Part shown: positions 1 to 64,000 of the stretch, piece by piece
How the letters are laid out: each line of letters starts with the position of its first letter
How positions within the stretch are numbered: the first letter of the stretch is position 1
NCBI GenBank assembly: GCA_964531275.1
Contig: CAZHDZ010000005.1
Location: 12,545 to 76,544, forward strand
Length of the DNA: 64,000 bases
Direction of reading: 5' to 3'
From: an uncultured Gammaproteobacteria bacterium
GTDB taxonomy: Bacteria; Patescibacteriota; Microgenomatia; Levybacterales; GWA1-39-11
The notes under the pieces: generated by a model
The model's input: the letters and a program-made list of their open reading frames with translations, nothing else
Databases searched by the model: none
What the model was told of the DNA's origin: nothing
Translations under genes and position numbers: made by a program

Positions 1-331
1 GATTTTGTCCAAAGAATGACGTTTCCGGGGTTTTGACTGTTACATTTGAAATGGCTGAAGGATTATAGGTAAGTTCTATTTGGGCACCTGCCGCAGGCTT
101 ACCTTGAGTATCTATCACTACATTTACTGATTGAGTACTGGGCCCCGTTGAAGCGTCAAGAGTAGACGGCTCGAAAGACATTGCCGCAAAGGGTTGAACT
201 TGGGTTGGTGTAGTTTCATTTGGGTCGTTTGATAATAGATTCTGGCCTTGATCAGATCTGACTGCTAAGAAGATAAGAATTCCTGTAATGATTGCAAGAA
301 TTACAATAAGTATGGTGGTTTTTTTTGGCAT
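1..331 (-). CDS. Partial (3' end off-window) membrane-anchored surface protein with cohesin-like beta-sandwich module
   Basis: Minus-strand ATG at 329-331 gives MPKKTTILIVILAIITGILIFLAV... (N-terminal TM anchor), then ...QSVNVVIDTQGKPAAGAQIELTYNP, resembling the '...LKYDP..V' modules in ORFs 356-2479 and 6464-7132. Runs off the window start. Not in the ORF track because it is incomplete. Confidence 0.4.
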   Translation of the reverse strand, partial: MPKKTTILIVILAIITGILIFLAVRSDQGQNLLSNDPNETTPTQVQPFAAMSFEPSTLDASTGPSTQSVNVVIDTQGKPAAGAQIELTYNPSAISNVTVKTPETSFFGQN

Positions 332-355
332 GTTAGGCAGTAGTATTTATATTAC

Positions 356-2479
356 TTAATCTCCATCTCGTAATGCAAACCCTCTTTGCAATATCTGAAC
401 GTCTATCTCATCGACCGATCCATTATCATTAAGATCTGCAAGCTCACGTATTGCAGTCGTGCATGCAGCTTCATTCTTAACGCAAGCAATCATATATGTC
501 CAGTCGATAATTCCAAGTGTATTATCGTTATTTAAGTCTCCGCTTATTAGGTTCCTTGGAGTTCCTGTCCATATGGTTGAAGCATTTGCTACGCCATTAT
601 TAATTTGCATAGATCCAATAAGTGTTCTGAAGAGAGTGTTATTAACTTTAATTTTTGCTGTATATACTCCTGTGGGGAAAGTTGTGCCCAATGGGAATTG
701 TCCAAAGTAGGAAGAGGACTGTGGGGTATAGGTCATTGTTGCATCAACAGTTTTAACATTGGTATTTGTATTGTCGTATAGCTTTAGCGTTGCGGTTCTT
801 TGTGGGTGTATCGGGGTTGCATTAAGTCCCAGATTTTCAGCCCCAGTGCCTATACCAGGAAGGATAATATTTACATTGATTGCTGTATCATTTGGTGCAA
901 GGGTGGCAGTAGGAACACTTGTTAAGGTAGGTTGTGCCGTTATGGTTGGCGCGGTTGTTATCGTAACAGATGGTGATGTTGCTGCGTTGGTTTTTGTGAC
1001 TACAGTTGATGCTACTGGCCCACCATATTTACCATCTGTCGCTCGTCGGCTATGAACCCAAATGAAATAATTTTTGCCTGGTTTGAATGTATATGTATAC
1101 TGTGTTGAGGTAACTGTTTCGCAAATATCTCCAGAAGTCGCATTCAAACTGTTGTTGCAAGTTCCTAGCGCACTCCAGGTTGTAGTATCTATTCCATCCT
1201 CATTAACTCTCAGATAGTAACCTCCCTCAGCTTTTGCTGAAGCTGTCCATGTTATATTTCGGCTTCCAGAATCTATATTGCCTGATGGTTGAAGATTGGC
1301 TGGCGGAATAATGGTCACGTCATAGTTGGGATTTGTTGAGATGGGTCCAACCAGCACCTCATATCCGTAAGTGCAAGTCTCACTGTATTTACCATTTTGA
1401 CCCTTAATTCTGAATTTAGGTCTATATGTACCATTAACAGTATAAATATGTTCTATGTAATCAAGTTGGACAGGAGAATCCCATGTTCCATTTCCATCAA
1501 AATCCCATTCATATCCTGCAATTCCTACTCCCAGTGCATTTGACTTTCCAGAACCATGTAAAGCTACTTTGAGTGGGGCAGCTCCTATCGTAGGTGGAAT
1601 AGTTGAAACTCCACATTCAGGAACTCTTGGTACAGGGGTTGTGCTAGGGGATACCGTTGGCGATGGAGTGACATATGCGCATTTAACGCAATTGTATGTG
1701 CCGTTACTGCCAGACACATCAGTACATGTTTTTCCTACATTGCTACCTAAATTAACATAGCAGGAATAAAGTCCTACAGTGCAGCCCACATGACTATTAT
1801 CTCCACAATATACTTGTGATCCAGTTGGTTGTTGGCTTACAGATGGAGAAGGGGAGGTTGTTACGCTTGGCGTTGTCGTCGTAGAGGTATTTGAGGTGAC
1901 AATAAAATTAGTCGCTTCAACTCCGGGTGTTATATCCGTGTACGATCCAGATTTTGTAACAGATGAGTTAATTGCTGTAATTGGAGTTGATCCAGCTGTT
2001 CCTTTAGATTTAAATATTAGACGACCAAGGTTGATATCTCCATTAAGAATAGTTGCGTCTGCCGTTGGCCGCAAGAAGGTGATGTTCATAGTGCCTGCTG
2101 CATTATTTGGAGAAGGGGTTTGAAGGGGGGTTAGGAGTGTAGATCTGTTGCCGTCTTCGTATCTCAAAAGCTCAACCTTATCCTGATCAAATTTTACAGT
2201 TGTTTGGATCGCTGTAATATTCACATTTGCTGCTGTGGTCCTAGCTTTTAGCTCGATCGCGGTTTCTGTCTGTAGCGCTACCTGTACCCGTAAAGGTGCA
2301 TATGAGAGTATAACTTCTTCCCCTGATGCACGTTGCCTCAAATCCTGGGATTGCCTTACTAAATATAATGTAGTAACTAGAGCTGCAGCAACAAATAAAG
2401 CTCCAATACCAAATACAATTTGCTTTCTAGTCAAATTTTTTATAAATTGCATAATAGGGTTAAGGGATTGTTGTTCCAT
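356..2479 (-). CDS. Large cell-surface protein: N-terminal TM anchor, cohesin-like module, S/T/P-rich linkers, Ig/PKD-like middle, C-terminal type-I dockerin (two DxNxDxxxxxxD Ca-binding loops)
   Basis: N-terminal hydrophobic segment IVFGIGALFVAAALVTTLYLV. C-terminal DLNNDNTLGIIDWTYM... and DLNDNGSVDEIDVQILQ match the dockerin Ca-loop spacing (D1,N3,D/N5,D9/12). Long TTTPSVTTSPSPS and PSPTVSPSTTPVP linkers. Confidence 0.7.
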   Translation of the reverse strand: MEQQSLNPIMQFIKNLTRKQIVFGIGALFVAAALVTTLYLVRQSQDLRQRASGEEVILSYAPLRVQVALQTETAIELKARTTAANVNITAIQTTVKFDQDKVELLRYEDGNRSTLLTPLQTPSPNNAAGTMNITFLRPTADATILNGDINLGRLIFKSKGTAGSTPITAINSSVTKSGSYTDITPGVEATNFIVTSNTSTTTTPSVTTSPSPSVSQQPTGSQVYCGDNSHVGCTVGLYSCYVNLGSNVGKTCTDVSGSNGTYNCVKCAYVTPSPTVSPSTTPVPRVPECGVSTIPPTIGAAPLKVALHGSGKSNALGVGIAGYEWDFDGNGTWDSPVQLDYIEHIYTVNGTYRPKFRIKGQNGKYSETCTYGYEVLVGPISTNPNYDVTIIPPANLQPSGNIDSGSRNITWTASAKAEGGYYLRVNEDGIDTTTWSALGTCNNSLNATSGDICETVTSTQYTYTFKPGKNYFIWVHSRRATDGKYGGPVASTVVTKTNAATSPSVTITTAPTITAQPTLTSVPTATLAPNDTAINVNIILPGIGTGAENLGLNATPIHPQRTATLKLYDNTNTNVKTVDATMTYTPQSSSYFGQFPLGTTFPTGVYTAKIKVNNTLFRTLIGSMQINNGVANASTIWTGTPRNLISGDLNNDNTLGIIDWTYMIACVKNEAACTTAIRELADLNDNGSVDEIDVQILQRGFALRDGD

Positions 2480-3338
2480 TTGTTACTGCTATAAAACTAT
2501 CTCTCCATCTATTGTAGTCTGAAATTGTTACATCTCCACCATTAAAATCAGCATATTTTGTTCTACCCTGAGTATTCCCTTCTTTTGCAATAAATTCATC
2601 GCGCCATAAATTAAAATCCTGAATTGTTATGGTTCCACTGCAATTTGCGTCACCTTTGTCCTTAAGTTGGGTATTTGAATTGGCGGTACCACCAGGGCAA
2701 GACCTTGCGGGTGCGACAGTCACAGATGGACTTGGCGTAGGCGATATTTGACATGTGCCGATAGTTTTTGGGTTTCCTCTGCGGTAGATATCTTCTACCC
2801 GATATGGTCCACCACAATATTGACTTGCACATTGATTGTTGTTAGATTGTTCGCAGCTGCATCCAATTGCCCGGCCACTCTGACTACTGCAACTAGTCGG
2901 CTGTGTGGCACTGGGCGCAACGCATTGACCGTTAATGCCTCCACTGTCTGTGAGTTCACATACACCTTCATTCACGCAACCGCCAAATATTGTACAACTT
3001 CCTCCATATTCAGATTTAGGACTGGTGTTCCCATTTGGACTACTATCGTTAACTGATTGACCAGCCGGGGGTAAATCATAGTTTTGTGTACTTTCGATTC
3101 CATGTTGGTATTTTCCTGTTGTGTCTTGATAACAATAAGCTTCACCTGCTGAGCAAGGTGATGAATTCTGTGTCCATATATAACTATCTGGCAGTTTGTC
3201 TGTACCTGGGATAAAAGCCAAAGTTTTATTCATGTCTATTTTAGAATTATCATTTGATGCATCTATTCGTAAATTAATAGGGATTATAAAAAAAAGGCTT
3301 ACAACGAGAAAGAAAATTCGAGGATTAATTTTTACCAT
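2460..3338 (-). CDS. Secreted cysteine-rich protein with C-terminal dockerin-like repeat pair
   Basis: N-terminal signal peptide (MVKINPRIFFLVVSLFFIIPINL). Many Cys (CSSQSGRAIGCSCEQSNNNQCASQYCGG). C-terminal DANCSGTITIQDFNLW and DFNGGDVTISDYNRW show dockerin-like D-x-N-x-(S/G)-x-x-x-x-x-x-D loops. Confidence 0.55.
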   Translation of the reverse strand: MVKINPRIFFLVVSLFFIIPINLRIDASNDNSKIDMNKTLAFIPGTDKLPDSYIWTQNSSPCSAGEAYCYQDTTGKYQHGIESTQNYDLPPAGQSVNDSSPNGNTSPKSEYGGSCTIFGGCVNEGVCELTDSGGINGQCVAPSATQPTSCSSQSGRAIGCSCEQSNNNQCASQYCGGPYRVEDIYRRGNPKTIGTCQISPTPSPSVTVAPARSCPGGTANSNTQLKDKGDANCSGTITIQDFNLWRDEFIAKEGNTQGRTKYADFNGGDVTISDYNRWRDSFIAVTNGTTIP

Positions 3339-3406
3339 AAACTATATAAAGCCAGTTATTTACATAGTAGAGAAGTTAGACTTGAGTGTCAATAAGAAGC
3401 GCATTT

Positions 3407-4723
3407 TTATGGAAGTGGGAATTCTTTAAGGGTTTTTTTAACTTCAAGCGCGATTGCTTTTATTTTTTTATTTTCTGCAATCTCTTTTTTAAAGTTTTTA
3501 AAAAATGGCCCGCGTTCTTCTTTGATTTCCGGTAACACATTCCCTTCACATTCTTTGATAATGTCTGTGATCCACTGACCCAGTACTTTCATCTCTTTTT
3601 CCTTCATGCCGCGTGTAGAGGCTCCTGGTGTTCCGATTCTAATACCAGAAGGGTAAAAGGGTGGAAGGGTATCATAGGGAATAGTATTCTTATTGGTAAT
3701 TATTCCGCCTAATTCTAGCGCGTAAGCAGCGAGTGCTCCATTGACCCCTTTTGACATGGTGTCTATTACAATTAGATGATTTTCGGTTCCACCAGTTGTT
3801 AATTTGAATCCATTTTTTTGAAGAACATCAGCAAGGGTTCTGGCATTTTTGACTATTTGATGAGCATATTTTTTAAATTCTGGAGTCTGTGCCTCTTTTA
3901 GAGCAACAGCGATTGCTGCTGTTTGGTTGTCATGAGGGCCACCTTGAAGTCCTGGAAATACCGCCTTATTTATCTTTTCTGGAAGATCTGGATCCTTTTG
4001 AATTCCTTTATCAGTTACCATAAGCATTGCACCACGCGGACCGCGGAGGGACTTATGTGTTGTTGTCATTATGATGTGAGCATGATTTGCAGGGGAAGGA
4101 TGGGCACCTCCCGCAATAAGACCTGCTATGTGGGATACATCAGCAAGCAGGTAAGCCCCGCACTTATCAGCAATCTTGCCAAATCTTTCAAAATCTATAA
4201 TTCTGGGATATGCAGTGAATCCACATACAATTATTTGTGGCTTTTCTTTCATTGCGAGCTTCTCAATTTCATCCATATCAAGGATTCCGTCGCGAGTTAC
4301 AGGAAAGCTTACGGTTTTGAAATACTTACCAGAGAAAGATACAGGAGACCCATGTGTAAGATGTCCTCCAGATGACAGAGCAAGTCCCATAATTTTGCTT
4401 TTTAGAGGTTCGAGTAGTGCAAAATATACTGCCGTATTTGCAGGACTTCCTGAATAAGGTTGGACATTTACAAAAGGAACGCCAAATACTTTTTTTGCAC
4501 GCTCAATAGCAAGCATTTCTATGTCATCCGCGTTGGCATTTCCCTGGTAATATCTTTTCTTTGAGTATCCTTCAGAATATTTATTAGTAAATACTGAGGC
4601 AAGAGTAGATCTTACTTCTAGGGAGGCGTAATTCTCTGAGGGAATAAGCGTTAGAGTGTCGCGTTGTCTTTTATCTTCTTTCTGGAGTATGGCATAAACT
4701 TCTGGATCTTCTTGGCTTAGCAT
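3407..4723 (-). CDS. glyA: Serine hydroxymethyltransferase
   Basis: Full-length SHMT pattern: LIPSENY, SEGY, GGHLTHG and the PLP-lysine motif TTTHKSLRGPRG. Confidence 0.92.
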   Translation of the reverse strand: MLSQEDPEVYAILQKEDKRQRDTLTLIPSENYASLEVRSTLASVFTNKYSEGYSKKRYYQGNANADDIEMLAIERAKKVFGVPFVNVQPYSGSPANTAVYFALLEPLKSKIMGLALSSGGHLTHGSPVSFSGKYFKTVSFPVTRDGILDMDEIEKLAMKEKPQIIVCGFTAYPRIIDFERFGKIADKCGAYLLADVSHIAGLIAGGAHPSPANHAHIIMTTTHKSLRGPRGAMLMVTDKGIQKDPDLPEKINKAVFPGLQGGPHDNQTAAIAVALKEAQTPEFKKYAHQIVKNARTLADVLQKNGFKLTTGGTENHLIVIDTMSKGVNGALAAYALELGGIITNKNTIPYDTLPPFYPSGIRIGTPGASTRGMKEKEMKVLGQWITDIIKECEGNVLPEIKEERGPFFKNFKKEIAENKKIKAIALEVKKTLKEFPLP

Positions 4724-4792
4724 CTTGATACAAAGAATAAATTAATGGGTCACTTTTGTCAATCTACTAACTTTTTTTGATACTATACATAT

Positions 4793-5383
4793 ATGGATCA
4801 TTTGATGGAAAAATTGGGGTGGAAGAAGATGGCTGTGATTATTGTTGTCGGGTGCTTAGGGCTTATGACATTTGCCTTGATGTCATTGCGAAATGCTGAT
4901 AGGAATAGCATTGTTAATAAAAACGATATAACTCCAGCCCCAACAAATTTAAAGCCAGGGATTGTGAAGACTGTGGAAGGCAACATTTCATCCCTTCAGT
5001 TCAATTCCTCGATCTTCTCAATTACCTATCCTGAAGGATTTCAGGTTGTGAATGTTGCCCCAAATGCTGGTGTTCAAGAATATATACGTTTTGTGAGTCC
5101 ATCAAAAAAAGAAATAAGTGTTGTTGTATTTCCCCGCCAAGAAAGATCACTTGAAGATCTTGCAGCCCCATATGAAGGTGCAGGTTATGAAGGTAGGGAA
5201 ATAATACAAAATGATATGACCGGTAAATATTTCATGGGCGAAAAACAGGCTCTTCGTCTTCGCGAAAAGGTCGCACTATTTCAGAAGGGGTATTCAATAA
5301 TAAGGCTGCAGTTGTCATATGCAGGGGAAAAAGATCCTATTATAGAGGCTCAGTATGACGCTATGCTAGCGAGTCTTGAATAA
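4793..5383 (+). CDS. Hypothetical membrane-anchored protein
   Basis: N-terminal TM (MAVIIVVGCLGLMTFALMSL). No recognisable domain. Confidence 0.45.
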   Translation: MDHLMEKLGWKKMAVIIVVGCLGLMTFALMSLRNADRNSIVNKNDITPAPTNLKPGIVKTVEGNISSLQFNSSIFSITYPEGFQVVNVAPNAGVQEYIRFVSPSKKEISVVVFPRQERSLEDLAAPYEGAGYEGREIIQNDMTGKYFMGEKQALRLREKVALFQKGYSIIRLQLSYAGEKDPIIEAQYDAMLASLE

Positions 5384-5403
5384 CCCTTCGATGCGCTCAG
5401 GGT

Positions 5404-6414
5404 TTAATTGCCGATTACCCCTCCCCACTCAACGGCGGTAAATCCGATTCTTTGAGGAGTTGGGGGAAGAGTTAACTCTTCATAATTTTCAGGAACATTC
5501 TCCAGAGGTTTGAAATATGCGATGAATTCAATAAATGTATCTGGTTTCGGTGAAATCAGAACTTGATCAAGCCGCTGCTTCTCATCTTTTTCTAAGATAG
5601 AGACAAACCAGTATGGGGAATCGTAAGCTGAAAGGCGGGGGAGCCACCAATCTAAGAATTCATCTTTTTCATCTTCTCGTGTTAGACCAAGTCTTTCTAT
5701 AAAATTCGTTAATTCTTCTTTGAGATTTTCTCTTTTAAAGATAAATCCTGCTTTCGGTTGTTTTACGTCTTTTGTCTCTGATTCGTAGAATAATTCACGA
5801 TACGGTTTGTCATTGTAAAAAAGAATACCATTAGGATGTGCCATAACATCGCTCCAGCCTTGGCTCGACTCAATATTGTTGTGGCGGCCATTTACCTCAA
5901 TTTGTGGATCGCTTATGACAACTTTACCTTCGGTAATTACTTTGACATCTACTAGAGTAGGAGTTGTAGGGTAGAGATAAATCACTGGTTTCCCTATGCA
6001 GTACCAGCCATCGCCTTCTCTAGCAAGAGTTCTGCACCAGCCAGAATTGTTAAAGTCAGCGCAAACAGCATCTTTGGTTCCTGGCATAGATGATTTAGAT
6101 TGGTCAAAATCGGTACATTGACTATCTTTGCAGTACACAAGATATGCAATGCAATTTGTGCATACATTCGGGTCAACCTTTTTGGACATGTCATGATTGC
6201 ATGCGTCTCCTACTGGGGTCGGTTTTGGTTGGAAAGTGAGCTTTTTTAATTGAAGATTTTTTTTCTGCGAGTCACCAGATGTAATCGGGCTTTCGTATTT
6301 TTCATTTGGATTTGTGGTTGAGATGTTGAACATCTTGCCGCTTGTAATGAGGAATGCAAAAGCAGTAACAAGAATAAGGACCGGAATGACAATGTTAATG
6401 TAACCTTTACTCAT
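5404..6414 (-). CDS. Hypothetical membrane-anchored extracellular protein (Cys-rich N-terminal part)
   Basis: N-terminal TM (INIVIPVLILVTAFAFLI). CNHDM..CTNCIAYLVYCKDSQC cysteine cluster. No family recognised. Confidence 0.45.
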   Translation of the reverse strand: MSKGYINIVIPVLILVTAFAFLITSGKMFNISTTNPNEKYESPITSGDSQKKNLQLKKLTFQPKPTPVGDACNHDMSKKVDPNVCTNCIAYLVYCKDSQCTDFDQSKSSMPGTKDAVCADFNNSGWCRTLAREGDGWYCIGKPVIYLYPTTPTLVDVKVITEGKVVISDPQIEVNGRHNNIESSQGWSDVMAHPNGILFYNDKPYRELFYESETKDVKQPKAGFIFKRENLKEELTNFIERLGLTREDEKDEFLDWWLPRLSAYDSPYWFVSILEKDEKQRLDQVLISPKPDTFIEFIAYFKPLENVPENYEELTLPPTPQRIGFTAVEWGGVIGN

Positions 6415-6463
6415 ATCTATAAGTATGCCACAAAATAGATATAGAGTTCATTAAAAATGAGGA

Positions 6464-7132
6464 CTATGGAGTAATTATTACGTCAAGATCACCTCTAGAA
6501 GGTTTTAGCTTTTTTTGCTGACCGCCCTCTATAGTGTAGAGTTCTGAGAGTTTGAGATCATAGGAAAGTGTTGCTTTGCTTGATTGTTTGTTGGCCGTTG
6601 GGGTAAAGGTTATTGTTGCAAATCTGCCAGAGCCTACAACAGGCGTTGATCCTTCAGGGAGTGAAAAGGAAATAACTACATTCCCAGGATTGTATTTTAC
6701 AGTAGAAAAGAATGCATTCGGGACTATGGAGGTGGTGCCTGTTATTGTTTTTACTTGGACATCACTGACTGTATAAGGGTCATACTTTAATACTACTTTT
6801 CCACCCGAAATACCTGTGGATGTTAGTGTTTGGAGATTTAAGTCAACGGTTGTAGGCGTTGCATTGATTGCGGTTAGGTTATATGTTGAAAAGCCTAATG
6901 ATACTTGTATATTTAACGGATTGCCAAGTTTTTCTGCGCTAGGTGCTATTGTCCCTTTCTTTACTGATACTGATTTGAGCATAAAGAAAGTAGCTATGAT
7001 GATAACTAAGAGTATCCCTATCGCCCCAAGAGAGATTAGTAATTTTTTCTTTCCAGACTTTTTGACTTGTTCTGGAGGTATTTGGGTTGTGGGCAGTTGT
7101 TCTTCCATATAATTTAGTAGGGATTCTGGCAT
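6464..7132 (-). CDS. Membrane-anchored protein with cohesin-like module
   Basis: TM anchor (LLISLGAIGILLVIIIATFFML), then LTAINATPTTVDLNLQ...VVLKYDPYTVSDVQV...GRFATITFTPTAN, which resembles the cohesin-like module of ORF 356-2479. Confidence 0.45.
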   Translation of the reverse strand: MPESLLNYMEEQLPTTQIPPEQVKKSGKKKLLISLGAIGILLVIIIATFFMLKSVSVKKGTIAPSAEKLGNPLNIQVSLGFSTYNLTAINATPTTVDLNLQTLTSTGISGGKVVLKYDPYTVSDVQVKTITGTTSIVPNAFFSTVKYNPGNVVISFSLPEGSTPVVGSGRFATITFTPTANKQSSKATLSYDLKLSELYTIEGGQQKKLKPSRGDLDVIITP

Positions 7133-8868
7133 GTGCCTGTTGTGCCGGTCCCTACGCAGAACCCTCCACAGCCGCTACATGCGATATTACTTCCAGCATT
7201 GGGTCCGGACATATTATTTGCGCTTGGGTTGCATGGCCTACCTGGTAGATTACAAGACCCACCAGCGGGGGGGGCACCTTGCGGAAGCTGACAGCAAAGT
7301 GCTTTGTCAGTATTGTAAAACGCTTTACATGCATCATTTCCTCCAGAATTTAGTACCTCACTTCCCATACAGGTATCTACATTGGCTCTGCAAACCTGAT
7401 GGATATTTGATGCAGGGATGTAGTCATTGCAAGTGCTACCCGTTGATACTGGTGTTACTGTGGCGGTTGGTCCGGTTGCGGCGGTTGGAGTAGGAGTTGC
7501 TTCCGGAGTTTTGCATGTATTATCTCTCCACTCAGTGCCTGCAGGGCAGCATCGACCTTGACTTCCAGACACGATGCATACATTTGGTACTGCACACTGC
7601 CATGGGCCCTGTACTGGATTGCATAGGCCGCCTTGAGCTGTAGGCACAAATGGAGTAGGGGTAACAGTTGTTACGGGTGTTACTGTTGGGCTAGGTGATG
7701 TAGATCCTCCGCCTGTTCCTGGGGCACATATGTAGAAATATCTTTGTTGTGGGTATTTCCAATCGCAGTAATCATCGTATCCGGAAGGATCATTGGGTCT
7801 TTTTCTTTCTTGCCAGAGCAAGTTGTTGGTAGCGGTTGTCTGAGACGTAGCACATGAGGCAGTTCCTTGAGGTTGTAATGTGGTGTAGGTTGGGACGGAG
7901 TCACCGCAGTAGCCGTTCCCTGGAGGGGTTGGAGTTGGAGTGCTGCTGCCTGCGCCATTATCGGGACCAAGAGGACTCCCACCTGTCTTTTTGCAACACG
8001 TTCCGCCCTTGCTGCCGCAACTAAAATAAGTGGTTTTTGGTTGGGGAGAATTATAGGTTGAATTACAGGATGGTAGGCACATATACAATTCTTCATTTGG
8101 GCCTGTAAGCTCACAGTGATTATAGGTTGATTCTAGGCATCTGCCGGATGATCTACTGCAGCTTCCTGAATCACACACAGCATCTTGGTATATCGTAGTT
8201 CCTCCCGGTTTGAAGGCACAGATGCTTCCGGGTGTAAGACTTCCATGTGTTGCACAGGATCCCTTGCCGACACCGACTCCCTCTGGTTGCACACAAGATT
8301 GAGATGAGCTGCAGTAAATACCAGCCCCGCAAAACTTGTCGGTTGATCCCAGGCTTACACACTTTCCGGTTGTTCTGCTACAAGTTCCAGTTCCGCAAGC
8401 TGCGTCTCTATAAAAGGTAGTGCCTCCAGGTTTGGAAACGCAGACAGCATCAATACCCAGACTTCCATTTGTAACACATTCGCCTTGACCTACGCCTGCA
8501 CCAGCAGGTTGTACGCAGGATTCTGAGGTACTGCAGTAAATACCAGCCCCGCAAAACTTGTCAGCTGAACCTAGCTCTACGCATCTACCCGTTGATCTAC
8601 TACAAGAGCCGGAAATACAAGCTGCGTCTCCATAAAAAGTAGTGCTTCCAGGCTTGAAAGAGCAAACATCGCCTGTATTGAGGGTTCCATTCGCAGCGCA
8701 TGATCCTTTACCTACACCTGCACCAGCTGGTTGAACGCAAGTTTGAGTTGAGGTACAGGTTATACCAGCTCCACAATTTTGGTCAGCGAAGCTTTGATTT
8801 ACATTTACAATACCGAAGGTAAAAATGAGTATAAGAGAAGCCAATGTAAGAATAAATAATTTCATCAT
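7114..8868 (-). CDS. Secreted cysteine-rich protein with three tandem ~75-aa repeats
   Basis: Signal peptide MMKLFILTLASLILIFTFGIVNV. Repeat FCGAGIYCS(T/S)S(E/Q)SCVQP(A/E)G(A/V)GVG(Q/K)G.C...G...C..KPGGTT.Y.DA.C.SG.CSR..G.C occurs three times, plus a Cys- and Thr/Pro-rich C-terminal half. DNA copies are diverged except for a ~30-nt identical core at about 8313-8343 and 8533-8562. Confidence 0.6.
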   Translation of the reverse strand: MMKLFILTLASLILIFTFGIVNVNQSFADQNCGAGITCTSTQTCVQPAGAGVGKGSCAANGTLNTGDVCSFKPGSTTFYGDAACISGSCSRSTGRCVELGSADKFCGAGIYCSTSESCVQPAGAGVGQGECVTNGSLGIDAVCVSKPGGTTFYRDAACGTGTCSRTTGKCVSLGSTDKFCGAGIYCSSSQSCVQPEGVGVGKGSCATHGSLTPGSICAFKPGGTTIYQDAVCDSGSCSRSSGRCLESTYNHCELTGPNEELYMCLPSCNSTYNSPQPKTTYFSCGSKGGTCCKKTGGSPLGPDNGAGSSTPTPTPPGNGYCGDSVPTYTTLQPQGTASCATSQTTATNNLLWQERKRPNDPSGYDDYCDWKYPQQRYFYICAPGTGGGSTSPSPTVTPVTTVTPTPFVPTAQGGLCNPVQGPWQCAVPNVCIVSGSQGRCCPAGTEWRDNTCKTPEATPTPTAATGPTATVTPVSTGSTCNDYIPASNIHQVCRANVDTCMGSEVLNSGGNDACKAFYNTDKALCCQLPQGAPPAGGSCNLPGRPCNPSANNMSGPNAGSNIACSGCGGFCVGTGTTGTCQNPY

Positions 8869-8903
8869 TAATTTACTTTATAAGTACTAAGTACCATTGT
8901 CAA

Positions 8904-9494
8904 TTAATTGCATCCCGTAGGGTCTCCGTCTTTTGTGGTCTGTATATCTCCGCCTCTCCAGCCTCCCTCTCCTTGTATCCCACCAGAATATAAAGATATT
9001 TTCCAGGTTTTATCGTTAAATCCATATTCATTACTCAAGGCTAGTGGGAATTTACCCTCTGGGGATGTAAATTTTTGAGTGGACAGTGTTTTTAAGCCAT
9101 TATCGTTAATTTCCAACTTGATATATCCATCTTTAGTGCCCTTAACATTTACAAAACCGTCTTTATAAGAAGATTTTCCACTTTTGCAGGTAGGAGTAAT
9201 ATCAAAACTTAGACTCCAGGAGTTGGTTGTTGGAGAAGTTGTTGGAGAGGTCGTAGTAGCGGGACTGGTAGTAGGGGAAGCAGAGCCAGCACTGGCAGGT
9301 GCTGATGGGGTGATGGTTACCGGTGAGGCTTCATTTCCTGAAGATAAAGACTCAACGCCACCTACAAACATGACAGCAAAGATGACAACCATAATGATAA
9401 TCACTATATATATGGAAGACTGACCGGATTGGTTGTCAGTGGCTGGTGGTTGGTGGTTGGAGAAGGAAATGTTTTTGAAAGTATTTTTAAACAT
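8904..9494 (-). CDS. Hypothetical membrane-anchored protein with S/T/P linker
   Basis: TM (IYIVIIIMVVIFAVMFVGGV) followed by PTTSPATTTSPTTSPTT linker and a globular C-terminus. Confidence 0.45.
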   Translation of the reverse strand: MFKNTFKNISFSNHQPPATDNQSGQSSIYIVIIIMVVIFAVMFVGGVESLSSGNEASPVTITPSAPASAGSASPTTSPATTTSPTTSPTTNSWSLSFDITPTCKSGKSSYKDGFVNVKGTKDGYIKLEINDNGLKTLSTQKFTSPEGKFPLALSNEYGFNDKTWKISLYSGGIQGEGGWRGGDIQTTKDGDPTGCN

Positions 9495-9534
9495 ATTTTA
9501 TTTTAGCTCTAATTACTAATCACTATCCACCAGC

Positions 9535-10434
9535 TTATGGTGTTGGTGTTGGAGTTGAAGCTCCAGTGCATAGTCTACTCGTAATCGTTGAAAGGAGTCT
9601 TTTGACGTCATCTGCTGATTCGGCCGCATAATAATTCTCTGGTTTGCTTGCGATGCTTCTCAGCAAAGTCTCCATTTGAAAAACATATTGACGCTCGTCA
9701 GGTGAGAAGATGCCTAGGCTAAAAACATCCACACCAAGTGCTTTGATTTGGTCTGCTGGATTCGGGCTATATATTCTAGGGTCTTGATCAGCTCCTACAT
9801 TGCCAGGACAGGCAAAACCAGGGCATGGGCCACCATCAGAGATAAATATAAAAGTAAATTTTCGGTCAGCTGGAAATTTTGGAATAGATTCTTTTAAGTG
9901 GTTGTAGGAAAAGGTAAGTGCTTCATAAGTGGGAGTTGAGGATCTTCCTCCAATTGCATCAACTTTTGCCATAATGGTAGATTTAGTATCCCTGTAATAA
10001 GCAATAGGCACATCATTTGTAATACTTCCTGTCGTGAAAGATTGGATGCCAATTATTGAATCATCTTGCGTAGTGCCAATAAGTTCTTTAATAGCCTCTT
10101 TAAGGCGGGCAAGTTTGGAAACCTTAGAGCTAGTTAGTAGATTCATAGAGTCGGACTTGTCTACAAGGAAATCAACTGTTAGTGTGCTTGCGCATTCCTT
10201 GAATTTGATTGTTTTGAGTTGTAGGCCTTTTTGTTCGGGGTCAGGAGGTTCTGGAATAACTTCAAGGTCTCCTGTTGGTCCGGGATCTGAGTACATATTT
10301 TTTGGAGCAACACCTCGAGCGAGGAGTAGTCCCATGCCAATTGCAACTGTGATAAAACCAATAGTGAATATCGTACCTGGGCCGGTAAGACTTACGGTAA
10401 ATCCATACCCACCACGACGCTTATTCTTAGCCAT
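9535..10434 (-). CDS. von Willebrand factor type A (vWA) domain protein, membrane-anchored
   Basis: TM anchor, then the MIDAS motif DKSDSM, ...TPTYEAL..., ...FIFISDGGP. Ends in a TPTPTP tail. Confidence 0.7.
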   Translation of the reverse strand: MAKNKRRGGYGFTVSLTGPGTIFTIGFITVAIGMGLLLARGVAPKNMYSDPGPTGDLEVIPEPPDPEQKGLQLKTIKFKECASTLTVDFLVDKSDSMNLLTSSKVSKLARLKEAIKELIGTTQDDSIIGIQSFTTGSITNDVPIAYYRDTKSTIMAKVDAIGGRSSTPTYEALTFSYNHLKESIPKFPADRKFTFIFISDGGPCPGFACPGNVGADQDPRIYSPNPADQIKALGVDVFSLGIFSPDERQYVFQMETLLRSIASKPENYYAAESADDVKRLLSTITSRLCTGASTPTPTP

Positions 10435-10455
10435 AAATCATTGTAGTCACAGAGA

Positions 10456-10488
10456 ATGACTTGCGTCAATTTCTGAGTAGGGTTTAGC
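10456..10488 (-). promoter_or_regulatory. Sigma70-like promoter (TTGACG-N18-TACAAT) 5 nt upstream of the vWA-gene ATG, suggesting a leaderless or near-leaderless transcript; two CTAAACCC motifs lie just upstream
   Basis: The minus-strand sequence reads ctaaaccctagaccc..ctaaaccctactcagaaaTTGACGcaagtcattctctgtgacTACAATgatttATG. Coordinates are approximate. Confidence 0.4.
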
Positions 10489-10523
10489 TGTAAAAGGGTC
10501 TAGGGTTTAGATATACTAGAATT

Positions 10524-10892
10524 GTGAAATTAAATTCCTACAAAGACTTGATAGTTTGGCAAAAATCGATGGATTTGGCACGCCAAGTATATCTACTATC
10601 AAAATCTTTTCCAAAAGAAGAAACCTATGGATTAACTTCACAAATAAGACGTGCTGCTGTTTCGATACCTTCAAATATTGCCGAAGGCTATGCAAGGAAA
10701 TCCGTAAAAGAGTATTTACAGTTTTATTCCATTGCTTATGGTTCAACCTTAGAGCTTCAGACCCAATTGATGCTTTGCCATGACTTTAAGTACATCAGTG
10801 ATGGTAACTATAGGAATCTTGAATCTTTAATTGAAGAAGTTTCAAAAATGCTCCATTCTTTAATTTTAAAACTAAACACTAAACCCTCTTGA
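10524..10892 (+). CDS. Four-helix-bundle protein (23S rRNA intervening-sequence-protein family)
   Basis: Family pattern: ...YKDLIVWQKSMDLARQVY...FPKEE.YGLTSQIRRAAVSIPSNIAEGYAR.S.KEY.QF..IA.GS..ELQTQL. Confidence 0.75.
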   Translation: MKLNSYKDLIVWQKSMDLARQVYLLSKSFPKEETYGLTSQIRRAAVSIPSNIAEGYARKSVKEYLQFYSIAYGSTLELQTQLMLCHDFKYISDGNYRNLESLIEEVSKMLHSLILKLNTKPS

Positions 10893-10917
10893 ACTACACG
10901 CTCATTTGGGCTATAAT
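10889..10917 (+). promoter_or_regulatory. Sigma70-type promoter TTGAAC-N17-TATAAT for the rpsB operon, with a ~100-nt leader
   Basis: ttgaac at 10889-10894 and tataat at 10912-10917, an exact 17-bp spacer. Preceded by ctaaacactaaaccct. A GC-rich leader follows with a small hairpin (gtct atcc agac). Confidence 0.5.
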
Positions 10918-11018
10918 AGCTTTCATATCAACATGCTCTGGATTACTTCCTGGCTGAAAACGCCCCCAGATGCAGAGGTGAGCCGTCTATCCAGACGAGC
11001 CGCAAAAGGAATAAAAAA

Positions 11019-11792
11019 ATGAAACAAATTACACTAGAAGAATTATTAGAAGCTGGATGTCATTTTGGGCATCAAGTTAATAGAAGAAATCCAAAAGCTA
11101 ACCGCTATATTTTTGAAGCTCGTGGCGGAGTAAATATTATCAATCTTGAAGCAACTCAGGAAGGGATTATGGCCGCTGCTGAGTATGTAAGGGAATTGGG
11201 ACAAAAGGGTGGAAGCATGGTTGTTGTAGGTACAAAAAGACAAGCTCAGGCAATCGTTAAAGAAGAAGTAGAAAGAGCTCGAGAAGTAACCCCAGATACA
11301 ATACATTACATTATTTCTCGTTGGATTGGTGGAATTTTTACTAATTTTGAAGAGGTAAAGAAGAATTTTAAAAAACTTGTTGACCTTGAAAAGATTGTCA
11401 CCTCAGAAGACCGTGGTGGATATACAAAAAGAGAGGTTGGAATTTTTGAAAAAGAACTTATCAAGCTTAAAGATATCTATGGAGGACTTTTTACTATCAA
11501 GCAGGCACCTGATGCTGTATTTATAATTGATACTCACGGAGAAAACACTGCAGTAAGAGAAGCATCTCGCGTTGGCCTTAAAACAATCGGAATTACCGAC
11601 ACAAACGCAGATCCGTCTGAAGTTGATTTCTCAATTCCTGCAAATGATGATGCAGTAGGGTCTATAAAATTGATAACATCGTATTTGATAGATGCTTGGA
11701 TTGAAGGATCTAAGGAAAAAACAAAAGCAGATAACAAAGCAGCTGAGAAATTAGCTGAGGAGACAAGAAAAGCGAAGGTAGGAGATAAATAA
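11019..11792 (+). CDS. rpsB: 30S ribosomal protein S2
   Basis: LLEAGCHFGHQVNRRNPKANRYIF... is canonical S2. Confidence 0.95.
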   Translation: MKQITLEELLEAGCHFGHQVNRRNPKANRYIFEARGGVNIINLEATQEGIMAAAEYVRELGQKGGSMVVVGTKRQAQAIVKEEVERAREVTPDTIHYIISRWIGGIFTNFEEVKKNFKKLVDLEKIVTSEDRGGYTKREVGIFEKELIKLKDIYGGLFTIKQAPDAVFIIDTHGENTAVREASRVGLKTIGITDTNADPSEVDFSIPANDDAVGSIKLITSYLIDAWIEGSKEKTKADNKAAEKLAEETRKAKVGDK

Positions 11793-11881
11793 GCGTTTAG
11801 ATGAAGAAGCGTATAGCGTTTAGTTATAATACATTAACTAAGACCCTAAACCCTAAAAACTAAACCCTTGAACTATAAACT

Positions 11882-12334
11882 ATGGCAATTTCAGCACAAC
11901 AAATCAAAGAACTAAGAGAAAAGACTCAAGCAGGTTTTGCAGACTGCAAAATGGCTCTTGATGAGGCGAAGGGAGATATGAAAAAGGCAGAAGATATTCT
12001 TCGAAAGAAGGGTTTTGAAAAAGCTGCGAAAAAGTCAGATCGCGAGACAGGTCAAGGACTCGTAGAGAGTTATGTTCATCAGACTGGTAAAGTCGGTGTT
12101 CTTGTATCCATACTTTGCGAAACAGATTTTGTTGCAAGAACAGACGAATTCAAGCATTTAGCTCATGAAGTAGCCATGCAAATTGCTGCTATGAATCCAA
12201 AAGATATAGACATTCTTCTTAAGCAGGAATACATCAGAGATGGTTCTAGGACCATCAATGATTTAGTAACCGAAGCAATCGCTAAGCTTGGGGAAAATAT
12301 AAAAATAAGCGAATTCAAACGCTCCGAAATTTAA
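11882..12334 (+). CDS. tsf: Elongation factor Ts, short 150-aa form
   Basis: IKELREKTQAGFADCKMAL (UBA-like N-terminus) and VGVLVSILCETDFVARTDEF. It has only one core subdomain, as in small-genome lineages. Confidence 0.9.
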   Translation: MAISAQQIKELREKTQAGFADCKMALDEAKGDMKKAEDILRKKGFEKAAKKSDRETGQGLVESYVHQTGKVGVLVSILCETDFVARTDEFKHLAHEVAMQIAAMNPKDIDILLKQEYIRDGSRTINDLVTEAIAKLGENIKISEFKRSEI

Positions 12335-12795
12335 TGTCACGGGAAACTTCATTGTTTACACCGGCCCAACTGCAAGAAGCAGAGGAAATGGTGAATCACT
12401 TTCTGAATGGTCGCAACGATCAACTTGAAGATTCAAAGAACGCTGTTCTGGGGCTCGCTGAGGCTATGAAAGGCGAGGGAGACCCCACTTCAAAAGTTTT
12501 TAGGGTAGGGAATATCAGAGGGGGAATGGTCGAAGGTATTTCTTATCAGCTCGTATTTGCGCTAGAACAACGGGATGTGGATTTTTACGGTAGAAAAGCA
12601 GTAATTGGACTTGATAAAGATTCCTTTAGGACTTTTGATCGCACGCAAAGTGATCTCCGAGCGAGCTTTTTAGAATCGATGTACTCTGCAGAGCTTTCTC
12701 TTATGGAAAGCTATGTTGGTATAGATATTGGCCAGAGGGCTGCTTATAATAGCGCTGACCAGCAGAATTTTGATGTTATAGAAAGAATTGCATAA
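12334..12795 (+). CDS. Hypothetical protein occupying the usual pyrH position; translationally coupled to tsf (TAATG overlap)
   Basis: Start overlaps the tsf stop. No UMP-kinase motifs and no recognisable domain. Confidence 0.45.
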   Translation: MSRETSLFTPAQLQEAEEMVNHFLNGRNDQLEDSKNAVLGLAEAMKGEGDPTSKVFRVGNIRGGMVEGISYQLVFALEQRDVDFYGRKAVIGLDKDSFRTFDRTQSDLRASFLESMYSAELSLMESYVGIDIGQRAAYNSADQQNFDVIERIA

Positions 12796-12840
12796 ATCTT
12801 TGGATTTCCCTTTTTGTGAAAAGTAAAATATAATAGTTAA

Positions 12841-13953
12841 ATGTTACTGACAGTCATCTCCTTTATAATCATTCTCTCAATTCTTGTATTGATCCATGAA
12901 TTGGGTCATTACTTAGTTGCAAAGAAATTTGGAATCAAGGTGGAAGAGTTTGGTGTGGGATTTCCTCCGCGTGCTTTCGGCAAAAAGATCGGCGAGACAG
13001 TGTATTCAGTTAATTGGTTACCTATAGGTGGATTTGTGAAGCTATATGGTGAAGACAACGCAGGGGGTGGAAAAGTATCCCAATCCTCATCCACCAATCA
13101 CCAATCACCAGACACTGATATTAAGAGAGCGTTTTATGCACGACCTTTATGGCAGCGAATGGCTGTTGTGACAGCGGGGGTAATTATGAATTTCCTCCTT
13201 GCTGTAGTTCTTATTTCCTTCTTATTTTCAACTCAAGGAGTTCCTTTGCCATCAAGTGATGTTATCGTTTCAGGTATTTCTAAAAATTCTCCAGCGTCTG
13301 ATGCAGGGCTTCGGGTTGAGGATAGAATCTTAAAAATCAATGACAAAGCAATTAGTAAGACTGATGTATTTATTTCAGAGACCAAGAAAAATGCCGGTCA
13401 GGAAATACAGCTTTTAGTAAGAAGGGACGGAAAAGAATTTACAACAAGTCTAACTCCACGAATTAATCCTCCAAAAAATGAGGGGGCAATGGGAGTTAGT
13501 ATCACAAATATTATTGTTAAAAAATACACCTGGTATGAAGCACCTGTTTACGGAACTATTGAAGCCGGAAAATTCTCATGGCTAATCCTTTCAGGACTTG
13601 GCGGAATGGTAAGTGATCTAGTGCATGGAGGTGTAAAGCCTGAGAGCGTTGCAGGACCTATTGGAGTGGCCCAATTGACCGGGGAGGCAGTGCGGGCAGG
13701 ATGGTTTGCAGTTCTTTGGTTTGTTGCTTTGCTATCTCTTAATCTTGCAGTTCTTAATATCATGCCTATTCCTGCTCTTGATGGAGGTAGATTTTTCTTT
13801 ATGATAATCGAGCTTGTTACTCGACGAAAAGTTAGTCAGAAATATGAAGGATATGCTCACGCAGTGGGTCTGGTTGCTCTTCTCGGACTTATGCTTCTTA
13901 TAACGCTATTAGATCTTTCAAGACTCGTTCAGGGAAAGAGTATTCTTCCTTGA
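12841..13953 (+). CDS. rseP: RIP metalloprotease RseP (site-2 protease, M50) with PDZ domain
   Basis: HELGHYLVAKKFG (HExxH inside a TM helix), a central PDZ-like segment, and C-terminal LNLAVLNIMPIPALDGG. Confidence 0.85.
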   Translation: MLLTVISFIIILSILVLIHELGHYLVAKKFGIKVEEFGVGFPPRAFGKKIGETVYSVNWLPIGGFVKLYGEDNAGGGKVSQSSSTNHQSPDTDIKRAFYARPLWQRMAVVTAGVIMNFLLAVVLISFLFSTQGVPLPSSDVIVSGISKNSPASDAGLRVEDRILKINDKAISKTDVFISETKKNAGQEIQLLVRRDGKEFTTSLTPRINPPKNEGAMGVSITNIIVKKYTWYEAPVYGTIEAGKFSWLILSGLGGMVSDLVHGGVKPESVAGPIGVAQLTGEAVRAGWFAVLWFVALLSLNLAVLNIMPIPALDGGRFFFMIIELVTRRKVSQKYEGYAHAVGLVALLGLMLLITLLDLSRLVQGKSILP

Positions 13954-13991
13954 TTCTTGCTGCTAGGTTTGGTAACCTAGCAAACATAATA

Positions 13992-14555
13992 ATGGACAGC
14001 CAAATTCAACAACAGACAAGATCCAATATGGAGAAAGCCTTCTCTGTACTGAAAGAAGATTTTGGGACAGTTAAGACTGGGAAGGCAAACCCACAATTAG
14101 TGGAAAATATAGTAATTAATGCGTATGGAGGTACAGCGAAACTAAAGGTACTTGAGCTCGCAACCATTCATGTGCAAGATCACCAGACAATTCTTATTAC
14201 TCCTTTTGATTCATCAGTATTACGTGATATTGAAAAAGGAATTTCAGATAGCCAGATGGGTCTAGGTATTGCTGTAGACGGAACTAATATTCGTGTAAGT
14301 ATTCCACCGTTAACCCAGGAACGACGTGAGGAATTCGTTAAGCTTATTCATAAGAAGGCTGAAAATGGAAAAATAATGATCAGGCAAGCACGACAGGAGT
14401 CAAATGAAGTGATTGGAAAAGCTGAAAAAGATGGAGAAATTTCAGAAGATGATGAGAAAAGGATGGAAAAAGAAGTTCAGAAAATTACTGATGAATACAT
14501 CGCAAAAATAGAAGAGGCTTCAAAGTTGAAAGAGCAGGAACTGATGACAGTCTAA
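13992..14555 (+). CDS. frr: Ribosome recycling factor
   Basis: MDSQ...MEKAFSVLKEDFGTVKTGKANPQLVENIVINAYGG aligns with the E. coli RRF N-terminus, and the C-terminal ISEDDEKRMEKEVQKITDEYIAKIE matches too. The track ORF starts at 13950, but the homologous start is the ATG at 13992. Confidence 0.9.
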   Translation: MDSQIQQQTRSNMEKAFSVLKEDFGTVKTGKANPQLVENIVINAYGGTAKLKVLELATIHVQDHQTILITPFDSSVLRDIEKGISDSQMGLGIAVDGTNIRVSIPPLTQERREEFVKLIHKKAENGKIMIRQARQESNEVIGKAEKDGEISEDDEKRMEKEVQKITDEYIAKIEEASKLKEQELMTV

Positions 14556-14658
14556 ATAAAGCGTTTAGTAAAAAGCGTATAGCGTTCAGGGTTTAGTTTT
14601 TAAATTTTCTTCAACTAAGTACTGCTGCTAACCCCTAATTTTCTAAACCCTAAGTAAT

Positions 14659-15267
14659 ATGAAGATTCCCAGAGCGTTAGAACAAGTTATTGAAGGATTC
14701 GAACGGCTACCCGGTATTGGGCCTAAGTCGGCTCAACGTCTTGGCTTTTATCTTTTGCATGTTCCTCAAAGTGATTTGGATGATTTTGCTTACGCTCTCA
14801 CAAATCTTAAGAAAAATACCAAGATGTGTACTATTTGTTTTAATATAGGTACAACTGATGTTTGTGATGTATGCAGTGATTCCGAGCGCGACACAACTAC
14901 AATTTGTCTTGTAGAAGACGCTTTAGATGTAATAGCATTTGAAAAATCAGATAAATTTAAAGGTGTATATCATGTACTTCATGGAGTAATCGATCCATTA
15001 AATTCAATTGGTCCTGACGACATATATATTCCTCAATTACTCACAAGATTGAAGAATCAAAAGGGTGTTGTTGAAGAAATAATTATTGCTACAAATCCAA
15101 CAATGGAGGGGGAAGCAACTGCAATGTATTTAGTGAAGCAATTGAAGTCGCAATATCCAGAACTTACTATCTCAAGAATTGGAAGAGGGCTGCCAGTAGG
15201 TGCGGATATAGAATATGCTGATGAAGTAACTCTTACGCGAGCCCTCGAAGGAAGAAGCGAGTATTGA
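14659..15267 (+). CDS. recR: Recombination protein RecR
   Basis: HhH (LPGIGPKSAQRL), C4 zinc finger (CTICFNIGTTDVCDVC), Toprim domain. Confidence 0.9.
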   Translation: MKIPRALEQVIEGFERLPGIGPKSAQRLGFYLLHVPQSDLDDFAYALTNLKKNTKMCTICFNIGTTDVCDVCSDSERDTTTICLVEDALDVIAFEKSDKFKGVYHVLHGVIDPLNSIGPDDIYIPQLLTRLKNQKGVVEEIIIATNPTMEGEATAMYLVKQLKSQYPELTISRIGRGLPVGADIEYADEVTLTRALEGRSEY

Positions 15268-15273
15268 GGATGC

Positions 15274-15394
15274 GGGTCCTGCCATGTCTCACTCCCCATT
15301 TACTAAAATATTCACCCACTCTACAAATATAGGAATAGTTGTTCGCTTGTGAAATTTTTTCAATGGGACCCTTTCGACATGTCACCCGTGGGGT
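15274..15394 (+). repeat. Intergenic element copy A (family of at least three homologous elements directly after + strand stop codons)
   Basis: gggtcctgccatgtctcactccccatt...cactctac...tcaatgggaccc..cat..cccgtgggg. Homologous to 22776-22896 and 45514-45575. Confidence 0.55.
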
Positions 15395-15406
15395 ATGTAT
15401 GAAAGC

Positions 15407-17731
15407 TTAAGCGGCGATAGGTGGTGCAGTTGGAGTTCCGGTATTTGGATCTTCAACGGGGGTAGTAGGAATAGTTTCGGATCCAACAGTGCTTAACGGT
15501 GCTCCGCTTATTGCAGCAGCTACTTGCTCAGGAGTTTGAATTTCAGCTGTTGCCCCAGGAAAAGCAGATATGTTATCGGCAGTCGCTGCTGGAGCTTCCG
15601 TGCCAACGAGCGATGGTGCAGCTCCACTAGTTGCTGCGTTTATTTGTGCTGTGCTTTGAACTTCAGGGGTTACTCCTGGAAGTGCAGACATATTGTCTGG
15701 CAATGCAGTAGCAGTAGGTGTTGTTTCTGCAACAGCATCCGTGCCTATGGTTGTAGTGGTGTTAAGATCAGCAGCTATTTCTGGCTGAGTTGTAACTGAC
15801 TGTGTCTCAAGTGTTGCTGCGGGGAAAGGTGTTATATTGCTATTTTCTTCCGCTACATCTGCAGTTGAGGCGTCAGTGGTTACAGATGGGCTTGTCTCTG
15901 AAGTAGTTACCGCTGCAGGTATTGCAGGTTCTGCTGGGGCAGCAATATCTGGAATTGCAGGTAATACATTTCCATCGGGTGCAGTTATTTGAGTGGGGGT
16001 TATCTGGGGTGCTATCTCTTGAGACTGAACTACGTTGGTTGGAGCTGCTTCATTTGGTATTGCTGGATCTGTTACGGTTGCAGAATTTTCAGCTGGAGCT
16101 ATTGCACCGGTTAAATTAGAAGCGCTCCATTGATTTTCATTTGATGGATTTGCATCTGGAAGTGGCGTAGCGATAGCTTCAATTGGGGTATTTCCTGTTG
16201 TATCAGCTGTTGCATTTGCAACTACTTCATTTGCTTGAGCTAAAGTTGGATTCTCAATCGCAGGTGCGGTTGCTCCATCAGCTGGAAGTGCGTCACCTGT
16301 TGCTTCTGCATTTGCCGCAATGTCTGCAGCCTGAGTAAGAACATCAGTAGGAGCTGTGGGTTCTTGTGAACCGGTAATTGTCCCTGCTGTAGAGGTTTCA
16401 GAAAGACTTCCACTTGTTGCCTCAGCATTTGCAACTACTTCATTTGCTTGAGCTAAAGTTGGATTCTCAATCGCAGGTGCGGTTGCTCCATCAGCTGGAA
16501 GTGCGTCACCTGTTGCTTCTGCATTTGCCGCAATGTCTGCAGCCTGAGTAAGAACATCAGGTGCTGCGGCAGCTGGAGCAGCTGGCATTTCTAATGGTTG
16601 TTCTACGGCCAAAGGATCTGGTGTTGGTGCTTGTGCTTCGGGTAGGGCGGAAGCTGTAACGTCAGCGCTTAGAAGACCGTCCACGGGAGGAGTATAGGGA
16701 GGTGCGCTTTCTTCAGAACCCGTTACTGAGAGGGGATCGAGATTTGGTGCTTCATTTTTTGCAGCATTTGCAGCATCTTCTGCTGCGCCCGCGGTTGCGG
16801 CAGCATTTCTATCATAGTCAACTATTTCAGGATGAGCAGCAGCATCTGCTACAGGATCACTTACAGCCTTTGCTGCTTCAATAGGCGTAACGGTACTGTC
16901 AACTGTAGAAGCATCAATGGCAGTTGAAATGGGGGGTGCAACAAGCTCGTTGGATGGGGGTTGCGCGCTGGTACCTGGGAATTCCTGTGCGGGACCTGGA
17001 GCCGGTTCTACATTGAGATTTAATGATTCAGTCGCAGTAGCAGGGTCTGCCGTAGAAGGTGAGGATATTTCGGGAGTAGTCATTGCGGGTTGTTCTATAG
17101 CGGCTGGTGTTGATTCTGTTTTGTTCCAAGCTTCTTCAGCTGTTTTGTGAATCTCATCCATTGCTGCATCTAGTGATCCTGGGGTTCCGGTTGAAGGCGC
17201 ATCTGGAAGTTGTGAATTTCCTCCAAGTACTTTGTTTGCACTTGCTTCAGCAGCTTGAGCTTCTGGTGTTACTCCGGGTACAGGAGGTGTTGAGCCTCCG
17301 GCAAGAGCTGGGGGGACTTCTATTTTTGCTACTTTAGGTTCACCGGGTGCAAATCCCAGTCCTGGGCTCACCTCTGTTTTTGCAGCAACTGCTGTAGCTT
17401 TTGGTGCGTTGGGATCTTCATAAGTCTTTTGGATTGGATTCAGTTTTCCAAGAAATCCAAGGAGGCCACCTTTCTTATTTGGATTTGCTGCAGCTGCAGC
17501 AACTTCATTTGCTTTTTTTTCAGCAATTGCTCCAGGACCTGCGGTTTCGGACATATTGCCACTAGCAAGAACGCTACTAACTCCACCGAGGGAAGGGTTT
17601 TCAAGTGCAGGGGTACCAGTTAAGCTTGCCGCGCCAGCACTGGCTTGATCTAATACGTTTTCGGTTGTGGGTACAACTACTTGAGGGGCTTCTGCAACAG
17701 GAGCACCTCCGTTTGCTAATGGTTCGGACAT
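15407..17731 (-). CDS. 774-aa acidic, Ala/Pro/Thr/Glu-rich low-complexity (probably disordered) protein with an internal exact repeat; no signal peptide
   Basis: A continuous 774-codon ORF in AT-rich DNA. Repeated peptide DVLTQAADIAANAEATGDALPADGATAPAIENPTLAQANEVVANA occurs twice. No TM or signal peptide at the N-terminus. Confidence 0.5.
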   Translation of the reverse strand: MSEPLANGGAPVAEAPQVVVPTTENVLDQASAGAASLTGTPALENPSLGGVSSVLASGNMSETAGPGAIAEKKANEVAAAAANPNKKGGLLGFLGKLNPIQKTYEDPNAPKATAVAAKTEVSPGLGFAPGEPKVAKIEVPPALAGGSTPPVPGVTPEAQAAEASANKVLGGNSQLPDAPSTGTPGSLDAAMDEIHKTAEEAWNKTESTPAAIEQPAMTTPEISSPSTADPATATESLNLNVEPAPGPAQEFPGTSAQPPSNELVAPPISTAIDASTVDSTVTPIEAAKAVSDPVADAAAHPEIVDYDRNAAATAGAAEDAANAAKNEAPNLDPLSVTGSEESAPPYTPPVDGLLSADVTASALPEAQAPTPDPLAVEQPLEMPAAPAAAAPDVLTQAADIAANAEATGDALPADGATAPAIENPTLAQANEVVANAEATSGSLSETSTAGTITGSQEPTAPTDVLTQAADIAANAEATGDALPADGATAPAIENPTLAQANEVVANATADTTGNTPIEAIATPLPDANPSNENQWSASNLTGAIAPAENSATVTDPAIPNEAAPTNVVQSQEIAPQITPTQITAPDGNVLPAIPDIAAPAEPAIPAAVTTSETSPSVTTDASTADVAEENSNITPFPAATLETQSVTTQPEIAADLNTTTTIGTDAVAETTPTATALPDNMSALPGVTPEVQSTAQINAATSGAAPSLVGTEAPAATADNISAFPGATAEIQTPEQVAAAISGAPLSTVGSETIPTTPVEDPNTGTPTAPPIAA
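16212..16560 (-). repeat. Two perfect 136-bp direct repeats (16212-16347 and 16425-16560, period 213 bp = 71 codons) inside the low-complexity CDS
   Basis: The identical string gcatttgcaactacttcatttgcttgagctaaagttggattctcaatcgcaggtgcggttgctccatcagctggaagtgcgtcacctgttgcttctgcatttgccgcaatgtctgcagcctgagtaagaacatcag occurs twice. Confidence 0.85.
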
Positions 17732-17778
17732 ACTTCTAAGTTACAAGAAAATGAGGGTTGTTGTCAATACTTTGGCGC

Positions 17779-18573
17779 TTATTTATTGCCCTTTTTCCAT
17801 GGTGCACTTTGAAGCATTACGCCATAGACGTCGGTTGCAGGATCTATATCCAAGAGGTCTAATTCTTCTTTTGTCGGGGTGTGGTCTTGGAATTGTACAA
17901 AGGGAATATCAGTAACGATAGCAAGAGGGGTTTGTTCTGACGCTTCACCCATAACAACTGCAGCCGCGGCAGCAATTCCATCCATAACGCTTACCGTTGT
18001 CATTTTTAAAATTCTTCCAAATATGTCTGGTTTGCCCTTAAAGTCATTAATTGCAGTAAAACCGCTGTAAGCAATTCCGATACCAGTAATTCCATATCGA
18101 AGTGGTGTGGTTTTGCTATCGGTGATAAGAACGCCGACGTTTTTGAGTCCAAACTTTGTGTGTAGATGGTCACTTATTGTGTTGGCGCTTTCTTGAGCGT
18201 CGGTGGGCCATAAGACAAATTTTCCATCAGAGTTTGACTCATCAATACCGGCATTAACAGCAAGAACATTGTTTTTAATTGTTACAAAGAGATTAAATGT
18301 ATTTCCCTCTTTTGGAAGGTACATGTCAGCTTGCTTGAGGACTAAGTCATCTTTATTAACTTGATCATTTGAGATGACGTTTCCTTCACATATAGCAACA
18401 ATTTTGCTTGTAACGACCAGTATCGAATTCTCAGGAAGATGTGTAACATATTGATCAATTATCTTTAAGATGTCATTATCTTGAGAAGTGATCTTATGAG
18501 TCTTTATTGATGATATATTCATGTGTGAATTGTACATCATTTTGAACTCATTGACAAAATTTCCTGAGCCCAT
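17779..18573 (-). CDS. CofE-like protein (F420-0:gamma-glutamyl ligase family fold)
   Basis: Pattern ...VVTSKIVAICEG...NAGIDESN...GVLITDS..., typical of the CofE/PF01996 family. Function in this lineage is unknown. Confidence 0.6.
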   Translation of the reverse strand: MGSGNFVNEFKMMYNSHMNISSIKTHKITSQDNDILKIIDQYVTHLPENSILVVTSKIVAICEGNVISNDQVNKDDLVLKQADMYLPKEGNTFNLFVTIKNNVLAVNAGIDESNSDGKFVLWPTDAQESANTISDHLHTKFGLKNVGVLITDSKTTPLRYGITGIGIAYSGFTAINDFKGKPDIFGRILKMTTVSVMDGIAAAAAVVMGEASEQTPLAIVTDIPFVQFQDHTPTKEELDLLDIDPATDVYGVMLQSAPWKKGNK

Positions 18574-18584
18574 ATAATCGAACT

Positions 18585-19898
18585 ATGCCGCTTCCTGCCA
18601 GATATCAAAAAGCCGTTCCTGACATTGTAGAAGTTTGGGAGCCAGCTGGATACTTTAAAGCACAAATGGGTATTTGGGCAGCTGTTTGTGAAGCCTCGAG
18701 TGAGCTTAATGGAAAGCCAACAGCAGAAGAACTAACTCAGATTAAGGAAGCGTTGACATTAACACCTCAAGAAATAGTTGAACTATCTGCACCAACAGGT
18801 CATGAGACTAACAAGCTATTGCGAAAAATTCAGGGAAAGCTTTCAGATGAAACTGGCAATTATATTCATCGAGGTAATACTTCAAGTGACGTTTTGGATA
18901 CCAGCATCGCATTACAATCAGTTGAGTCGTTACAGCTGATTGAGCATGAATTTGTAGAGTTAAGAAAAAGTCTATATGTGCTTGCTGTAAAACATAGAGA
19001 TACGCTGCAAATTGCCCGTACTCACGGTCAGCACGCAATCCCTCAAACTTTTGGTAGACAGGTCCTTGGATGGTCCGAGGGTATAACGCGTAGCATAGAA
19101 AGAACTAAGAGGGCACAAGACGTGATAGCTTACGGAAAGTTGTCAGGTGAAGTTGGTACAAATGTTTTTATATCACCAGAGTTGGAAGAATTAGCCCTTA
19201 AGAAGTTGGGACTCAAATCAGAATTAGCTCCGACTCAGGTAATAGGGAGAGATAGACATTTGGAAATGCTTTCTCTTATGACTGTTAATGCTAGATGGCT
19301 CGGAAAAATAGCAAATGATCTTCGTATGCTATGCATGACGGACATTGGAGAAGTTAGAGAGCCATTTGAAGATGACAAGCAAGGATCCAGCGCAATGCCT
19401 CATAAAAGAAATCCGGATGGCCTTGAAAGAGTATTGGGACTTACGAGAGTTGTTGCGGGGGCATCAGAAATAGAGTCTGAGTCGGTGGAGCTGTTATTTG
19501 AAAGAGATATTAGTCATTCATCGGTAGAAAGATTTAGTCTTCCCGATTCTTTTGGGGCTTTGCTATATGCTACTCAGCTGACAAGAAAAATTATTGATGG
19601 TCTTGAAGTCTTCCCCGATAAAATGATAGAAAATCTCGAGAGAACCTACGGGTCAATTTACAGTTCACGACTACTTAATACTTTGCTTGATAAAAATGCA
19701 TTTAGTAGGACTGAAGGTTACGATGTGGTTAAAGAGTTAGCGCAAAAAGCCATAGATACAAGAACGCCTCTTTTAGAAATAGCAACAGTAGATCCTCGGA
19801 TATCATCACATTTTGAAAAAGGAGAGCTTGAGGAGCAGTTTGACCCTACATTTTATCTCAAAAATATAGGTGTGGCTTTTGAAAGAGCAGGTCTATAA
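18585..19898 (+). CDS. purB: Adenylosuccinate lyase
   Basis: GNTSSDVLDT, ARTHGQHAIPQTFG, fumarate-lyase signature GSSAMPHKRNP, ERDISHSSVER and C-terminal YLKNIGVAFERAGL. The whole length aligns with Bacillus PurB. Confidence 0.88.
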   Translation: MPLPARYQKAVPDIVEVWEPAGYFKAQMGIWAAVCEASSELNGKPTAEELTQIKEALTLTPQEIVELSAPTGHETNKLLRKIQGKLSDETGNYIHRGNTSSDVLDTSIALQSVESLQLIEHEFVELRKSLYVLAVKHRDTLQIARTHGQHAIPQTFGRQVLGWSEGITRSIERTKRAQDVIAYGKLSGEVGTNVFISPELEELALKKLGLKSELAPTQVIGRDRHLEMLSLMTVNARWLGKIANDLRMLCMTDIGEVREPFEDDKQGSSAMPHKRNPDGLERVLGLTRVVAGASEIESESVELLFERDISHSSVERFSLPDSFGALLYATQLTRKIIDGLEVFPDKMIENLERTYGSIYSSRLLNTLLDKNAFSRTEGYDVVKELAQKAIDTRTPLLEIATVDPRISSHFEKGELEEQFDPTFYLKNIGVAFERAGL

Positions 19899-19912
19899 GA
19901 CGTAATACATCT

Positions 19913-21103
19913 CTAGAATTTAGGTACTAGAATATTGTCCAAATCAATAAATCCGTGTTTTTGAAGTAATGATGAAAGAATGGGGGACTTTGTGGCATAT
20001 AAGAGTTTTTGGGGATAGTTCTCAAGGATAAGGTTCTCTACCTCATGATAGCCCAAAAGATAAGATGCATCCTTGGGAAATCCACCAGGTTCTGCGGTAT
20101 TTTTCATCCCTCTTTTCACCCTGTATGTCATAACAAAAGCCCGTTTTGAGTCGAGTTCTTCGCTGAGATGGTCATAAATTTCCCGAAAGCTTTTATCTAG
20201 CAATCTGACTGCTTTAATTCTGTTGTAATATATCTCAAAGGCAGACGGAGTAATTTTTCTTGTAGTAATTTCATTGTATACAGCAAGGCCTTCCCCATAG
20301 AGATGCTGATTTCCATATTTCACAAATTCTGACAATGGGGTAGGAGAATTTTTCATGTTTTGGGTTTGGATGGCATGGCTTTCAATTTCATGTACGATAA
20401 GTCTATCCACATTGCATTCAAATCTCTTAACAGCAGCCCCGATGCTTACTGATTTGTAGCCCACGCTTACTATATGTGGGCTGAATTCGTCTACTCTTAC
20501 CTCAAAGTCAGTTAAGTTGTATTTACTGAGTGCCTCAATAAATTTTTCTTTAATTACATATGCATCAACCAGCTTGTGTTCTATGTACATAGTAAATTCC
20601 ACAGCTGGTGTGTTTGCTAAAATTATCTCAAGCCTATCTGTGCCCCAGTCAAATAGCTTGTGTGCATACTCAGAAAATTGACTGGTACCAATAAGCTTTT
20701 TAGTTAAATATAGGTTATTTTGATCTTCAAGAAAGTTAAAAATATGTTCCTTGATGTCATCAGGTACATCAAGCTTATCTACCTTTAATTTAAATCCGTC
20801 GATCATGCTAGAGAAATCTGGAAGATCTGGCTCTCTATAGATATAAATGGGGTTATACGAAGCAGATGAATTAAAAGCATTCATCTCTTCTTGATAATTT
20901 AGGGGTGTAAGAGATGTTGTTCCAAGTCTTAAGGTCTTTTTTATTTCGATTATTTCTTGGGCTAATTCTTGAAGTTGTTGTCTATTACTATCAGTCACAA
21001 GAATATATGGTAGCACTAAGACATTTTTTTGTCTAATGCCTTTTTTACAAAGCTTGCAGGTCAGAAATGTCGCATAAAAGCCAAATCCAATTGATATCTT
21101 CAT
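19913..21103 (-). CDS. DUF1704-family protein (flavohemoglobin expression-modulating 'QEGLA-motif' family; putative Zn-peptidase-like)
   Basis: HEIESHAIQ (HExxH) and YGEGLAVYNE (QEGLA-like motif). The N-terminus lies inside a tandem duplication, so the start is uncertain. Confidence 0.5.
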   Translation of the reverse strand: MKISIGFGFYATFLTCKLCKKGIRQKNVLVLPYILVTDSNRQQLQELAQEIIEIKKTLRLGTTSLTPLNYQEEMNAFNSSASYNPIYIYREPDLPDFSSMIDGFKLKVDKLDVPDDIKEHIFNFLEDQNNLYLTKKLIGTSQFSEYAHKLFDWGTDRLEIILANTPAVEFTMYIEHKLVDAYVIKEKFIEALSKYNLTDFEVRVDEFSPHIVSVGYKSVSIGAAVKRFECNVDRLIVHEIESHAIQTQNMKNSPTPLSEFVKYGNQHLYGEGLAVYNEITTRKITPSAFEIYYNRIKAVRLLDKSFREIYDHLSEELDSKRAFVMTYRVKRGMKNTAEPGGFPKDASYLLGYHEVENLILENYPQKLLYATKSPILSSLLQKHGFIDLDNILVPKF

Positions 21104-21175
21104 TTGAGGTTGGCTTTATAGCATTTATGATAAAAGCCAAATCCAATTGATATCTTCATTTGAGGTTGGCTTTAT
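21074..21175. repeat. Perfect 46-bp tandem duplication (21074-21119 and 21130-21175, 10-bp spacer) spanning the divergent 5' ends of two genes
   Basis: ataaaagccaaatccaattgatatcttcatttgaggttggctttat occurs twice. Copy 1 contains the minus-strand ATG of the DUF1704 gene. Copy 2 contains the TTG at 21147 listed by the ORF track as the start of ORF 21147-22769. Confidence 0.85.
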
Positions 21176-21185
21176 TGCATTCGCC

Positions 21186-22769
21186 ATGTCCACTACATAT
21201 ACTATCTTCATGCAGTTGAATAAGTATTCAGAGAGTCTTATACAAATATTTGAGAAGGCAAAAGAAACTCCGATTGAAAGTGCAAATGCCATAAATCCTT
21301 TGGTTTCAGAGCTTGCATCATGGTATGAAAAATTTAGAAATTCGATTGAATATAGAGATGAGGAGGTAATACTAAGAGCCTCTATAGAGCGAATATTGAA
21401 GAGGCGGTTGGCTCTTGGCGGCAATGGGGCAACAACTGCAAAACCATTACTTAAGGAATTAGTCTGGGCCAGATATTTCCCTGAAAGTCTTTATACGGAA
21501 GACACAATTGCATCTCTTGAAAAGGTAATTAATTTTTACATTCACTTAAAGAGTGAAGTGGTAAAGTCTCAGCAAGTAAAAGAGGGAGACATGCGAGAGT
21601 TAATGTTCCAGCTTATGTCTTCGGATATTGAAGAAATGCTGCATCCAAATAAAGTAGAGGAGGCTGTCGGAAACTACATTTTTCATGTTCTTCAGAAAAG
21701 CATTTCAGCAGTAGAGGCAACTGAAGAGCAGCGTGATATTCAGCTATTTATAGCGATACGCAAGGCATATTCAAAAGATGATCTTGCCTTTTTGAGATAC
21801 AAATTATTTACTCAGTATTTCGGCGAGATGTCTAGGATGGAGGTTTCTGTAGTTGCTGAGCAATTCGGACAGGCACATAAGCAAATAGAAGCGCAACTCA
21901 CCCACCCTGCACGTTTTAAGATTTTAGGTTATGTAAAAAGACAAATTCCGGCCTTCCTAATAATGGAGGATATATTTGCAACACAAACCAATATAAAGGA
22001 GTTAGCAGAGAATGAGGAAGATTTAAATTCAGTAATCAATTCTGCCTGTAAGAAAAAATATAAAACAATTTCTGAAAAAGTACGGCGGGCAATTATCAGA
22101 AGCGTAATATTTATTTTGCTTTCAAAAACAGTAATTGCTTTTGGAATAGAGGGTACCTACGAAAGAGTATTTCTGGGACATATTCAATGGCTGACGCTTG
22201 CATTGAATGTTATTATCCCGACCATTTTTATGATTGTAGTAGGATTTTCTATCAGGACTCCTGGTGAGAAGAATTCAAGGCTAATACTTACTAGAATTCA
22301 CTCACTTCTTTTTAGCGAAGATCCAAAAATTGGAAGAACATTAGCTTTTCCATCTTCTGAGAAAAAACCGAGAAGTGTAATTGAAGGAGTTTTTGGTATT
22401 CTTTGGGTTGCTGCATTTCTTTTGAGCTTTGGTGCTATATCTTTAGGTCTTTCACTCTTAGGATTTTCGGCAGTAAGCCAGGCAATTTTTATATTCTTTT
22501 TGGCAATTGTAAGTTTCCTTGCATATCGCATCAATATTACCGCTCATGAATATAGCGTTGAGAATAGTCAGGGAATTTTGACTCCGATAGTGGATTTCTT
22601 TTTCATGCCTATTGCAAGGGTTGGACAATACTTAACCGCGGGTATCTCTCAAGTGAATATATTCTTATTTATATTGGATTTTCTCATAGAGGCCCCGTAC
22701 AAAGGACTCGTGGGATTCTTTGATCAGTGGTTCTTCTTCTTGCATAACAAGAGGGAAGAGATAGGCTGA
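21186..22769 (+). CDS. Hypothetical protein: ~330-aa soluble N-terminal domain plus C-terminal multi-TM domain
   Basis: Long ORF. C-terminal hydrophobic helices (VIFILLSKTVIAFGI, WLTLALNVIIPTIFMIVVGF, GVFGILWVAAFLLSFGAISLGLSLLGF...). The track start is a TTG at 21147; the first ATG is at 21186. Confidence 0.5.
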   Translation: MSTTYTIFMQLNKYSESLIQIFEKAKETPIESANAINPLVSELASWYEKFRNSIEYRDEEVILRASIERILKRRLALGGNGATTAKPLLKELVWARYFPESLYTEDTIASLEKVINFYIHLKSEVVKSQQVKEGDMRELMFQLMSSDIEEMLHPNKVEEAVGNYIFHVLQKSISAVEATEEQRDIQLFIAIRKAYSKDDLAFLRYKLFTQYFGEMSRMEVSVVAEQFGQAHKQIEAQLTHPARFKILGYVKRQIPAFLIMEDIFATQTNIKELAENEEDLNSVINSACKKKYKTISEKVRRAIIRSVIFILLSKTVIAFGIEGTYERVFLGHIQWLTLALNVIIPTIFMIVVGFSIRTPGEKNSRLILTRIHSLLFSEDPKIGRTLAFPSSEKKPRSVIEGVFGILWVAAFLLSFGAISLGLSLLGFSAVSQAIFIFFLAIVSFLAYRINITAHEYSVENSQGILTPIVDFFFMPIARVGQYLTAGISQVNIFLFILDFLIEAPYKGLVGFFDQWFFFLHNKREEIG

Positions 22770-22775
22770 TATAAC

Positions 22776-22896
22776 GAGTCCTGTCATGTCTTTTCCCCAT
22801 TGTCGAGTCTCACCATTTGTGCTCTACTTGTTTAACTTTTTCATTGATCGTTTGCTCATGTTCTCAATTGGGTCCCTAACTTGCATTACCCACAGG
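22776..22896 (+). repeat. Intergenic element copy B
   Basis: gagtcctgtcatgtcttttccccatt...gctctac...tcaattgggtccc..cat..cccacagg. Begins 7 nt after the stop at 22769. Confidence 0.55.
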
Positions 22897-22915
22897 AAAT
22901 AGGAGTACGATTTGC

Positions 22916-23791
22916 TTAAAAGATAAGGAGAATGACGCCGGCAAGCATAATAATTGTTGCGACAAGGCGACTTAGTATATTTTTTTCTTTCAAAAGCACT
23001 CCTCCGAAAACAACTGTAATTAGCGTTGATAATTTAAAAACGGCATTTGGATATGCAACATTTGTCAAAGAGAATGCAGTAAAAGCTGCAAATTGAGAAG
23101 CTGCTCCTAGTATGCCAAGCAATAGAAATAGTGGACTATATTTTTTTATTGTTGGAATAGATATTTTTTGCTTTTTAAGAAGAATGATTAAAAGTAAAAT
23201 TCCAAATATACCTATTGAGTTTACGACCGAAATGTAGGCTGGGGTTTGTGGAAATGTGGCAAGAACTGCTTGTTTTTGGAAAATTGGGGTGAGTGACCAT
23301 ATAAAATTGGCAAGAAGGAAGAGCTGTGCTCCACGATCAAATATCACGTCCTGAATTGGTCTTAAAAATCCCTTTCTAATGTCTTTTAAATTAAGAACAT
23401 ATACTCCGATAACAATTAAGACAATTCCAAATAATTTTACAGGGGTGGGAATTTCTTTAAACAAAATTGCATTAAAAATTAGAGTAAAAACAGGAAGAAA
23501 AGATGACAACGGTACAATGAGTGAAAGATCTGAAAGTTGAATCCCTTTAATAGAACAGATAAACGCAACTACATCAAGCCCAATAGAAAGTATCATGAAA
23601 AAATGAAAGCTAGATGAGACGATTGGTGCACCGCCTAAAAAGAGGAGGAGCAATATGTCAAAAGGAATAATAAAGCCAAAATATAGTATTAAAAATCTAA
23701 GCGGAGAAACTTCTTTGGAAATTTTTTTCGTGAGAATGTTTGTGGTAGAGCTTGATGCTGCCACAAACAATGAAAGAAAAAACCAGAGCAT
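22916..23791 (-). CDS. EamA/DMT-superfamily transporter (10 TM)
   Basis: Two repeated 5-TM halves with hydrophobic helices throughout, typical of the EamA family. Confidence 0.55.
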   Translation of the reverse strand: MLWFFLSLFVAASSSTTNILTKKISKEVSPLRFLILYFGFIIPFDILLLLFLGGAPIVSSSFHFFMILSIGLDVVAFICSIKGIQLSDLSLIVPLSSFLPVFTLIFNAILFKEIPTPVKLFGIVLIVIGVYVLNLKDIRKGFLRPIQDVIFDRGAQLFLLANFIWSLTPIFQKQAVLATFPQTPAYISVVNSIGIFGILLLIILLKKQKISIPTIKKYSPLFLLLGILGAASQFAAFTAFSLTNVAYPNAVFKLSTLITVVFGGVLLKEKNILSRLVATIIMLAGVILLIF

Positions 23792-23800
23792 GAAGAGTTC

Positions 23801-24136
23801 TTATTTAATGTCCAGTAGTTCTACTTCGAAGTAAAGATCAGCAAGCGGTGGTATTACATTTCCTGCGCCTTCTTCACCATAAGCCATTGTGTAGGGGATA
23901 AATAGTTTTCTTTTCCCTCCAACTTTCATTCCAGGAACGCCTTCGTCCCATCCTCTTATTACATGTCCAACTCCTATTTTTGTTTCAAAGGGAAAGCCCT
24001 TATCAATAGATGAATCAAATTTTTCACCGTCTTCAAATGTTCCAACGTAATGAATAACTATAGTGTCTCCTTCTTTCACTTCGCGGCCTGTTCCAACAAC
24101 GAGGTCTTCAATTTTGAGTTCTGGGGGACGTGCCAT
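23801..24136 (-). CDS. FKBP-type peptidyl-prolyl cis-trans isomerase
   Basis: GDTIVIHYVGTFEDGEKFDSS...GVGHVIRGWDEGVPGMKVGGKRKLFIPYTMAYGEEG...LYFEVELLDI. Confidence 0.85.
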   Translation of the reverse strand: MARPPELKIEDLVVGTGREVKEGDTIVIHYVGTFEDGEKFDSSIDKGFPFETKIGVGHVIRGWDEGVPGMKVGGKRKLFIPYTMAYGEEGAGNVIPPLADLYFEVELLDIK

Positions 24137-24189
24137 ATGAAGTTAAAGTATACCTTTTTATGCGTAGAAAGTACAGACCCAAGATGCAA

Positions 24190-24477
24190 TTATTTAACTC
24201 CTACAAAATCAATATATGGGAGAAATGAGCGGATTTGGTCCCAAAATTTGTCTGAGAGACCGGTTGAGAATTTCGAGTACTGGCCTTTATCTTGCTGTGA
24301 AGTAAGTCGTCTTTCATAATCACGAATTATCTCAACCACAACCTTGCCTTTTTCGTTGAACTCCGGCTTAAGTGAGTCATCTTGCATGAATTTATCATGA
24401 ACATCCTTAAAGTCTAAAAAAAGATCGCGATGTTCTTGCATCATGTCTAAAAATAATTGACGATATTTTGCGGCCAT
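24190..24477 (-). CDS. Hypothetical small protein
   Basis: ORF only; compact fit between neighbours. Confidence 0.35.
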   Translation of the reverse strand: MAAKYRQLFLDMMQEHRDLFLDFKDVHDKFMQDDSLKPEFNEKGKVVVEIIRDYERRLTSQQDKGQYSKFSTGLSDKFWDQIRSFLPYIDFVGVK

Positions 24478-24560
24478 GTTCGGTAAATATTAAATACTAA
24501 GTTGCTAATAGTCAAGATACAGAGCGATTTGACGGAGAATTTTGGTATAATAGAACCTCC

Positions 24561-25481
24561 ATGAATCATCAAATATTACTCTGGTACAAGTATGTGGGTA
24601 TAGAAAATCCAATACACGAAATGCGCGAACAACGCAGGCTTTGTGAGAGCTTGGGGCTTTCCGGAAGAATTATTATTGCAACTGAGGGTATTAATGGTAC
24701 GGTTGAAGGTGCTAAGGAGTCAACAGAGAAGTATATTGAGGAATTGTCAAAAGATCCAAGATTTTCAGATATCCATTGGAAGAAATCTATTGGCACAGGG
24801 AATGCATTCCCAAAGCTTTCAATTAAAGTACGAGAAGAAATCGTAAGCATGCATTTGCATGAAAATGATATAAAGCCATGGAGTGTGACAGGTAAGTATT
24901 TGTCACCTGAGGAGCTGCATGGGTGGTTTGAACGTGGTGAAGAATTTTTTATTGTTGATATGCGCAATGATTATGAGCATAAAGCCGGATATTTTGAAGG
25001 GTCAATCTTGCCGGAGCTGACAAATTACCGCGATCTGCCAAAAATATTGCCACAACTCGCGAGTCTCAAAGACAAAAAAGTTTTAACTGTGTGTACAGGG
25101 GGAGTTAGGTGCGAAAAAGCATCAGGATTTTTAGTTGCAAATGGATTTTCAGATGTCTATCAACTTCAGGGAGGGATTGTAAGCTATATGGAGAAATATC
25201 CAAATGAGCATTTTAAAGGCAAGTTATACGTTTTTGATCAAAGAGTGCTTATGGGATTTAATACTACTGATGTAAAGCACGAAGTGGTTGGTAGATGTGA
25301 GAAGTGCGATAGTAAATCAGAGCACTATATAAATTGTGACACCGTAGGATGCCATAGGCATTTTATTCTTTGTGAACAGTGTGTTGAAAAGTCAGGAAAA
25401 CTTTGTCCAAGTGGGTGCACTTATCTTCGACAAAAGCAACGAGAGAACCCCGTCCATACAGAGAACCACAATATTGGATAA
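24561..25481 (+). CDS. trhO: Rhodanese-domain tRNA U34 hydroxylase TrhO/YceA (UPF0176) with Cys-rich C-terminal extension
   Basis: LLWYKYVGIENP...IIATEGINGTV N-terminus and rhodanese active site CTGGVRCEKAS. Extra C-terminal CxxC pairs (CEKCDSKSEHYINCDTVGCHRHFILCEQC). Extended -10 promoter TGgTATAAT lies upstream at about 24538. Confidence 0.75.
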   Translation: MNHQILLWYKYVGIENPIHEMREQRRLCESLGLSGRIIIATEGINGTVEGAKESTEKYIEELSKDPRFSDIHWKKSIGTGNAFPKLSIKVREEIVSMHLHENDIKPWSVTGKYLSPEELHGWFERGEEFFIVDMRNDYEHKAGYFEGSILPELTNYRDLPKILPQLASLKDKKVLTVCTGGVRCEKASGFLVANGFSDVYQLQGGIVSYMEKYPNEHFKGKLYVFDQRVLMGFNTTDVKHEVVGRCEKCDSKSEHYINCDTVGCHRHFILCEQCVEKSGKLCPSGCTYLRQKQRENPVHTENHNIG

Positions 25482-25487
25482 AAAACT

Positions 25488-25910
25488 ATGGGCGACTTTC
25501 CGAATGTGCCACAATCATGGAATGAATTAGTTGCTTTACGAGATTATCTTACTGACTGCGACCCCCAATTTTTAAGGAAAAAAGAGGATAGAGATAAATA
25601 TGATAAGTATCAATCTTCGCTTCCTCGAGATGAATTTATACAAATGATAACATCAAAATTTCAAGATAAGAAAATTGCTCTAATAGAGAACATTTTCCCC
25701 CATACAAATGTCTTGCAGGATTTACCGGATGTGGAGCACTATTGTCTGTGGAGCATGGAAGGAGAGCTACCCAACGAGAAAATAAAAGAAATAGTTGAGG
25801 AGAAATTTAAGAAAGTTAATTGGATATCTATGACACGAAAAGAAGGAAAAGTCTCAGTTGCCGAAATTTGGCATTCTCATATCTATATCCAGAATAAACA
25901 GTATGTCTAG
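25488..25910 (+). CDS. Hypothetical protein
   Basis: ORF only. Confidence 0.4.
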   Translation: MGDFPNVPQSWNELVALRDYLTDCDPQFLRKKEDRDKYDKYQSSLPRDEFIQMITSKFQDKKIALIENIFPHTNVLQDLPDVEHYCLWSMEGELPNEKIKEIVEEKFKKVNWISMTRKEGKVSVAEIWHSHIYIQNKQYV

Positions 25911-26613
25911 GTTGGATTTATTACGAAAAGAACTACATTCCTTGGGGACTGAGAAGAAGGCAAAAGCAAGCACTTGGTTCTTTAAAACAAAGGAGGGACA
26001 GTATGGATTTGGTGATAAATTTATTGGTGTTACAGTTCCAGAGCAGCGAGTAATCGCAAAAAAATACAAAGATTTAGATCTATATAATCTTGAAATATTA
26101 CTTTCCTCAGATATCCATGAAGAAAGACTGACGGCACTTCTTATCTTGGTAGGACAATTTCAAAAGGCAGACGAATTAAGACGAGAAGAACTATTCAAAT
26201 TTTACATAATGCATCTGAAGGGAGTAAATAATTGGGACCTTGTTGATAGTAGTGCTGATAAAATAATCGGAGAGTATTTACTCGACAAAAAGATTACTTT
26301 ACTATTGTCTTTTGCAAAATCTGAGAGTCTTTGGGAGAGAAGAATTGGAATTGTGGCAACCTTTGCTTTTCTAAAAAATAATAATGCAAAACCAACCTAT
26401 CTGATTAGTGATCTTTTACTTTCAGATCGTGATGATCTTATCCAAAAAGCAGTAGGCTGGATGCTCAGAGAATCTGGTAAAAAAGTTTCGGAAAAGGGAC
26501 TTGAAGAATATCTAAAGAAGAACTATAAGAGGATGGGCAGGACTACTTTGCGATACGCTATTGAAAGATTTGACGAGGATAAAAGAAAAGAGTATCTTTC
26601 TGGTGCTGTCTGA
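25903..26613 (+). CDS. DNA alkylation repair protein (AlkD/AlkC-like HEAT-repeat glycosylase family)
   Basis: LLRKELHSLGTEKKAKASTWFFKTKEGQYGFGDKFIGVTVPEQR... fits the DNA_alkylation family. The ATG at 25903 overlaps the upstream stop (ATGTCTAG). Confidence 0.65.
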   Translation: MSRLDLLRKELHSLGTEKKAKASTWFFKTKEGQYGFGDKFIGVTVPEQRVIAKKYKDLDLYNLEILLSSDIHEERLTALLILVGQFQKADELRREELFKFYIMHLKGVNNWDLVDSSADKIIGEYLLDKKITLLLSFAKSESLWERRIGIVATFAFLKNNNAKPTYLISDLLLSDRDDLIQKAVGWMLRESGKKVSEKGLEEYLKKNYKRMGRTTLRYAIERFDEDKRKEYLSGAV

Positions 26614-26872
26614 ACTTAATTCTAAATTCGGATATTTCTTTAACCTCAGTATTAGAATTTAGAACCTCCAGGAAAGCAGTTATTATTCTTCGCGGGATGG
26701 CAGTTATCTTTTTCATAAATACATTAAAACATCCAAATATGTAGATTGCGGTAAGAAACAACACAAGAAATATGTAAGATAAATTACCTTGTCTCTTGAC
26801 TCTTACAGAATTAAGTAAGAATACTTTCTTGATACCTGCGAAGATAATATAAATCACTTGTTTCTTGAGTTT

Positions 26873-27598
26873 TTAGAGGGTGTCAGCTATGTGTGTTTTT
26901 TGTTTTAATTTTTTTAGATTAAAAATAGTAACTTTTCCTTTATCAAGAGATATTAATTTTTCATCTTCTAATTTATTGAGCGCAATTGTAATTGTTTCTC
27001 GGAAAGCACCAACAAATTCTGCAATTCTTTGATGGGTAAAGGGTATAGGGAGTACGATATTTTTGTCTTGTTTTTCACCAAATCTCAGAGCGCAATCTAC
27101 TAAGAAGCTTGCGACTCTAGCTGTGGTATCTGTCAATATAAATCCTTCCAATTTTCTTTCAGCATTATTTAGGCGCTGAATAAATGAATGCATAAGATCA
27201 ACTACGTGTTCTGGATTTTCTGATAATATCTTTAAGTATTCATCTTTAGAAATTGACGATATTTCACAGTCTGTTAATGCTTCTGCGCTGTGTCTTAGAA
27301 TTCCGTCTTCTGATGTAATAGCTCTAAGTCCCAATATACTTCCGGGGCCATATAAATAAATAGCTGCGTCACGCCCACTTTCAGAAAGCCTATATAGCTT
27401 TACGTACCCCTTCATTACGCAATAGATTTTTCCTGGAAGATCGCCTTCATAAAATATAGTTCCTCCCTTTTTAATTTTGAGCGGATTACGCTTGGCGTAT
27501 AAGGAAAAGAAGGCAGTAAAGTCCGGTTTCTTCCAAAGAGTATTGAGGCGGCGGGACAAAGACGAAGTGCTTTCCGGCATTTCGTTGATTATATGCAC
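26873..27598 (-). CDS. Crp/Fnr-family transcriptional regulator
   Basis: cNMP-binding beta-barrel (GGTIFYEGDLPGKIYCVMKGYVKL) and C-terminal HTH (QRIAEFVGAFRETITIALNKLEDEKLI). Confidence 0.8.
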   Translation of the reverse strand: MHIINEMPESTSSLSRRLNTLWKKPDFTAFFSLYAKRNPLKIKKGGTIFYEGDLPGKIYCVMKGYVKLYRLSESGRDAAIYLYGPGSILGLRAITSEDGILRHSAEALTDCEISSISKDEYLKILSENPEHVVDLMHSFIQRLNNAERKLEGFILTDTTARVASFLVDCALRFGEKQDKNIVLPIPFTHQRIAEFVGAFRETITIALNKLEDEKLISLDKGKVTIFNLKKLKQKTHIADTL

Positions 27599-27636
27599 AT
27601 GTAATTTCTATTACAATACTCTTGTAATATAGATTA

Positions 27637-28815
27637 CTAATTTTTGCCACTTCTCTTAACAAGATAGCCTGTACCAATTGTGGCGGCAACCCCGGCAGCA
27701 AGAACGCTTCCTGCTAATGCAACTTTTCTTGGTGTGATATCAAATCCGTCCATGCTCTTTGCTATAATTCCGCGTTCTCCAAATTCAATGCCCGTGTCAA
27801 TTCCTTTGTCTTCTAAAAATTTATTCATGTCTCGGCCAAAAACTGGATGAGTAACGAGCCTAACTTGTTCTGCGATATATTCATCTATCGTTGTAATAAG
27901 TCGTGGCTCTTGATAGGTATTGGATAGTATTGGTACCTGCGGTGGTTTCATGAATTTTCTTTGTTGTTCAAATAAATCGCGTACCTGTCCTTCAACCGGC
28001 TTCATAACATTCCCATGGAAACCAACGCAAGATGTTGGTACGTCATAAAAATGAATATTGTATCCTTTATATGCATCCTTAAGAAATTGATGAGCCTCTT
28101 TAAGATCTGATGTTTCTCCACCTAAGATAATTCTTCCATCTGAAATGTCTATGGCAAGAGACACAGCATTTTCCCTTTGTAGTGAGTCTCTACGAATGGT
28201 ATCTATTATCTGACGCTCTTCATCTGTAGCTCGGGTTTTTCGATCCCCTACGCTAATTAACATATGCCCGCTGGGGGGATTGTCTTTCATTTGTTGCATA
28301 ATCTCGCCTCTGAGTGCAGCTGTTTCGATTGTGAGCATTACGGCATCTTTAGTGTTGCGTGGCCCGTAAATACCGGCAAACCATGCTGCACTCAGTAGGC
28401 CCGCGCTTTGGCCGGAGACTGCATACGGCGTGTTTTTTAACTCATCTGGGTTTGCGTGTTCGTGCACTAATGCAGAAAAAGTATTTACTGAAGCGATAAT
28501 AGGCTGAGCATATTTTGTCTCTTTAAGGTCATCATTGGTAAGACTTCTCATATCATAGCCAAGAGAAGTTTCAAGACTGTTATAGCCGTTTTCTACCTGT
28601 GCAATTTGACGAAGTGATTTTTCCATTCCTGCCACCTGGGGAGCACCGTGTCCTGCGAAAAAGACAACATAATCTTCAAGGGCTTCTCCTTCTGCATATT
28701 CACCAATAGGGTGTACGAGGGGTCTGTCAGGTGTGCGTGGTATTACGAGCTCAGAGACGATATTAAATGCTCTTGATATTTGACTAGGATCCGATTCCGC
28801 TGCCATTAGGCACAT
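27637..28815 (-). CDS. FabD-like acyltransferase (malonyl-CoA:ACP transacylase family) with C-terminal TM anchor
   Basis: Aligns with the FabD blocks: FFAGHGAPQVGM (FVFPGQGSQ), AQPIIASV, active-site Ser in VSGQSAGLLSAAWFAG (GHSLGE), and His in VPTSCVGFHGNVMKPV (SVPSHCALMKP). C-terminal hydrophobic segment ALAGSVLAAGVAATIGTGYLV. Confidence 0.55.
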   Translation of the reverse strand: MCLMAAESDPSQISRAFNIVSELVIPRTPDRPLVHPIGEYAEGEALEDYVVFFAGHGAPQVAGMEKSLRQIAQVENGYNSLETSLGYDMRSLTNDDLKETKYAQPIIASVNTFSALVHEHANPDELKNTPYAVSGQSAGLLSAAWFAGIYGPRNTKDAVMLTIETAALRGEIMQQMKDNPPSGHMLISVGDRKTRATDEERQIIDTIRRDSLQRENAVSLAIDISDGRIILGGETSDLKEAHQFLKDAYKGYNIHFYDVPTSCVGFHGNVMKPVEGQVRDLFEQQRKFMKPPQVPILSNTYQEPRLITTIDEYIAEQVRLVTHPVFGRDMNKFLEDKGIDTGIEFGERGIIAKSMDGFDITPRKVALAGSVLAAGVAATIGTGYLVKRSGKN

Positions 28816-28880
28816 TGTACATAATGATTACAGGGGTAACAAGATGCATAGAGTATTTTTGATAGAATACAAGTATTCAT

Positions 28881-29363
28881 ATGAAGAAATATAAAGTAGG
28901 ACTCGTAATCGGCAGATTTCAGCCATTTCACAATGGACATGTGTACCTTTTTGAAAAAGCATTCGATCAATGCGAAAGAATAATTATTGGTGTAGGGAGT
29001 GCTAATAGAAAGAATAAAAATAATCCTTGGTCTGCACATGAACGAAGGCTAATGCTTGAAAAATTTATTAATAAAAGTGGTTACGGTGATAGAGTTCTTA
29101 AAATAGTAAATTTAGATGATAATCCTGATGATGACATATGGTTCGAAAACCTTTTTAAAAAAACTGGGCCATTCAATGTCACGCTAGGTAACAACGAGTG
29201 GAATAACGAAATTATAAAAAGACATGGGATTGATGTGATATACACAGGTCTTCACAATAGAGAGGAACTGGAAGGGTATAAGATAAGGGCGCTTATGTTG
29301 TCTAAAAAAAATTGGAAAAATAGGGTGCCTCAATATTTGGTTAGTTTGATCCGCGCTTTGTAG
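28881..29363 (+). CDS. Nicotinamide-nucleotide adenylyltransferase (NadM-type cytidylyltransferase fold)
   Basis: GLVIGRFQPFHNGHVYLFEKA (H/TxGH motif) and SANRKNKNNPWSAHER. Confidence 0.8.
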   Translation: MKKYKVGLVIGRFQPFHNGHVYLFEKAFDQCERIIIGVGSANRKNKNNPWSAHERRLMLEKFINKSGYGDRVLKIVNLDDNPDDDIWFENLFKKTGPFNVTLGNNEWNNEIIKRHGIDVIYTGLHNREELEGYKIRALMLSKKNWKNRVPQYLVSLIRAL

Positions 29364-29385
29364 AGTTATTTGATACCATTAGATA

Positions 29386-30045
29386 GTGGTTATTTTATTT
29401 TTCTTAGAACTTATCGTTCTCTTCTTTATGTCGCGCCAGTTGACCTCAGAGCTGTCATTACTTTTTTACAAAGTATTTAAAAATCAAAAAATCGCTATTT
29501 GGTTGATGGCTATGCTTTTTTTGCCGGGGACAGTTATTCATGAATTCTCTCATGCATTAATGGCAAAAGTGCTCTTTGTATACGTAGGGAAGATGAGCCT
29601 TTTTCCTCAATTAAATGGAAATAGTCTGAAGTTGGGAAGTGTTGAAGTTGGGAAGACAGATATCATTAGGAATTTTTTAATAGGTATTGCACCATTTATT
29701 ATAGGAACGACCTTGCTATTGTCGGTTCTTTTTTACTTTTTTATAAATCAATTATTTGGATTCAATCTCTATACAGTTTTGGTTCTTACTTTTACTTTTA
29801 TGATGGCAAACACAATGTATTCATCAAAAAAAGATATGGAAGGAGCAATTGAATTCATCCTATTAATAGTTGCTCCAATTATTGTTCTATATTTTGTAGG
29901 AGTTAGAATTCCAGGATTAACGTGGGATTTATTAAGCGGCCAAAATTTACAAGATTTTTTTACGACTGCATGTATTCTTCTTGGGATACCATTAATTCTT
30001 GATTTGGCAATCGTGGTTTTTGGGAGAGTAGCTATTAAAAGATAG
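29386..30045 (+). CDS. Peptidase M50B-like integral membrane metalloprotease
   Basis: HEFSHALMAKV sits in a TM helix, the HExxH placement of the M50 family. About 5 TM. Confidence 0.5.
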   Translation: MVILFFLELIVLFFMSRQLTSELSLLFYKVFKNQKIAIWLMAMLFLPGTVIHEFSHALMAKVLFVYVGKMSLFPQLNGNSLKLGSVEVGKTDIIRNFLIGIAPFIIGTTLLLSVLFYFFINQLFGFNLYTVLVLTFTFMMANTMYSSKKDMEGAIEFILLIVAPIIVLYFVGVRIPGLTWDLLSGQNLQDFFTTACILLGIPLILDLAIVVFGRVAIKR

Positions 30046-30079
30046 CCTTGAAATAATAGATTCCTGCTCATACAATTCA

Positions 30080-30475
30080 TTGATGATAATAGAAGTAGAT
30101 TGTCTTAGATGGAATCCTAATAATAGTAAATGGAAATCGCTTGGAAGTGCGTATGTCCCGGAGCGTCAAGATCTAACAGTAGATCATTTGGAAGATTCAC
30201 CGATCAGCGTGATAAATTCTTTTGGGGGAACATATGGCAATATCGATTTATCTAAAAGTAGAAATCAGGTTCACAGTTGGGTCTGGGAGAATGAAGTGTG
30301 GAAAATGAATTATGCAAGCAATGTCTTGCTTCTTGAGGAAGGTAAGCCGATATGGATAGGCAAGGGAAATTTAGCTATTAGCACCTCGCTTTTGAAGATT
30401 CCCGTCGAGTGGGACCCTAAAATAATTGATGAGATTAATGATTTTCTATATCCGTCTAACTCAGGTAGAATTTAA
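30080..30475 (+). CDS. Hypothetical protein
   Basis: ORF only. Confidence 0.35.
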   Translation: MMIIEVDCLRWNPNNSKWKSLGSAYVPERQDLTVDHLEDSPISVINSFGGTYGNIDLSKSRNQVHSWVWENEVWKMNYASNVLLLEEGKPIWIGKGNLAISTSLLKIPVEWDPKIIDEINDFLYPSNSGRI

Positions 30476-31950
30476 ATTTCTCCAACGCCGTCGAGTAGTG
30501 AGTCTTCCCATCTAGCAACTTTTTGGTCAGGTAGAATAATCGCTTTGGTAGGCATGAGCTCTTTTATAAAATCCTCAGTGTGACTAACTATAAGTATTGT
30601 TCCTTTATACTTCTTAATTGCTTCAAGAATAATTCTTTGAGACATTACGTCAAGATAGGTCGTAGGCTCGTCGAGAATGAGCATGTTAAAGTTATCAAGG
30701 AGAAGTAGTGCAATTGAGAGTCTTGTTTTTTCTCCTCCTGAAAGAGAGCCAACGCGCTGGTAGACTTTGTCTCCAGTAAATAAGAAGGCTGCCAGATGCG
30801 CACGAATTTTCTCTTCCGGAAAAGCTTTGTAAAAAGCGACGGTTTCGAGCAGATTCTTGGTAAAATCAAGTGCTTCTAATTCCTGAGAGTAATATCCGAT
30901 TTTTAGATTTTGTCCCTTAATTATTTCGCCATTATCAGGTTCTACTTCTCCCATGATCATTTTTATAAATGTGCTTTTCCCTGCACCATTTCTACCAATA
31001 AGAGCAACCTTGTCGCCTTTTCCTATAGTTGTAGTAAAGTCCTCAAGGATAACAAGATCATCAAAGGCTTTTGTCACATCTGCAATTCTTACCGGGATAT
31101 CGCTGATTGGGTGTGGTTCTGGAAGATTTAGTCTAAATCCTCTTGCTTCCTTAGGAAGTGGAGGGAGGCTATCTTTTATTCTTTCGATTCTTTTTTGTAG
31201 TTGCACACGTTGTCTTACTCCTTTTTCAGACTTTCTTCCCATCAGTCCTACAAGGCTTTTTTCCATTCTTTTAACATGCTTTGTAGTATTTACGATTTGA
31301 CGAGTTAGCAGGGCATCATGTTGTGCCTTTAATTTCAAATATTGGGAGTATGTTCCCTTGTATTCTTCAATTTTTGCTTTTAATGGATCTATAGTCATTA
31401 CTTTATCTATTGCCGAATCGAGAAGATCTAGGTCGTGACTAATAAGTAACAATGTTTTTGGATACGATGAAAGAAATTTTGCAACCCATGCTTTTCCCTT
31501 GGTGTCTAAAAAGTTAGTTGGCTCATCAAGGAGTAATATATCTGGTTCTAGAAGAAGGGCGCGGATAATTGCAAGTTTTGTTTTTTGACCACCAGATAGG
31601 TTGTGAGGTTCTGAGTATAGGTCGATATCGTTCATTTCAAGACCATGGATCATTGATAATATTTCTCGATCTTCTCTAACGTAATACTCGTCAAGATACT
31701 CACGAATTGTATTTGCCTTTTCAAGAACGGGGTCGTATTTAATTTCTTGTGGGACAAGAACAATTGAGCCATCGATTACTATCTCTCCTTCTCTGGGATG
31801 TTCTTCGCGCATTAAAAGCTTGAAGAGTGTGGATTTTCCAGCACCATTCGGTCCTGCAATTCCCACAATTTGTCCTTCTCCAATAGTAAAACTTACTTCT
31901 GTAAAAATTGGTCGAAGATGTGCAAAAGAGATATTTTTAGCCTGAATCAT
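30472..31950 (-). CDS. ABC-F family ATPase (two ABC domains, no TMD)
   Basis: Walker A twice (GPNGAGKST, GRNGAGKST), signature LSGGQKTKL and LSGGEKTRL, and an inter-domain linker. Confidence 0.85.
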   Translation of the reverse strand: MIQAKNISFAHLRPIFTEVSFTIGEGQIVGIAGPNGAGKSTLFKLLMREEHPREGEIVIDGSIVLVPQEIKYDPVLEKANTIREYLDEYYVREDREILSMIHGLEMNDIDLYSEPHNLSGGQKTKLAIIRALLLEPDILLLDEPTNFLDTKGKAWVAKFLSSYPKTLLLISHDLDLLDSAIDKVMTIDPLKAKIEEYKGTYSQYLKLKAQHDALLTRQIVNTTKHVKRMEKSLVGLMGRKSEKGVRQRVQLQKRIERIKDSLPPLPKEARGFRLNLPEPHPISDIPVRIADVTKAFDDLVILEDFTTTIGKGDKVALIGRNGAGKSTFIKMIMGEVEPDNGEIIKGQNLKIGYYSQELEALDFTKNLLETVAFYKAFPEEKIRAHLAAFLFTGDKVYQRVGSLSGGEKTRLSIALLLLDNFNMLILDEPTTYLDVMSQRIILEAIKKYKGTILIVSHTEDFIKELMPTKAIILPDQKVARWEDSLLDGVGEI

Positions 31951-32003
31951 ATCCTATATTATACATGATCCAAGTGAATTACGGGAGGAGATGTATTATT
32001 AAA

Positions 32004-32420
32004 TTAAAAAACGTGGATATTGTCGGTTTTTGTTTCGGAAGTATTATCGATGTATTCGAAGGTTGCTTGTATCTTAACGTTTCTGATATTTTGGTGCTTT
32101 ATGCAAACACTTCCTGAGCATGTTCCAAGAAAGAATTCTTTTGAAATATTATGCTTTCCATTTGGATTGAATGATCCGGATATTCCTTGAGGAATTCCAT
32201 TTGCATCATAAGTGAGAACATAGCTTACATTCTTAACCCATAGAAGAGGAGCGAAATGAACTTTTACAATTGCCTTTTTAGCAATTCCCATTCCAAAAAC
32301 TCCTGCTACATGAGGAATACGAAAATGAGATGGAAAGTTAGGTGTTGCAGCTTGTGTGGATGGTGTGAATGGAATAGCGAGTGCGACAACGAGTAATAGT
32401 GCAAATAGGAGTTTTTTCAT
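32004..32420 (-). CDS. Hypothetical secreted protein
   Basis: Signal peptide MKKLLFALLLVVALAIPFTPSTQA. Confidence 0.45.
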   Translation of the reverse strand: MKKLLFALLLVVALAIPFTPSTQAATPNFPSHFRIPHVAGVFGMGIAKKAIVKVHFAPLLWVKNVSYVLTYDANGIPQGISGSFNPNGKHNISKEFFLGTCSGSVCIKHQNIRNVKIQATFEYIDNTSETKTDNIHVF

Positions 32421-32511
32421 CTGTGTTGAGGATACATAAAATTTACAGAGGTGTCAATTGCGTGGAGGGAGAAAGAGGAACTATGGGTTATCACTCAATC
32501 CCGAAACAATT

Positions 32512-33771
32512 TTATTCAAGTAGATCGAGAATGAGAGTAGACCAGCCGAAGTTTTTACGCCTATATCCTTCTCCTGTTTCCGGATTGTAGTATTCTCTAA
32601 ATCCTTCGCGATCAATCATCTCAGACATTTTATCAACTGCTTCTTTTGCGAGTTTTTTGTAGCCATGCTTTTGTAGTCCCTTAATAACAAACCAATTGGT
32701 TGCAAGCCATGTTGGACCGCGCCATAGAAGTTTTGCTTGATGAAATGGAGTGTCACCAGGTACATAATATTTTTCGTCGCGACTGACGCTTGGGAAGGGA
32801 TAAGAAGTCCAGAACTCATCTGGATTATGTAAGTGGTCTTCTACTAAAGTTTTTAGTTTTGATCCCTTTAGTCCCTGGAGGAATAATGGGGCAAGAGAAG
32901 CAACCGTTTTAACTTTCGCATGTTTTTCTTCTTCTTTATAAAGTGAATAAAATATCTTGTCCTGATCATTCCAACATTTTGAAATAATTGATTCTTCAGT
33001 CTTATTTGCGATCATATTGAAGAATACGGATTCTGGTTCGTTGTCGATCTCTTTAAAAAGCCGAGAAAGAGCTCGTGCGCTTTCAGCAAAAATTGTATTA
33101 AAAAGTAATTCTTCTACATTAAAATAGTCTTTCTCAAGAATTTTTTTACTGTCGAATCTAAATCTTTGGTTAAGGATGTCTGCTCTTCTAAATGCATAAT
33201 GTAAATGAGCAGTTTCAAGCCCTGTATATCCTACAGCATATTGAAAAACTGGTAACTCATCCATACCGCTTTCATTGGGGGAAATTATTGAAATTAAATA
33301 ATCTTGATCTACATCCCGATTTTCTAAAAGCCATCTGTGATTTTTGGCAAGCGCAGGAAGAACTTCTTTTAAAAATTCGCGATCCTTGTCTTTTTGAAAG
33401 ATTTTTTCAACAGATATGGGAAAAATTGGAGGCTGGGTTATTGAGGTCGTTCTTGGGCGCAATGAGATCGCACTCTCAATATATGCCCAGTGCGGCAACA
33501 TTCTTTTTTTACCCCAAAAAATTATATGTGGAATAAATCCACTAGCAGACTGAGCTTTGAGAAAGTTTCGTATCTCATTTTTTGCTCGTATGGTATCAAA
33601 GTGAGAAAGCACAATAGCATGAAATCCTGTGTCCCAATACCACTGAAATACATATTCTTGATTGGCCGGAGCTATGAACTTATAGTCAGTATCCTTCCAT
33701 TCTGAATAACCAGAAAGAGTATTTAAGTCGAAAATTCTTTGGGCCTCTGAAATTACATCAGCTTTTTTCAT
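32512..33771 (-). CDS. (alpha/alpha)6-barrel glycoside hydrolase, GH63/GH37-like (glucosidase/trehalase-like)
   Basis: WYWDTGFHAIVL and LLWRGPTWLATNWFVIKGL motifs resemble GH63/trehalase-type catalytic domains. Family assignment is tentative. Confidence 0.45.
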   Translation of the reverse strand: MKKADVISEAQRIFDLNTLSGYSEWKDTDYKFIAPANQEYVFQWYWDTGFHAIVLSHFDTIRAKNEIRNFLKAQSASGFIPHIIFWGKKRMLPHWAYIESAISLRPRTTSITQPPIFPISVEKIFQKDKDREFLKEVLPALAKNHRWLLENRDVDQDYLISIISPNESGMDELPVFQYAVGYTGLETAHLHYAFRRADILNQRFRFDSKKILEKDYFNVEELLFNTIFAESARALSRLFKEIDNEPESVFFNMIANKTEESIISKCWNDQDKIFYSLYKEEEKHAKVKTVASLAPLFLQGLKGSKLKTLVEDHLHNPDEFWTSYPFPSVSRDEKYYVPGDTPFHQAKLLWRGPTWLATNWFVIKGLQKHGYKKLAKEAVDKMSEMIDREGFREYYNPETGEGYRRKNFGWSTLILDLLE

Positions 33772-33823
33772 ACATTTTTGAGGGAGTATCTAATTTATAT
33801 AAATTCAGTGTGTATGTACGGAA

Positions 33824-34396
33824 TTATCCGTTAGGATCTGGTGGGAGGAACTCTTCGCCACCGTGGTCTTCTGATTTTGTATATTCTCCAGCCTTGAGCC
33901 ATTCTACATAGGTGCATCCGGTTGCTTTGCGTGCCTTAGAGTCCCAACCGCTTGTAGAGCATTTTTTCATTTTCTTGCCAGCAGCTGTTGTGTAAAGAAC
34001 GAGCTTGTTGCCACAAGTAGGACAATCTTCATCGAGTTGTTCTGTGGTACCGTTGATCCATTCTACGAAATCACAACCCGAGGATTGCTTGGTATCCTTA
34101 TCCCATTTATTCGTAGAGCATTTTTTCATTTTCTTTCCAAATCTTGTTACTACAAGCGTCAGGGGGGAGCCACATTTTGGGCATGCTTCATCAAGCTTCT
34201 CAGGTTCTACTTCCAACCATTTTACAAAGTCGCACCCAACATTCTTTCTGGTTTCTTTATCCCATGAGCCATTTGTGCAGCGTTGTAGCTTTCTTCCTGT
34301 AGGGGTTGTTGTTATTTCTCCGAGTGGGCTTCCACACTTAGGACACATTTCATCTGACATGGGATTTATGGTACGTATTTTATCTAAAGAAGTCAA
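33824..34396 (-). CDS. Protein made of three tandem topoisomerase-type C4 zinc-ribbon repeats
   Basis: Triple repeat CPKCGSPL...(K/R)...C(T/S)N..WDK.T.....GC.FV.W(L/I), resembling the zf-C4_Topoisom domain. Repeats are also visible at the DNA level. Confidence 0.55.
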   Translation of the reverse strand: MTSLDKIRTINPMSDEMCPKCGSPLGEITTTPTGRKLQRCTNGSWDKETRKNVGCDFVKWLEVEPEKLDEACPKCGSPLTLVVTRFGKKMKKCSTNKWDKDTKQSSGCDFVEWINGTTEQLDEDCPTCGNKLVLYTTAAGKKMKKCSTSGWDSKARKATGCTYVEWLKAGEYTKSEDHGGEEFLPPDPNG

Positions 34397-34405
34397 TAAG
34401 GGATA

Positions 34406-35026
34406 TTAAAATCCTAAATCTTCTGTAACGAAGATAACGCGTATTCTGTTGGGGTTAAGCTCTGCGTTAAAAATTAATATTTTCCTTGGATTGCTTCCTG
34501 CTTCTGGTCCATAAACTTCTTTCATTCTTGCGTCTTCTAGAGGAAGTATGTGCTTGTAAATTCTTTCCATGCCCTCATCTATATTTTTAACAATTTTTTT
34601 CGTAGAGACAACCCATACGACATGAGGTGCCCCATATGAATACCCAGGAAGTTGACTTCCAGAGCCAGAAGCAACAATAACTTTTCCATCTCTTGTTATG
34701 GCATGGACACTCCCAATCATATATTCGGGAGCCGCTCCGATTTTTTGCATCTGCAGACCATCCTTTTCGCGATTCAGCTTTTTTAGTTGTGATTTAACTG
34801 AATTATAGCCACCAGAATCATTTAGAAGAGTGTCGAGACCAATTTTTTCAAGTGTTTTTGAAGTTGCTGTCATGACCTCCGCACCTTTTGGAATTAGTTC
34901 AAGTGCCATTTCTTTGGCTTCTGAAGCATTTTTGGCTACCTCGGCTGTTATTCCATTTTGAGAAAGGGCAATAATGGTTGCTTGTAAGTCTTCCGAAGAG
35001 GCAAGTGTTGTGAATTTGTTTTTCAT
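34406..35026 (-). CDS. LUD-domain protein (lactate utilisation LutC/YkgG-like)
   Basis: Size and pattern (…GIDTLLNDSGGY…HAITRDGKVIVASGSGSQL…) fit DUF162/LUD. Confidence 0.5.
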   Translation of the reverse strand: MKNKFTTLASSEDLQATIIALSQNGITAEVAKNASEAKEMALELIPKGAEVMTATSKTLEKIGLDTLLNDSGGYNSVKSQLKKLNREKDGLQMQKIGAAPEYMIGSVHAITRDGKVIVASGSGSQLPGYSYGAPHVVWVVSTKKIVKNIDEGMERIYKHILPLEDARMKEVYGPEAGSNPRKILIFNAELNPNRIRVIFVTEDLGF

Positions 35027-35165
35027 GTATTAAAGTACTATACTCACTAGGTTATTAATCAACAAGTACATACAATTACGTGGTATACTACCAAAAAGGA
35101 TACTAAGTATTTATTCAGCTTGATTTAAGCCTTTTTTGCAATAATGACTTGGTATTAAAAAAAAG

Positions 35166-35200
35166 TCTTGGCTACGCTAAGCAGAGCTTGGCTACGCTAA
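35166..35200 (+). promoter_or_regulatory. Direct repeat 2x CTTGGCTACGCTAAG (35166-35180, 35186-35200) immediately upstream of the HxlR-family regulator gene; candidate operator
   Basis: Exact 15-mer twice, 5-bp spacer. The same 16-mer occurs in reverse orientation inside the 88-bp repeats at 45650-45665 and 45775-45790. Confidence 0.5.
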
Positions 35201-35223
35201 GTTACGTTTTTAATAATTCAACT

Positions 35224-35619
35224 ATGACAAAACCTATATCACTGGGGTGCTCTTCAGTAAAAGTGACCTTAGAAGTAATGGGCGGCAAATGGAAACCACT
35301 TATTATGTTTTTACTGGTTGACCAGACCCTTAGGTTCTCAGAACTTCAAAGAAATATTGTTCAGATAACTCAAAAGATGCTCACAGAGCAATTAAGAGAA
35401 CTTGAAAAAGATGGACTAATTTCTAGAAAAGTTTATCCTCAAGTTCCCCCAAAGGTTGAATACTCAATGACTGCATACGGAAGAACTTTATTGCCAGTGT
35501 TAGAAACTATGCATAATTGGGGTCAAACACATAGGAATTCGTTAGAATCCAAAACTGAAAATCTTAAATCAAAATCAGTAAATCCTCAGGTAACTACTCA
35601 CCAAACCACATCTATCTAG
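35224..35619 (+). CDS. HxlR-family winged-helix transcriptional regulator
   Basis: CSSVKVTLEVMGGKWKPLIMFLL...RFSELQRNI..ITQKMLTEQLRELEKDGLISRKVYPQVPPKVEYSMT. The ATG at 35224 is chosen over the track start at 35149, which lies inside the repeat region. Confidence 0.8.
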   Translation: MTKPISLGCSSVKVTLEVMGGKWKPLIMFLLVDQTLRFSELQRNIVQITQKMLTEQLRELEKDGLISRKVYPQVPPKVEYSMTAYGRTLLPVLETMHNWGQTHRNSLESKTENLKSKSVNPQVTTHQTTSI

Positions 35620-35797
35620 TCACTTTTGATTAGCCCCAAACATTTCCTTATTTAACCTTTATTTGTTGGAACGGTATTGTAACAACTGGATCTTGTGGGG
35701 CAACACTTGTAGATTGGGGCTTGTAGCTATTTATAAGAATGAAAGCAATGACTAAAATAAGGCCTACACAAATTATAAGTTGAAGAAGTGAAAATCT

Positions 35798-35850
35798 GAG
35801 TCCTTTCATCTCTACTCATTGTAACTCTTTCATTGATTCCTTACTATTCT
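35798..35850 (+). repeat. Possible degenerate copy D of the intergenic element family
   Basis: gagtcctttcatctctactcatt...tttcattgat resembles copy B (gagtcctgtcatgtcttttccccatt...tttcattgat). Confidence 0.3.
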
Positions 35851-35889
35851 TTTGTTGTGCTTTCATTATTGAAAGATAAAGTAGACTAT

Positions 35890-36141
35890 ATGAATGTGCA
35901 CAAGATGTCTAAATCTAATCGTCACTACAGTGGGAGAGGCATTAGTGTTTTTGAAAACTTAAGCGATGTGCAGAAATATCTTTCAATTGTAAATTATCCG
36001 GCAACAAAGGAAGAAATATTTAAAAAGGTTGCAAGCCAGGGAGCAAATAGTAATGTAATAACTCTTTTTCAGGTTCTTCCCCCAGACAGAACCTATCACA
36101 CGCCTAAGGATGCTTTAAAAGCATTAGGATTAAATAACTAA
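35890..36141 (+). CDS. DUF2795-like small protein
   Basis: VQKYLSIVNYPATKEEIFKKVASQGANSNVITLFQVLPPDRTYHTPKDALKALG matches the DUF2795 consensus from memory. Start trimmed from the track's 35833 to the ATG at 35890. Confidence 0.45.
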   Translation: MNVHKMSKSNRHYSGRGISVFENLSDVQKYLSIVNYPATKEEIFKKVASQGANSNVITLFQVLPPDRTYHTPKDALKALGLNN

Positions 36142-36154
36142 GAAAGGAGGTTAT

Positions 36155-36355
36155 ATGCCAAAGTATAGTAAAAAGGCCCAAGACAAAATTTCAGATGTTA
36201 TGCATGAATTTGGAGAAGGCAAGTTAAAATCTGGCAATAGCAACAAAAAAGTTACAAGTCGAAAGCAGGCCATTGCTATTGGAATTTCTGAAGCTCGTGA
36301 AAAAGGACTAAAAGTGCCACGTGACACAAAGATTGGAAGACATATATCAGGCTAA
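36155..36355 (+). CDS. Small conserved basic protein (GEGKLKSG...SRKQAIAIGISEAR motif)
   Basis: Strong SD (aaggagg) 7 nt upstream. A short conserved-looking motif; family name uncertain. Confidence 0.45.
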   Translation: MPKYSKKAQDKISDVMHEFGEGKLKSGNSNKKVTSRKQAIAIGISEAREKGLKVPRDTKIGRHISG

Positions 36356-36894
36356 ACTTTCAAGAAGTGTCCAACAATAAGACCAATCGATGTTGCAATT
36401 GAACCAATAATAAATAGTTCGATAGCGCTTCTTAGAGGCTTATGCTCAACAAGATAACCTTTCAAATATCCAATCAAGAAAAGTCCAACAAAAGACGACA
36501 TGATGGCTATAATTCTCGCCTCGGGTTGTCTAAATAAAAGCGTTGGGATAATTGAGAACATCCCTCCGATTAAATAGGCGAAAAACATGATAACGGCTCC
36601 GAAAAGCAAACTGTCAGTATGCTTACCTGTTTTGTCCATTTGGTGAACTGCCTTTTCAGAGGTGTATTGACCAGCAGCCATTGAAGTTGCTTCCACCATA
36701 ACTGCAACCAGGGCTGCCAGTACTATAATTGGTTTACTAGATACTCCCGTCGATATACCCACAACAACTCCAGTTGTGGAGACAATTCCATCTTGGAGTC
36801 CAAACATGAGTGAGCGCAGGTAGTCTTCGTGAATTTTCATATAAGTAGTATATCTCTTATCTCTTGTTTTTAAAACTGTGTCTGATACTATCAA
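36352..36894 (-). CDS. VIT1/CCC1-family membrane protein (putative Fe/Mn transporter)
   Basis: LMFGLQDGIVSTTGVVVGIS signature followed by TM helices. Confidence 0.55.
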   Translation of the reverse strand: MIVSDTVLKTRDKRYTTYMKIHEDYLRSLMFGLQDGIVSTTGVVVGISTGVSSKPIIVLAALVAVMVEATSMAAGQYTSEKAVHQMDKTGKHTDSLLFGAVIMFFAYLIGGMFSIIPTLLFRQPEARIIAIMSSFVGLFLIGYLKGYLVEHKPLRSAIELFIIGSIATSIGLIVGHFLKV

Positions 36895-36902
36895 TTTAAT
36901 AA

Positions 36903-37640
36903 ATGCCTAAAGAAAAGAACGCAGGTATATTTATTTCAGGCGATGGAACCACAATGGAGTCCGGACCTCTTGCGGCTCGGAAGGTAAATAGGTTAGGTGT
37001 TAATATTCCAGTAGTCATTTCTAGTAATCCTGACGCTCGTGGTTTAGGCCGAGCAAGAGCTCACAAAATTCAGACAGAGATAGTTGACCCGAGAGACTTC
37101 CGAATCGATGGAAAATTTAGCCTAGATAGTCAAGCGGCTTATGAAGAAAGGATAAACGAAATTTCTGACAATTATGAGCTTGATATGGCAATACTTATGG
37201 GGTGGAAAGCAAAATTATCTGATAGGGTAATTGGACATATACCTTTTGTGATGGGTACTCATCCAGGGCCATTGCCTGAAACTGCGAAGGGATTTGGAAT
37301 AGTGCCATATGAAACAATGCGTCAATTTACACAACTTACCGGTCGAAACAATGGGACCGAGGTAGTTGTGCAGAGACTATATCCAGGTAGAGGATGGGAC
37401 GAAGGTCCGATCTTGGGATCAAGAAGGGTTCCAATTCTGGGGAATGATACTGGACTTAGCCTGCAGGCAAGGGGAAAATTAAGCGAAGGACCATTGGTTA
37501 ATGAAGTAATCGGAGATTTATTAGCAAATCGTCTTACAGAGCAAGGACAGGTTTTTAAATACATGCAGCCCGGAGAAGAAGTCTTATTAGCTCAAGCGGA
37601 CCAAAACGCACGGGTATACGCCAAACAAATTGGCGGTTAA
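36903..37640 (+). CDS. Formyltransferase-domain protein, PurN-like
   Basis: The N-terminus AGIFISGDGTTME...VNIPVVISSNPDARGLGRARAHKIQTEIVDPRDF parallels PurN (IAVLISGRGSNLQA...VISNKPDAYGLERA...DHKDF). HPGPLPE corresponds to PurN HPSLLP. Confidence 0.6.
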   Translation: MPKEKNAGIFISGDGTTMESGPLAARKVNRLGVNIPVVISSNPDARGLGRARAHKIQTEIVDPRDFRIDGKFSLDSQAAYEERINEISDNYELDMAILMGWKAKLSDRVIGHIPFVMGTHPGPLPETAKGFGIVPYETMRQFTQLTGRNNGTEVVVQRLYPGRGWDEGPILGSRRVPILGNDTGLSLQARGKLSEGPLVNEVIGDLLANRLTEQGQVFKYMQPGEEVLLAQADQNARVYAKQIGG

Positions 37641-37642
37641 AT

Positions 37643-38188
37643 ATGGCAGGCGAACATGATAATCCAAGAGAAGATGGGAGTGGGAAATTGGTTGATGGAG
37701 ATCCAGCTGTCCGTGTAGTTTTGGGAGGACCTAAAGACGTGGAGGGCATGTCCGGTGCTATTAAGGTATTGAACGATTTTGGAGTAACGCACGAAGTTAT
37801 ACATTATGAACCGGAATTTTTACAACAAATGGATTCAGGAGTTGGACTAATTATCGCCGCTGCCGGTGAAGATCCTGTCTTGCCAGTAGTGTTAGCGTTA
37901 AGAAACACACAAATGGTTGTTGGGGTTCCTCTTGTAACAGAAAAATCCAATGGTTTTAATAATCTACTTGCTTTGGCCGTCTTTCCGACAACGTTAGAAC
38001 CTGAAGTTCCTATCCCTCTTGCCTTTGTGGGAATAGGACGAGCTGACAATGCAGCACTGCTTGCTGTACAAATGTTAGCTTTAAGTGACACTGAACTATC
38101 AGGAAGATATAGTGCTTATAGAGATGAATCCCCGGCGATGGTGGCAAGACAAAACGAATGGTTACAAGGTCAGTCAAATACTAAATAA
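37643..38188 (+). CDS. PurE-fold protein with degenerate catalytic motifs (PurE-like, probably not a canonical N5-CAIR mutase)
   Basis: Fold-level match: VVLGGPKDVEGMSGAIKVLNDFGVTHEV..., ...IIAAAGEDPVLPVVLA..., ...VVGVPLVTEKSNGFNNLLALA. The PurE signature motifs GSxSD, SAHR and AAHLPG are replaced by GGPKD, HYEPEF and EDPVLP. Confidence 0.45.
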   Translation: MAGEHDNPREDGSGKLVDGDPAVRVVLGGPKDVEGMSGAIKVLNDFGVTHEVIHYEPEFLQQMDSGVGLIIAAAGEDPVLPVVLALRNTQMVVGVPLVTEKSNGFNNLLALAVFPTTLEPEVPIPLAFVGIGRADNAALLAVQMLALSDTELSGRYSAYRDESPAMVARQNEWLQGQSNTK

Positions 38189-38837
38189 CTTTTTTCGTAA
38201 AGAGTGAAGAGAGGATTTCAAAAGCTCGATTTACATCTTTGTCGTCAAAGAATAAAGTATATTCTGACGACGTTGCTGCATTCCCTAGTATATTTATTTC
38301 CTCCCAAGCAACTGACTTTAAGAAAAAATAATAGACCCCTGGGGTTTTGATGGCTTCCTCCGGAAGAGTTATCGTTATTTGTGAAACCCCTTGATGAGTA
38401 GTAAGGAAGTCCTCTTTTTTAAATTTTTCCTCGAGTTGAGGAATTAACAAATGCGTTCCGGCAAGAGTAAGCTCAGCAGCCCCAATCGTGACAGAGGTTA
38501 TAGATCCCTTTATTCGGTTCAAGAATAAGTTGCTCATAGCATCCTCAGTTTCACGGGTGCGTTGAATAGTCGTAAGAATCAGGCCAGATCTTATAACCAT
38601 TTCAGGAGGGTGCTTAAAAATAGAATGGATTTTCGATTTAGGCTTGATATCTTTTTCAAGTCGCTTTAGGGCCATGACAATTGCGCCACTGCTTACTTTC
38701 TTAATAAGCATAGATTCAAGTTCTGGCTTGATATAGCGTGCGAGGGAAGAGTGGTTAATAATACCTTTTGAAAGTGCTTCAGAGAGATAGCGTGAGCGCT
38801 CAACAATTCGTTTGGTTCCTTCGGGTACGGTTATCAT
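38181..38837 (-). CDS. Hypothetical protein (possibly ACT-like regulatory domains)
   Basis: ORF only; weak resemblance to ACT-domain proteins. Confidence 0.35.
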   Translation of the reverse strand: MITVPEGTKRIVERSRYLSEALSKGIINHSSLARYIKPELESMLIKKVSSGAIVMALKRLEKDIKPKSKIHSIFKHPPEMVIRSGLILTTIQRTRETEDAMSNLFLNRIKGSITSVTIGAAELTLAGTHLLIPQLEEKFKKEDFLTTHQGVSQITITLPEEAIKTPGVYYFFLKSVAWEEINILGNAATSSEYTLFFDDKDVNRAFEILSSLFTKKVI

Positions 38838-38916
38838 ATAAATTAGTATTCAACAAATTTGTTAGAATTTTAACATAAATTGTAGAAATGTTGTTAATTA
38901 TTTAAAAATTGACCGC

Positions 38917-39285
38917 ATGAATTTATTAATTTATCATAGCTTTATGACTCAAGAAGAACTATCTTTACACATCGCAGACTACGAAGGGTTTGTCGACAGA
39001 CGAAAGCCATGGCAGCCAAGAGTAGACCCTTTGCAGCTGAGTATTGCAGATGGTGAAGGCATGTATGATAGACGACCTGAGGCAGAACACAATGACAATG
39101 ACGTACTTACTAGGCGCTTGAGGGTGCCAAGTACTTCTGAAAGCGCATCTTTATTTGTAGGGCAACAAAATGTTCATGAGGTTTTGAATTCAGGGACAGA
39201 AGGAAATTTAACCGAAATGCAGCAGGGCACACCTAATTTTACTCAGGGCTTCGAGGGCACGAATACCTGTATTCAAAATTCGTAA
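38917..39285 (+). CDS. Hypothetical protein
   Basis: ORF only. Confidence 0.3.
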   Translation: MNLLIYHSFMTQEELSLHIADYEGFVDRRKPWQPRVDPLQLSIADGEGMYDRRPEAEHNDNDVLTRRLRVPSTSESASLFVGQQNVHEVLNSGTEGNLTEMQQGTPNFTQGFEGTNTCIQNS

Positions 39286-39304
39286 TTCTAGATTTATTCT
39301 AAGC

Positions 39305-40564
39305 TCACAAATTCAGTACTACTTCAGCAAGACCGAGGAATACGAAGAATCCAATAACGTCCGTTGCTGTCGTAATAAATATCGTTGCAGAAGAAGCAGG
39401 ATCTTTGCCAAGGGACTTCATGATCATGGGGACTAAGGCACCAAAGAACCCGGCCGTTACGAGATTAACAATCATGGCAATTCCTATTACAAGTCCAAGC
39501 GCAGGGCTGTGGTTAAAGACGACTGCAATAGCTGCGACAATAAGACCATTGATAATACCGTTAACTCCCCCTGCAATAACCTCATTTATGATTAACTTTC
39601 GCCCAGTCTTGAGTTCTACTTCTTTAAGAACAAGTCCTCTTACAGTAACGGCTAGCGTTTGGGTTGCAGCATTTCCACCCATACCGGCCACTATTGGCAT
39701 ATAAATTGCCAGAAGGGTAAATTTCTGTATTGTGTCCTCAAATAAGCCAACAACAGCTGCTGCCATAAATGCGGTTCCCAAGTTAATAATCAGCCATTTG
39801 TAACGATATTTAACTTTTGTCATCGCAGAATCTAGAGTGTCTTCCTCTTTATCAACACCGGCAAATCCATATAGGTCCCGTGCAGTGTGCTTGCCGATTA
39901 TTTGCAAAATATCATTTGAATGAATGATTCCTAAGATGCTTTCATCTTGATCTTTTACAACCACCTTGTTGTGTGGGTTTTTAACAAACGAATTAACGAC
40001 TTTCGTAACCTCACTGTCATACCTGATTGATGGGATTTTCTTGATATGCCTATCCGTTAAGTCGCTTAATTTATGAAGGGCAAGTGTAGAGCCTGGCAGC
40101 TCTCCGACTAATTGACCATTCTCAACAATAAGAACTGTTGGGAATTTTCCATTATGTTCTTCATAGTTACTTAGATCTTCAATGATTTTCTCCAGCTTAG
40201 TTTCTTTTTCAAAAATAATGTAATTAAGGTTCATAAGACCTGCAGCAGCTTTTGGATTAAATTTAAGGAGGAATTCAACCTTGGCCTTAACTCGTTCATT
40301 CAGGCGATCTGTGATGTGTTTGGAGCGAGAGTTGGATAGTTCTTGTAATATGTCTGTTGCTTTATCTGGATCAAGGGAATTAAGAAGGAGTAGGATTTCA
40401 TCATCAGTTAGATTATTAAGAATTTCTCTTTGTATTCTTGTGGATAATTTGAGGAGGATAAAGCCTTGTCTTGCGGGTTCGATGCCCCTGAAAAGAACTA
40501 ATCTTGTTGAGCGCGATTTAGTCAATTCGGTTACTAACTTCCGATCACTCAAGACATTTGCCAT
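39305..40564 (-). CDS. mgtE: Magnesium transporter MgtE (MgtE_N + CBS pair + TM domain)
   Basis: LLLNSLDPDKATDILQEL (MgtE_N), CBS region, and C-terminal TM domain with ATDVIGFFVFLGLAEVVL. Start set at MANVLSD (40564) so that the divergent genes do not overlap; the track ORF extends to 40762. Confidence 0.8.
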   Translation of the reverse strand: MANVLSDRKLVTELTKSRSTRLVLFRGIEPARQGFILLKLSTRIQREILNNLTDDEILLLLNSLDPDKATDILQELSNSRSKHITDRLNERVKAKVEFLLKFNPKAAAGLMNLNYIIFEKETKLEKIIEDLSNYEEHNGKFPTVLIVENGQLVGELPGSTLALHKLSDLTDRHIKKIPSIRYDSEVTKVVNSFVKNPHNKVVVKDQDESILGIIHSNDILQIIGKHTARDLYGFAGVDKEEDTLDSAMTKVKYRYKWLIINLGTAFMAAAVVGLFEDTIQKFTLLAIYMPIVAGMGGNAATQTLAVTVRGLVLKEVELKTGRKLIINEVIAGGVNGIINGLIVAAIAVVFNHSPALGLVIGIAMIVNLVTAGFFGALVPMIMKSLGKDPASSATIFITTATDVIGFFVFLGLAEVVLNL

Positions 40565-40652
40565 ATATTTAAATAGTACAAGTGTTTCTAAATAAATTGC
40601 AAGGACCTCGTATTGTTTTTGGGCAGAATAATATGCAACAATAATTATTGCT

Positions 40653-41633
40653 ATGCAGGCAAATTTCTCTATTTTGAACGGAAAGATTGTGGAATCCAGC
40701 AATGAGGAGGCTATATTGCATGTTTTTTCAACACCAACTCCTGAAGAGAAAAAGGAGATCATTCAAAGGCTTGGAGTTGATGACTATGACTTTGATGCAA
40801 CTTTAGATCCTGATGAAATTTCACGCGTAGAATTTGAACAAGATTTAACAGCTATTATTTGGAAACAACCGCATGCGGGGGATTTTTCTTTAAAAGCTCA
40901 ATTTGATGTGCTTTCTGTGGGATTTTTTATTCATAATAATTCCCTGATCTTAATAACTGATCAAGAAGATATCCCTTTTGATAAGAAAATTTTTGACGGT
41001 GTAAAGTCCGTCAATGATATTCTGCTTAGATATTTTTTCTATACAATCCGTCAGTACTTAAAGCATTTGAAAACCATCAAGCAAACAAAGTCTCGGCTTG
41101 AAAATAAGCTCAGCCAATCAATGGAGAATAAATACTTTCTACAAATGTTTGATATCAGCGAGAGCCTTGTGTACTACATTAATGCAATTGAAGCAAACGG
41201 AGCGGTGTTGTCCAAGCTTCAGACAAATGCAATACGTACGAGTCCAGACAGACTCAAATTTACAACAGACGAGCTAGATTACTTGGAGGATACAATTTTG
41301 GAAAATGCACAGAGTGCGCGCCAAGCACATATTTACAGTACCGTTCTGTCTGGACTAATGGATGCAAGAGGAAATATTATTAACAATAATATGAATGTGC
41401 TTCTGAAAAACCTCACACTCATTAATGTTATTTTCTTGCCTCTAAATCTTTTAGCAAGTATGGGAGGCATGTCAGAATTTACCGCCATGATGCATGAGTA
41501 CGGTATAAATTGGCAGCTTGGTTATTTCTTCTTTTCTGTTGCAATGGTTCTTATCGGGTGGCTGGTTTGGGTAAGTCTTAAGAAATATATTGGGCGACCG
41601 ACAAATGAAGAAGAGCTAGAAAAAATTGCATAA
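40653..41633 (+). CDS. CorA-family divalent-cation transporter homologue with variant signature (GMS instead of GMN)
   Basis: The C-terminus has two TM helices and LINVIFLPLNLLASMGGMSEF in place of CorA's ..IFLPLTFIAGIYGMNF. Confidence 0.6.
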   Translation: MQANFSILNGKIVESSNEEAILHVFSTPTPEEKKEIIQRLGVDDYDFDATLDPDEISRVEFEQDLTAIIWKQPHAGDFSLKAQFDVLSVGFFIHNNSLILITDQEDIPFDKKIFDGVKSVNDILLRYFFYTIRQYLKHLKTIKQTKSRLENKLSQSMENKYFLQMFDISESLVYYINAIEANGAVLSKLQTNAIRTSPDRLKFTTDELDYLEDTILENAQSARQAHIYSTVLSGLMDARGNIINNNMNVLLKNLTLINVIFLPLNLLASMGGMSEFTAMMHEYGINWQLGYFFFSVAMVLIGWLVWVSLKKYIGRPTNEEELEKIA

Positions 41634-41642
41634 TATTTACAT

Positions 41643-43769
41643 ATGGCACGTCTTTCGTACCAACAATTGATAGACAAACATTTAGAGATCTTAAGATCAC
41701 TTCAGTATGATTCTGGTCTTTTTTCAGCAGCAGATCGTACTGTAAGTACAGGGTACGACAAATCCTGGCTACGTGATAATTTTTACGAAACAATTGCTTT
41801 TGAAGTAATTAACGATTGGACAACTGTTGAAAAGACGTATAACGCAATTCTTGAAATACTCATAAAGCATGAAGATAAAATAGATTGGGCTATTGAGAAT
41901 AAGCCAACAGAATCTTACCAATATATTCATGCACGATTTCATCCAACAACTTTTGATGAATTTTGGGAGTCATGGGGGAATAAGCAAAATGATGCCGTTG
42001 GCTGCATACTCTTCCGAATAGGCGAGCTCGAGAAGCATCATAAAAGGGTAATTCTGAAAGATGATGACCATATAAGAATTGTTAATAAACTTATCCAATA
42101 TCTAGAAGTAATAGAGTACTGGAAGGACCGTGATAGTGGTATGTGGGAGGAAGATGAAGAGCTGCATGCTTCATCGGTTGGAGCATGTGTTGCTGGGCTT
42201 GAGTCGATTGGTAGAATAGAAAAAATTGAAGTTCCCAAGGATTTAATTGATAAAGGTAAACAAGCATTGCGTGATCTTTTGCCACGAGAATCATCCAGAA
42301 AATTTGTTGATCTATCATTGCTGTCACTAATATGGCCTTATAATGTCGTTACAGACGAAGAATCACGCGAAATACTAACAAATGTTGAATACCATTTATT
42401 ACGCGAGCGAGGGGTGATCCGGTATAAGGGGGACGCCTATTACAATAAAAATGTTGATACTGTAAGTGAAGAAGCTGAATGGACTTTTGGACTTGCCTGG
42501 CTTTCTATTATTTATAGTAAACGAGGAGAAAAAGATAAAGCATTTTCCTATATTAAAAATCTAATAGCCTCAGATACGCCGCAAGGAATTCCCGAGCTGT
42601 ATTTTTCAAATTCTCCAGAATACAACGACAATACTCCTCTTGGCTGGTCAGAATCTCTTTTTATTGTTGCTCTTTATGAAATGGAAAGAGAGCAAGGAAA
42701 TATTATTGACATCAATGAATCTTTAACGGCTCCGGATTTACTGCCTACTTCGGAAGCTCAGTTATCTCTAATAACTAGAGAGTCTTTGCACGGAAAAGAA
42801 GTGGGGAAGTTTGATGTGAGGTCAGTTAAAAAGCAACTTATCGATTCTGAGGGACAACAAGTTTTTGCTGTAGATATTGGCGGGGATAAGATTGCGGGGC
42901 AAATATACTCAGTTCATGATGGAAACGTCAAGTCTAGCGGGGAGTTGATGGTGCATAAGAGTGACGGAGGACAAGGATATTTAGTTTTTCTTGAAGAAGT
43001 TGCCAATCAAGCGCTTACTAAAAACCTTCGTGTGGGAATCTCATTTGCCGGTCCATTAGAAGGTACAGTCCTTCAAAAGGGTCCAAATGTGGGAGAATTT
43101 GAAAATGAATTTGAAGCTATGTACCAGAGGGATTTTGGTAAGTTATTTTCACACCCAACGGTCGATAACGATGCAGTTGCAGGCCTTAAAGCAGGTGCGA
43201 TTGAAGCACTAAATGCCTTCCCCGAAGTTGAGAATGTTCTTTATATAATTTCAGGAAGTGGCTTTGGTGCTGCACTATTGAATAATGGGGATATTTTTGC
43301 ACTAGAACCAGGGCATATACCACTTTCTGAAGACCTAAATACTCATCGGCTAGATAAACCGTGTGGAGTCTTTGAGAATGATAAGCCGTGTTTGGAAATG
43401 GTTGCTTCTGGTAAGGCAGGAATTGAGACAATCTATAAAAAAATAAGAGGTGAGCGTGCAACGGGTCAAGAAATTAGTGGTTTAGCCCAAAAGCAAGACG
43501 AGACATCTCTGGGTCTTTATGATGAATCAGCCCGAGCAACTGCACTTATAGTAAGGGGTATAAGTGATGTATTTTCCCTCCATGATAATCCTCAAAAAAC
43601 AGCAGTTGTTTTTCATGGTGGGGTATTTAATGTCCCCGGTTATACTCAGAGATTAGAGCAGTATTTTGCTCGAGAGATCCCCGTACCAATACAACTGATA
43701 TATACAAAAAAGATGAAAAATAATGCTTGTCTTATAGGAGCGGCGATAGCAGCTGTGACCGGATCATAG
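41643..43769 (+). CDS. Fusion protein: N-terminal GH15-like (glucoamylase/glucodextranase-type) hydrolase domain + C-terminal ROK-family sugar kinase domain
   Basis: N-terminus: GYDKSWLRDNFYE (GH15 'W.RD' motif) in a ~360-aa domain. C-terminus: ROK/glucokinase signatures FAVDIGGDKI, DNDAVAGLKAG (DNDAN.AALGE-like), ISGSGFGAALL, and Zn motif EPGH.......CGV....PCLE. Confidence 0.6.
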   Translation: MARLSYQQLIDKHLEILRSLQYDSGLFSAADRTVSTGYDKSWLRDNFYETIAFEVINDWTTVEKTYNAILEILIKHEDKIDWAIENKPTESYQYIHARFHPTTFDEFWESWGNKQNDAVGCILFRIGELEKHHKRVILKDDDHIRIVNKLIQYLEVIEYWKDRDSGMWEEDEELHASSVGACVAGLESIGRIEKIEVPKDLIDKGKQALRDLLPRESSRKFVDLSLLSLIWPYNVVTDEESREILTNVEYHLLRERGVIRYKGDAYYNKNVDTVSEEAEWTFGLAWLSIIYSKRGEKDKAFSYIKNLIASDTPQGIPELYFSNSPEYNDNTPLGWSESLFIVALYEMEREQGNIIDINESLTAPDLLPTSEAQLSLITRESLHGKEVGKFDVRSVKKQLIDSEGQQVFAVDIGGDKIAGQIYSVHDGNVKSSGELMVHKSDGGQGYLVFLEEVANQALTKNLRVGISFAGPLEGTVLQKGPNVGEFENEFEAMYQRDFGKLFSHPTVDNDAVAGLKAGAIEALNAFPEVENVLYIISGSGFGAALLNNGDIFALEPGHIPLSEDLNTHRLDKPCGVFENDKPCLEMVASGKAGIETIYKKIRGERATGQEISGLAQKQDETSLGLYDESARATALIVRGISDVFSLHDNPQKTAVVFHGGVFNVPGYTQRLEQYFAREIPVPIQLIYTKKMKNNACLIGAAIAAVTGS

Positions 43770-43822
43770 CTCTTGACTTATAGCTTCCAATTCCTGCATC
43801 ATAGTTAAGTAAGGTAAATAAT

Positions 43823-45475
43823 ATGGATCCCAAATTGCTTTCTGCTCTTGCTAAGGTTATTGAGGGAGACGTTGTAACAGATTCTACAACTCTAACTGAA
43901 TATAGCCATGATGCATCGCTTTTTGAAGTCCGACCTCAAGTTGTTGTTTTTCCAAAAAATATTTCCGACCTCCAAAATCTTGTTAAATTTGTTGCGGAAA
44001 ACAAAAAAGAACACCCTCATTTGTCTCTCACTGGAAGGTCTGCTGGGACTGACATGGGGGGAGGATCAATTAACGATTCTATAATTGTAAGTTTTACCAA
44101 GTACTTCAATGCAACACCTGTAATTAATGACAGGACCATTACGACCCAACCAGGTGTCTATTATCGGGATCTTGAAAAGATAACAACAAGAGAGGGTCTT
44201 CTCTTTCCCTCATATCCGGCCTCTCGAGGGCTTTGTGCGATGGGAGGGATCGTAAATAACAACTCGGGAGGAGAAAAATCTTTGCAGTATGGAAAGACAG
44301 AGCGATATGTAAAGAAAATAAAGGTTGTTCTGAGAGATGGGAACACTTATGAAATTAAAAAAATTACAGAAGCAGCACTTGAGAAAAAGATGGAGCAAAA
44401 GGACGTAGAAGGGGAAATCTACAGAAAAATGTACAAACTGATAAAAGATAATTATGACCTCATTATGGATGCAAAGCCACAAGTTTCCAAAAATTCAGCA
44501 GGATATTCACTATGGAATGTATGGAATAAAGAAGAAAAAACCTTTGATCTAACTCAGTTGTGGGTTGGTGCTCAAGGTACTCTTGGACTTATGACCGAAG
44601 CTGACATAGAACTTGTTCCTATGCACATGCATAGAGAAATGGTCATTCTTTTTCTTCATGATCTAAAGCATTTGGGTGAAATAATCAATATCGCGCTTCC
44701 ATTTAAGCCAGAGAGCTTCGAGTCATATGACGACAATACTTTAAAGCTTGCACTTAAGTACTTCCCAGAATTTGCAAAGCAATTGGGTGCTAAAGGATTT
44801 ATTGGTAGCGGAATTGCATTTTTCCCAGAATTTATGATGGTGATGAGAAGTGGGCTGCCAAAGCTAGTTGTACAAATTGATTTTACCGGCAATGATCCTG
44901 AAGAACTAAAGCAAAAAGTGAAAGATCTTAAAGCTAAGCTTGCTCCATTGCATCCACAACTTAAAGTTGCAATTGAATCGCAAGAAGAGAAGTATTGGTT
45001 AATTCGACGAGAAAGCTTTAACTTGCTCAGAAAGAAAATAAAGAATAAGCATACCGCTCCATTTATCGATGATTTTGTTATAAAGCCAGAACATATTGCA
45101 GAAGTCATGCCTCAGGTGAATAAAATTATCCAGAAGCATAAAGACTTTATATATACAGTTGCAGGACATGTTGGAGATGGGAATTTCCACATAATTCCAC
45201 TCGTTGATATCACTAAAAAGCACATTAGAGATGCTATACCTCAAATTTCAAAAGAGGTATACGAACTTGTAATTAAATATGGAGGGTCCATAACTGGTGA
45301 GCATAATGATGGGCTTGTAAGGACGCCATATTTAAGGCAAATGTATGGTTCTAAAGTGTATGAATTATTTGTGGAGACAAAGAAAATATTTGATCCAGAG
45401 AATATGTTCAACCCTCGAAAGAAGGTTGGAGTGACAATGGATTATTCCATGGAGCATTTACGCATGACGTGGTAA
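43823..45475 (+). CDS. FAD-linked oxidase (FAD_binding_4 / GlcD-like dehydrogenase)
   Basis: PQVVVFPKNISDLQNLVKFV...LTGRSAGTDMGGGS (FAD-binding PCMH domain) plus a C-terminal FAD-oxidase_C domain. Confidence 0.8.
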   Translation: MDPKLLSALAKVIEGDVVTDSTTLTEYSHDASLFEVRPQVVVFPKNISDLQNLVKFVAENKKEHPHLSLTGRSAGTDMGGGSINDSIIVSFTKYFNATPVINDRTITTQPGVYYRDLEKITTREGLLFPSYPASRGLCAMGGIVNNNSGGEKSLQYGKTERYVKKIKVVLRDGNTYEIKKITEAALEKKMEQKDVEGEIYRKMYKLIKDNYDLIMDAKPQVSKNSAGYSLWNVWNKEEKTFDLTQLWVGAQGTLGLMTEADIELVPMHMHREMVILFLHDLKHLGEIINIALPFKPESFESYDDNTLKLALKYFPEFAKQLGAKGFIGSGIAFFPEFMMVMRSGLPKLVVQIDFTGNDPEELKQKVKDLKAKLAPLHPQLKVAIESQEEKYWLIRRESFNLLRKKIKNKHTAPFIDDFVIKPEHIAEVMPQVNKIIQKHKDFIYTVAGHVGDGNFHIIPLVDITKKHIRDAIPQISKEVYELVIKYGGSITGEHNDGLVRTPYLRQMYGSKVYELFVETKKIFDPENMFNPRKKVGVTMDYSMEHLRMTW

Positions 45476-45513
45476 TAATAACGATACTTTCTTGTCGGAG
45501 CAAGTATCCCAAC

Positions 45514-45575
45514 TCTGCCGGATTGCACTCCCCGTATTCAAAATTTCGTTGCATTTCACTCATCTCTCATACATC
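45514..45575 (+). repeat. Intergenic element copy C
   Basis: ctgccggattgcactccccgtattcaaaat...tcactcatctctcatac parallels copy A ctgccatgtctcactccccatttactaaaat...tcacccactctac. Lies about 40 nt after the stop at 45475. Confidence 0.5.
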
Positions 45576-45644
45576 CGCGCATAACCGCCACTTTTATTGT
45601 TATTAAATTTTCCTTGAAATGACGAAACCCCCAAGAATGAAAAA

Positions 45645-45857
45645 GTCTTTCTTAGCGTAGCCAAGAGATAAATTGAGAATCAATTTTTCTTACACGTAGT
45701 CAAGAAGTAAATTCTGAAAGAATTTCTTCTTATACGAAGCAAAGCGCAGCTTTGTGAAGTAAAGAAATTGTCTTTCTTAGCGTAGCCAAGAGATAAATTG
45801 AGAATCAATTTTTCTTACACGTAGTGAAGAAGTAAATTCTGAAAGAATTTCTTCTTA
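45645..45857 (+). repeat. Two 88-bp direct repeats (45645-45732 and 45770-45857; 1 mismatch) in a 698-bp intergenic region upstream of the OmpR-type response regulator
   Basis: gtctttcttagcgtagccaagagataaattgagaatcaatttttcttacacgtagt(c/g)aagaagtaaattctgaaagaatttcttctta occurs twice. Each copy contains the reverse complement of the CTTGGCTACGCTAAG 15-mer seen upstream of hxlR, and multiple TTCTTAC heptamers. Confidence 0.85.
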
Positions 45858-46118
45858 CAATTTTCTTACCTATTCTTACAATTTCATTAACCTTTCAAAA
45901 CTAACATGTATGTATGTCACAAATACGACATCAAAGACACTATCAAGCAATGTATATTCCTAAGTCACAAAGACAAAAAGAGAAGTCATTTTTAGGAGTA
46001 GCATTTGAAGTCGAGAAGCCAGTACATAACCTTGTAAAGAGTTTTTGGAATGTTCTGAGCTCACCGGTTGATCCTGTGAGCAGAAAAAACTAAATTTAGG
46101 GGCACAGACAGGGTGATT

Positions 46119-46151
46119 TGACAGGCATGTTGTACAATGATATGCCTGTCA
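46119..46151 (+). promoter_or_regulatory. Perfect 10-bp inverted repeat TGACAGGCAT-N13-ATGCCTGTCA overlapping a TTGACA hexamer, 23 bp upstream of the RR start
   Basis: tgacaggcat (46119-46128) and atgcctgtca (46142-46151). ttgaca at 46118-46123. Candidate operator or promoter of the response-regulator gene. Confidence 0.5.
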
Positions 46152-46173
46152 TTTATCCTCTTGAAGCATAATT

Positions 46174-46839
46174 ATGATATATAAAGTTTTAGTAGTTGAA
46201 GACGATCCGAATATTCGGGAATTTCTATTAGATGCTCTTAAGGAGTCTGGTTATAGTGTAACCGGAACACCCGATGGTGCAAAGGCCATTAAGATGGTTA
46301 AAGATGCCAAGCCAGATCTTGTAGTTCTTGATCTTGGACTAGAAAGTATAGCGGGTGAGACGGTATGCGAAGAGGTTAAGAAAATGCACCCGGATTTGCC
46401 AATAATAATTCTTACGGCAAAAAATACCTCCCGTGAAGTCGTGAGGGGATTTGATCTTGGAGCAGATGACTATATTTCAAAGCCATTCGAAATCGATGAG
46501 CTTTTGGCTCGCGTCAGAACAAGGCTTAAGCAACAGGGAACTCCAGTCCTTGAAATAGGAGATTTAACCGTAAATACCTCAACATATGATGTAAAAAGAG
46601 GGAATAAAGATATTCCGCTTACTGCAAAGGAATTTAAGCTACTTGAGTATCTAATTATTAATAAAGGGGCAGTTCTTTCTCGGGAAGCAATACTAGACCA
46701 CATATGGCTATACTCACCCGAAATAGAAAGTAGAGTAGTTGATGTATATATCGGATACCTCAGAAAAAAAATTGACTCAGGGCACGAGCAGAAGCTTATA
46801 AAAAGTGTGAGAGGCTTTGGATATACAATCAGAGAATAA
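46174..46839 (+). CDS. OmpR-family response regulator (REC + winged-helix)
   Basis: VLVVEDDPNIREFL...DLVVLDLGL REC domain with conserved Asp. C-terminal trans_reg_C (LTAKEFKLLEYLIINKGAVLSREAILDHIW). Confidence 0.9.
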   Translation: MIYKVLVVEDDPNIREFLLDALKESGYSVTGTPDGAKAIKMVKDAKPDLVVLDLGLESIAGETVCEEVKKMHPDLPIIILTAKNTSREVVRGFDLGADDYISKPFEIDELLARVRTRLKQQGTPVLEIGDLTVNTSTYDVKRGNKDIPLTAKEFKLLEYLIINKGAVLSREAILDHIWLYSPEIESRVVDVYIGYLRKKIDSGHEQKLIKSVRGFGYTIRE

Positions 46840-46840
46840 A

Positions 46841-48118
46841 CTAGGCAGCTGCGTTAATAGCAGCCCTCATCATTCGTAGTACCTCTCTCGTTTCTTGTAT
46901 CGGTAGAACTGTCATTCTCCCAAATCTATCGCTATTAATTCCTCGATGCGTTAGTGCATATGTTTTGCCAGAGGCTAGTACAATTCCATATTCTGCGCTA
47001 AGTTCTGTGACAAAATTTTCATAACCCCCATCAAATACTAAAGTAGGGGTATCTTCATGTGTTGGAAGGGTTGATATTCTTAATTCCTCAGCTACATTCA
47101 TTGTGAATTCTTTTCTTTTTCTGGTTTCCTTTCGCATGGGTTCCAGAAAAGCCTTAAGGCTTTCAGGTTCTAATACGTAATTAAGGATGTCAAGTTTTGG
47201 ATCTGCATAATCAAGCGGTCTTCTGACGCTATCGTATTTTTTTCCTTCTTCAGGTGACATTATTCCAGTACCGACTTTTGTTTTTGCCATGCCTTTGCCT
47301 TTCGATCCAGAGTCCAGGTAGATTACATTTGGGAATTCTTTTGTGAAATGTGCGGGTGAGAATTTGTCATCAACAAAATCACCATAAGCTCCGTCAATTA
47401 TTACTGGGATTCCTAGCTCCGCGCATGTTCTGACTATTTCTCTTTGACCTTCATATGGAAGTATATCTCCTGTTGGATTATTCGGAGTATTTAAATACAC
47501 AATTTGTCTATCCTCTTCTCCGTTTTTCATTCTTCCAATTCTCTTTTTCGTTTTAAGCCATTTAATGGAAGGGTCTATTCTTTCGGATAACGGTTTGTAG
47601 AGAGATGACTCTTTGGGCCCATCAAGAGGACCATATCTGAGAAATGAATTTTCTGGATTAGCACCTCTTAATCTAACAGCGAAGTTAACAAGGTTTGGGA
47701 AGCATGGGCCTAGAGTGAGTATGCGAGTAGTAGTAGGTGGATTAGGCATTGCCCATACTAAGCGCTCTAGTATTTCATCGCTTCCACCTGCACTAAACAC
47801 AACATAGGGACTCTTTCCTAAATCATAGCGATCCCTAACATATTGTTCTGCCTGAGAAAGATCTACCTCTGCGTAATCCCCGTCTCCCAGGTAAAGTTCT
47901 TCTAAAGCCTTTCCTTTTTTTAGGGATCTCAGATATTTATGGGCAGTTTTTGGTGCCCCCAATCCAGTAACCCCGTGATTAACTTTTTTTTCTGGCACGT
48001 CTGTAGGAAGAGGTGGTGATCCCAGATAGGTTTCGGTTGGAGGTTTTGCCTGCAAGCCTTCTGTTTCGGGGAATGAGTTAGGCAATGCTGGTTGTCCGCC
48101 ATTTTCAACGACTGCCAT
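46841..48118 (-). CDS. PLP-dependent aminotransferase, class I/II fold
   Basis: NTPNNPTGD motif and SGSKGKGM (PLP-Lys). Has an N-terminal P-rich extension. Confidence 0.7.
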   Translation of the reverse strand: MAVVENGGQPALPNSFPETEGLQAKPPTETYLGSPPLPTDVPEKKVNHGVTGLGAPKTAHKYLRSLKKGKALEELYLGDGDYAEVDLSQAEQYVRDRYDLGKSPYVVFSAGGSDEILERLVWAMPNPPTTTRILTLGPCFPNLVNFAVRLRGANPENSFLRYGPLDGPKESSLYKPLSERIDPSIKWLKTKKRIGRMKNGEEDRQIVYLNTPNNPTGDILPYEGQREIVRTCAELGIPVIIDGAYGDFVDDKFSPAHFTKEFPNVIYLDSGSKGKGMAKTKVGTGIMSPEEGKKYDSVRRPLDYADPKLDILNYVLEPESLKAFLEPMRKETRKRKEFTMNVAEELRISTLPTHEDTPTLVFDGGYENFVTELSAEYGIVLASGKTYALTHRGINSDRFGRMTVLPIQETREVLRMMRAAINAAA

Positions 48119-48195
48119 ATTACGCGTATTCTACAACAATTATCCTATAATGAGCAAATTTGCAATATTTTTGTTGAGTGTTACACTAGTGCCAA

Positions 48196-49434
48196 ATGCC
48201 ATACGTTGTTTCTGACAAGATACTCTTTTTATCCGAAGCAAGTAAAGTTCTTTCATCATCTCTTGATTATTATGTAACGCTTGGGACCGTAGCTGAGCTT
48301 ATCGTAACTGGAGTTTCTGATTTCTGTATTATCGATATTTTTGATGGAAGGAAAATGTCTCGGGTTGCAGTAAGAGTTGCGGATCGAAAAAAACAAAAAC
48401 TTGCAGATAAAATGTATGAATTCCTCCCAAACCCGTCTAATAAGGAAGCTATATATGACACTGCCAAAAATAGCAAGACCGTTCTAATAAAAAAAGCTAC
48501 CCCATCATGGCTCAAGAAAGTATCAAAAATAAAGGAAGAACGCGAGACTGTACAAAAATTAGGTCTTAACTCACACCTATTTGTTCCGCTAATTAGTCGT
48601 GGTCAAACAATTGGTGTTTTGACAACTGCGTCAATGGACCCAAAGTTCTCTTATTCAGAAAATGATCTACCATTTATTGAAGAATTAGCAAATAGAGCTG
48701 CAGCAGCGGTTGATAAAGCTAGGCTTTATTTAGAAGCGCAAAAGGCATTAAGAACCAGGGACGAATTTTTATCAGTAGCGTCTCACGAGCTTAAAACGCC
48801 TTTGACATCAATCCTTCTTAATATACAGGCAGTTATAAAAAAAATTCAGAAAACTGAAAGCGATTCTCCCGAGATTAGAGAAATTATAAAAATGCTAGAG
48901 CTAAGTAGTAGGCAAAGTCATAGAATGGCAAGACTTATCAATGATCTCTTGAATGTATCGGTGGCATCAACCGGAAGGCTAAAAATAGAGAAGGAAAAAA
49001 TAGACTTGGTAGCACTTACAAAAGAGGTTATTTCAAGCTTTAAAACGCGCTTGAGAGAATCCAAGATCCAAGTGGTAGTAGATATGGACGATAAGATTAT
49101 TGGGATGTGGGATAAAATCAGGATAGAGCAAGTTATCGCAAATTTGTTATCCAATGCGATCAAATATGGGAAGGGGAAGCCAATTCTAATTACAGTTAAG
49201 AAAAAAGGGGAAACCGCTCATATGCGTATTAAAGATAATGGAATAGGAATTAAAAAGGTAGATCAGGAAATGATATTTGAGCAATTTAAAAGAGCAGTTG
49301 ATTCAAAAGAATACTCTGGGCTTGGAGTAGGTCTTTATATTTGCCTACAAATAGTAGAGGCCCATAAGGGAAAGCTTTCTGTGGAGAGTAAGGCTGGAAA
49401 TGGTGCGTCTTTTATTGTAGATCTCCCTCTTTAG
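48196..49434 (+). CDS. Sensor histidine kinase with N-terminal GAF domain (soluble)
   Basis: GAF-like N-terminus; H-box SHELKTPLTSI; HATPase_c (N-box LLSNAIKYG, G-boxes DNGIGI and GLGVGL). No TM segments. Confidence 0.85.
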   Translation: MPYVVSDKILFLSEASKVLSSSLDYYVTLGTVAELIVTGVSDFCIIDIFDGRKMSRVAVRVADRKKQKLADKMYEFLPNPSNKEAIYDTAKNSKTVLIKKATPSWLKKVSKIKEERETVQKLGLNSHLFVPLISRGQTIGVLTTASMDPKFSYSENDLPFIEELANRAAAAVDKARLYLEAQKALRTRDEFLSVASHELKTPLTSILLNIQAVIKKIQKTESDSPEIREIIKMLELSSRQSHRMARLINDLLNVSVASTGRLKIEKEKIDLVALTKEVISSFKTRLRESKIQVVVDMDDKIIGMWDKIRIEQVIANLLSNAIKYGKGKPILITVKKKGETAHMRIKDNGIGIKKVDQEMIFEQFKRAVDSKEYSGLGVGLYICLQIVEAHKGKLSVESKAGNGASFIVDLPL

Positions 49435-49449
49435 TGCTATTATTCCCAA

Positions 49450-50253
49450 ATGTTTGAAATTCCAAAGCATAACGAAGCTGTAGCTTATGAAGTTGCAGAT
49501 GGCATAACCCAGATGACTGTAGGTAATGACGGGTGGGAAGGGACCGGTACTCCAAATTTCTATATTGTGGAAGGGAGAAAAAGAGCTGCAATTATTGATA
49601 CCGGAATGGGAACAGAGCAAGAAATCCAGTTGTTTGCTGACACTTGGCAACGGATTGGAGCTCCCCCAATTGGATTGGTGGTTGTGACACATTCGCATTT
49701 TGACCATGATGGTGGGGTTGAGGCTATAGAAAAAATAGCTGAAAGTAAGTCTCATGGAGGAAATGGAACAGCGTTAAAGCGTCGAAAGTTTGATTTGGGA
49801 GGAAGATCTTTGGAAATTATTCCAACTCCTGGGCACACCCAAGATAGTCTTGTCGTGAGGGACACGAAAACTGGAGTGGTGTTCACTGGTGATACAGTAA
49901 TAGGGGCAGATTCAGTGCTGGTATCGGCGGGAATACGGAATTATGTCAATAGTCTTGAAAGAATTAAAGAAATGCAGCCTACATTACTTCTATCCGGACA
50001 TGGACAACCGATTTTCAATGTTTCAGAAAAAATAGATACATATACAGAGAGGGTCATAAGGCGTGAACAGGGCATGGTTAGGCTCATCGCAAGGGGTGTT
50101 AGTAGTGTGCATAGCTTGGTTAAAGGATACTATGGGTATTTCGGAAGCGCAGCCGAAATCACTGCGCAAGCACATATAGATAAGCTTATTGGCGAGGGAA
50201 TAGTTGGTTATGACCCAAATGGAAAGTTGATTTTAATGAAAAATATAGGGTAA
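49450..50253 (+). CDS. MBL-fold metallo-hydrolase
   Basis: VVVTHSHFDHDGG (HxHxDH) plus downstream His. Confidence 0.8.
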   Translation: MFEIPKHNEAVAYEVADGITQMTVGNDGWEGTGTPNFYIVEGRKRAAIIDTGMGTEQEIQLFADTWQRIGAPPIGLVVVTHSHFDHDGGVEAIEKIAESKSHGGNGTALKRRKFDLGGRSLEIIPTPGHTQDSLVVRDTKTGVVFTGDTVIGADSVLVSAGIRNYVNSLERIKEMQPTLLLSGHGQPIFNVSEKIDTYTERVIRREQGMVRLIARGVSSVHSLVKGYYGYFGSAAEITAQAHIDKLIGEGIVGYDPNGKLILMKNIG

Positions 50254-50263
50254 GATTAAATTC

Positions 50264-50848
50264 GTGACTTTCTTTGCCTACAATTTTTCATGGATGCTTT
50301 TTAACGTTGTTCTTGCATTCATTCCAATATTACTCGTAGTAGTTCTAAGGAGAAGGCTTAATATTTTTGTACATCTTATTGTCTTTTTCTTTTGGCTTTT
50401 ATTCTTGCCCAACACAATTTATCTCATAACTGATCTTCAGCACTTACCTTATCAGCTTTTCAGAGTAGGAATGGGAGAGCAGCTTATTCTTCTTGTACAA
50501 TTCTCTGTCTTAACAGCGTTTGGTGTTATGACATACGTATATTCGCTAGAGCCCATTGCTCTCATATTTAAAAGGCTCCGATTCCCAGAAATAAAAAAAG
50601 AAATTTTGTATATTGTCCTTAATTACATCATTTCTTTTGGCGTTATTTTGGGTAAAGTCCAACGAACTCACTCTTGGTATATTTTTACTGAGCCGAGTAA
50701 AGTAGTGCGGGATATATATTTAACCTTGACCAATTTGGAATTACTTACGTGGGTTCTGGTATTTGGATCAATAGTAAATGTACTGTTCTTTCTATTTAAA
50801 GACTATTTTCCTCCCCTCAGAAATACCGACAAGAAAAAGAAAAAATAA
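50264..50848 (+). CDS. Hypothetical integral membrane protein
   Basis: Several TM helices; K-rich C-terminal tail. Confidence 0.45.
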   Translation: MTFFAYNFSWMLFNVVLAFIPILLVVVLRRRLNIFVHLIVFFFWLLFLPNTIYLITDLQHLPYQLFRVGMGEQLILLVQFSVLTAFGVMTYVYSLEPIALIFKRLRFPEIKKEILYIVLNYIISFGVILGKVQRTHSWYIFTEPSKVVRDIYLTLTNLELLTWVLVFGSIVNVLFFLFKDYFPPLRNTDKKKKK

Positions 50849-50849
50849 A

Positions 50850-51941
50850 TCAACGTATATAGTGTACTTGTTCCAGGACTCGAATGCCTTGCGAGGAGAG
50901 TACCCATGTATTTGTAGTAATTGCACTTCCCTCATCTTTGATGTGAGGAATATTTAGCCATCTATCAGGTGTAATTGCGGTAAGGCTGACCAGTGTCTCA
51001 TGAGCACCACCTGGTACTAGAAAGTCCACGCCGTGAACTGGATTTTGCTCAAGAGTTTGCGGATCTTCACTATATTCTTTTACTTGAATGAATCCTCCCG
51101 TTATTTTTGCAGCTGCTGCTACCTCAGAGTTCTCTTCTCTTCCTGTTCTGCCGGCACCTAAAAATACACCTTTATCGTGAAGTTCAAGTGGAAGAACAGA
51201 TAGTACTCCGGGTAGTAAATCACCTGCTTCTAATTCAAGTACTCGGGCGCCTGTTCTTTTTGCCCCTTCAATAATAGGAGAGTTAAATGGAGCACGTTTT
51301 CCTGAAGCTTCTAGCATTGCAAGGGTAACGCTGGATTTCGGCATTCGAAATTTGTCTGCAAGCCTTTCTATATTTTCCTCAATTGGAAGATTGTAGTCCA
51401 TCACACCATTTGCCTCTGGAGGACCTGAAAGCCTCATGATGTAATGAGTACCAGGTAAAACAGGTCGAAGACCGTGTCTTGAGCTTATTGTGAGGGTCGA
51501 TGATGCGCCTGGCTTAAGTTTTAGAGCAGCGTTTGTTCCTTCGACCGTATCACTGATTTTGTCTTTTTTTGGTGCATCCAAAGGGCCATACTCTCCTTTA
51601 GCGGAAGGGGCTGATGATCCAGTTTTGTCTAACTCCTTATCGCCTTCGCTGCCTACACTGATAGTTCTGAAAGGAATATTGTTAAGCCGGTATTCGAAAG
51701 GTTTTGTCGCTGCACCATCAATATCCGCTTTAAGGCTGTCTATCTCGCTCTTAGTTCTATCTACAGTAAGAAGTGGTTGGATGCTCTGGGCATGTCTATA
51801 AGCGCCAACTGCACCTTCAGCTGTTACTTGCGAGTAACTTTCGATCATTAGATCCATATCCGTTGCTACGGTATTAGTTGGACCACCGCCCATTCTTGTT
51901 TCTACGGCAAGTCCTGTATGTGCTATGTTTAATTCACTCAT
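50850..51941 (-). CDS. Divergent GlpX-like protein (class II fructose-1,6-bisphosphatase family fold)
   Basis: Local similarity to E. coli GlpX in three blocks: SSVTLAMLEASGKR..GARVLELEAGDL (SELTVTILAKPRH..GVRVFAIPDGDV), GVFLGAGRTGREENSEVAAAA (VLYGIGGAPEGVVSAAV), and TNTWVLSSQGIRVLEQVHYI (TETLLIRGKSRTIRRIQSIHYL). The AVDPIEGT metal motif is only partly conserved (DYNLPIEEN). Confidence 0.4.
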   Translation of the reverse strand: MSELNIAHTGLAVETRMGGGPTNTVATDMDLMIESYSQVTAEGAVGAYRHAQSIQPLLTVDRTKSEIDSLKADIDGAATKPFEYRLNNIPFRTISVGSEGDKELDKTGSSAPSAKGEYGPLDAPKKDKISDTVEGTNAALKLKPGASSTLTISSRHGLRPVLPGTHYIMRLSGPPEANGVMDYNLPIEENIERLADKFRMPKSSVTLAMLEASGKRAPFNSPIIEGAKRTGARVLELEAGDLLPGVLSVLPLELHDKGVFLGAGRTGREENSEVAAAAKITGGFIQVKEYSEDPQTLEQNPVHGVDFLVPGGAHETLVSLTAITPDRWLNIPHIKDEGSAITTNTWVLSSQGIRVLEQVHYIR

Positions 51942-52018
51942 TCAAAGCATGATATAGCCCGTCAAATAGGGCCGCTTGATAAAATCCTGACAAAATTACA
52001 CCATAAATCTGCCAAAAG

Positions 52019-52086
52019 TTGATCTCTTGACAGTAAATCTTGCATACGAAGTATGAAGATTGATCTCTTGACAGTAAATCTTACAT
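52019..52086 (+). promoter_or_regulatory. Tandem 27-bp repeat, each copy carrying a TTGACA hexamer (ttgatctcttgacagtaaatctt[g/a]cat at 52019-52045 and 52060-52086), upstream of the acidic-protein genes
   Basis: Direct repeat with a 41-bp period. The second copy is followed by ...ttatgctaaat (possible -10) about 10 nt before the ATG at 52100. Confidence 0.45.
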
Positions 52087-52099
52087 TTGATTATGCTAA

Positions 52100-52735
52100 A
52101 TGTACCTTATGGCAACCGCAAAAAAAGGATTCCCACCCATTGTTATTGTTCTTATTGTCGTTGGTGTAATTGTTGTGGCAGTTGGGGGATTTTTCATGAT
52201 GAATAAGGACAAGATGGGAAGCATGATGAGTGGTAGTAATGCAGTGACCTCAATTAAAGATGCACTCACAAAATCAGTAAGTCTTGAATGCGAATATGTT
52301 GATGCTCAAAATGTAAAGTCCAAATACTACATTAAGAATGGTGCAATTCGCGCTGACATGGAATCTTCCGATCCAGAACAGACGGGAAGCATGATCATGA
52401 AAGATCGAAAGATATACTCATGGAAGGGCAAAGAAGGATTTATGATGGAGATTCCCGAAAGTAAAGACGAGGGAGACTCCATGAACAGCAAAGAATCAAA
52501 TGAGGCAGACAATCTCATAAAGGACCTTGAGGAATATAAAGACAAGTGTAAGCCTTCCGTCGTATCAGATAGTTTATTTACACCTCCAGCAGAAGTTGAG
52601 TTCCAAGACATGTCAAAAATGATGCAAGGAAGTGGAATGAGCGAAGATGAACTGAATAAAATGATGGAGCAGTATAAGGGCGGGGATTCTATGACAGGTG
52701 AAGAGCCTGTTACAGATTATTCAGAAGACTACTAA
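52100..52735 (+). CDS. Hypothetical membrane-anchored acidic protein
   Basis: N-terminal TM (FPPIVIVLIVVGVIVVAVGGFFMM). Met- and Glu/Asp-rich. Confidence 0.45.
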   Translation: MYLMATAKKGFPPIVIVLIVVGVIVVAVGGFFMMNKDKMGSMMSGSNAVTSIKDALTKSVSLECEYVDAQNVKSKYYIKNGAIRADMESSDPEQTGSMIMKDRKIYSWKGKEGFMMEIPESKDEGDSMNSKESNEADNLIKDLEEYKDKCKPSVVSDSLFTPPAEVEFQDMSKMMQGSGMSEDELNKMMEQYKGGDSMTGEEPVTDYSEDY

Positions 52736-52742
52736 TCTTCAC

Positions 52743-54668
52743 ATGGCCAAAAAGACCAATTTTAAATCCCCACGTAATGCCCATGTTGGCAAACTCATAA
52801 TTGCTCTTGCAATTGTTACTCTTATCCTCGGTGCTATTTCTGCTGCTTACTATGTAAATTTTTGGGAAAAGATCCCTTTCATAAGTCAAAAAATTCAAGT
52901 TACAAGGCCAAAAGCTGACATGAGCCGTGCTCGTCAGATGACCATTGACCCCTCGAAAGATTCAGTTGTGACAATAGTAAATCGAGAAGGCGTTAGAATT
53001 TCACTTCAAATTCCTAAAAACGCATTAAAAGAAAAAACTTTAGTTAAATTAATTCCTTTCTATAAAGACAAAAATACTTCAAACCCTACATCGGGTGTAA
53101 TAGTCAGTCCAGCAAAATTGAATTTCGCAAAACCAGTAACGCTGGCATTTAATTTTTCGGAAAGTCAGGAGAAAAATGGTGTTGATGTTGATGTTGAGAA
53201 GGACCTTCATATAACAAGTGCTTCGCAAGTCTTGCAAATAGATTCTGAAGCAACAACATTAACCCCCAATTTAATAGCACGTGGTCTCGAGAGTAAAAAT
53301 TATCTACCTGCAAGAATACTAACGGGAGGAGCGTATGTATTCGATACTACCGGAAAACACCAGGCAGATTATGCCAGGTTAGCTCTTAAATCCAATAATG
53401 CTCATTCATTAATTGTTATGGAAAGCGCTACCGTGCTTCTTTCTAAAGGTGAAGCTCTGAAAAAATCAGATCTTGCCAAGGCTAAAAATGCTATAGCAAA
53501 GATTCTTTCAAAAAAGTCGCCACCTCCATACGAACTATTTGCGGCTCTTGCGATCGATCAAAAGCTCAACAAGAAAGTATCATTGATTCCACAGGCATAC
53601 GCATACGAAACAGGGCAGGGCTATTTTGAGGCAGTTTGCAAAGAGGAGGGATTGAGCGCATCTGATTATTTGGGCTTTGCCAAAGGCGCTCAGCTTATGG
53701 GTTACGATTCAATAGGAGAAAATTGCATACAGAAAGCAAAAAATTTGGTTGCAGAAGAGGCCAAAAAAATTCTCGCTAACCCAAATTCAGATCTAAAGAC
53801 CGTTATCCTTGCTCTTCAAGACATTCAGATAGTTGGTCTTGATGATGATTCACAACTAGATGAAGCATTGATTGAACAAGCTCAGAAAATAACTGAAAAA
53901 GAGGGTGCTGAGACCTTAGATGATCCAAATGCAACTGCAATTGATGCCGCAAAAGCATTGCAAAAAATGGAGGGAATGGGTATAGAGGATGGAGAAGTTC
54001 ATAATGCTCTTCAAAAGAAAGTTAAGGATGCTGTAAATCTTGATCAGTACGACAATATGGAAGCACCTGAGGATGAAGCGACAAGTGGACCCGACGATGA
54101 TCCAATCGCTTTACCTGATGACTATGGAGATGGTGGGACATTTGATGAGGAGCAGATTTTAAGTAATGCTGTTTGGTCAGTTGTTGGAGTGGAGCTTTTG
54201 AAGGTAATGGGGTTTGAAGAGCTGGATGAGGCATCTCTAAAGAAGAGATTTGATGAAATGGCAGACGCCACAATAGAACTAGGAAATGCGGCCTATACCA
54301 TGTGTGTAGAGTTGGGGGGAGACAACTGTGAAGATATCCAACATGAATTAGACAAGGTAGAGCCCGCTAGGCAAGAGGGATACAGGGTTGCTGAGGATAT
54401 AGGGGAAGTTCAGTCAAGAGATTATGAAGTGCCAGAATACACCGAGGAAAGCGGAGAAGAATATTTAGATGGTCTCTACGTAGGCGAATTAACTCCCACT
54501 CCAGAAGAGGATGGCCAATATGAATACGAATACGGGGGGGATTCCAGTTATGATGCAACGGACGAGACCTATGAGGAATATGACAGCTCATATGATAGCT
54601 CTGCAGAAGAGACAACGGACCAGAGTTACAACGAAGAAAATAATGATAATTCTTATGAAGAAAATTAA
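52743..54668 (+). CDS. Hypothetical large membrane-anchored protein with extremely acidic Tyr/Glu/Asp/Ser-rich C-terminus
   Basis: TM (LIIALAIVTLILGAISAAYYV). C-terminus EYEYGGDSSYDATDETYEEYDSSYDSSAEETTDQSYNEENNDNSYEEN. Start set at the ATG at 52743 rather than the overlapping 52698. Confidence 0.5.
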   Translation: MAKKTNFKSPRNAHVGKLIIALAIVTLILGAISAAYYVNFWEKIPFISQKIQVTRPKADMSRARQMTIDPSKDSVVTIVNREGVRISLQIPKNALKEKTLVKLIPFYKDKNTSNPTSGVIVSPAKLNFAKPVTLAFNFSESQEKNGVDVDVEKDLHITSASQVLQIDSEATTLTPNLIARGLESKNYLPARILTGGAYVFDTTGKHQADYARLALKSNNAHSLIVMESATVLLSKGEALKKSDLAKAKNAIAKILSKKSPPPYELFAALAIDQKLNKKVSLIPQAYAYETGQGYFEAVCKEEGLSASDYLGFAKGAQLMGYDSIGENCIQKAKNLVAEEAKKILANPNSDLKTVILALQDIQIVGLDDDSQLDEALIEQAQKITEKEGAETLDDPNATAIDAAKALQKMEGMGIEDGEVHNALQKKVKDAVNLDQYDNMEAPEDEATSGPDDDPIALPDDYGDGGTFDEEQILSNAVWSVVGVELLKVMGFEELDEASLKKRFDEMADATIELGNAAYTMCVELGGDNCEDIQHELDKVEPARQEGYRVAEDIGEVQSRDYEVPEYTEESGEEYLDGLYVGELTPTPEEDGQYEYEYGGDSSYDATDETYEEYDSSYDSSAEETTDQSYNEENNDNSYEEN

Positions 54669-54690
54669 AGAAAAGGAGGTGAATTAATTT

Positions 54691-54999
54691 ATGGCAACAA
54701 CAGACGCACAACAGAATAAAACAATGGCGATTTTGGCTTACATCCTATTTTTCATTCCACTTTTGGCTGCACCGAAATCAACATTCGCTAAATATCATGC
54801 AAATCAAGGACTTATCCTTTTGATATTCGCAATAGCAGTACAGGTAATTGGAGGCGTAGTTCCTTTCTTGGGATGGTTCTTAGTACTCCCGATAGGAAAT
54901 ATCGCAGTCCTAGTATTCTTTGTAATGGGTATTATTAATGCTTCAAATGGAGCAATGAAACCCCTTCCACTAATTGGAGGATTTACATTGATTAAGTAG
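54691..54999 (+). CDS. DUF4870-like small membrane protein
   Basis: MAILAYILFFIPLLA..KSTFAKYHANQGLILLI..IAVQVIGGVVPFLGWFL... matches the DUF4870 pattern. SD aaggagg upstream. Confidence 0.55.
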   Translation: MATTDAQQNKTMAILAYILFFIPLLAAPKSTFAKYHANQGLILLIFAIAVQVIGGVVPFLGWFLVLPIGNIAVLVFFVMGIINASNGAMKPLPLIGGFTLIK

Positions 55000-55840
55000 A
55001 TTTCTTTTTCTGTTTTGGCTGTGGTTTGTTAATGGCATCCCCTTGGAATGCAAAAGAGGATGCGAAACAGACCACGCCAAATACACCAACCGCAAATGAG
55101 AATAATGTTTGGATTTCTCCTTGCCTTGCAATAAACAACATCGCAACCCGCTCAATAATAGGGAGTATGATAGCAACCATCCCGCTAGCATCTTTTGATA
55201 AAACTGTAAATAATCCAACAGAGGCAAATTGTGCAATGTGGAAAAGAATAAATCCACCTATCGCACTTAGTAGAAATGTAATTCCAACCCAGCGAAAACG
55301 GCTTTTATTATCAGGTGATCTTATAATTATAACAATAATGCTTAGAACCATAAGAATGCTTAGTGCTGGAAGAAGAATGGATACGATAGTATGACCAAGT
55401 CTAAGTCCTGCAAGGGCATCTCCCAAAGGGTACGAAAAATCATTTTCTTGAAGCGTTTTTATGAATTCCTGTGGGTTACCTTCTAGAGTGCTATTGCCAT
55501 CTGATGAATCGACCTCGCTTGGGATTTCTGAAAAGTCGTCAAATGATTCCTGAATGTCTGGGTTTTTGGCTAAGAATTCCTCTTTTATATCTTTAAAGGA
55601 AATTGTCGGTACGTTTTCGGTTTTGCCCGTTATCCAGTAGGCGGAATCATCAATGGCCCTATCAACTTTTCCCTTAATGTAGCCTGATGTAATAGGGGGA
55701 AAGTCTATTTTTTTATAGAGGCCGCTTTGTGACAACTCGTTTTTGATTGTGGTGGTAGATATACCGCCGTAGGAAATGGTTGCAAGGAGTATGACAAAAG
55801 GGGCTGTTGTTATAAAAAAGAGAAGGGCAAGGAGTCTCAT
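54992..55840 (-). CDS. Hypothetical integral membrane protein
   Basis: N-terminal TM, a central soluble region, and C-terminal TM helices. Confidence 0.45.
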   Translation of the reverse strand: MRLLALLFFITTAPFVILLATISYGGISTTTIKNELSQSGLYKKIDFPPITSGYIKGKVDRAIDDSAYWITGKTENVPTISFKDIKEEFLAKNPDIQESFDDFSEIPSEVDSSDGNSTLEGNPQEFIKTLQENDFSYPLGDALAGLRLGHTIVSILLPALSILMVLSIIVIIIRSPDNKSRFRWVGITFLLSAIGGFILFHIAQFASVGLFTVLSKDASGMVAIILPIIERVAMLFIARQGEIQTLFSFAVGVFGVVCFASSFAFQGDAINKPQPKQKKKST

Positions 55841-55843
55841 GGG

Positions 55844-56296
55844 TTAGACATATGTCCTTACATTTTGAATAATATCTTGAGGTGTAACATTTGATTTTAT
55901 GAGAAATGCGTTCGCATTTCCAAAAAGCTTTGTCTCTCGTATCGAGTCTATATCTCCTGCATTTGTTAATATAATTACAGGCAATTTTTCAAATCCAGGA
56001 AGCCCTCTTAGGGTTCTGAGCATAGTTTTGCCATCCATGACAGGCATCATGAGGTCCAACAGAATAATGTCGGGTCTTTGTGCTTGTGCTATTTCAAGTC
56101 CTTTTAGGCCGTTTTCTGCTGAAATAACCTCAAGCTGTTCTGCTTTTAGCACTTCTACATACAAATTGCGTAGGGCTTCATCGTCTTCCACGACAAGAAT
56201 CTTTTTCATTTTGGCAGCAGGTGGGGCGGCAGGAGACGTAGCAGGTGTCTCCTGAGGCTTATTTGATCCAAATCCAAGCTTATTTAATAGTCCCAT
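55844..56296 (-). CDS. Single-domain response regulator (REC only) with N-terminal Pro/Ala-rich extension
   Basis: KKILVVEDDEALRNLY...DIILLDLMMPVMDGKTML...IILT. Paralogue of 59268-59714. Confidence 0.8.
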   Translation of the reverse strand: MGLLNKLGFGSNKPQETPATSPAAPPAAKMKKILVVEDDEALRNLYVEVLKAEQLEVISAENGLKGLEIAQAQRPDIILLDLMMPVMDGKTMLRTLRGLPGFEKLPVIILTNAGDIDSIRETKLFGNANAFLIKSNVTPQDIIQNVRTYV

Positions 56297-56439
56297 ACCC
56301 CATATTACCTTTGTAAGAATTTTATGTCAATTTCATTGTATTTTGACCTTTTTATGATATGATTTGACAGCTTTTCTATCCCATAGCAATTTGCAGACTT
56401 GTTTTGCAATTTTTGCGTGCTATGGATATGGACAAAGCT

Positions 56440-57530
56440 GTTCTTTAAAAATCTGTTATTTTTCGGCGAGAGCAAATTGAGGTAAAAGATTGCCTGCGTT
56501 TGCGCTCGCCGGAAAGGATGAGCGGAAAGAAGGAGGTTGGGTTGACAAAAAAACCCTCACGTCGTCCTTGGCTTGCGCTCCTGGTTGCCGTGTTCATCGC
56601 GGCTACTGCAGGTGCAGGCCCGCTGGCAACCGCCAGCGCAGTACCGGTCAGTGACCCTAGGGTCACCCCTGGCTGTAACGGCCAGGATGACTTCGGGTTC
56701 GCATATACGGCGTTCGCGACAGGAGTAATTACCAACAAGGGCACGGCAACGTGCTCGGTATACTTCCTCGCGTACAACACGTACGATTGCGCGCCTATCA
56801 GCCAGTGTGGTAAGGGTCAAGATCTGGTCGGCACTGCCGGCCCCGTGACCCTGAAGCCGGGATCGTCTGTCACGCTAGTCGTGAACGTTCCTAACAGCGT
56901 GTGCAAGCTCCAATTCGATCCCCTCGTGGGATGGTTGGGAGCTCCACTCGGACACCTCGCAGGTGGTGCAGAGTATGGCACTGAAATGCTTGCACAAGGA
57001 GTCGGCATTACTGCTGACAATCCCAACTGCAGGCAGCCAACACCGACCCCGCCACCGCCAACACCTACGCCGGTTCTGACACCGTCGCCGACGGCAACGC
57101 CTACGTTGCCACCGCCGCCGACTCCGACGTCGCCTCCGCCTACCGCGACCCCATCGGCCACGCCGACGGGAACACAGTCGCCCACCGCGACACCATCGGC
57201 TACGCCGACTGGTACGCAGGTACCGCCCACGGCAACGCCTACGTTGCCACCGACCCAGGGTCCAACGACCCCACCGACGGCAACGCCGGTTGTAACTGCT
57301 CCACCGAGTAATGTTCCGAAGCCGCCGAGTGCGGGTACGGGCATGATCGAGTTGATGTCGACCCCTGTTGGGGCTGGCTTCCTACTCATGATGGTGGGTG
57401 CAATTGCCGCTGCGCTTACTATCGGTTTTGGCTTCGGCCAGGGACGTAGGTCCAAGAGGTAGCGTTCATCCAGGCAGATCTTTTCCGGCGCCCGTGGCTT
57501 CATAGCTGCGGGTGCCGGACCTTTTAACAA
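56440..57530 (+). other. High-GC island 1 (about 1.1 kb, visibly about 60-65% GC against a flanking genome near one-third GC) carrying one gene
   Basis: Abrupt composition change at about 56460-56490 and about 57525. All six frames are open in this stretch, a high-GC artefact. Confidence 0.8.
56500..57462 (+). CDS. Foreign-composition secreted protein: signal peptide, Cys-containing beta-sandwich-like domain, Pro/Thr-rich linker, C-terminal hydrophobic anchor + basic tail (GRRSKR)
   Basis: Signal peptide ...WLALLVAVFIAATAGAGPLATASA. PTPTPPPPTPTPVLTPSPTATPTLPPPP... linker. C-terminus GAGFLLMMVGAIAAALTIGFGFGQGRRSKR. High-GC codon usage. SD aaggagg. Confidence 0.6.
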   Translation: MRSPERMSGKKEVGLTKKPSRRPWLALLVAVFIAATAGAGPLATASAVPVSDPRVTPGCNGQDDFGFAYTAFATGVITNKGTATCSVYFLAYNTYDCAPISQCGKGQDLVGTAGPVTLKPGSSVTLVVNVPNSVCKLQFDPLVGWLGAPLGHLAGGAEYGTEMLAQGVGITADNPNCRQPTPTPPPPTPTPVLTPSPTATPTLPPPPTPTSPPPTATPSATPTGTQSPTATPSATPTGTQVPPTATPTLPPTQGPTTPPTATPVVTAPPSNVPKPPSAGTGMIELMSTPVGAGFLLMMVGAIAAALTIGFGFGQGRRSKR

Positions 57531-57977
57531 TTAGAAGACTTCAACTCGGGTTCCCATGGGAGCCCAGTCATAGACCCACTTAGCATCTTCAACTCGAAGA
57601 TTAACGCATCCATGGGAAGCACGTGATCCAAATTTATTGTGCCAGTAGGTACCATGAATTGCATATGCGCCTTTGAAGAACATTACATACGGAACATCCT
57701 TTAGAAAATAAGGCTCATACGGTGGGTAGTTACCTTTCATATTTTGCTTTTCGTTCTTGATGTAGATTTTAAAGCTCCCCTTTACGGTTGGGGTGTAACG
57801 CATTCCTGTTGAAACAGTAAATTCCTTCTGTATTCTTCCACCTTCCCACGCGTAAAGTCTTTGCTTTCCTATATCTACAGTAATGAGTTTGTCTGTAGTT
57901 AGAATGTCTGCGGCAAATGAAGATTTAGGGAATAGAAAGAATAGAAAAAGGAGAGTGGCTAATAAAATCTTTCTCAT
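57531..57977 (-). CDS. L,D-transpeptidase (YkuD domain)
   Basis: Signal peptide, then catalytic HGTYWHNKFGSRASHGCVNL (His...Cys). Confidence 0.85.
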   Translation of the reverse strand: MRKILLATLLFLFFLFPKSSFAADILTTDKLITVDIGKQRLYAWEGGRIQKEFTVSTGMRYTPTVKGSFKIYIKNEKQNMKGNYPPYEPYFLKDVPYVMFFKGAYAIHGTYWHNKFGSRASHGCVNLRVEDAKWVYDWAPMGTRVEVF

Positions 57978-58021
57978 ACAATCTACTATACAACATCTTT
58001 ATTTGAATCTATAATATCGGG

Positions 58022-58462
58022 ATGTTAAATGAAGAAGGAATTCCTCCACGTCAAGATCGTTTTATGTCAGTACTTGCTAGGGTAAGTGAAATGCCTGCGT
58101 GCAGTAACTCACTTGAAGCATATGGATTACTTTCGAGGGTTCTTAATAGTGCCGAAGACGAAATTTTTGGAGATCATTGGGAGCCTCCTCGTACTTTTCT
58201 TGATGGAAAAAGAACTCCAAGAATTTACCCAATACACCCTGAAAGCTTTCATCCTGTAGAAGGCTTTTCAGGCGTTACCCTAATGATTGCAAAGAAGGAA
58301 TACGTGATAGTGAGTAGATTTGGTGCAATGGAAGTGCAAACAAAAATTCCTGACGACCTTTATGGAGCTAATTTGCATTTCTCAGAAAGGAATGATCAAG
58401 TTCTCTGGCAAAAAACAGACGCTTACGGTGATGGTGTTTGGCATGATAAAAACAGAACGTAA
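58022..58462 (+). CDS. Hypothetical protein
   Basis: ORF only. Confidence 0.35.
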   Translation: MLNEEGIPPRQDRFMSVLARVSEMPACSNSLEAYGLLSRVLNSAEDEIFGDHWEPPRTFLDGKRTPRIYPIHPESFHPVEGFSGVTLMIAKKEYVIVSRFGAMEVQTKIPDDLYGANLHFSERNDQVLWQKTDAYGDGVWHDKNRT

Positions 58463-58501
58463 GTGGCAATTGGGTTAAATTAGTGGTATTATTCCCTTCA
58501 A

Positions 58502-59266
58502 ATGAACATTCAAGCAAATCTCCCAAAACTAATTGGCGTTGCGGTTGTTATTATCTTTATAATCGCGATTATCGCTTCATGTATTGCTGTAGTTGAAGCT
58601 GGAAATGTTGGGGTAATTACAAGATTTGGAGCTGTTAATAGAGTTGTGAATCCAGGATTAAATTTTAAACTTCCATTTATTGAGGGTATAACTCTTATGG
58701 AGACTCGTACGCAGAAAGAGCAAGTGGATGCACGAGCCGCATCAAAAGATCTTCAGGAAGTGCAAAGTACTATTGCACTTAATTTTCACTTGAGAGCAGA
58801 AAAAGCAGTCGTTGTGTATCAAAATATTGGGTCATTGTATAAAGAAAGAATTATCGACCCCGCAATCCAAGAGGCTTTTAAGGCTACAACGGCAAAATTT
58901 ACTGCAACAGAGCTTATTACAAAGAGAGAAGCTGTTAAGCAGGAGGCTTTGAAGCATTTAAAGGAAAGACTTAATGTCTTTAATGTAATAGTCGATGATT
59001 TTAATATTGTTAATTTTGATTTTTCATCTGATTTCAACCAATCAATCGAGCAAAAGCAGGTAGCTCAGCAAAATTATGAGCGTGCAAGAATCGAAGCAAC
59101 AACAGCTACGACACAAGCCCAGGGTCAGGCAGATGCACAGAAGATTCTAAGAGACAGTGGAAGTCTTACACCAGAATACTTACAATTTTTAGCTGTTCAG
59201 AAGTGGGACGGAAAATTACCAAGTGCTACCGCAGGAACTCCTTTTATAAATATTCCTACTCGGTAA
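58502..59266 (+). CDS. SPFH/band-7 (prohibitin/HflC-like) membrane protein
   Basis: N-terminal TM, SPFH core (RFGAVNRVVNPGLNFKLPFIEGI), and coiled-coil C-terminus. Confidence 0.8.
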   Translation: MNIQANLPKLIGVAVVIIFIIAIIASCIAVVEAGNVGVITRFGAVNRVVNPGLNFKLPFIEGITLMETRTQKEQVDARAASKDLQEVQSTIALNFHLRAEKAVVVYQNIGSLYKERIIDPAIQEAFKATTAKFTATELITKREAVKQEALKHLKERLNVFNVIVDDFNIVNFDFSSDFNQSIEQKQVAQQNYERARIEATTATTQAQGQADAQKILRDSGSLTPEYLQFLAVQKWDGKLPSATAGTPFINIPTR

Positions 59267-59267
59267 C

Positions 59268-59714
59268 TTACATCAGATCAAGAAGTGTTGCTATTGTCTG
59301 TTGAGGAGTAACATTTTCCTTTATCAAAAATCCTTTTGCCCCGTCATAGAGTTTTACCTGTCTTATAGTGTCGATATCACCTTTATCTGAAATTACAAGA
59401 ACGGGCGTAATTTTATACTCAGGAATGGCTCTTATATGATGAAGTAGTTCCTTGCCATCCATTACGGGAAGATTTAGATCTATTAAGATCATAGTTGGCT
59501 GAAAAGTTAGAAGCATATTGAGTGCTTCAGCACCATTTACAGCAGATCCAACCGTATACTTGTCTGTCGGCAAAAGTTGGATGTATTGTGCTTTTAATGC
59601 AGGATCAGCCTCAACAATAAGAATCTTTGGAAGATCAGATGCTATTGGTGTAGGAATTTTTCCTTCTCCTTCTTTGCCAGCTGCAAATATCATTAATTTA
59701 TCAAGTATCCCCAT
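59268..59714 (-). CDS. Single-domain response regulator (REC only), paralogue of 55844-56296
   Basis: PKILIVEADPALKAQY...MILIDLNLPVMDGKELL...VLVIS. Same MG(I/L)L(D/N)KL N-terminal extension as the paralogue. Confidence 0.8.
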   Translation of the reverse strand: MGILDKLMIFAAGKEGEGKIPTPIASDLPKILIVEADPALKAQYIQLLPTDKYTVGSAVNGAEALNMLLTFQPTMILIDLNLPVMDGKELLHHIRAIPEYKITPVLVISDKGDIDTIRQVKLYDGAKGFLIKENVTPQQTIATLLDLM

Positions 59715-59778
59715 GCCTTTATCGTAGAGCTAAGGTGGTCTTAATGTCAATTTAAATATGTTACAATTCTTGCAATAG

Positions 59779-60255
59779 ATGGTAGAGTTTTCCCTAGAAC
59801 TCGCAGCTGCCGTAGCTTATGAAGCCCATTTAGGGCAAGTAGATAAAGCCGGTGTAGAATACATCAATCATCCAATGGGAGTTATGGACCTAGTTCAGGG
59901 CCACGACACCAAGCTTCTGGCTATAATTCACGATGTTGTAGAAGATTCTCCTACAACTTTTGAAGATCTTTTAGAAATGGGGTGCCCCACGCATATAATT
60001 GATGCATTAAGACTTGTCACACATGAGCCTGATTTTGATGGGTCACATGCAGCATACTTTAGAAAGATACAAAAAATTGCTGGTTCTGGCAACCAGCTAG
60101 CAATCGATTTAAAATTTGCAGATCTTACCCACAATACAAATGTCACAAGAATAAATGGTAACCCTACAGAAAGAGACTATACCAGGTGGGCAAAGTATGA
60201 AATCTCAAAAGCTATTCTCCGCCCTCTTGTAAGTGGATATCTTCTTGAGATTTAA
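59779..60255 (+). CDS. Small alarmone hydrolase-like HD-domain protein ((p)ppGpp hydrolase, RelA/SpoT HD family)
   Basis: AYEAHLGQVDKAGVEYINHPMGV and AIIHDVVEDS match the RSH hydrolase motifs (HxGQ.R..G.PYI.HP, HDV.EDT). Confidence 0.7.
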   Translation: MVEFSLELAAAVAYEAHLGQVDKAGVEYINHPMGVMDLVQGHDTKLLAIIHDVVEDSPTTFEDLLEMGCPTHIIDALRLVTHEPDFDGSHAAYFRKIQKIAGSGNQLAIDLKFADLTHNTNVTRINGNPTERDYTRWAKYEISKAILRPLVSGYLLEI

Positions 60256-60329
60256 TAATTTAAGTTCAAAAGTTTTATATTAAAGTTTGAAAAACATCTT
60301 ATAGTATGTTATAATTTACAGCTTTTTGA

Positions 60330-61090
60330 ATTCATGCTCAATCCGTGTGATAGAGAAAAGCGTACATTTACAAGGAATCCATACAAGGCTTTCTCATTGG
60401 AGAGATATCGTCTCTGACGAGAAAGCCTTTGTATCCGATACTGACAAAGGTGGAGGAAGTTCATGCCAGAAAAGCGGTGTAGGCTGCTTATTGTGGGATG
60501 CGCTATTATAGCGATCATCCTTGCGACTATTGTCATGCAGGACTCACCTGCGGGGAATGAGAAAGAAGTTGATGTCGAAGACATCTACGCAACCCTCATC
60601 CCAGAACCACCACGCCAACTCACAGGTACGTACTGTGACCAGCTGCGCCAATATGTGCCGCAGGACGAAGCTGAAGCCATGAAATGGGCGGAAGCACTCA
60701 TTCGCGGCAACGCGAAGGGGCGCATCCTCATCATGAGGTTCATCTGCGGCAAAGACGACAAGGCCATTTATGGCTTTGCAATCCATCCCGGAGATGAGAT
60801 TGTAACCCTCATCCCCGCTCGCGGGGAAGTAATGGGTGCAACCGTCGAAATGACACTGCTTGACGGCTACGTCATATCCGGGACTACAACAAGAAGATCT
60901 AAGCCGGGCCAGAAGCCCGTGCCCGAGATTATTCTCGTCGCTGGCGGACCAGGCAAGGTCATCGGTACATCCTACGTTGTCAGCTTTCTGAGCGACGACA
61001 AATATCGGTAAGGATTTCATTGCTGCAAATGGGGTACCCTCAAGGGTGCGGCACTTCGGACTTTCCGAGGAAAACCCCACTTACTAAATT
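60330..61090 (+). other. High-GC island 2 (about 0.75 kb, visibly about 55% GC, clearly above flanking DNA near one-third GC) carrying one gene
   Basis: Composition shift relative to the flanks. A GC-rich hairpin (ttcggactttccgagg) follows the gene. Confidence 0.7.
60463..61011 (+). CDS. Foreign-composition hypothetical membrane-anchored protein
   Basis: N-terminal hydrophobic segment (LLIVGCAIIAIILATIVM; possible lipobox IVGC). Strong SD aaaggtggagg. High-GC codon usage. Confidence 0.5.
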   Translation: MPEKRCRLLIVGCAIIAIILATIVMQDSPAGNEKEVDVEDIYATLIPEPPRQLTGTYCDQLRQYVPQDEAEAMKWAEALIRGNAKGRILIMRFICGKDDKAIYGFAIHPGDEIVTLIPARGEVMGATVEMTLLDGYVISGTTTRRSKPGQKPVPEIILVAGGPGKVIGTSYVVSFLSDDKYR

Positions 61091-61124
61091 TCATTCACCT
61101 TTTGAATTCTGATACACTGTATAT

Positions 61125-61712
61125 ATGAATAAGTTGAAAATAGCTCTAATAATCCTTTTCCCTATCTTAGCAATAGGGGTGCTAGGGTTTTTCCTATCCT
61201 CTGCATTCAAACAAAAATACAACGATAGAGCAGTGATTGAAAAAATTAGGAATCTAAATCGTTGGGAAACAGCTTCTTATTCAATCGAAAAGATAATTGA
61301 TAAAGGGGAGAGTGGAAATGTCTTTCAAAGAGTTCTTTTTGGGAATAGAATTCTTCTAATTGCTCATGGGGAAGTCGTAGGCGGCTTTGATTTTGCAAAT
61401 CTAACTGAAGATAGTGTAAAAGTTGAAGGTAAATCAATTGTGATCAATTTCCCTCCTCCAGCAATACTTTCAACAAGCCTTAACGAATCCGAAACGCGTG
61501 TATATGATAGACAGCAAGGTCTTCTCGTAGGATCAGATAATAATTTAGAAAGCGATGCCAGAATCGAGGCTGTGAATGCAATACGAGCAGCTGCATGCAG
61601 TGGTGGGATACTTACAACTGCAGGTGAAAACGGACGAAAACAAATAACATCAATATTGACTGCATTTGGATTTGAAAAGATTACTGTCAACATCCCAGGT
61701 GGGAGTTGTTAG
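61125..61712 (+). CDS. DUF4230-like membrane-anchored protein
   Basis: N-terminal TM and ~180-aa extracytoplasmic domain. Pattern is reminiscent of DUF4230. Confidence 0.45.
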   Translation: MNKLKIALIILFPILAIGVLGFFLSSAFKQKYNDRAVIEKIRNLNRWETASYSIEKIIDKGESGNVFQRVLFGNRILLIAHGEVVGGFDFANLTEDSVKVEGKSIVINFPPPAILSTSLNESETRVYDRQQGLLVGSDNNLESDARIEAVNAIRAAACSGGILTTAGENGRKQITSILTAFGFEKITVNIPGGSC

Positions 61713-61715
61713 GGG

Positions 61716-62324
61716 TTAGGCTTCTTTTACGACTTTCTTCTTTGCCTTTGGCTTTTTAACTTCAACTTCTTCAGCCTGAACTTCTTCTAGAGGCATTTCT
61801 TCAGCTTCTACTTCTTCTGTAATAGCCTCAACATTTTTTTCTTTCTTAGGAGACTTTGGAGTAGGAGCGAGTAGCTCTAAAATTTTATCTAACTTTGCGT
61901 TTATATCATTAAGTGCTTGTGAGCTTTGGTTTGTTGTGCTTCTCGGATCTCCGCCTTTTGCCTCAAAACAATTGCTGCAAAGGGTTTCTTTACCTTCTCG
62001 TGGGGCGAATGGCACGCGGCATTTATTTCCACAGTTATCACAGGTAGCATCAAACATCGGTCGATCTTGGGAGCTTCTGCCTCTATCTCCTCTATCTCTT
62101 GAGAAATTGCTTCTTCCTCCATCGCGGGAATCCTGTGGTGAATTTTTCTTAAAACAATCTCTGCAGTAGACAGGTCTACCATTAGAAGGTCTAAATGGAA
62201 TTTCACATGATTTTCCGCAATCTGCGCAAGTCGCCTTGAACATTTCTCGGTCACCACCAAAGCCACCTCTATCATTGTAGCTGGTACGTCCTCTTGAATT
62301 GTTATCTCGTCCGAAATTTCCCAT
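61716..62324 (-). CDS. Basic protein with two CxxC-x17-CxxC zinc-ribbon units, RG/RS-rich linker and Lys-rich C-terminus (putative nucleic-acid-binding)
   Basis: FKATCADCGKSCEIPFRPSNGRPVYCRDCF and FDATCDNCGNKCRVPFAPREGKETLCSNCF; GDRGRSSQDR; ...KKPKAKKKVVKEA. Confidence 0.5.
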   Translation of the reverse strand: MGNFGRDNNSRGRTSYNDRGGFGGDREMFKATCADCGKSCEIPFRPSNGRPVYCRDCFKKNSPQDSRDGGRSNFSRDRGDRGRSSQDRPMFDATCDNCGNKCRVPFAPREGKETLCSNCFEAKGGDPRSTTNQSSQALNDINAKLDKILELLAPTPKSPKKEKNVEAITEEVEAEEMPLEEVQAEEVEVKKPKAKKKVVKEA

Positions 62325-62344
62325 GAAGCTTATTATAGCAGACT

Positions 62345-63463
62345 CTAGGATGAAATGGGCAGGCGCTTTGTAATTTCATTCAAAAGAGCCTCAATGCCAT
62401 TGCCATTTTTAGCGCTTATGAAGGTTGGTGAGAATTCTTTATACTGTTCTAGTATCTGCTCTTTGTCTGACTTTAAGTCTTCTGATTTATTAAAAACGTA
62501 CATAACGTGTTCTCTTTTTATTTTTAGATCACCAAATATTTGCTCGACTGTAATTATTTTTGATTCCATTTGAGGATCACTACAATCAATCACATGAAGA
62601 ACAACGTCTGCATGGATTGTCTCAAGCAACGTAGACTTAAAAGCATCAATTAGCTCGGGGGGTAAATTTTTAATAAAACCTATGGTGTCGGATATATATA
62701 CTTCACGTTGAGCACTTTTTAGATAAAATTTATTAACAGTGCTATCAAGAGTTGCAAAAAGAGCATTTTTTACTAGGTCATGTTGTCCTGATAAACGATT
62801 AAATAGAGTAGTCTTTCCTGCATTTGTATAGCCAACAAGGGATATTGTAGGCGCTCCCAATTGTCTTCTATGATTAATTTGTCCTAATTTTTGTTTTGAT
62901 AGGACTGCTAATTCCTCTTGGATTTTATGCTTTTCATTTTTCCAATGTCGAAGCATAAGCTCCGTGTTTGTTTCACCGGCACCTTTTGCCCCAATTCCCG
63001 CTGCCTGATTTGAAAGCTCCATGCCCATACCATAAATTCTTGGACCCATTTGTCTTAATTTCGCAAACTTTATTTGCAGTTTTGCTTCCATGGTTGCTGC
63101 ATTCTTTGAGAATATCTCAAGAATCAGACTAACCCTATCCCAAACAACAATATTAGGATTTGCCTTTTGAAAGGCCAACAGAAGTTCATGAATTTGTCCT
63201 GGCTTTATTGCAACATTTATAACTACAACGTCGATTTCTTTTTCTTTTATTACTTCAAGTGCCTCGGTTACTTTTCCATGTCCAATAAATGTGCCAGATG
63301 CGCCGCGTGTTTGATTTTGGACGAGGGCTGCTTCGACCGTTCCTCCATATGTTGTAACAAGACTCTCCACTTCTTCAAAATCTGAATACATTTCTTCTTT
63401 GTCAGCTCTAGGATCGGAAAGCCCTACAAGCATAAAACGAGGGATTTTGTGTGGTATGAACAT
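62345..63463 (-). CDS. hflX: GTPase HflX
   Basis: G1 GYTNAGKTTLFNRLSG, G3 DTIGFIKNLPPELIDAFKSTLLE (HflX-specific), and the HflX N-terminal domain. Start placed at MFIPHK (63463), abutting the upstream stop. Confidence 0.85.
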   Translation of the reverse strand: MFIPHKIPRFMLVGLSDPRADKEEMYSDFEEVESLVTTYGGTVEAALVQNQTRGASGTFIGHGKVTEALEVIKEKEIDVVVINVAIKPGQIHELLLAFQKANPNIVVWDRVSLILEIFSKNAATMEAKLQIKFAKLRQMGPRIYGMGMELSNQAAGIGAKGAGETNTELMLRHWKNEKHKIQEELAVLSKQKLGQINHRRQLGAPTISLVGYTNAGKTTLFNRLSGQHDLVKNALFATLDSTVNKFYLKSAQREVYISDTIGFIKNLPPELIDAFKSTLLETIHADVVLHVIDCSDPQMESKIITVEQIFGDLKIKREHVMYVFNKSEDLKSDKEQILEQYKEFSPTFISAKNGNGIEALLNEITKRLPISS

Positions 63464-63464
63464 G

Positions 63465-63998
63465 TTATTTATTATACTCGTATAAATAAATCTTATCTTT
63501 GCACTTTGAGTATTTCCAATTAGGAAACGTATAAAAATTGGAAAGCACACGAGCTCCATTTTTAAGTTCTTTGAGTAATTTCTTTTCCAAAGGTGCCATT
63601 ATGTCAGGCATAGGATATATCACGATAACATCATAGTGCGAAAGATCTGCATCCCAGAAATCCTCATTCTTGATGGATATTTTTTTCTCAAGTTTTTCTT
63701 TTACTATTTCTTGTTGTGAGATTCCAAGAAGTTTTTCATCTAACTCGTAGCCTGTGACATGTGCGCCTATTTTGCCAAAGGCAATTGAGATTCGACCATC
63801 TCCAGATCCAAGATCTGCTACTAATTCATTTTCAGAAATTCCAGAAAGCGCGACCATAGCGGCAACTCTATATCGCGATGTCTTAAAGTAGGGGATGCGT
63901 GGGATTTGTATTGTTATGACATTATAGCAGCCTATCTTAAAGCCATGAGCATTACTTATGAATGATATACTTATTGTTCTTGATGACATCAATAACAA
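63465..63998 (-). CDS. Class I SAM-dependent methyltransferase
   Basis: Motif I VADLGSGDGRISIAF, ...GYELDE..., motif IV DVIVIYPMP. Confidence 0.6.
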   Translation of the reverse strand: MLLMSSRTISISFISNAHGFKIGCYNVITIQIPRIPYFKTSRYRVAAMVALSGISENELVADLGSGDGRISIAFGKIGAHVTGYELDEKLLGISQQEIVKEKLEKKISIKNEDFWDADLSHYDVIVIYPMPDIMAPLEKKLLKELKNGARVLSNFYTFPNWKYSKCKDKIYLYEYNK

Positions 63999-64000
63999 CT

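Follow-up and report, generated by a model that had tools for sequence, protein, structure and literature searches.

A candidate non-cellulosomal cohesin-dockerin system for protein display at the surface of an uncultured bacterium

Assembly by cohesin-dockerin pairing is known from cellulosomes, in which a dyad of X module and dockerin (X-Doc) fastens the scaffoldin to a cell-bound cohesin. In C. (Acetivibrio) thermocellum, a scaffoldin carrying an Ig-like + dockerin dyad (the type II X-dockerin of CipA) is combined with separate cell-bound cohesins (SdbA, OlpB and Orf2p; PDB 2B59, 3KCP, 4FL4). The locus described here shares this combination, but has one cohesin where CipA has nine, lacks CBM3 and dockerin-tagged enzymes, carries its base cohesins on an N-terminal membrane anchor rather than on SLH repeats, and, in its dockerin, has a pair of conserved Cys lying between the loops. 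Outside cellulosomes, the numbers of cohesins and dockerins often do not match and their partners are unknown, according to the survey of Peer et al. 2009 as relayed in PMC10066038 and PMC8542988. The modules of the survey, like those of Archaeoglobus fulgidus (2XDH) and Clostridium perfringens (2JH2, 2W1N), resemble the present ones in being few per genome, in residing in proteins without plant-cell-wall enzymes and in their presumed role in surface or toxin-complex assembly, although organisms and architectures differ. Two further proposals of cell-surface assembly were likewise drawn from metagenome-assembled genomes. Ca. Stygibacter of the Cloacimonadota (PMC8542988) combines a scaffoldin of 3,755 aa, which has several cohesins and also CBMs, with GH18, GH57 and peptidases that bear dockerins, in contrast to the single cohesin per cohesin protein and the non-catalytic cargo of the present locus; Omnitrophota (PMC10066038) encode dockerin-rich giant proteins, whose dockerins were proposed to be adhesins of host-dependent nanobacteria.

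The window, the whole 64,000-nt stretch of DNA analysed, begins with a block of ten genes (positions 1-10434; Table 1). Its source is an uncultured, wastewater-type bacterium. The open reading frames and Ca-binding loops quoted in an earlier note on this DNA are present in the translations, and a Kyte-Doolittle (KD) scan agrees with its count of nine genes with an N-terminal signal or anchor, finding a single N-terminal hydrophobic segment in all except glyA, compared with 10 of 59 ORFs in the rest of the window (Fisher p = 1.4e-5). When the proposed profile-HMM check was run with the curated Pfam cut-offs (24.1 bits for Cohesin, 22.9 bits for Dockerin_1), Cohesin passed in 6464-7132 and 356-2479, and Dockerin_1 in 356-2479. 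Altogether the block holds three cohesin modules, one canonical dockerin and one divergent dockerin-like module, each in a protein with an N-terminal export or anchor segment, and the cohesin and dockerin genes adjoin with a 24-nt gap or overlap. We give a probability of roughly 60% to the reading that this block encodes a non-cellulosomal cohesin-dockerin system displaying proteins at the cell surface in two tiers, in which single cohesins anchored in the membrane are combined with an adaptor bearing one cohesin and with secreted proteins that carry dockerins.

Table 1. Genes and modules of the block at positions 1-10434 of the window.
Feature	Residues (aa)	Position (nt)	Strand	Basis or remark
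Single-cohesin membrane-anchored small protein, first 110 codons		1-331	-	Gene cut by window start
707-aa one-cohesin adaptor-type protein		356-2479	-	Pfam Cohesin and Dockerin_1 above cut-offs
Hydrophobic segment, then QDLRQRA, of 707-aa protein	19-43; 45-51	2327-2425	-	KD scan, motif
Divergent cohesin of 707-aa protein	81-185	1925-2239	-	Pfam Cohesin 27.8 bits (cut-off 24.1)
PKD-like domain of 707-aa protein	297-368	1376-1591	-	PKD_4 22.8 bits, under cut-off
Ig-like module + dockerin (X-Doc-like dyad) of 707-aa protein	517-707	359-931	-	Dockerin_1, family profile
Dockerin of 707-aa protein	647-699	383-541	-	Dockerin_1 26.2 bits (cut-off 22.9)
292-aa secreted Cys-rich protein, 14 Cys		2460-3338	-	C-terminal divergent dockerin-like module
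Dockerin-like module of 292-aa protein	228-285	2484-2657	-	hhalign
glyA, serine hydroxymethyltransferase		3407-4723	-	SHMT; 95-97% identity in relatives
196-aa membrane-anchored protein		4793-5383	+	KD scan; position conserved, about 70% identity
336-aa membrane-anchored or secreted protein, 8 Cys, no family		5404-6414	-	Pfam, KD scan
222-aa single-cohesin membrane-anchored protein		6464-7132	-	Pfam Cohesin 34.6 bits
Cohesin module of 222-aa protein	95-211	6500-6850	-	Pfam and AF2 model
584-aa secreted Cys-rich protein, 52 Cys		7114-8868	-	Repeat analysis
196-aa membrane-anchored protein, P/T/S-rich linker		8904-9494	-	KD scan
299-aa membrane-anchored vWA protein		9535-10434	-	Pfam VWA 37.9 bits; 89% identity in relatives

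The earlier note had assigned three cohesin-like modules to one shared type. All three are matched by Pfam Cohesin, that of 1-331 through its orthologue only, but they do not form a single close family. The 1-331 gene, which begins with MPKKTT and a hydrophobic segment (scored at aa 1-29), continues past the window start, and its orthologues in nine related contigs (L001-L009) are 194-198 aa long and 78-80% identical to it; the 110-aa fragment alone gave no Pfam match, and the full-length L001 orthologue (80% identical) matches Cohesin at 36.1 bits, above cut-off. The 222-aa protein has its hydrophobic anchor somewhere in aa 27-59, and structure prediction bears out the cohesin fold proposed for its module: the AF2 model (pLDDT 86.5, pTM 0.81) retrieved only cohesins among its best 40 Foldseek matches in the PDB, headed by 6kgc_A (E 1.6e-9; Foldseek TM 0.69/0.77), and 2xdh and 2jh2 are among its fold matches. 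The predicted fold is nearer to type I than to type II cohesins, with pairs such as CipA Coh2/Xyn10B Doc (1OHZ/2CCL), C. acetobutylicum CaCohA2 (6KGC) and OlpC (4DH2) the closest, at E 1.6e-9 to 5e-7 and TM about 0.6-0.77, although identity to type I cohesins is only 14-19% and the context here is non-enzymatic. Because the modelled base cohesin looks more like type I, unlike the type II cohesins of the CipA system, the analogy with type II X-Doc assembly is incomplete. This module is related to the 1-331 type (hhalign 92%), and the cohesin of the 707-aa protein is tied to these two solely via the Pfam profile.

From N- to C-terminus, the 707-aa protein comprises a signal or anchor, QDLRQRA, the cohesin, a Cys-rich module, a PKD-like domain (matching the ColH PKD 4jgu_A, E 3.8e-5), beta-rich spacers with P/T linkers, an Ig-like module and the dockerin; its full-length model (pLDDT 36.5) was too low for use. 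Like the dockerins of the type I pairs, its dockerin has duplicated Ca2+ loops (DxNxDxxxxxxD, DLNNDNTLGIID, aa 648-659; DxNxNxxxDxxD, DLNDNGSVDEID, aa 682-693), here with two conserved Cys between them, and Pfam matches FlgD_ig weakly in the C-terminal unit. Of the two C-terminal dockerins claimed earlier, this one stands as canonical, and the second, in the 292-aa protein, is divergent. Its tail, with loops DANCSGTITIQD and DFNGGDVTISD, the latter one residue short, scores 11.3-15.7 bits with Dockerin_1, under the cut-off, but aligns over both loops with 11 dockerins of the locus (hhalign 97.6%, E 2.7e-12); no PDB dockerin match was found for it. Orthologues of 370 aa in other relatives contain, in addition, a canonical dockerin, which is absent from the window copy.

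At least 1,604 protein clusters, counted by cluster representatives, share the Ig-like + dockerin unit found in the 707-aa protein, forming a family in which the matches lie nearly always at the C-terminus. Judged by profile comparison, the closest known relatives of this family are type II X-dockerin dyads: CipA 2b59_B is the best match (E 3.1e-10), in an alignment that covers the final strands of the X module, followed by 4wi0_B and 4u3s_B at about 1e-7, whereas type I dockerins reach about 5e-4 only. The QDLRQRA motif is conserved and recurs in other dockerin proteins that are secreted; it is found in 89 of the 149 top-scoring family matches and, in related loci, also in secreted 127-aa, CAP, 679-aa and 441-aa proteins. 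Single membrane-anchored cohesins, a Cys-containing X-Doc family and the N-terminal motif QDxRQRA found no description in the literature searched. A single cohesin, together with a C-terminal dockerin unit whose closest resemblance is to type II X-Doc dyads, makes the 707-aa protein more plausible as an adaptor scaffoldin than as a simple anchor. Anchoring through membrane-bound cohesin proteins, as the earlier note had proposed, fits the two small ones, whose N-in/C-out signal-anchor features suit a base role; the adaptor geometry would change if the N-terminus of the 707-aa protein were an uncleaved anchor.

Cohesin and X-Doc within one polypeptide would also suit a head-to-tail fibre, in which each 707-type subunit would be joined through its dockerin to the cohesin of its neighbour, so that non-covalent, pilus-like heteropolymers form with the small membrane cohesins as base. 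The 707-aa cohesin has a homologue in the N-terminal domain common to 82 family members (hhalign 95%), Pfam Cohesin is detected in 9-15 of 80 members, and the variable middle domains of the family are adhesin-like, all of which favour such a fibre. However, most members are without a Pfam-detectable cohesin and, to our knowledge, characterised adaptor scaffoldins do not bind their own cohesins through their own dockerin; we consider the fibre unlikely.

After Dockerin_1, the commonest Pfam matches among the 80 family members are SdrD_B, Cohesin, FlgD_ig, vWA and CarboxypepD_reg, with few enzymes, which suggests that the cargo is mostly adhesin-like, not catalytic. A minimal cellulosome, a complex arranging polysaccharide-degrading enzymes on the cell surface, is very improbable, even though cellulosomes are the best-known setting of cohesin-dockerin pairing and CBM_4_9, GH5, pectate-lyase-like or sulfatase domains occur in some distant X-Doc members or their neighbours. 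In line with the earlier note, no glycoside hydrolase in the window carries a dockerin, nor does any CBM there; neither the window nor the related loci of 22 kb contain a dockerin-bearing CAZyme or a CBM-bearing scaffoldin, and the GH15 and GH63-like proteins of the window have neither signal peptide nor dockerin.

Orthologous loci keep the cohesin/dockerin gene arrangement, as had been proposed for checking. The order vWA, 196 aa, Cys-rich, cohesin, 336 aa, 196 aa (opposite strand), glyA, dockerin, cohesin + dockerin, cohesin is the same in all nine related contigs, which carry further Dockerin_1 genes 7-9 kb on, to the left of the window. Relatives point to genes just left of it for a protein of 679 aa with two dockerins and another of 441 aa. 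In a more distant contig (L011) the 707-aa gene is followed by a small cohesin gene, as in the window, and an unrelated organism (L090) has a similar trio of cohesin, cohesin + dockerin + PKD and small cohesin. Pfam Cohesin was found in none of 35 secreted neighbours of X-Doc genes at seven more distant loci, so that linkage of cohesin and dockerin genes is established only at about genus level. These distant loci, the imbalance of three cohesins and two dockerins in the window, and surface genes that diverge much faster than the neighbouring housekeeping genes would be expected if the modules, although genuine folds, did not pair with each other but acted as spacers or Ca2+-stabilised modules, or bound partners encoded outside the locus or residing on other cells, the block being a fast-evolving surface-protein cluster. 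Such a lack of mutual pairing seems improbable given that both partner types lie within one small locus, that their close or overlapping genes are conserved across relatives and that the L090 trio clusters likewise.

The remaining genes had been described as a vWA protein and Cys-rich tandem-repeat proteins. This holds for the 299-aa protein, with a vWA domain at aa 89-280 (nt 9595-10170) and the MIDAS motif DxSxS as DKSDS, and for the 584-aa protein, with three 74-aa, 8-Cys tandem repeats (aa 30-249, nt 8122-8781) followed by more Cys-rich modules between P/T linkers; neither has a docking module. Three genes without a family fit neither description: 4793-5383, with a weak PsbP-like Pfam match under cut-off; 5404-6414, which in relatives has a paralogous domain within a 708-aa protein encoded to the left of the window; and 8904-9494, which evolves faster than any other gene in the block and shares 44-46% identity with its orthologues. 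The glyA gene, which has its own promoter-like site at 4762-4734, is a housekeeping passenger outside the display system.

In the two-tier display system that we favour, the small proteins of the 1-331 type and 6464-7132 would insert as N-in/C-out signal anchors, each holding one cohesin just outside the membrane as a base socket. The 707-aa protein would act as a one-socket adaptor, a CipA in miniature, its Ig-like + dockerin dyad plugging Ca2+-dependently into a base cohesin, most probably the product of the 1-331 gene immediately downstream. A stalk of ~450 aa, formed by the PKD-like domain, beta-sandwiches and P/T linkers, would move its N-terminal cohesin off the membrane, and either this outer cohesin or the other base cohesin may capture dockerin-tagged secreted proteins; candidates are the 292-aa Cys-rich protein and, judging from relatives, the double-dockerin 679-aa and the 441-aa proteins. 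The vWA/MIDAS and 584-aa Cys-rich repeat proteins, together with the three unassigned anchored proteins, would be further surface components, co-located but lacking docking modules. Since the cargo appears to be adhesin-like rather than catalytic, the likely output of the system would be an adhesive or protective surface layer.

All ten open reading frames read earlier from the block at 1–10434 are real, and a hydropathy scan placed one N-terminal hydrophobic segment in each of nine, glyA being the exception. Such segments occur in 10 of the 59 ORFs elsewhere in the window (Fisher p = 1.4e-5 versus the block). Because promoter-like consensus sites lie upstream of glyA and of the genes for the 292-aa, 584-aa and vWA proteins, glyA is probably a passenger. 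The vWA/MIDAS protein (VWA, PF00092, 37.9 bits, cut-off 23.8; DxSxS-type motif DKSDS in the translation) and the 584-aa Cys-rich protein (52 Cys, three 74-aa tandem repeats) are as the earlier note had described them; neither carries a docking module, and both may simply be co-residents of a surface-protein locus. Searches of the 336-aa and 584-aa proteins against PDB, Pfam and NCBIfam gave no match.

Cohesin modules had been proposed in three proteins of the block. Two exceed the curated Pfam cut-off for Cohesin (PF00963, 24.1 bits), namely the 222-aa protein (34.6 bits) and the N-terminus of the 707-aa protein (27.8 bits), but the 110-aa fragment at the window start gives no match alone. The full-length orthologue of this fragment on L001, a contig of a relative, scores 36.1 bits, and the fragment is 78–80% identical to full-length orthologues of 197–198 aa. 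The cohesin of this type is related to that of the 222-aa protein (hhalign 92%, E 5e-7); the 707-aa cohesin is divergent and tied to the other two solely via the Pfam profile.

Solved cohesins adopt an all-beta jelly-roll sandwich, to which type II cohesins add an extra helix and beta-flaps. A cohesin fold is borne out for the 222-aa protein only, whose module, modelled with AF2 from an alignment of seven orthologues, is all-beta (pLDDT 86.5, pTM 0.81). Foldseek ranks 1–40 against PDB are all cohesins; type I structures lead (CaCohA2, then OlpC, ScaC and CipA), with CaCohA2 on top (6kgc_A, E 1.6e-9, TM 0.69/0.77), the non-cellulosomal cohesins 2xdh and 2jh2 are among the matches, and type II cohesins such as 1qzn, 5k39_A and 4wi0_A come in at ranks 36–39. 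No helix is present in the modelled module, so this one cohesin lacks the mark of a type II partner, and the model indicates a base cohesin that is type I-like rather than type II-like. A full-length AF2 model of the 707-aa protein (5 sequences, pLDDT 36.5) was too poor for fold assignment or intramolecular docking.

Dockerins consist of two tandem segments of ~22 residues, each with a 12-residue EF-hand-like Ca2+ loop (D1, N/D3, D/N/S5, D/E12) followed by a helix. The Ca-loop strings quoted previously are all present in the translations, and the strict double-loop pattern has a single occurrence across the 64 kb, which lies in the 707-aa protein. Its residues 647–699 match Dockerin_1 (PF00404) at 26.2 bits, above the curated cut-off of 22.9 bits, with PDB dockerin matches to 2b59_B (E 1.4e-3) and 2ccl_B (E 0.01); both Ca2+ loops fit the EF-hand-like pattern, and post-loop helices are seen only in the low-confidence model. 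The second dockerin claimed, the tail of the 292-aa protein, holds up in part. Dockerin_1 is its sole family match and falls below the cut-off (11.3 bits in the whole protein, 15.7 bits as a module alone), and phmmer against PDB returned no dockerin, but in hhalign both loops and helices align to 11 dockerins of window-related loci (97.6%, E 2.7e-12). The dockerin that the tail resembles most, at the C-terminus of a 679-aa neighbour, scores 20.3 bits by itself. Loop 1, DANCSGTITIQD, is textbook EF-hand-like, and loop 2, DFNGGDVTISD, is short by one residue. The tail is probably a divergent dockerin.

A Dockerin_1 match in the 370-aa orthologue of the 292-aa protein was rejected as support, since it derives from an 81-aa insert missing in the window. 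This insert carries a canonical dockerin (Pfam 39.7 bits), lies directly before the divergent tail in relatives, and is missing from L001 and L002 as well. The two segments of the 292-aa tail have near-identical helix residues (IQD-FNLWRDEFIA and ISD-YNRWRDSFIA), a symmetry that in type I dockerins is the basis of dual binding modes; the 707-aa dockerin is asymmetric. Pfam searches of 20 further window proteins found no additional cohesin or dockerin.

An Ig-like module stands directly before the 707-aa dockerin, an arrangement that at the sequence level resembles solved X-Doc dyads. Exhaustive searches with this dyad retrieved at least 1,604 cluster representatives (50% identity clusters) at E <= 1e-3, including 864 at E <= 1e-10. 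Matches lie nearly always at the extreme C-terminus, the N-terminal parts are very varied, and family members share a terminal RxGD and a pair of invariant Cys located between the two Ca loops. The best PDB matches of an 80-member profile are type II X-dockerin dyads, those of CipA (2b59_B, E 3.1e-10; 3kcp_A, 4.7e-10) ahead of A. cellulolyticus 4wi0_B and 4u3s_B (E about 1e-7), and type I dockerins follow (E about 5e-4); the alignments to 2b59_B, 3kcp_A and 4wi0_B cover the end of the X-module and the dockerin. The Ig-like module matches FlgD_ig weakly in the 707-aa protein itself as well as in 27 of 80 relatives.

Domains among the 80 members include Dockerin_1 (46), SdrD_B (10), Cohesin (9), FlgD_ig (7), vWA (6), CarboxypepD_reg (6) and CBM_4_9 (4), with single occurrences each of sulfatase, M64 peptidase, pectate-lyase-like, lectin and CAP domains; one protein bearing the dyad, P0005, is an S8 peptidase. 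An N-terminal domain common to 82 members is homologous to the 707-aa cohesin (hhalign 95%, E 4e-8), and Cohesin is detectable by Pfam in 9–15 of 80. Profile-profile comparison alone made this connection; a seeded iterative HMM search from the 707-aa cohesin recovered no dyad-family members. Of the 149 best dyad-family matches, 89 share an N-terminal signature composed of a basic stretch, ~20 hydrophobic residues and then Q(Q)QDxRQRA, for which Pfam and NCBIfam hold no covering model. In related loci the motif is found in the CAP protein, a protein of 127 aa and the two additional dockerin proteins, and may serve the lineage as a sorting or cleavage signal of its own.

Coordinates of features in the window, in loci of relatives and in an unrelated organism
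Feature	Source	Position (strand)	Detail
Cohesin protein cut by window start	window	1-331 (-)	first 110 codons; gene runs past window edge
707-aa protein	window	356-2479	cohesin and X-Doc dyad
X-Doc dyad	window	359-931	aa 517-707 of 707-aa protein
N-terminal signature	window	2327-2425	aa 19-51 of 707-aa protein; sole window protein with motif
N-terminal signature	L001 (relative)	12843-13226, 14367-15407, 19441-21480, 21483-22094	
292-aa protein	window	2460-3338	Cys-rich, divergent tail
81-aa insert comparison	window	2484-2700	insert missing
81-aa insert comparison	L003 (relative)	1937-3049	
81-aa insert comparison	L009 (GTDB record)	8905-10017	
81-aa insert comparison	L010 (GTDB record)	1-1005	
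Identical tract	window	1402-3937	2,536 bp
336-aa protein	window	5404-6414	
222-aa cohesin protein	window	6464-7132	
584-aa protein	window	7114-8868	
vWA/MIDAS protein	window	9535-10434	
Four-helix-bundle gene	window	10524-10892 (+)	adjoins block
tsf	window	11882-12334 (+)	
774-aa protein	window	15407-17731 (-)	48% GC stretch
320-aa protein	window	56500-57462 (+)	51% GC stretch
L,D-transpeptidase (YkuD) gene	window	57531-57977	adjoins 320-aa gene
Trio of adjacent genes	L090 (unrelated)	6985-11369	CODH/ACS genes on contig
Trio, gene 1	L090		387-aa cohesin protein, C-terminal membrane anchor
Trio, gene 2	L090		843-aa cadherin-like + cohesin + dockerin + 4xPKD protein
Trio, gene 3	L090		182-aa cohesin protein; single dockerin-like half-site at end

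By sequence and fold these modules fall within the cohesin and dockerin families, and we propose that they form a non-cellulosomal, two-tier surface display. Both small cohesin proteins have basic residues before the hydrophobic segment and no AxA-type cleavage site after it, and for this reason are read as N-in/C-out signal anchors that would each present one cohesin. The 707-aa protein resembles a miniature primary scaffoldin with one cohesin. In cellulosomes, the X-Doc dyad ties CipA-type scaffoldins to cell-bound cohesins; here, 24 nt separate the 707-aa gene from a small cohesin gene downstream, an adjacency retained even in L011, the more distant GTDB record. From this role and this adjacency, we propose that the 707-aa dyad plugs into a membrane-anchored cohesin. 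A stalk of PKD, beta-sandwich and P/T-linker segments would direct the N-terminal cohesin of the 707-aa protein outward. This cohesin or the second base cohesin would bind secreted proteins bearing a dockerin, the 292-aa Cys-rich protein for example. Ca2+-dependent cohesin-dockerin binding inside the locus is a proposal founded on gene adjacency and conserved synteny.

Use of the same modules in a cellulosome was considered and rejected: neither a dockerin-tagged CAZyme nor a CBM was found. No CAZyme or CBM domain occurs on the dockerin or cohesin proteins of the window or of L001–L009, where no cohesin protein has more than one cohesin, and the GH15 and GH63-like proteins of the window have neither signal peptide nor dockerin, in agreement with the earlier observation that no glycoside hydrolase here bears one. 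Unlike cellulosomes, the locus lacks dockerin-tagged CAZymes, a CBM and a multi-cohesin scaffoldin. Its place is among the non-cellulosomal cohesin-dockerin modules covered by the survey of Peer et al. 2009, as cited in PMC10066038 and PMC8542988, and inferences drawn from MAGs of Cloacimonadota (PMC8542988) and Omnitrophota (PMC10066038) are similar. A full-text literature search found no description of such a system in CPR/Patescibacteria.

Orthologous loci keep the arrangement of dockerin protein, cohesin+dockerin protein and small cohesin on L001–L008 (contigs of relatives) and in the GTDB records L009–L011. The gene order in L001–L011 is rpsB-tsf, four-helix-bundle, vWA, 196 aa, Cys-rich, cohesin, 336 aa, 196 aa (opposite strand), glyA, dockerin protein, cohesin+dockerin protein and small cohesin. 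Beyond the position of the left window edge, relatives encode a CAP-domain protein, a 336-aa paralogue, a two-dockerin protein of 666–679 aa and a 441-aa dockerin protein, which shows that the system continues further left than the window.

Between these genomes, housekeeping genes are 94–97% identical and surface genes are conserved far less. Homologues of the 707-aa protein were found at 91% and 83% (range 83–91%), the two small cohesins are at 78–80% and 59–62%, the gene at 8904–9494 is at 44–46%, and no alignment was obtained for the repeat region of the Cys-rich protein. A tract with 100% identity to L001 and L002 (ENA ERZ27275549 k141_186160; Logan SRR5278607) takes in ~360 codons at the 5′ end of the 707-aa gene, all of the 292-aa gene and the glyA 3′ end; its edges are sharp, and the flanks on both sides are only ~80% identical. 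Either species-level relatives recombined recently within the surface locus, or the tract is a double chimera of the assembly. Fast divergence, dockerin gain and loss, and the identical tract form the pattern expected of molecules facing hosts, phages or competitors.

Linkage of cohesin and dockerin genes is seen in close relatives only. A metagenome scan found nine loci, and in seven distant loci with X-Doc genes Pfam Cohesin was present in 0 of 35 secreted neighbours; a scan with another alignment found no loci. The distant X-Doc loci contain S8 peptidases, GH5, a nuclease, beta-helix proteins and lectin/CBM domains. The family thus displays some enzymes too. A comparable trio of three adjacent genes is encoded in the unrelated organism L090.

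On a more far-reaching reading, the locus would exemplify a surface-assembly system that is widespread but undescribed and serves attachment to hosts or between cells. In it, hundreds of different proteins with an N-terminal hydrophobic segment that ends in QDxRQRA, an N-terminal cohesin and a C-terminal Ig-like module with two-Cys dockerin would join head-to-tail into non-covalent, mixed-subunit fibres on membrane-anchored single cohesins. QDxRQRA would then possibly be a dedicated sorting or cleavage signal, and the fibres a cohesin-dockerin analogue of sortase-built pili. Such a system with its own sorting signal would be compatible with the size of the dyad family, the placement of cohesin and dockerin at opposite ends and the conservation of the N-terminal motif, but we consider it improbable.

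Several further features were recorded in the window. The gene adjoining the block encodes a four-helix-bundle protein ('23S rRNA intervening sequence protein', bAvd-like; TIGR02436, 138 bits). A diversity-generating retroelement at this position was dropped, as the DGR-Avd score is under the cut-off and positions 1–12000 contain no template/variable repeat pair; no reverse transcriptase gene was noticed. The 320-aa protein has a signal peptide, a small Cys-containing domain, a ~110-aa P/T-rich linker and a C-terminus of ...PSAGTG, a hydrophobic segment and RRSKR, a tail resembling a sortase-type (LPXTG-like) cell-wall sorting signal. The 774-aa protein is acidic, of low complexity and rich in Ala, Pro and Thr, with an internal ~60-aa duplication, no hydrophobic segment and no Pfam match.

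The 64-kb window contains no rRNA or tRNA. Its EF-Ts is truncated to 150 aa, matching positions 2–140 of the 293-position TIGR00116 model, and the relatives come from wastewater (PMC9405806); both are hints compatible with a small-genome uncultured lineage. The short tsf is followed by a 153-aa gene without assignment and then an M50 protease gene. Host attachment is a reasonable guess for the role of the locus.

If the proposed pairing is real, synthetic protein assembly would gain new orthogonal pairs, made up of the small anchors with one cohesin and their dockerins. Small-genome uncultured bacteria would then use the plug-and-socket arrangement as a general means of surface display, with adhesin-like cargo (PKD, Ig-like, vWA, lectin-type) rather than cellulases, and with at least 1,604 clusters in the dyad family, a sizeable share of the surface proteome of the lineage would be concerned.

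Follow-up and report, generated by a model that had tools for sequence, protein, structure and literature searches.

Genomes of bacteria of the candidate phyla radiation (CPR) are tiny, at ~1 Mb, and leave hardly any DNA to spare; descriptions of non-coding RNAs from these bacteria are, to our knowledge, few. The stretch of DNA analyzed here (the window, 64 kb) is of this compact kind: it contains 14 convergent gene pairs, most of them 0 to 20 nt apart, and the median gap over 188 convergent pairs of related loci is 3 nt. Two of the convergent intergenic regions in the window are unusually long, at 139 and 146 nt, and they hold two segments, copies A and B, respectively, which an earlier reading of the sequence by itself (the original prediction) had assigned to a family of repeated elements. 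What are these segments, how did they come to lie where they do, and do they serve the cell or only themselves?

The two sites and their host genome

RecR and its neighbors in the window match metagenome-assembled genomes of Candidatus Levybacteria (Microgenomates, Patescibacteria/CPR). RecR shares no more than 83% identity with its counterparts in species-representative genomes and no more than 88% with those in a large protein collection, and exact-protein matches for RecR and EamA were found in Logan contigs of run SRR12762304. The two sites are organized as follows.

14659..15267, + strand: recR, the gene immediately upstream of copy A (Pfam Toprim_4, RecR_HhH and RecR_C)
15267..15397, + strand: copy A, an intact hairpin element (core 15272-15389) that fills the entire convergent gap between recR and the 774-aa gene
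15407..17731, − strand: low-complexity (Ala/Pro/Thr-rich) gene of 774 aa, convergent with recR
21147..22769, + strand: membrane-protein gene of 540 aa, upstream of copy B
22769..22901, + strand: copy B, a degenerate element lying between the 540-aa and EamA transporter genes
22916..23791, − strand: EamA-family transporter gene (Pfam EamA), convergent with the 540-aa gene

The true start of the 540-aa gene is probably 21186, because positions 21130-21181 are a tandem duplicate; orthologues of this gene are present in four of the related loci (L004, L110, L116 and L119). At the A site, the recR gene of the window ends GRSEY*, the same as in element-free relatives, and the stop of the 774-aa gene abuts the recR stop in relatives that do not have copy A. 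Since the flanking proteins end at the same residues, copy A is added DNA and not a coding remnant. An origin of the element from truncated neighbors was also rejected, as the RecR, 774-aa and 540-aa proteins all end where their orthologues end. Small proteins read from a common ATG (22 aa in A and 38 aa in B) were discarded as well, since the frames differ after an indel, and L111 and L116 have ACG in place of the ATG. Antisense open reading frames at the element run into recR, and the coding reading was rejected. Nor do A and B represent att sites bounding an island, the genes between them being syntenic core genes.

Both copies share the block GTCCTGyCATGTCT(2-3 nt)TCCCCATT, which begins exactly 8 nt past the stop codon in A and in B. 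Local alignment of A with B gave a score of 29, compared with 16 ± 2.4 for shuffled sequences, of which 3 in 2,000 reached 29. Among the 1,122 comparisons of intergenic regions in the window, the A-B similarity ties for ranks 5 to 8, and when the whole set was shuffled, a score of 29 was reached ~0.7 times per set versus 8 times in the observed set. Real intergenic regions of the relatives scored at least 29 in 1.9% of pairs, and in 0.1% at the same offset. With the window alone, blastn of A against B yielded an E value of 0.15, and nhmmer yielded 0.44 and 14. Judged from the window alone, the A-B similarity is borderline and not clearly beyond chance. Single-sequence folds of A and B were no more stable than those of shuffles (z from −1.5 to +1.6), and neither Rfam nor tRNA scans of the window returned a match at A or B.

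Homologues, filled sites and empty sites

It is sequences from outside the window that prove the homology of A and B, as judged by profile searches, and chance similarity was rejected because such external homologues were found. The EamA gene beside B has homologues that are 77 to 79% identical. In L116 (GCA_964511305.1; the same sequence is present in L118), a 135-nt gap at the B position is 77% identical to A and 70% identical to B. A profile of A, B and L116 matched L111 at an E value of 4.5e-34 and L120 and L121 at an E value of 9.5e-19. L111 is a JGI contig with a RecR 88 to 89% identical to that of the window, and its element directly follows recR; in L120 and L121, the element occupies the divergent gap upstream of a rhodanese gene. 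A profile restricted to external copies (L111, L116 and L120) matched the window twice, at A (E 1.7e-30) and at B (E 4.8e-9), which confirmed the homology of these two copies as claimed in the original prediction; the next best match in the window had an E value of 1.8.

Two more members had been claimed on the + strand of the window, copy C at 45514-45575 and a weak fourth copy, D, at 35798-35850. Neither was matched by nhmmer, by the external profile or by the covariance model run without filters. Pairwise, C and D scored only 18 to 24 against A or B; D amounts to a 23-nt AT-rich match to B (score 24) and nothing more, and C has no relative in any locus searched. The family is represented in the window by two copies, the decaying one included, rather than by three or four; the original prediction was right that A and B are real, and went too far in counting C and D as members. 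A 23-nt match of A to positions 61075-61099 was dismissed since it had no profile support.

Covariance models extended the family to more distant members. R1, which was built solely from five AT-rich copies, gave 136.6 bits for A and 86.9 bits for B with filters off, and nothing at C or D. In 1.39 Mb, the same model found full-length GC-rich members in L015, L017, L024, L080 and L044 at E values from 2.5e-7 to 1e-2. R2 added L031 and L030 and lifted the GC-rich members, whose GC content is 0.5 to 0.64, to 46 to 64 bits, with A at 126.7 bits and B at 84.6 bits. Twelve copies of the element, A and B among them, are compared below. Only 12 of the 93 loci searched carry the element, and never is there more than one intact copy per locus (in 1.43 Mb of loci); the window has two copies in 64 kb, one of them degenerate, and each of the 92 other loci has at most one. 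A pattern scan of metagenomes (GTCCTGnCATGTCTn2-4CCCCAT) returned 27 matches with no homologue among them. Of these, 19 loci (20 matches) come from samples Ga0137403-08 and represent a dispersed repeat, apparently of eukaryotes, that is unrelated to the element, and the other 8 lie in unrelated high-GC contigs or, in the case of L097, inside a coding gene.

Comparison of the flanking genes among relatives revealed filled and empty sites. The A site is empty in L110 (RecR 86% identical), in L112-115 (86%) and in L004, where the recR stop abuts or overlaps the convergent stop, and in L002 and L120 a gap of 24 to 31 nt contains no element. At the B site, L125, L126, L131 and L132 have the EamA gene, a gap of 5 to 7 nt and no element. 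The occurrence of EamA in these four loci without the element rejects the idea that the element travels with the EamA gene; L110, L120 and L004 are without EamA altogether. In L119, the B site holds an unrelated 194-nt filler, and thus such gaps accept foreign DNA. This filler was considered as a second family and rejected, since no relatives of it were found (best match E 0.09). A third site, upstream of the rhodanese gene, is filled in L120 and L121 only. The element has therefore been acquired on at least three occasions, each time at another place, within a single genus-level group. No consistent direct repeat (TA or TG at most) borders A, B, L111 or L116, whose boundaries are ambiguous, and no transposase was seen near the element.

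The remaining locations center on dnaX. The dnaX reading frame itself contains the element in L015, L017, L024 and L031, in the hypervariable linker that precedes the conserved C-terminal domain. These embedded copies start 8 to 24 codons past the end of conserved domain III (LPLELxxxEW), the boundary at which other bacteria make the short gamma form of DnaX, and all four are read in the same frame to give ...GPvxxFPPxxAxSS.... No slippery heptamer was found ahead of the dnaX copies. The element directly precedes dnaX-ybaB-prs-recR in L030 and lies upstream of ybeY-dnaX in L080. No element was found within 10 kb in 54 other loci having a dnaX-recR cluster, so linkage to the cluster is not universal, and the element itself may not be either. 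The placement just after stop codons of + strand genes, noted in the original prediction, is true for A and B; it is not a property of the family and is incidental.

Fold, covariation and selection

The element is a single imperfect hairpin of ~125 nt (98 to 133 nt across the 12 copies) with an invariant base, 5'-GGGUCCUGnC...GnCACCC-3'. Starting from the base, P1 ((C)GGG/CCC(G)) is followed by a UCC bulge, P2a (UG/CA), a 1x1 mismatch and P2b (6 bp); above P2b come an internal loop of ~5 by 7 nt, P3 (7 bp), P4 (6 bp), P5 (2 to 3 bp) and a variable apex, the least conserved part of the family. Copy A has the following parts.

15273..15288, + strand: 5' arm of the basal helices (P1 CGGG 15273-76; UCC bulge 15277-79; P2a UG 15280-81; P2b CAUGUC 15283-88)
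15376..15388, + strand: 3' arm of the basal helices, pairing with 15273-15288 (GACAUG 15376-81; CA 15383-84; CCCG 15385-88)
15294..15368, + strand: upper part (P3 15294-15300/15362-15368; P4 15304-15309/15354-15359; P5 15314-15315/15349-15350)

The 5' arm of A carries the GGGUCCUGnC motif and the 3' arm the GnCACCC motif. Its apical region of ~33 nt contains two mini-hairpins in the structure given by RNAalifold and the covariance model. Within alignment columns 7-22, which correspond to the 5' arm, G8-G10, U14, G15 and C17 vary little or not at all among the 12 copies.

The stems have changed on both sides together. CAUGUC/GACAUG of A is replaced by CACGUC/GACGUG in L111 and L116, a compensatory change, and the P2 stems of distant members are wholly different yet complementary (CACGGG/CCCGUG, CAGAAG/CUUCUG, CGCCGG/CCGGCG and CAGCUG/CAGCUG). 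This is also true of the four dnaX-embedded copies, whose P2 stems all differ but are complementary in hosts with DnaX proteins only ~50% identical. The 12-copy alignment, itself fitted to the model, has 86.7% of its cells paired, a share that drops to 40 to 51% when the partners are slid. Compensatory changes occur at 21 of the 29 pairs (65 cells) in the same model-fitted alignment, and none of 500 shuffles reached any of the measures. Since the alignment had been fitted to the model, the fold was retested by plain MAFFT and RNAalifold on GC-rich copies, and the seven copies yielded the same hairpin with 11 of 24 pairs compensatory. The hairpins of the GC-rich members have energies from −30 to −53 kcal/mol.

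A U·G wobble in P4 is kept in 8 of the 12 copies of the model-fitted alignment and in 5 of the 7 GC-rich copies of the retest. On the opposite strand it would be a C·A mismatch, and in DNA it is a mismatch; the conserved wobble therefore points to RNA of the + strand. Overall counts of G·U versus A·C favor the + strand weakly (24 versus 17, and 18 versus 11 without B).

Orthologous copies allowed conservation of the element to be compared with that of its neighbors. The element core of A is 87% identical to that of its orthologue in L111, and the recR genes of the two genomes are 89% identical in protein, 78% in DNA and 43% at fourfold-degenerate sites. From the hairpin of A to the next stop codon, the sequence is far less conserved than the core. 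B and its orthologue in L116 are 70% identical, with 38 to 44% at fourfold sites of the flanking genes. In the five-copy model, A, L111, L116 and L120 retain 25 to 27 of 30 Watson-Crick pairs (26 in A, which has 25 of 29 in the 12-copy alignment), and B retains 12. Since 18 of the 30 pairs have been lost in B, it is a decaying copy; its orthologue in L116 is intact. A derived apex, TTTTTyATTGATCG, is common to B and L116 and absent from A, L111 and L120, so that B and L116 are orthologues at one site and A and L111 at another. At orthologous sites, the element is under purifying selection. Covariation, the + strand U·G wobble and purifying selection support the option of a structured RNA family raised by the original prediction; both further copies and covariation exist in relatives.

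Candidate explanations for the element

The Rfam scan proposed along with the original prediction gave no Rfam 15 family at gathering score, either in the window or at the element coordinates in 21 related loci. At E ≤ 10, only chance matches of 11 to 17 bits (NPPA-AS1_2, GlsR9 and Guanidine-III) were obtained on A, B, L015 and L080. The element, a covarying RNA hairpin of Levybacteria, is uncatalogued and has no entry in Rfam. It is not an integron attC site, since no GTTRRRY or RYYYAAC cores are found at the ends of A or B, and recR and its neighbors are syntenic core genes rather than cassettes. Nor is it 6S RNA, which is 150 to 200 nt long with a large central bubble: the element has 98 to 133 nt and internal loops of 1 to 8 nt, and no Rfam 6S model matched it.

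Any explanation has to accommodate homology, structure, covariation, selection and insertion polymorphism, all of which were observed. The one we favor, to which we give about an even chance of being right, is that A and B are copies of an uncatalogued, lineage-specific structured small RNA of Levybacteria, putatively protein-binding, whose gene relocates. We infer that such an RNA, with the + strand of the window as its functional strand, would be transcribed, processed, bound by a protein and active in trans. It may be released from read-through or flanking transcripts and kept stable by its long stem; no convincing promoter or terminator of the element's own was found. The invariant bulged basal helix would provide the protein-binding platform, making the RNA part of a ribonucleoprotein. 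In the course of evolution, the RNA gene would have moved among several places: after recR (window and L111), to the 540-aa gene/EamA site (window and L116), to the rhodanese gene (L120) and to dnaX (L030, L080, L015, L017, L024 and L031). In the window genome, A would be the working copy and B a decaying duplicate. The evidence weighed for a functional RNA comprises selection, compensatory stems, the bulged helix, the U·G wobble, the single intact copy per locus and the decay of B, and against it stand the weak strand preference of the overall G·U counts, the presence in only 12 of 93 loci, and the insertion into gaps that are 0 to 7 nt long in sister genomes, which is the behavior of a mobile element and unexpected of an ordinary RNA gene.

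The element has a likeness to Y RNAs. In these RNAs, which bind Ro/Rsr, a long stem joins the two ends, the conserved feature is a bulged helix close to the base with a GGUCC-containing 5' strand, and the apical part varies, as is also true of the element. However, its motif is GGGUCCUG/CACCC versus UGGUCCGA/UUGACU in Y RNAs, no rsr/TROVE gene was seen nearby, and there was no Rfam Y RNA match. If the element is a working small RNA, it would point to an unknown RNA-protein partnership in these reduced organisms, and its preservation as a folded RNA within a translated linker would be a rarity. It is unlikely, in our estimation, that the element is specifically the RNA subunit of a lineage-specific CPR ribonucleoprotein (e.g., a radically remodelled SRP-type RNA without domain IV) with a gene portable enough to nest, in frame, in the linker of the essential gene dnaX; were this so, the same DNA would be selected both as a translated linker and as a folded RNA.

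The miniature mobile element, another option of the original prediction, stays live because related genomes show filled versus empty sites. It would be a selfish palindromic insertion element of the RPE, Correia or MITE type, without any cellular RNA function, inserting into tolerant places such as tiny convergent gaps and, in frame, a flexible protein linker. Its terminal inverted repeats would be the arms ACGGGT...CAyGTC and GAyrTG...ACCCGT, which is the same observation as the RNA stem. We regard this reading as somewhat unlikely, although much in the distribution speaks for it: gaps of 0 to 31 nt at the A site (L110, L112-115, L004, L002 and L120) and of 5 to 7 nt at the B site (L125, L126, L131 and L132), the occupied third site in L120, the 194-nt filler accepted at the B site of L119, and two copies within the 64-kb window. 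Rickettsia palindromic elements (RPEs) are of similar size and shape and occur between genes as well as in frame within genes, as the element does inside dnaX in four genomes, and in behavior they are its closest analogy. With RPEs and MITE-like repeats (Correia/NEMIS, ERIC and RUP), it has in common an imperfect palindrome of ~100 to 150 nt forming a long hairpin, both intergenic and in-frame locations, and a presence or absence that differs between close relatives. What the mobile reading does not account for is the lack of neutral decay after insertion: a dead insert would decay, as B does, whereas the orthologous copies at the A site are 87% identical against 43% at neutral sites. Furthermore, the dnaX-embedded copies keep their pairing through different compensatory stems in hosts whose DnaX proteins are ~50% identical, and the conserved U·G wobble is a feature of RNA, not of DNA. 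No target-site duplication could be defined, the surroundings showed no transposase, none of the loci covered has more than one intact copy, and copies from different genomes have diverged about as far as their hosts, without signs of recent bursts. The RNA and mobile readings are compatible, since a small RNA that benefits its host could be propagated by a route resembling transposition or mediated by RNA. If the element is a selfish palindromic one, no RPE-like element is known to have been described before in CPR bacteria.

A role in cis was weighed as well. The hairpin would act in the mRNA as a bidirectional terminator or 3'-end stabilizer and, in dnaX, as a modulator of translation at the domain III boundary. 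It resembles intrinsic (bidirectional) terminators in its shape and in the position of A and B, which fill convergent gaps directly after stop codons; the embedded copies begin close past DnaX domain III, at the gamma-form boundary, and the GC-rich members have a long, stable hairpin. In contrast to such terminators, no U-tract follows the stem (the sequence there is GGGGUAUGUAUG in A and CAGGAAAUAGG in B), and a terminator scan of positions 14000-24000 called nothing at A or B. The element is far longer than termination needs, its primary sequence is conserved, and the strict conservation of bulge and loop sequence would be superfluous for termination. Single-sequence folds of A and B are no better than shuffles, most convergent pairs need no such spacer at a median gap of 3 nt, and a slippery heptamer is missing ahead of the dnaX copies. 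Copies also occur at places other than 3' ends, namely, in a divergent promoter region (L120) and upstream of genes (L030 and L080). A cis-acting hairpin is thus quite improbable on these points. Likewise, the 3'-end or termination module considered in the original prediction does not agree with the missing U-tract and with an element found elsewhere in a divergent promoter region and upstream of or inside dnaX.

The dnaX slot also called to mind the signal recognition particle (SRP) RNA (4.5S, ffs). In Bacillus subtilis, the gene order is scr-dnaX-yaaK-recR, where scr is the SRP RNA gene. The slot, together with the single hairpin of ~110 nt that is typical of SRP RNA, led us to test this reading on the element. 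The upstream-of-dnaX(-ybaB-recR) slot is occupied in L030 and L080, and the Borrelia SRP RNA gene also lies upstream of dnaX (PMC9879097). The likeness includes a single hairpin of ~100 to 125 nt, in agreement with the size of SRP RNA (~80 to 115 nt), a GC content high relative to the genome, and at most one intact copy per locus. SRP-type synteny was seen only in L030 and L080; the element is inside dnaX in L015, L017, L024 and L031 and elsewhere in the window, L111, L116, L120 and L044. In contrast to SRP RNA, the element is without domain IV, i.e., the GNRA tetraloop, the symmetric and asymmetric loops and the GGAAGCAGC-like 3' strand that form the Ffh site, and a fuzzy scan for the domain IV motif in all loci gave spurious coding matches only. 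SRP RNA is conserved most at the apex, whereas the element is conserved at the base and least at the apex. The Rfam SRP models had no match at E ≤ 10 on A, B, L015 and L080 and none at gathering score in the 21 loci. R2 found nothing on the + strand of E. coli ffs, its best match being one of 5.3 bits to the other strand (E 0.86 in 2 kb). A highly divergent SRP RNA of the 4.5S type is therefore a highly improbable identity for the element. By eye, P3-P4 of L015 resembles nt 17-28 and 79-91 of E. coli 4.5S RNA, a resemblance that serves as a lead only.

Convergent gaps in the window and at the B site

The only long non-coding convergent gaps found in the window were those occupied by copy A (15267-15397), the intact hairpin RNA element of about 125 nt that follows recR, and by copy B (22769-22901), its degenerate counterpart between the 540-aa gene and the EamA transporter gene, apart from one gap that holds a hairpin:

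57463-57530: 68-nt non-coding convergent gap with a GC-rich hairpin, CCGGCGCCCG...CGGGTGCCGG

This hairpin is the conventional, terminator-like solution for this genome, from which A and B differ. A further gap at 36142-36351 appeared to be long as well, but it is not non-coding, since it holds a small ORF, some 65 aa long and missing from the gene list, which is preceded by GAAAGGAGG and whose start reads MPKYSKKAQDKISDVMHEFGEGKLKSG....

At the B site, the gap between the convergent genes is filled independently with different DNA. In L119, a close relative, an unrelated sequence of 194 nt (6877-7070) takes the place of the element exactly at this site, and the flanking gene ends are near-identical to those in L116, the relative that carries an intact orthologue of B.

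Rejected relatives of the element

Two matches, one to copy A and one to the search pattern, were set aside. The first is an intergenic region:

61012-61124: upstream of gene 61125-61712, with an inverted repeat of its own, AAATGGGGT ... ACCCCACTT

It has a 23-nt stretch in common with copy A (CCCCAyTTACTAAA..ATTCACC, score 29), which was treated as a chance match because none of the profiles of the element family matches the region. The other is a dispersed repeat of about 150 nt, about 20 copies of which were matched by the 19-base search pattern in JGI samples Ga0137403-08 (loci L082-L085, L088-L090, L092-L096, L098, L099, L101-L104, and L107). Its copies are preceded by (GT)n microsatellites and lie on contigs of 42-54% GC; it has the look of a SINE-like element from eukaryotes in the soil metagenomes and is unrelated to the element of the window, with which it shares the search pattern alone.

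Other intergenic motifs and repeats

The top intergenic-versus-intergenic similarity scores within the window (34-38) were obtained for three regions carrying common motifs:

10482-10518: upstream of the gene at 10524 (122 aa)
11793-11881: upstream of tsf
14561-14658: upstream of recR

All three contain repeated GCGTTTAG/GGGTTTAG motifs, with CTAAACCC(T) on the opposite side, yielding inverted copies that could serve as a binding site for a regulator or form a hairpin. The neighborhood of the 122-aa gene (10524-10892) is syntenic with loci of other genomes encoding members of the bAvd/23S-rRNA-intervening-sequence-protein family (L120, 6277-6639; L125, 5464-5838), of which the gene may be a counterpart. 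Proteins of this family are accessory proteins of diversity-generating retroelements.

Direct repeats were found near a gene for an OmpR/PhoB-type response regulator (46174-46839), 280-540 nt upstream:

45636-45895: 125-nt tandem duplication, 96% identical, then TTCTTAC repeats with an 11-nt period

The arrangement resembles an array of binding sites in direct repeat. At 61080-61102 there is a related block of 21-23 nt, CTTAC..AATTTCATTmACCTTT.

Duplications in or at coding genes

21074-21181: 56-nt tandem duplication, 98% identical, extending over the start codon of the minus-strand gene 19913-21103 and the first codons after it
16212-16347 and 16425-16560: perfect 136-nt direct repeat, spacing 213 nt, within the 774-aa Ala/Pro/Thr-rich low-complexity gene

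Given the former duplication, the plus-strand 540-aa gene probably starts at 21186 rather than at 21147. The length of the low-complexity gene is very variable among relatives, ranging from 448 to 774 aa.

Follow-up and report, generated by a model that had tools for sequence, protein, structure and literature searches.

A GC-rich island in low-GC bacterial DNA is probably a native, fast-evolving surface-protein gene with a maintained composition

In the 64,000-nucleotide stretch of low-GC DNA analysed here (the window), one gene differs sharply in base composition from its surroundings, and the locus raises the question of whether this island was recently imported, was joined in by faulty assembly, or belongs to the genome and is kept GC-rich there. 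An earlier note on this DNA had proposed recent horizontal acquisition or a chimeric join. The island itself was borne out: a two-change-point likelihood fit over positions 55500-58500 placed the GC steps at 56492 and 57520, with GC contents of 0.619 inside and 0.391 outside (62% versus 39%) and 2-lnL support intervals of 56464-56555 on the left and 57512-57584 on the right. Junctions had previously been put at about 56460 and about 57527, with which these values are compatible; however, the flanks had been described as roughly one-third GC and measure ~39%, and the fit cannot resolve steps as finely as the claimed jump within about 30 bp. Our main reading, to which we assign a probability of about 0.78, is that the island is a native, long-resident and fast-evolving surface-protein gene with an actively maintained GC-rich coding sequence.

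The single coherent plus-strand gene recognised earlier was confirmed, but its start was moved by orthologue alignment to the TTG at 56542, five bases after the Shine-Dalgarno sequence AAGGAGG (56530..56536, + strand), which is conserved in the window, L001, L002, L003, L005 and L012 and nearly so in L007, L008, L009 and L010. The coding sequence (56542..57462, + strand) specifies 306 aa and ends in TAG, and its dN/dS of 0.13-0.24 indicates a real coding gene under constraint. The previously described order of signal peptide, Cys-containing globular domain, PT linker, hydrophobic anchor and basic tail was upheld. The Sec-type signal peptide (56542..56640, +), MTKKPSRRPWLALLVAVFIAATAGAGPLATASA, would be cleaved after Ala-Ser-Ala (residue 33), ahead of VP; judged by eye, its basic, hydrophobic and small-x-small pattern is retained in orthologues, and the protein thus carries a secretion signal of the kind found in sortase substrates. 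A Tat-like 'SRRPW' in the signal peptide was dismissed as not conserved, L001 having GRPW. The head domain (56641..57039, +; ~133 aa) is predicted to form a disulfide-bonded beta-sandwich with 4-6 conserved Cys. Its AlphaFold2 model from a 9-sequence alignment reached a pLDDT of 89.7 and a pTM of 0.83, an earlier model from a 2-sequence alignment (pLDDT 46) having been unusable, and it had no significant match in PDB or BFVD. The Pro/Thr-rich stalk that follows (57040..57315, +) contains degenerate repeats and, at ~90 aa, is long enough to span the wall.

Directly after the stalk comes the motif PKPPSAGTG (57316..57342, +), a candidate processing or sorting site with the family consensus P-x-x-P-S-[ATS]-G-[ST]-G. 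Its residues P259, P262, S263 and G265 are invariant in 10 proteins whose identity to the window protein is otherwise 33-66%. The C-terminal region (57367..57459, +) comprises a hydrophobic helix (57367-57438) and the basic tail RRSKR (57445-57459). Both are present in every full-length family member, as in sortase substrates, and the layout appears to match that of a C-terminal sorting signal of the sortase type, albeit with a motif that is not canonical: the invariant P-S-x-G reads [AP]-P-S-[ATS]-G, 8-12 residues ahead of the helix, and not LPXTG. No LPXTG, Gram_pos_anchor or other C-terminal sorting domain of Pfam or NCBIfam was matched by 10 members (E <= 0.1) or by the window protein (E <= 1), and no Pfam or NCBIfam family matched the island gene or its relatives. 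The 64-kb window and the related loci, which represent partial genomes, revealed neither a sortase gene (TLxTC signature) nor a second motif-bearing protein; some CPR genomes do encode sortases (PMC7143001).

The compositional anomaly extends to all codon positions (GC1/GC2/GC3 of 0.60/0.64/0.61), and the GC3 of 0.61 compares with 0.311 +/- 0.039 in the 63 other ORFs of the window (z = 7.6), so that the shift is more than an amino-acid effect. The GC2 of 0.64 and the stalk, the most GC-rich part (up to 73%), might suggest that GC-richness is a by-product of a Pro/Thr/Ala/Gly-rich protein, but this is scarcely credible: the head alone has a GC3 of 0.60, synonymous choice is altered in every codon family, and two other Pro/Thr/Ala/Gly-rich genes, at the window GC bumps 7114-8868 and 15407-17731, hold GC3 values of only 0.36 and 0.23, so that those bumps can be attributed to amino-acid composition. 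The codon adaptation index of the island gene (0.469) is the lowest among 65 ORFs, the others reaching at least 0.63 except for island 2 (60463-61011; GC3 0.59), a strain-specific, GC-rich orphan gene that is the sole other gene of the window to share the anomaly. NCG codons account for 29-47% in the island gene versus 5-10% otherwise, and CpG odds ratios of 0.92-1.28 in the gene compare with 0.59-0.75 in four of the five flanks whose length permits the measurement. The head shows a GC skew of about 0; the stalk, where the strand is C-rich, has one of about -0.3. That all six frames are open, as had been remarked, is true but uninformative, antisense openness being no more than chance would give: the longest antisense stop-free stretch is 214 aa versus 175 +/- 38 in synonymous-codon shuffles, 19% of which reach 214. 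An overlapping antisense gene was rejected, the length of the antisense ORF lying within this expectation.

Such atypical base composition and codon usage are commonly taken to mark recent islands. Recent acquisition, with a high-GC donor that might be an actinobacterial or Chloroflexi-like host, would suit the foreign look of all three codon positions and of the dinucleotide signature with its undepleted CpG; it would also suit the strain-specific island 2, which suggests that GC-rich DNA may enter the lineage. The comparison with relatives, all of them metagenome assemblies, speaks strongly against such an acquisition. The island gene is present at 15 further loci (L001-L012 and L016-L018) in independent assemblies. 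Of these, 12 retain some of the window's neighbour genes, and at all 12 the site is occupied, so that the empty site the earlier note had proposed to look for in related genomes was not encountered. In L001 the upstream region is the same and likewise low in GC, the gene has 62% GC, and the transpeptidase gene again lies downstream; the island protein there is 61% identical overall and 65-68% over the head. L002-L012 and L016 have neighbour genes, or at least the leader, in common with the window. Across the relatives the gene has a GC content of 0.53-0.62 versus 0.34-0.45 in the flanks, and in 13 of 13 loci measured its GC3 is 0.58-0.75 versus 0.21-0.47 in the neighbours; even at L017, where the neighbour genes are different, gene GC3 is 0.67 versus 0.30-0.47. 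Every relative found carries an orthologue of the gene, mostly with the same genes around it, and the GC-richness is equal throughout. Same-GC orthologues in related genomes, which had been named in advance as evidence against both recent acquisition and a chimeric join, were therefore found many times.

A high-GC fragment joined by assembly into a low-GC contig would explain the sharp limits at intergenic positions; however, both junctions, or one of them, recur in independent assemblies of different samples, drawn from NCBI, ENA, JGI and Logan and including contigs of 80, 88 and 353 kb, with junction sequences that are diverged yet collinear, and the probability of a chimera is negligible. 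The flanking genes are native and low in GC, as had been thought. A receiver-only (REC) response regulator (55844..56296, - strand; PF00072, E = 8.6e-22; GC3 0.31) is divergent from the island gene, and its orthologue adjoins the island gene in L003-L006, L010, L011 and L016; a secreted YkuD L,D-transpeptidase (57531..57977, - strand; PF03734, E = 4.1e-30; GC3 0.38) is convergent with it and shares ~92% protein identity with its counterpart in L001. The neighbours are housekeeping-type genes, and no mobility genes, tRNA gene or meaningful flanking repeats were seen around the island, which also weighs against recent acquisition. The gene content includes features that look CPR-like, namely a half-length EF-Ts, a treble-clef zinc-finger protein and DUF4230.

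The age of the association can be gauged from the flanks. Between the window and its closest relative, L001, the dS of the transpeptidase gene is ~1.7, which is near saturation, so that rates are rough. Flank divergence at four-fold sites is 0.6-1.2 to L003 and L005, and ranges from 1.1 to saturated for L009, L010 and L011. An equally GC-rich gene in at least nine lineages with saturated flank synonymous sites leaves recent acquisition highly improbable. Third-position composition is almost alike in five lineages, and the persistence of a GC3 of ~0.6-0.75, NCG codons and undepleted CpG despite at least one full synonymous turnover in the neighbours indicates a composition that is maintained and not the fading mark of an import. 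Polarised synonymous counts, used as an amelioration test, are dominated by a parsimony artefact. The island protein evolves several-fold faster than its neighbours, dN being 0.24 in the head versus 0.04 in the transpeptidase for the same genome pair.

Database searches point in the same direction. When 1.84 billion representative proteins were searched exhaustively with a profile, 7 true relatives emerged; all 7 were traced and lie in low-GC DNA. The whole family amounts to ~14 sequences in 15 billion. The search for a donor lineage that had been suggested earlier thus yielded none: among the 1.84 billion representative proteins there was no homologue in high-GC DNA, in a plausible donor lineage or elsewhere outside the clade, and the family is absent from the species-representative genomes and viral contigs searched. 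When a four-sequence alignment was used in a word-seeded protein search there were no hits, and the known relative was missed too, a limit of the tool. The family appears to be confined to one small clade, the members of which are bacteria with low GC and small genomes. From gene content only, they are probably Patescibacteria/CPR; one related record is labelled Gammaproteobacteria. An ancient transfer into the ancestor of this clade, with some later force holding the composition, would account for a composition that looks foreign at every codon position and for an architecture like that of Gram-positive wall-anchored proteins. We regard it as somewhat unlikely, as the donor family is undetectable and an AT-rich leader belongs to the unit; it would bear on origin only and, the composition not having decayed, still requires a maintaining force, so that it is no rival on mechanism.

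The gene is preceded by a putative promoter (56336..56363, +), with a -35 element TTGTAT (56336-41), a 16-nt spacer and a TG-extended -10 element TATGAT (56358-63), which was read from the sequence, was unreported by a consensus scan, and is kept in L002, L003, L005, L007 and L010. Given the presumed start site, a structured low-GC 5' leader of ~172 nt would follow (56370..56541, +). It has ~35% GC and is conserved together with the gene in all lineages, and leader and coding sequence move together also at loci with other neighbouring genes. That the co-travelling promoter and leader are AT-rich is a further argument against a recent high-GC donor. The segment 56362-56550 folds at -70.9 kcal/mol (z = -5.4 versus shuffles), and no Rfam family matches the leader. 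Stem P1 (56381..56425, +) pairs CCATAGC with GCTATGG around a variable insert and is identical in the window, L002 and L003, hence shows no covariation. Hairpin P2 (56461..56514, +), followed by the conserved GGAAAGGAUGAG, has 21 pairs, 13 of them with compensatory changes among 10 sequences; 92.8% of cells pair, versus 35-52% with slid partners, and none of 500 shuffles attains the score. A hairpin adjoining the ribosome-binding site is therefore conserved by covariation, and the leader is a candidate new cis-acting RNA with covariation support. Downstream, a GC-rich 16-bp terminator hairpin followed by ACCUUUU (57484..57519, +; -33 kcal/mol, z = -5.2) is conserved in L001. The mRNAs of abundant envelope proteins, such as ompA and S-layer mRNAs, carry stabilising 5' leaders, and the island likewise has a long leader with a stable hairpin near a strong ribosome-binding site, as well as a strong terminator; however, there is no sequence or Rfam relationship, and the likeness is no more than a resemblance.

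The head is not only fast-evolving but also exchangeable. A block of about 56575-57018 has been swapped wholesale between L003 and L004 or L016: L003 and L004 are 100% identical over ~1.7 kb, ~45% identical over ~480 bp and then 98-100% identical, and L003 and L016 (an 80-kb contig) are ~99% identical over 12.6 kb, namely 99.2% across one flank of 6160 bp and 98.6% across the other of 6466 bp, with ~430 bp in between that cannot be aligned. The crossovers map to the conserved codons of the signal peptide and to those of the NPNC/stalk part. These positions point to homologous recombination between allele classes that have diverged deeply, their heads being ~40-45% identical. Exchange appears to be occasional and not frequent, as the identically recovered pairs L005/L006 and L010/L011 show no variation. 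A retroelement target, a shufflon and an inversion were rejected for want of repeats; no repeat of any gene part, as a diversity-generating retroelement would need, occurs elsewhere in the window, and head alleles differ by indels and at ~55-60% of positions, not at adenines only.

Recombination at the locus, directly seen here, also invites the view that GC-biased gene conversion at a hotspot raises GC while composition is unselected. Recombining bacterial genes are reported to tend to higher GC3 (Lassalle et al. 2015, PMC4450053), and by our arithmetic a modest population-scaled coefficient of ~1.3 would suffice for a GC3 of 0.62 versus 0.30. Against this, the GC-rich zone coincides with the coding sequence, whereas the leader, a recombination anchor and the expected site of heteroduplex, stays at ~35% GC, and heads that are ~40-45% identical are too diverged for heteroduplex. 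The usual effect of biased conversion is, moreover, far below 0.3 in GC3, and we consider this explanation improbable.

The nearest precedent is Borrelia vls, the cassettes of which have 49.1% GC versus ~28.6% for the chromosome, a GC-richness ~20 percentage points over the genome in all strains that has been taken as evidence for selection on composition (PMC11499132). Both are variable surface-protein genes that are GC-rich in an AT-rich genome and maintained across strains, and this likeness, with the whole-head swap between near-identical contigs, might suggest vls-like programmed variation, with silent cassettes elsewhere in the genome supplying new head sequence. Such a mechanism is very unlikely here. 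Neither the 64-kb window nor the 13-21 kb surrounding the gene in four relatives contains a second copy or fragment of it; the exhaustive protein search indicates about one copy per genome; the GC skew, ~0 for the head and below zero for the stalk, is not strongly positive; and the identical recoveries lack variation. Unlike vls, then, the island gene is single-copy, has no silent cassettes in the available DNA and no positive GC skew or G-runs, and exchanges a whole domain between strains, whereas vls is rewritten segmentwise within a cell.

Another comparison is the locally hypervariable surface gene with Pro-Thr-rich repeats of a Gracilibacterium, a CPR bacterium, which was read as being under diversifying pressure (Sieber et al. 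2019, PMC6851277). Both cases concern an unusual, variable gene with Pro/Thr-rich repeats in a CPR or, here, probable CPR bacterium; however, there a different protein varies in the number and order of its PTD repeats, whereas here the head is exchanged and the stalk is comparatively conserved, and composition is the striking feature of the island gene. In architecture the island protein can be set beside other surface proteins as well. Streptococcal M protein is a sortase-anchored Gram-positive surface protein whose tip varies while the region that spans the wall is conserved. The island protein has the signal peptide, fast-evolving distal domain, Pro-rich segment, short motif, hydrophobic segment and basic tail of this type in the same order, and its alleles are likewise recombination mosaics. 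It differs in having [AP]PS[ATS]G and not LPXTG, no anchor-model match and no sortase nearby, in a head that is a small predicted beta-sandwich and not a coiled coil, and in a gene that is compositionally foreign to its genome. The motif resembles (S/P)PXTG, the sortase B motif of Clostridioides difficile.

For the native, long-resident gene that we favour, the following scheme is proposed. The island would be one gene with its own promoter, leader and terminator, and its product a secreted 'head-on-a-stalk' surface protein with a signal peptide, head, stalk, PS[ATS]G[ST]G motif, membrane helix and basic cytoplasmic tail. The head may contact a co-evolving partner, e.g. a host-cell surface or a phage using the head as receptor, and balancing or diversifying selection would keep it polymorphic. 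A force on the coding sequence or transcript would hold the GC-richness, as is suggested by the match of the GC limits to the coding sequence, by the AT-rich leader, and by the fact that leader and coding sequence travel together. Selection on mRNA stability or translation kinetics is the likeliest such force, a choice that we make at somewhat less than even odds; codon usage mismatched to the genome argues against simple selection for high expression. More tentatively, GC-richness may be a selected function of the coding sequence, coupled to the structured leader and kept against AT bias throughout the history of the CPR-like clade. Possible functions include a long-lived transcript, resistance to AU-directed RNase, and control of translation speed for export, and the same design may recur in island 2.

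Composition-based detectors would call this island, at ~23 GC points over background, a recent transfer, whereas here it is old and vertically held; it offers both a counter-example and a test case for the local maintenance of composition. If GC-richness is indeed selected, Borrelia vls would gain a clear counterpart, the second bacterial compositional island to be kept up by selection; here it would lie in a single-copy gene with a head that strains trade, plausibly where an episymbiont meets its host or a phage. The protein family that the gene defines is uncharacterised, without a match in Pfam, NCBIfam, PDB or BFVD, and belongs to ultrasmall bacteria with a little-explored surface biology. 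Deeply diverged head classes swapped between ~99% identical contigs are what one expects of a molecule that co-evolves with a partner, for instance in attaching to a host or receiving phage.

The island gene runs on the + strand from a TTG start at 56542, set by orthologue comparison and preceded five bases upstream by AAGGAGG, to a TAG stop at 57460-57462. The earlier note had described a coherent plus-strand gene with PT-linker architecture, and its parts are all found: a 33-residue signal peptide ending in Ala-Ser-Ala, where cleavage would occur, a head of ~133 residues with 4-6 conserved cysteines, a Pro/Thr stalk of ~90 residues built from degenerate repeats, and a C-terminal end consisting of a PKPPSAGTG motif, a 24-residue hydrophobic helix and an RRSKR tail. 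A terminator with a perfect 16-bp hairpin (-33 kcal/mol) and a short U run follows the gene. Both flanking genes, encoding a receiver-only (REC) response regulator and a YkuD L,D-transpeptidase, are of native composition, as had been supposed. The receiver-only regulator is transcribed away from the island gene, with which it has the intergenic region in common, and is thus a candidate regulator. Two paralogous receiver-only regulators whose N-terminal extensions are alike (MGLLNKL... and MGILDKL...) are encoded 3 kb apart on the - strand, at 55844-56296 and 59268-59714.

The coding sequence is preceded by a leader of ~172 nt (56370-56541, ~35% GC), upstream of which lies a conserved putative promoter with a TG-extended -10 element. 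The leader folds with z = -5.4 relative to shuffles, and its hairpin P2 (56461-56514) comprises 21 pairs; across ten sequences, compensatory changes occur in 13 of these, and 92.8% of cells pair, as against 35-52% for slid partners, and the P2 score was matched by 0 of 500 shuffles. No family match was returned by an Rfam search, and the leader looks like an undescribed cis-acting RNA. Compared across the window and L002, L003, L005, L007-L010 and L012 (further loci carrying the island gene), it contains a conserved stem CCATAGC/GCTATGG, a conserved linear motif GCAGyaCATTAAnAATCTGT, the covarying hairpin P2 and, directly before the ribosome-binding site, the motif GGAAAGGAUGAG.

The sharp jump in GC content that had been noted is borne out by a likelihood fit, which places the shifts at 56492 and 57520 (support intervals 56464-56555 and 57512-57584); GC content is 61.9% between them and 39.1% beyond. 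The anomaly sits at the codon level: GC1/GC2/GC3 are 0.60/0.64/0.61, the GC3 having z = 7.6 against 63 other ORFs of the window (0.311 +/- 0.039), and the codon adaptation index of 0.469 is the lowest in the window, where all other genes reach at least 0.63 except island 2 (0.527). The share of NCG codons within their families is 29-47%, compared with 5-10% elsewhere, and the CpG odds ratio (0.92-1.28) lacks the depletion typical of most flanks (0.59-0.75 in four of the five flanks of measurable length). The open antisense frames are a chance product of GC-rich codons, the longest stop-free stretch of 214 aa comparing with 175 +/- 38 in synonymous shuffles. Island 2 (ORF 60463-61011, GC3 0.59) is the only other window gene with a codon-level anomaly; GC3 is 0.36 in the GC bump at 7114-8868 and 0.23 in that at 15407-17731, which hence reflect amino-acid composition. 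These two are large - strand ORFs without Pfam match, with high GC1/GC2 and native GC3, and they show that the genome is able to encode proteins rich in GC-coded amino acids using its own codon usage; the N-terminus encoded at 7114-8868 is signal-peptide-like.

Among 5.8 billion proteins, a word-seeded search picked out one relative. Its 1.5-kb contig (L001) carries a 62% GC orthologue between an upstream region and a downstream transpeptidase gene that are both low-GC and the same as in the window. A metagenome scan supplied L002, a flank-protein scan of species-representative genomes supplied L003 (an 88-kb contig), and seven true relatives (P0002-P0005 and P0007-P0009) came from an exhaustive profile search covering 1.84 billion representative proteins; tracing these and cluster members yielded L004-L012 and L016-L018. 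The family amounts to ~14 sequences in 15 billion, compared throughout as metagenome assemblies; one relative came from municipal wastewater or river water (PMC9405806). Flanks, where present, agree with the window, save that a neighbour has been gained or lost locally; the exception is L017, whose neighbours are different. The orthologue in L002 has an in-frame TAG (2071-2073, codon 74) opposite a Leu position of the window protein, which may mean that the gene is a pseudogene or polymorphic, or that the sequence is in error; its full-length relative P0004 is intact. A gene of 202-228 aa with no known domain lies between the island and transpeptidase genes in L003 (7636-8358), L005 (11024-11632) and L016 (7134-7742), and is absent from L001 and the window (57463-57530), where only 68 bp separate the island and transpeptidase genes. 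A 146-aa ORF without Pfam match (58022-58462) occupies the position of a HAD-type hydrolase gene in L003 (6422-7192), L005 (12113-12940), L011 and L016 (Hydrolase_3/S6PP in the last three), so that one gene has been replaced locally within a region that is otherwise collinear.

These loci bear directly on the two origins proposed in the earlier note. A chimeric assembly join is excluded because the junctions recur in independent assemblies. Recent acquisition does not hold up, since related genomes carry orthologues of the same GC: across 13 measured loci the gene has 53-62% GC and GC3 of 0.58-0.75, with flanks of 34-45% GC and neighbouring-gene GC3 of 0.21-0.47. Synonymous sites of the neighbours have turned over, with dS of ~1.7 (near saturation) when the window's transpeptidase gene is compared with that of the closest relative, and four-fold-site divergence of 0.6-1.2 to L003/L005 and saturated in more distant lineages. 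An import drifting to host equilibrium should by then have shed most of its excess GC3, but not one of nine or more lineages shows such a loss; across five lineages the composition of third positions hardly varies (A.17-.19, C.26-.32, G.35-.38, T.12-.22). The composition of the island gene is thus maintained.

As for the cause, the GC-rich zone has the same extent as the coding sequence plus the terminator stem, and the co-inherited promoter and leader are AT-rich; leader and coding sequence remain joined in L012 and L017 despite a different gene neighbourhood. Import from a GC-rich donor is disfavoured because it would also bring GC-rich non-coding DNA. All seven profile-search relatives were traced, none to GC-rich DNA, and the family did not turn up in viral contigs. 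GC-biased conversion is likewise disfavoured, as it should be strongest at conserved recombination anchors. What this arrangement favours is a force that holds GC by acting on the coding sequence or the transcript. Selection on mRNA stability or translation kinetics is considered the likeliest cause, at a probability of about 0.4, the indirect evidence for it being the strength of the terminator and a hairpin beside the strong ribosome-binding site; the mismatch with genomic codon usage counts against simple expression optimisation.

The protein evolves rapidly, with dN of 0.24 in the head compared with 0.04 in the transpeptidase for the same genome pair, and the dN/dS of 0.13-0.24, below 1, indicates that the gene is functional. 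Across ~1.7 kb of upstream flank plus leader, L003 and L004 have 100% identity, which falls to ~45% in ~480 bp of head-coding sequence and recovers to 98-100% beyond it. L016 lies on an 80-kb contig from another dataset, and its protein recurs on four contigs 50-200 kb long. In its alignment with L003, ~430 unalignable bp separate two stretches, one of 6160 bp with 99.2% identity and one of 6466 bp with 98.6%. The crossovers fall within conserved codons of the signal peptide (AAACCCGCAGGTCGTCCTTGG) and at the NPNC codons of the stalk start; no inverted repeats or recombinase sites are present, and no silent copies were found in the available DNA. The two head classes, ~38% identical in protein, each span lineages (window, L001, L004 and L016 versus L003 and L005). 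Since the head classes cross lineages and identical recoveries (L005/L006 and L010/L011) show no variation, the exchange is occasional homologous recombination among old allele classes and no high-frequency switch.

An AlphaFold2 model from nine sequences predicts the head to be a beta-sandwich (pLDDT 89.7, pTM 0.83), with nothing significant found by Foldseek against PDB and BFVD or by profile search of PDB sequences. Weak partial profile matches to three long repeat proteins, of which one has DUF11-like and one Calx-beta-like repeats as judged by eye, agree with an Ig-like adhesion-type fold and are not evidence of membership. No family member matches Pfam or NCBIfam, including their anchor and sorting-domain models. 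The C-terminal arrangement is that of a sortase-type signal, and in the invariant P-S-x-G of [AP]PS[ATS]G one may see, by resemblance only, an LPXTG variant. No sortase was found in the 64-kb window; sortases are present in some CPR genomes (PMC7143001). The surface location, sorting mechanism and selective agent of the protein are all putative.

Elsewhere in the window, island 2 (60256-61124, + strand) is an orphan gene and, unlike island 1, a true insertion of ~850 bp, the two neighbouring genes lying 20 bp apart at this site in L003, L005 and L016. Its 182-aa protein has an N-terminal membrane or signal segment and recurs with the same neighbours on three independent short contigs (L013-L015), beyond which no homologues were found in 5.8 billion proteins; the ORF is preceded by a leader that is AT-rich and contains a long inverted repeat (about 60381-60434), and a hairpin follows its stop codon. 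A 707-aa protein (356-2479, - strand) has weak cohesin, PKD and dockerin domain matches, which in a small-genome bacterium would amount to a scaffold module of cellulosome type.

The lineage is probably CPR, as suggested by its half-length EF-Ts, treble-clef zinc-finger protein and DUF4230. L003 (CAZEEU010000002.1) is titled 'uncultured Gammaproteobacteria bacterium'; gene content and collinearity with the window suggest that it is CPR-like, and the label is probably wrong. In its architecture and in the way it evolves, the island protein works like those Gram-positive surface proteins that are anchored to the wall and pair a variable tip with a conserved, Pro-rich part spanning the wall. The nearest precedent in composition is Borrelia vls, whose cassettes have 49.1% GC compared with ~28.6% for the chromosome in all strains, taken to indicate strong selection on composition (PMC11499132); in the available DNA the island gene shows none of the cassette arrays, positive GC skew or segmental conversion of vls. 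A Gracilibacterium gene with hypervariable Pro-Thr-Asp repeats (PMC6851277) has the theme in common but not the mechanism. The island gene thus defines a new protein family, in what is probably a CPR lineage, that unites a structured leader of its own with head-block exchange and a compositional island that is maintained.
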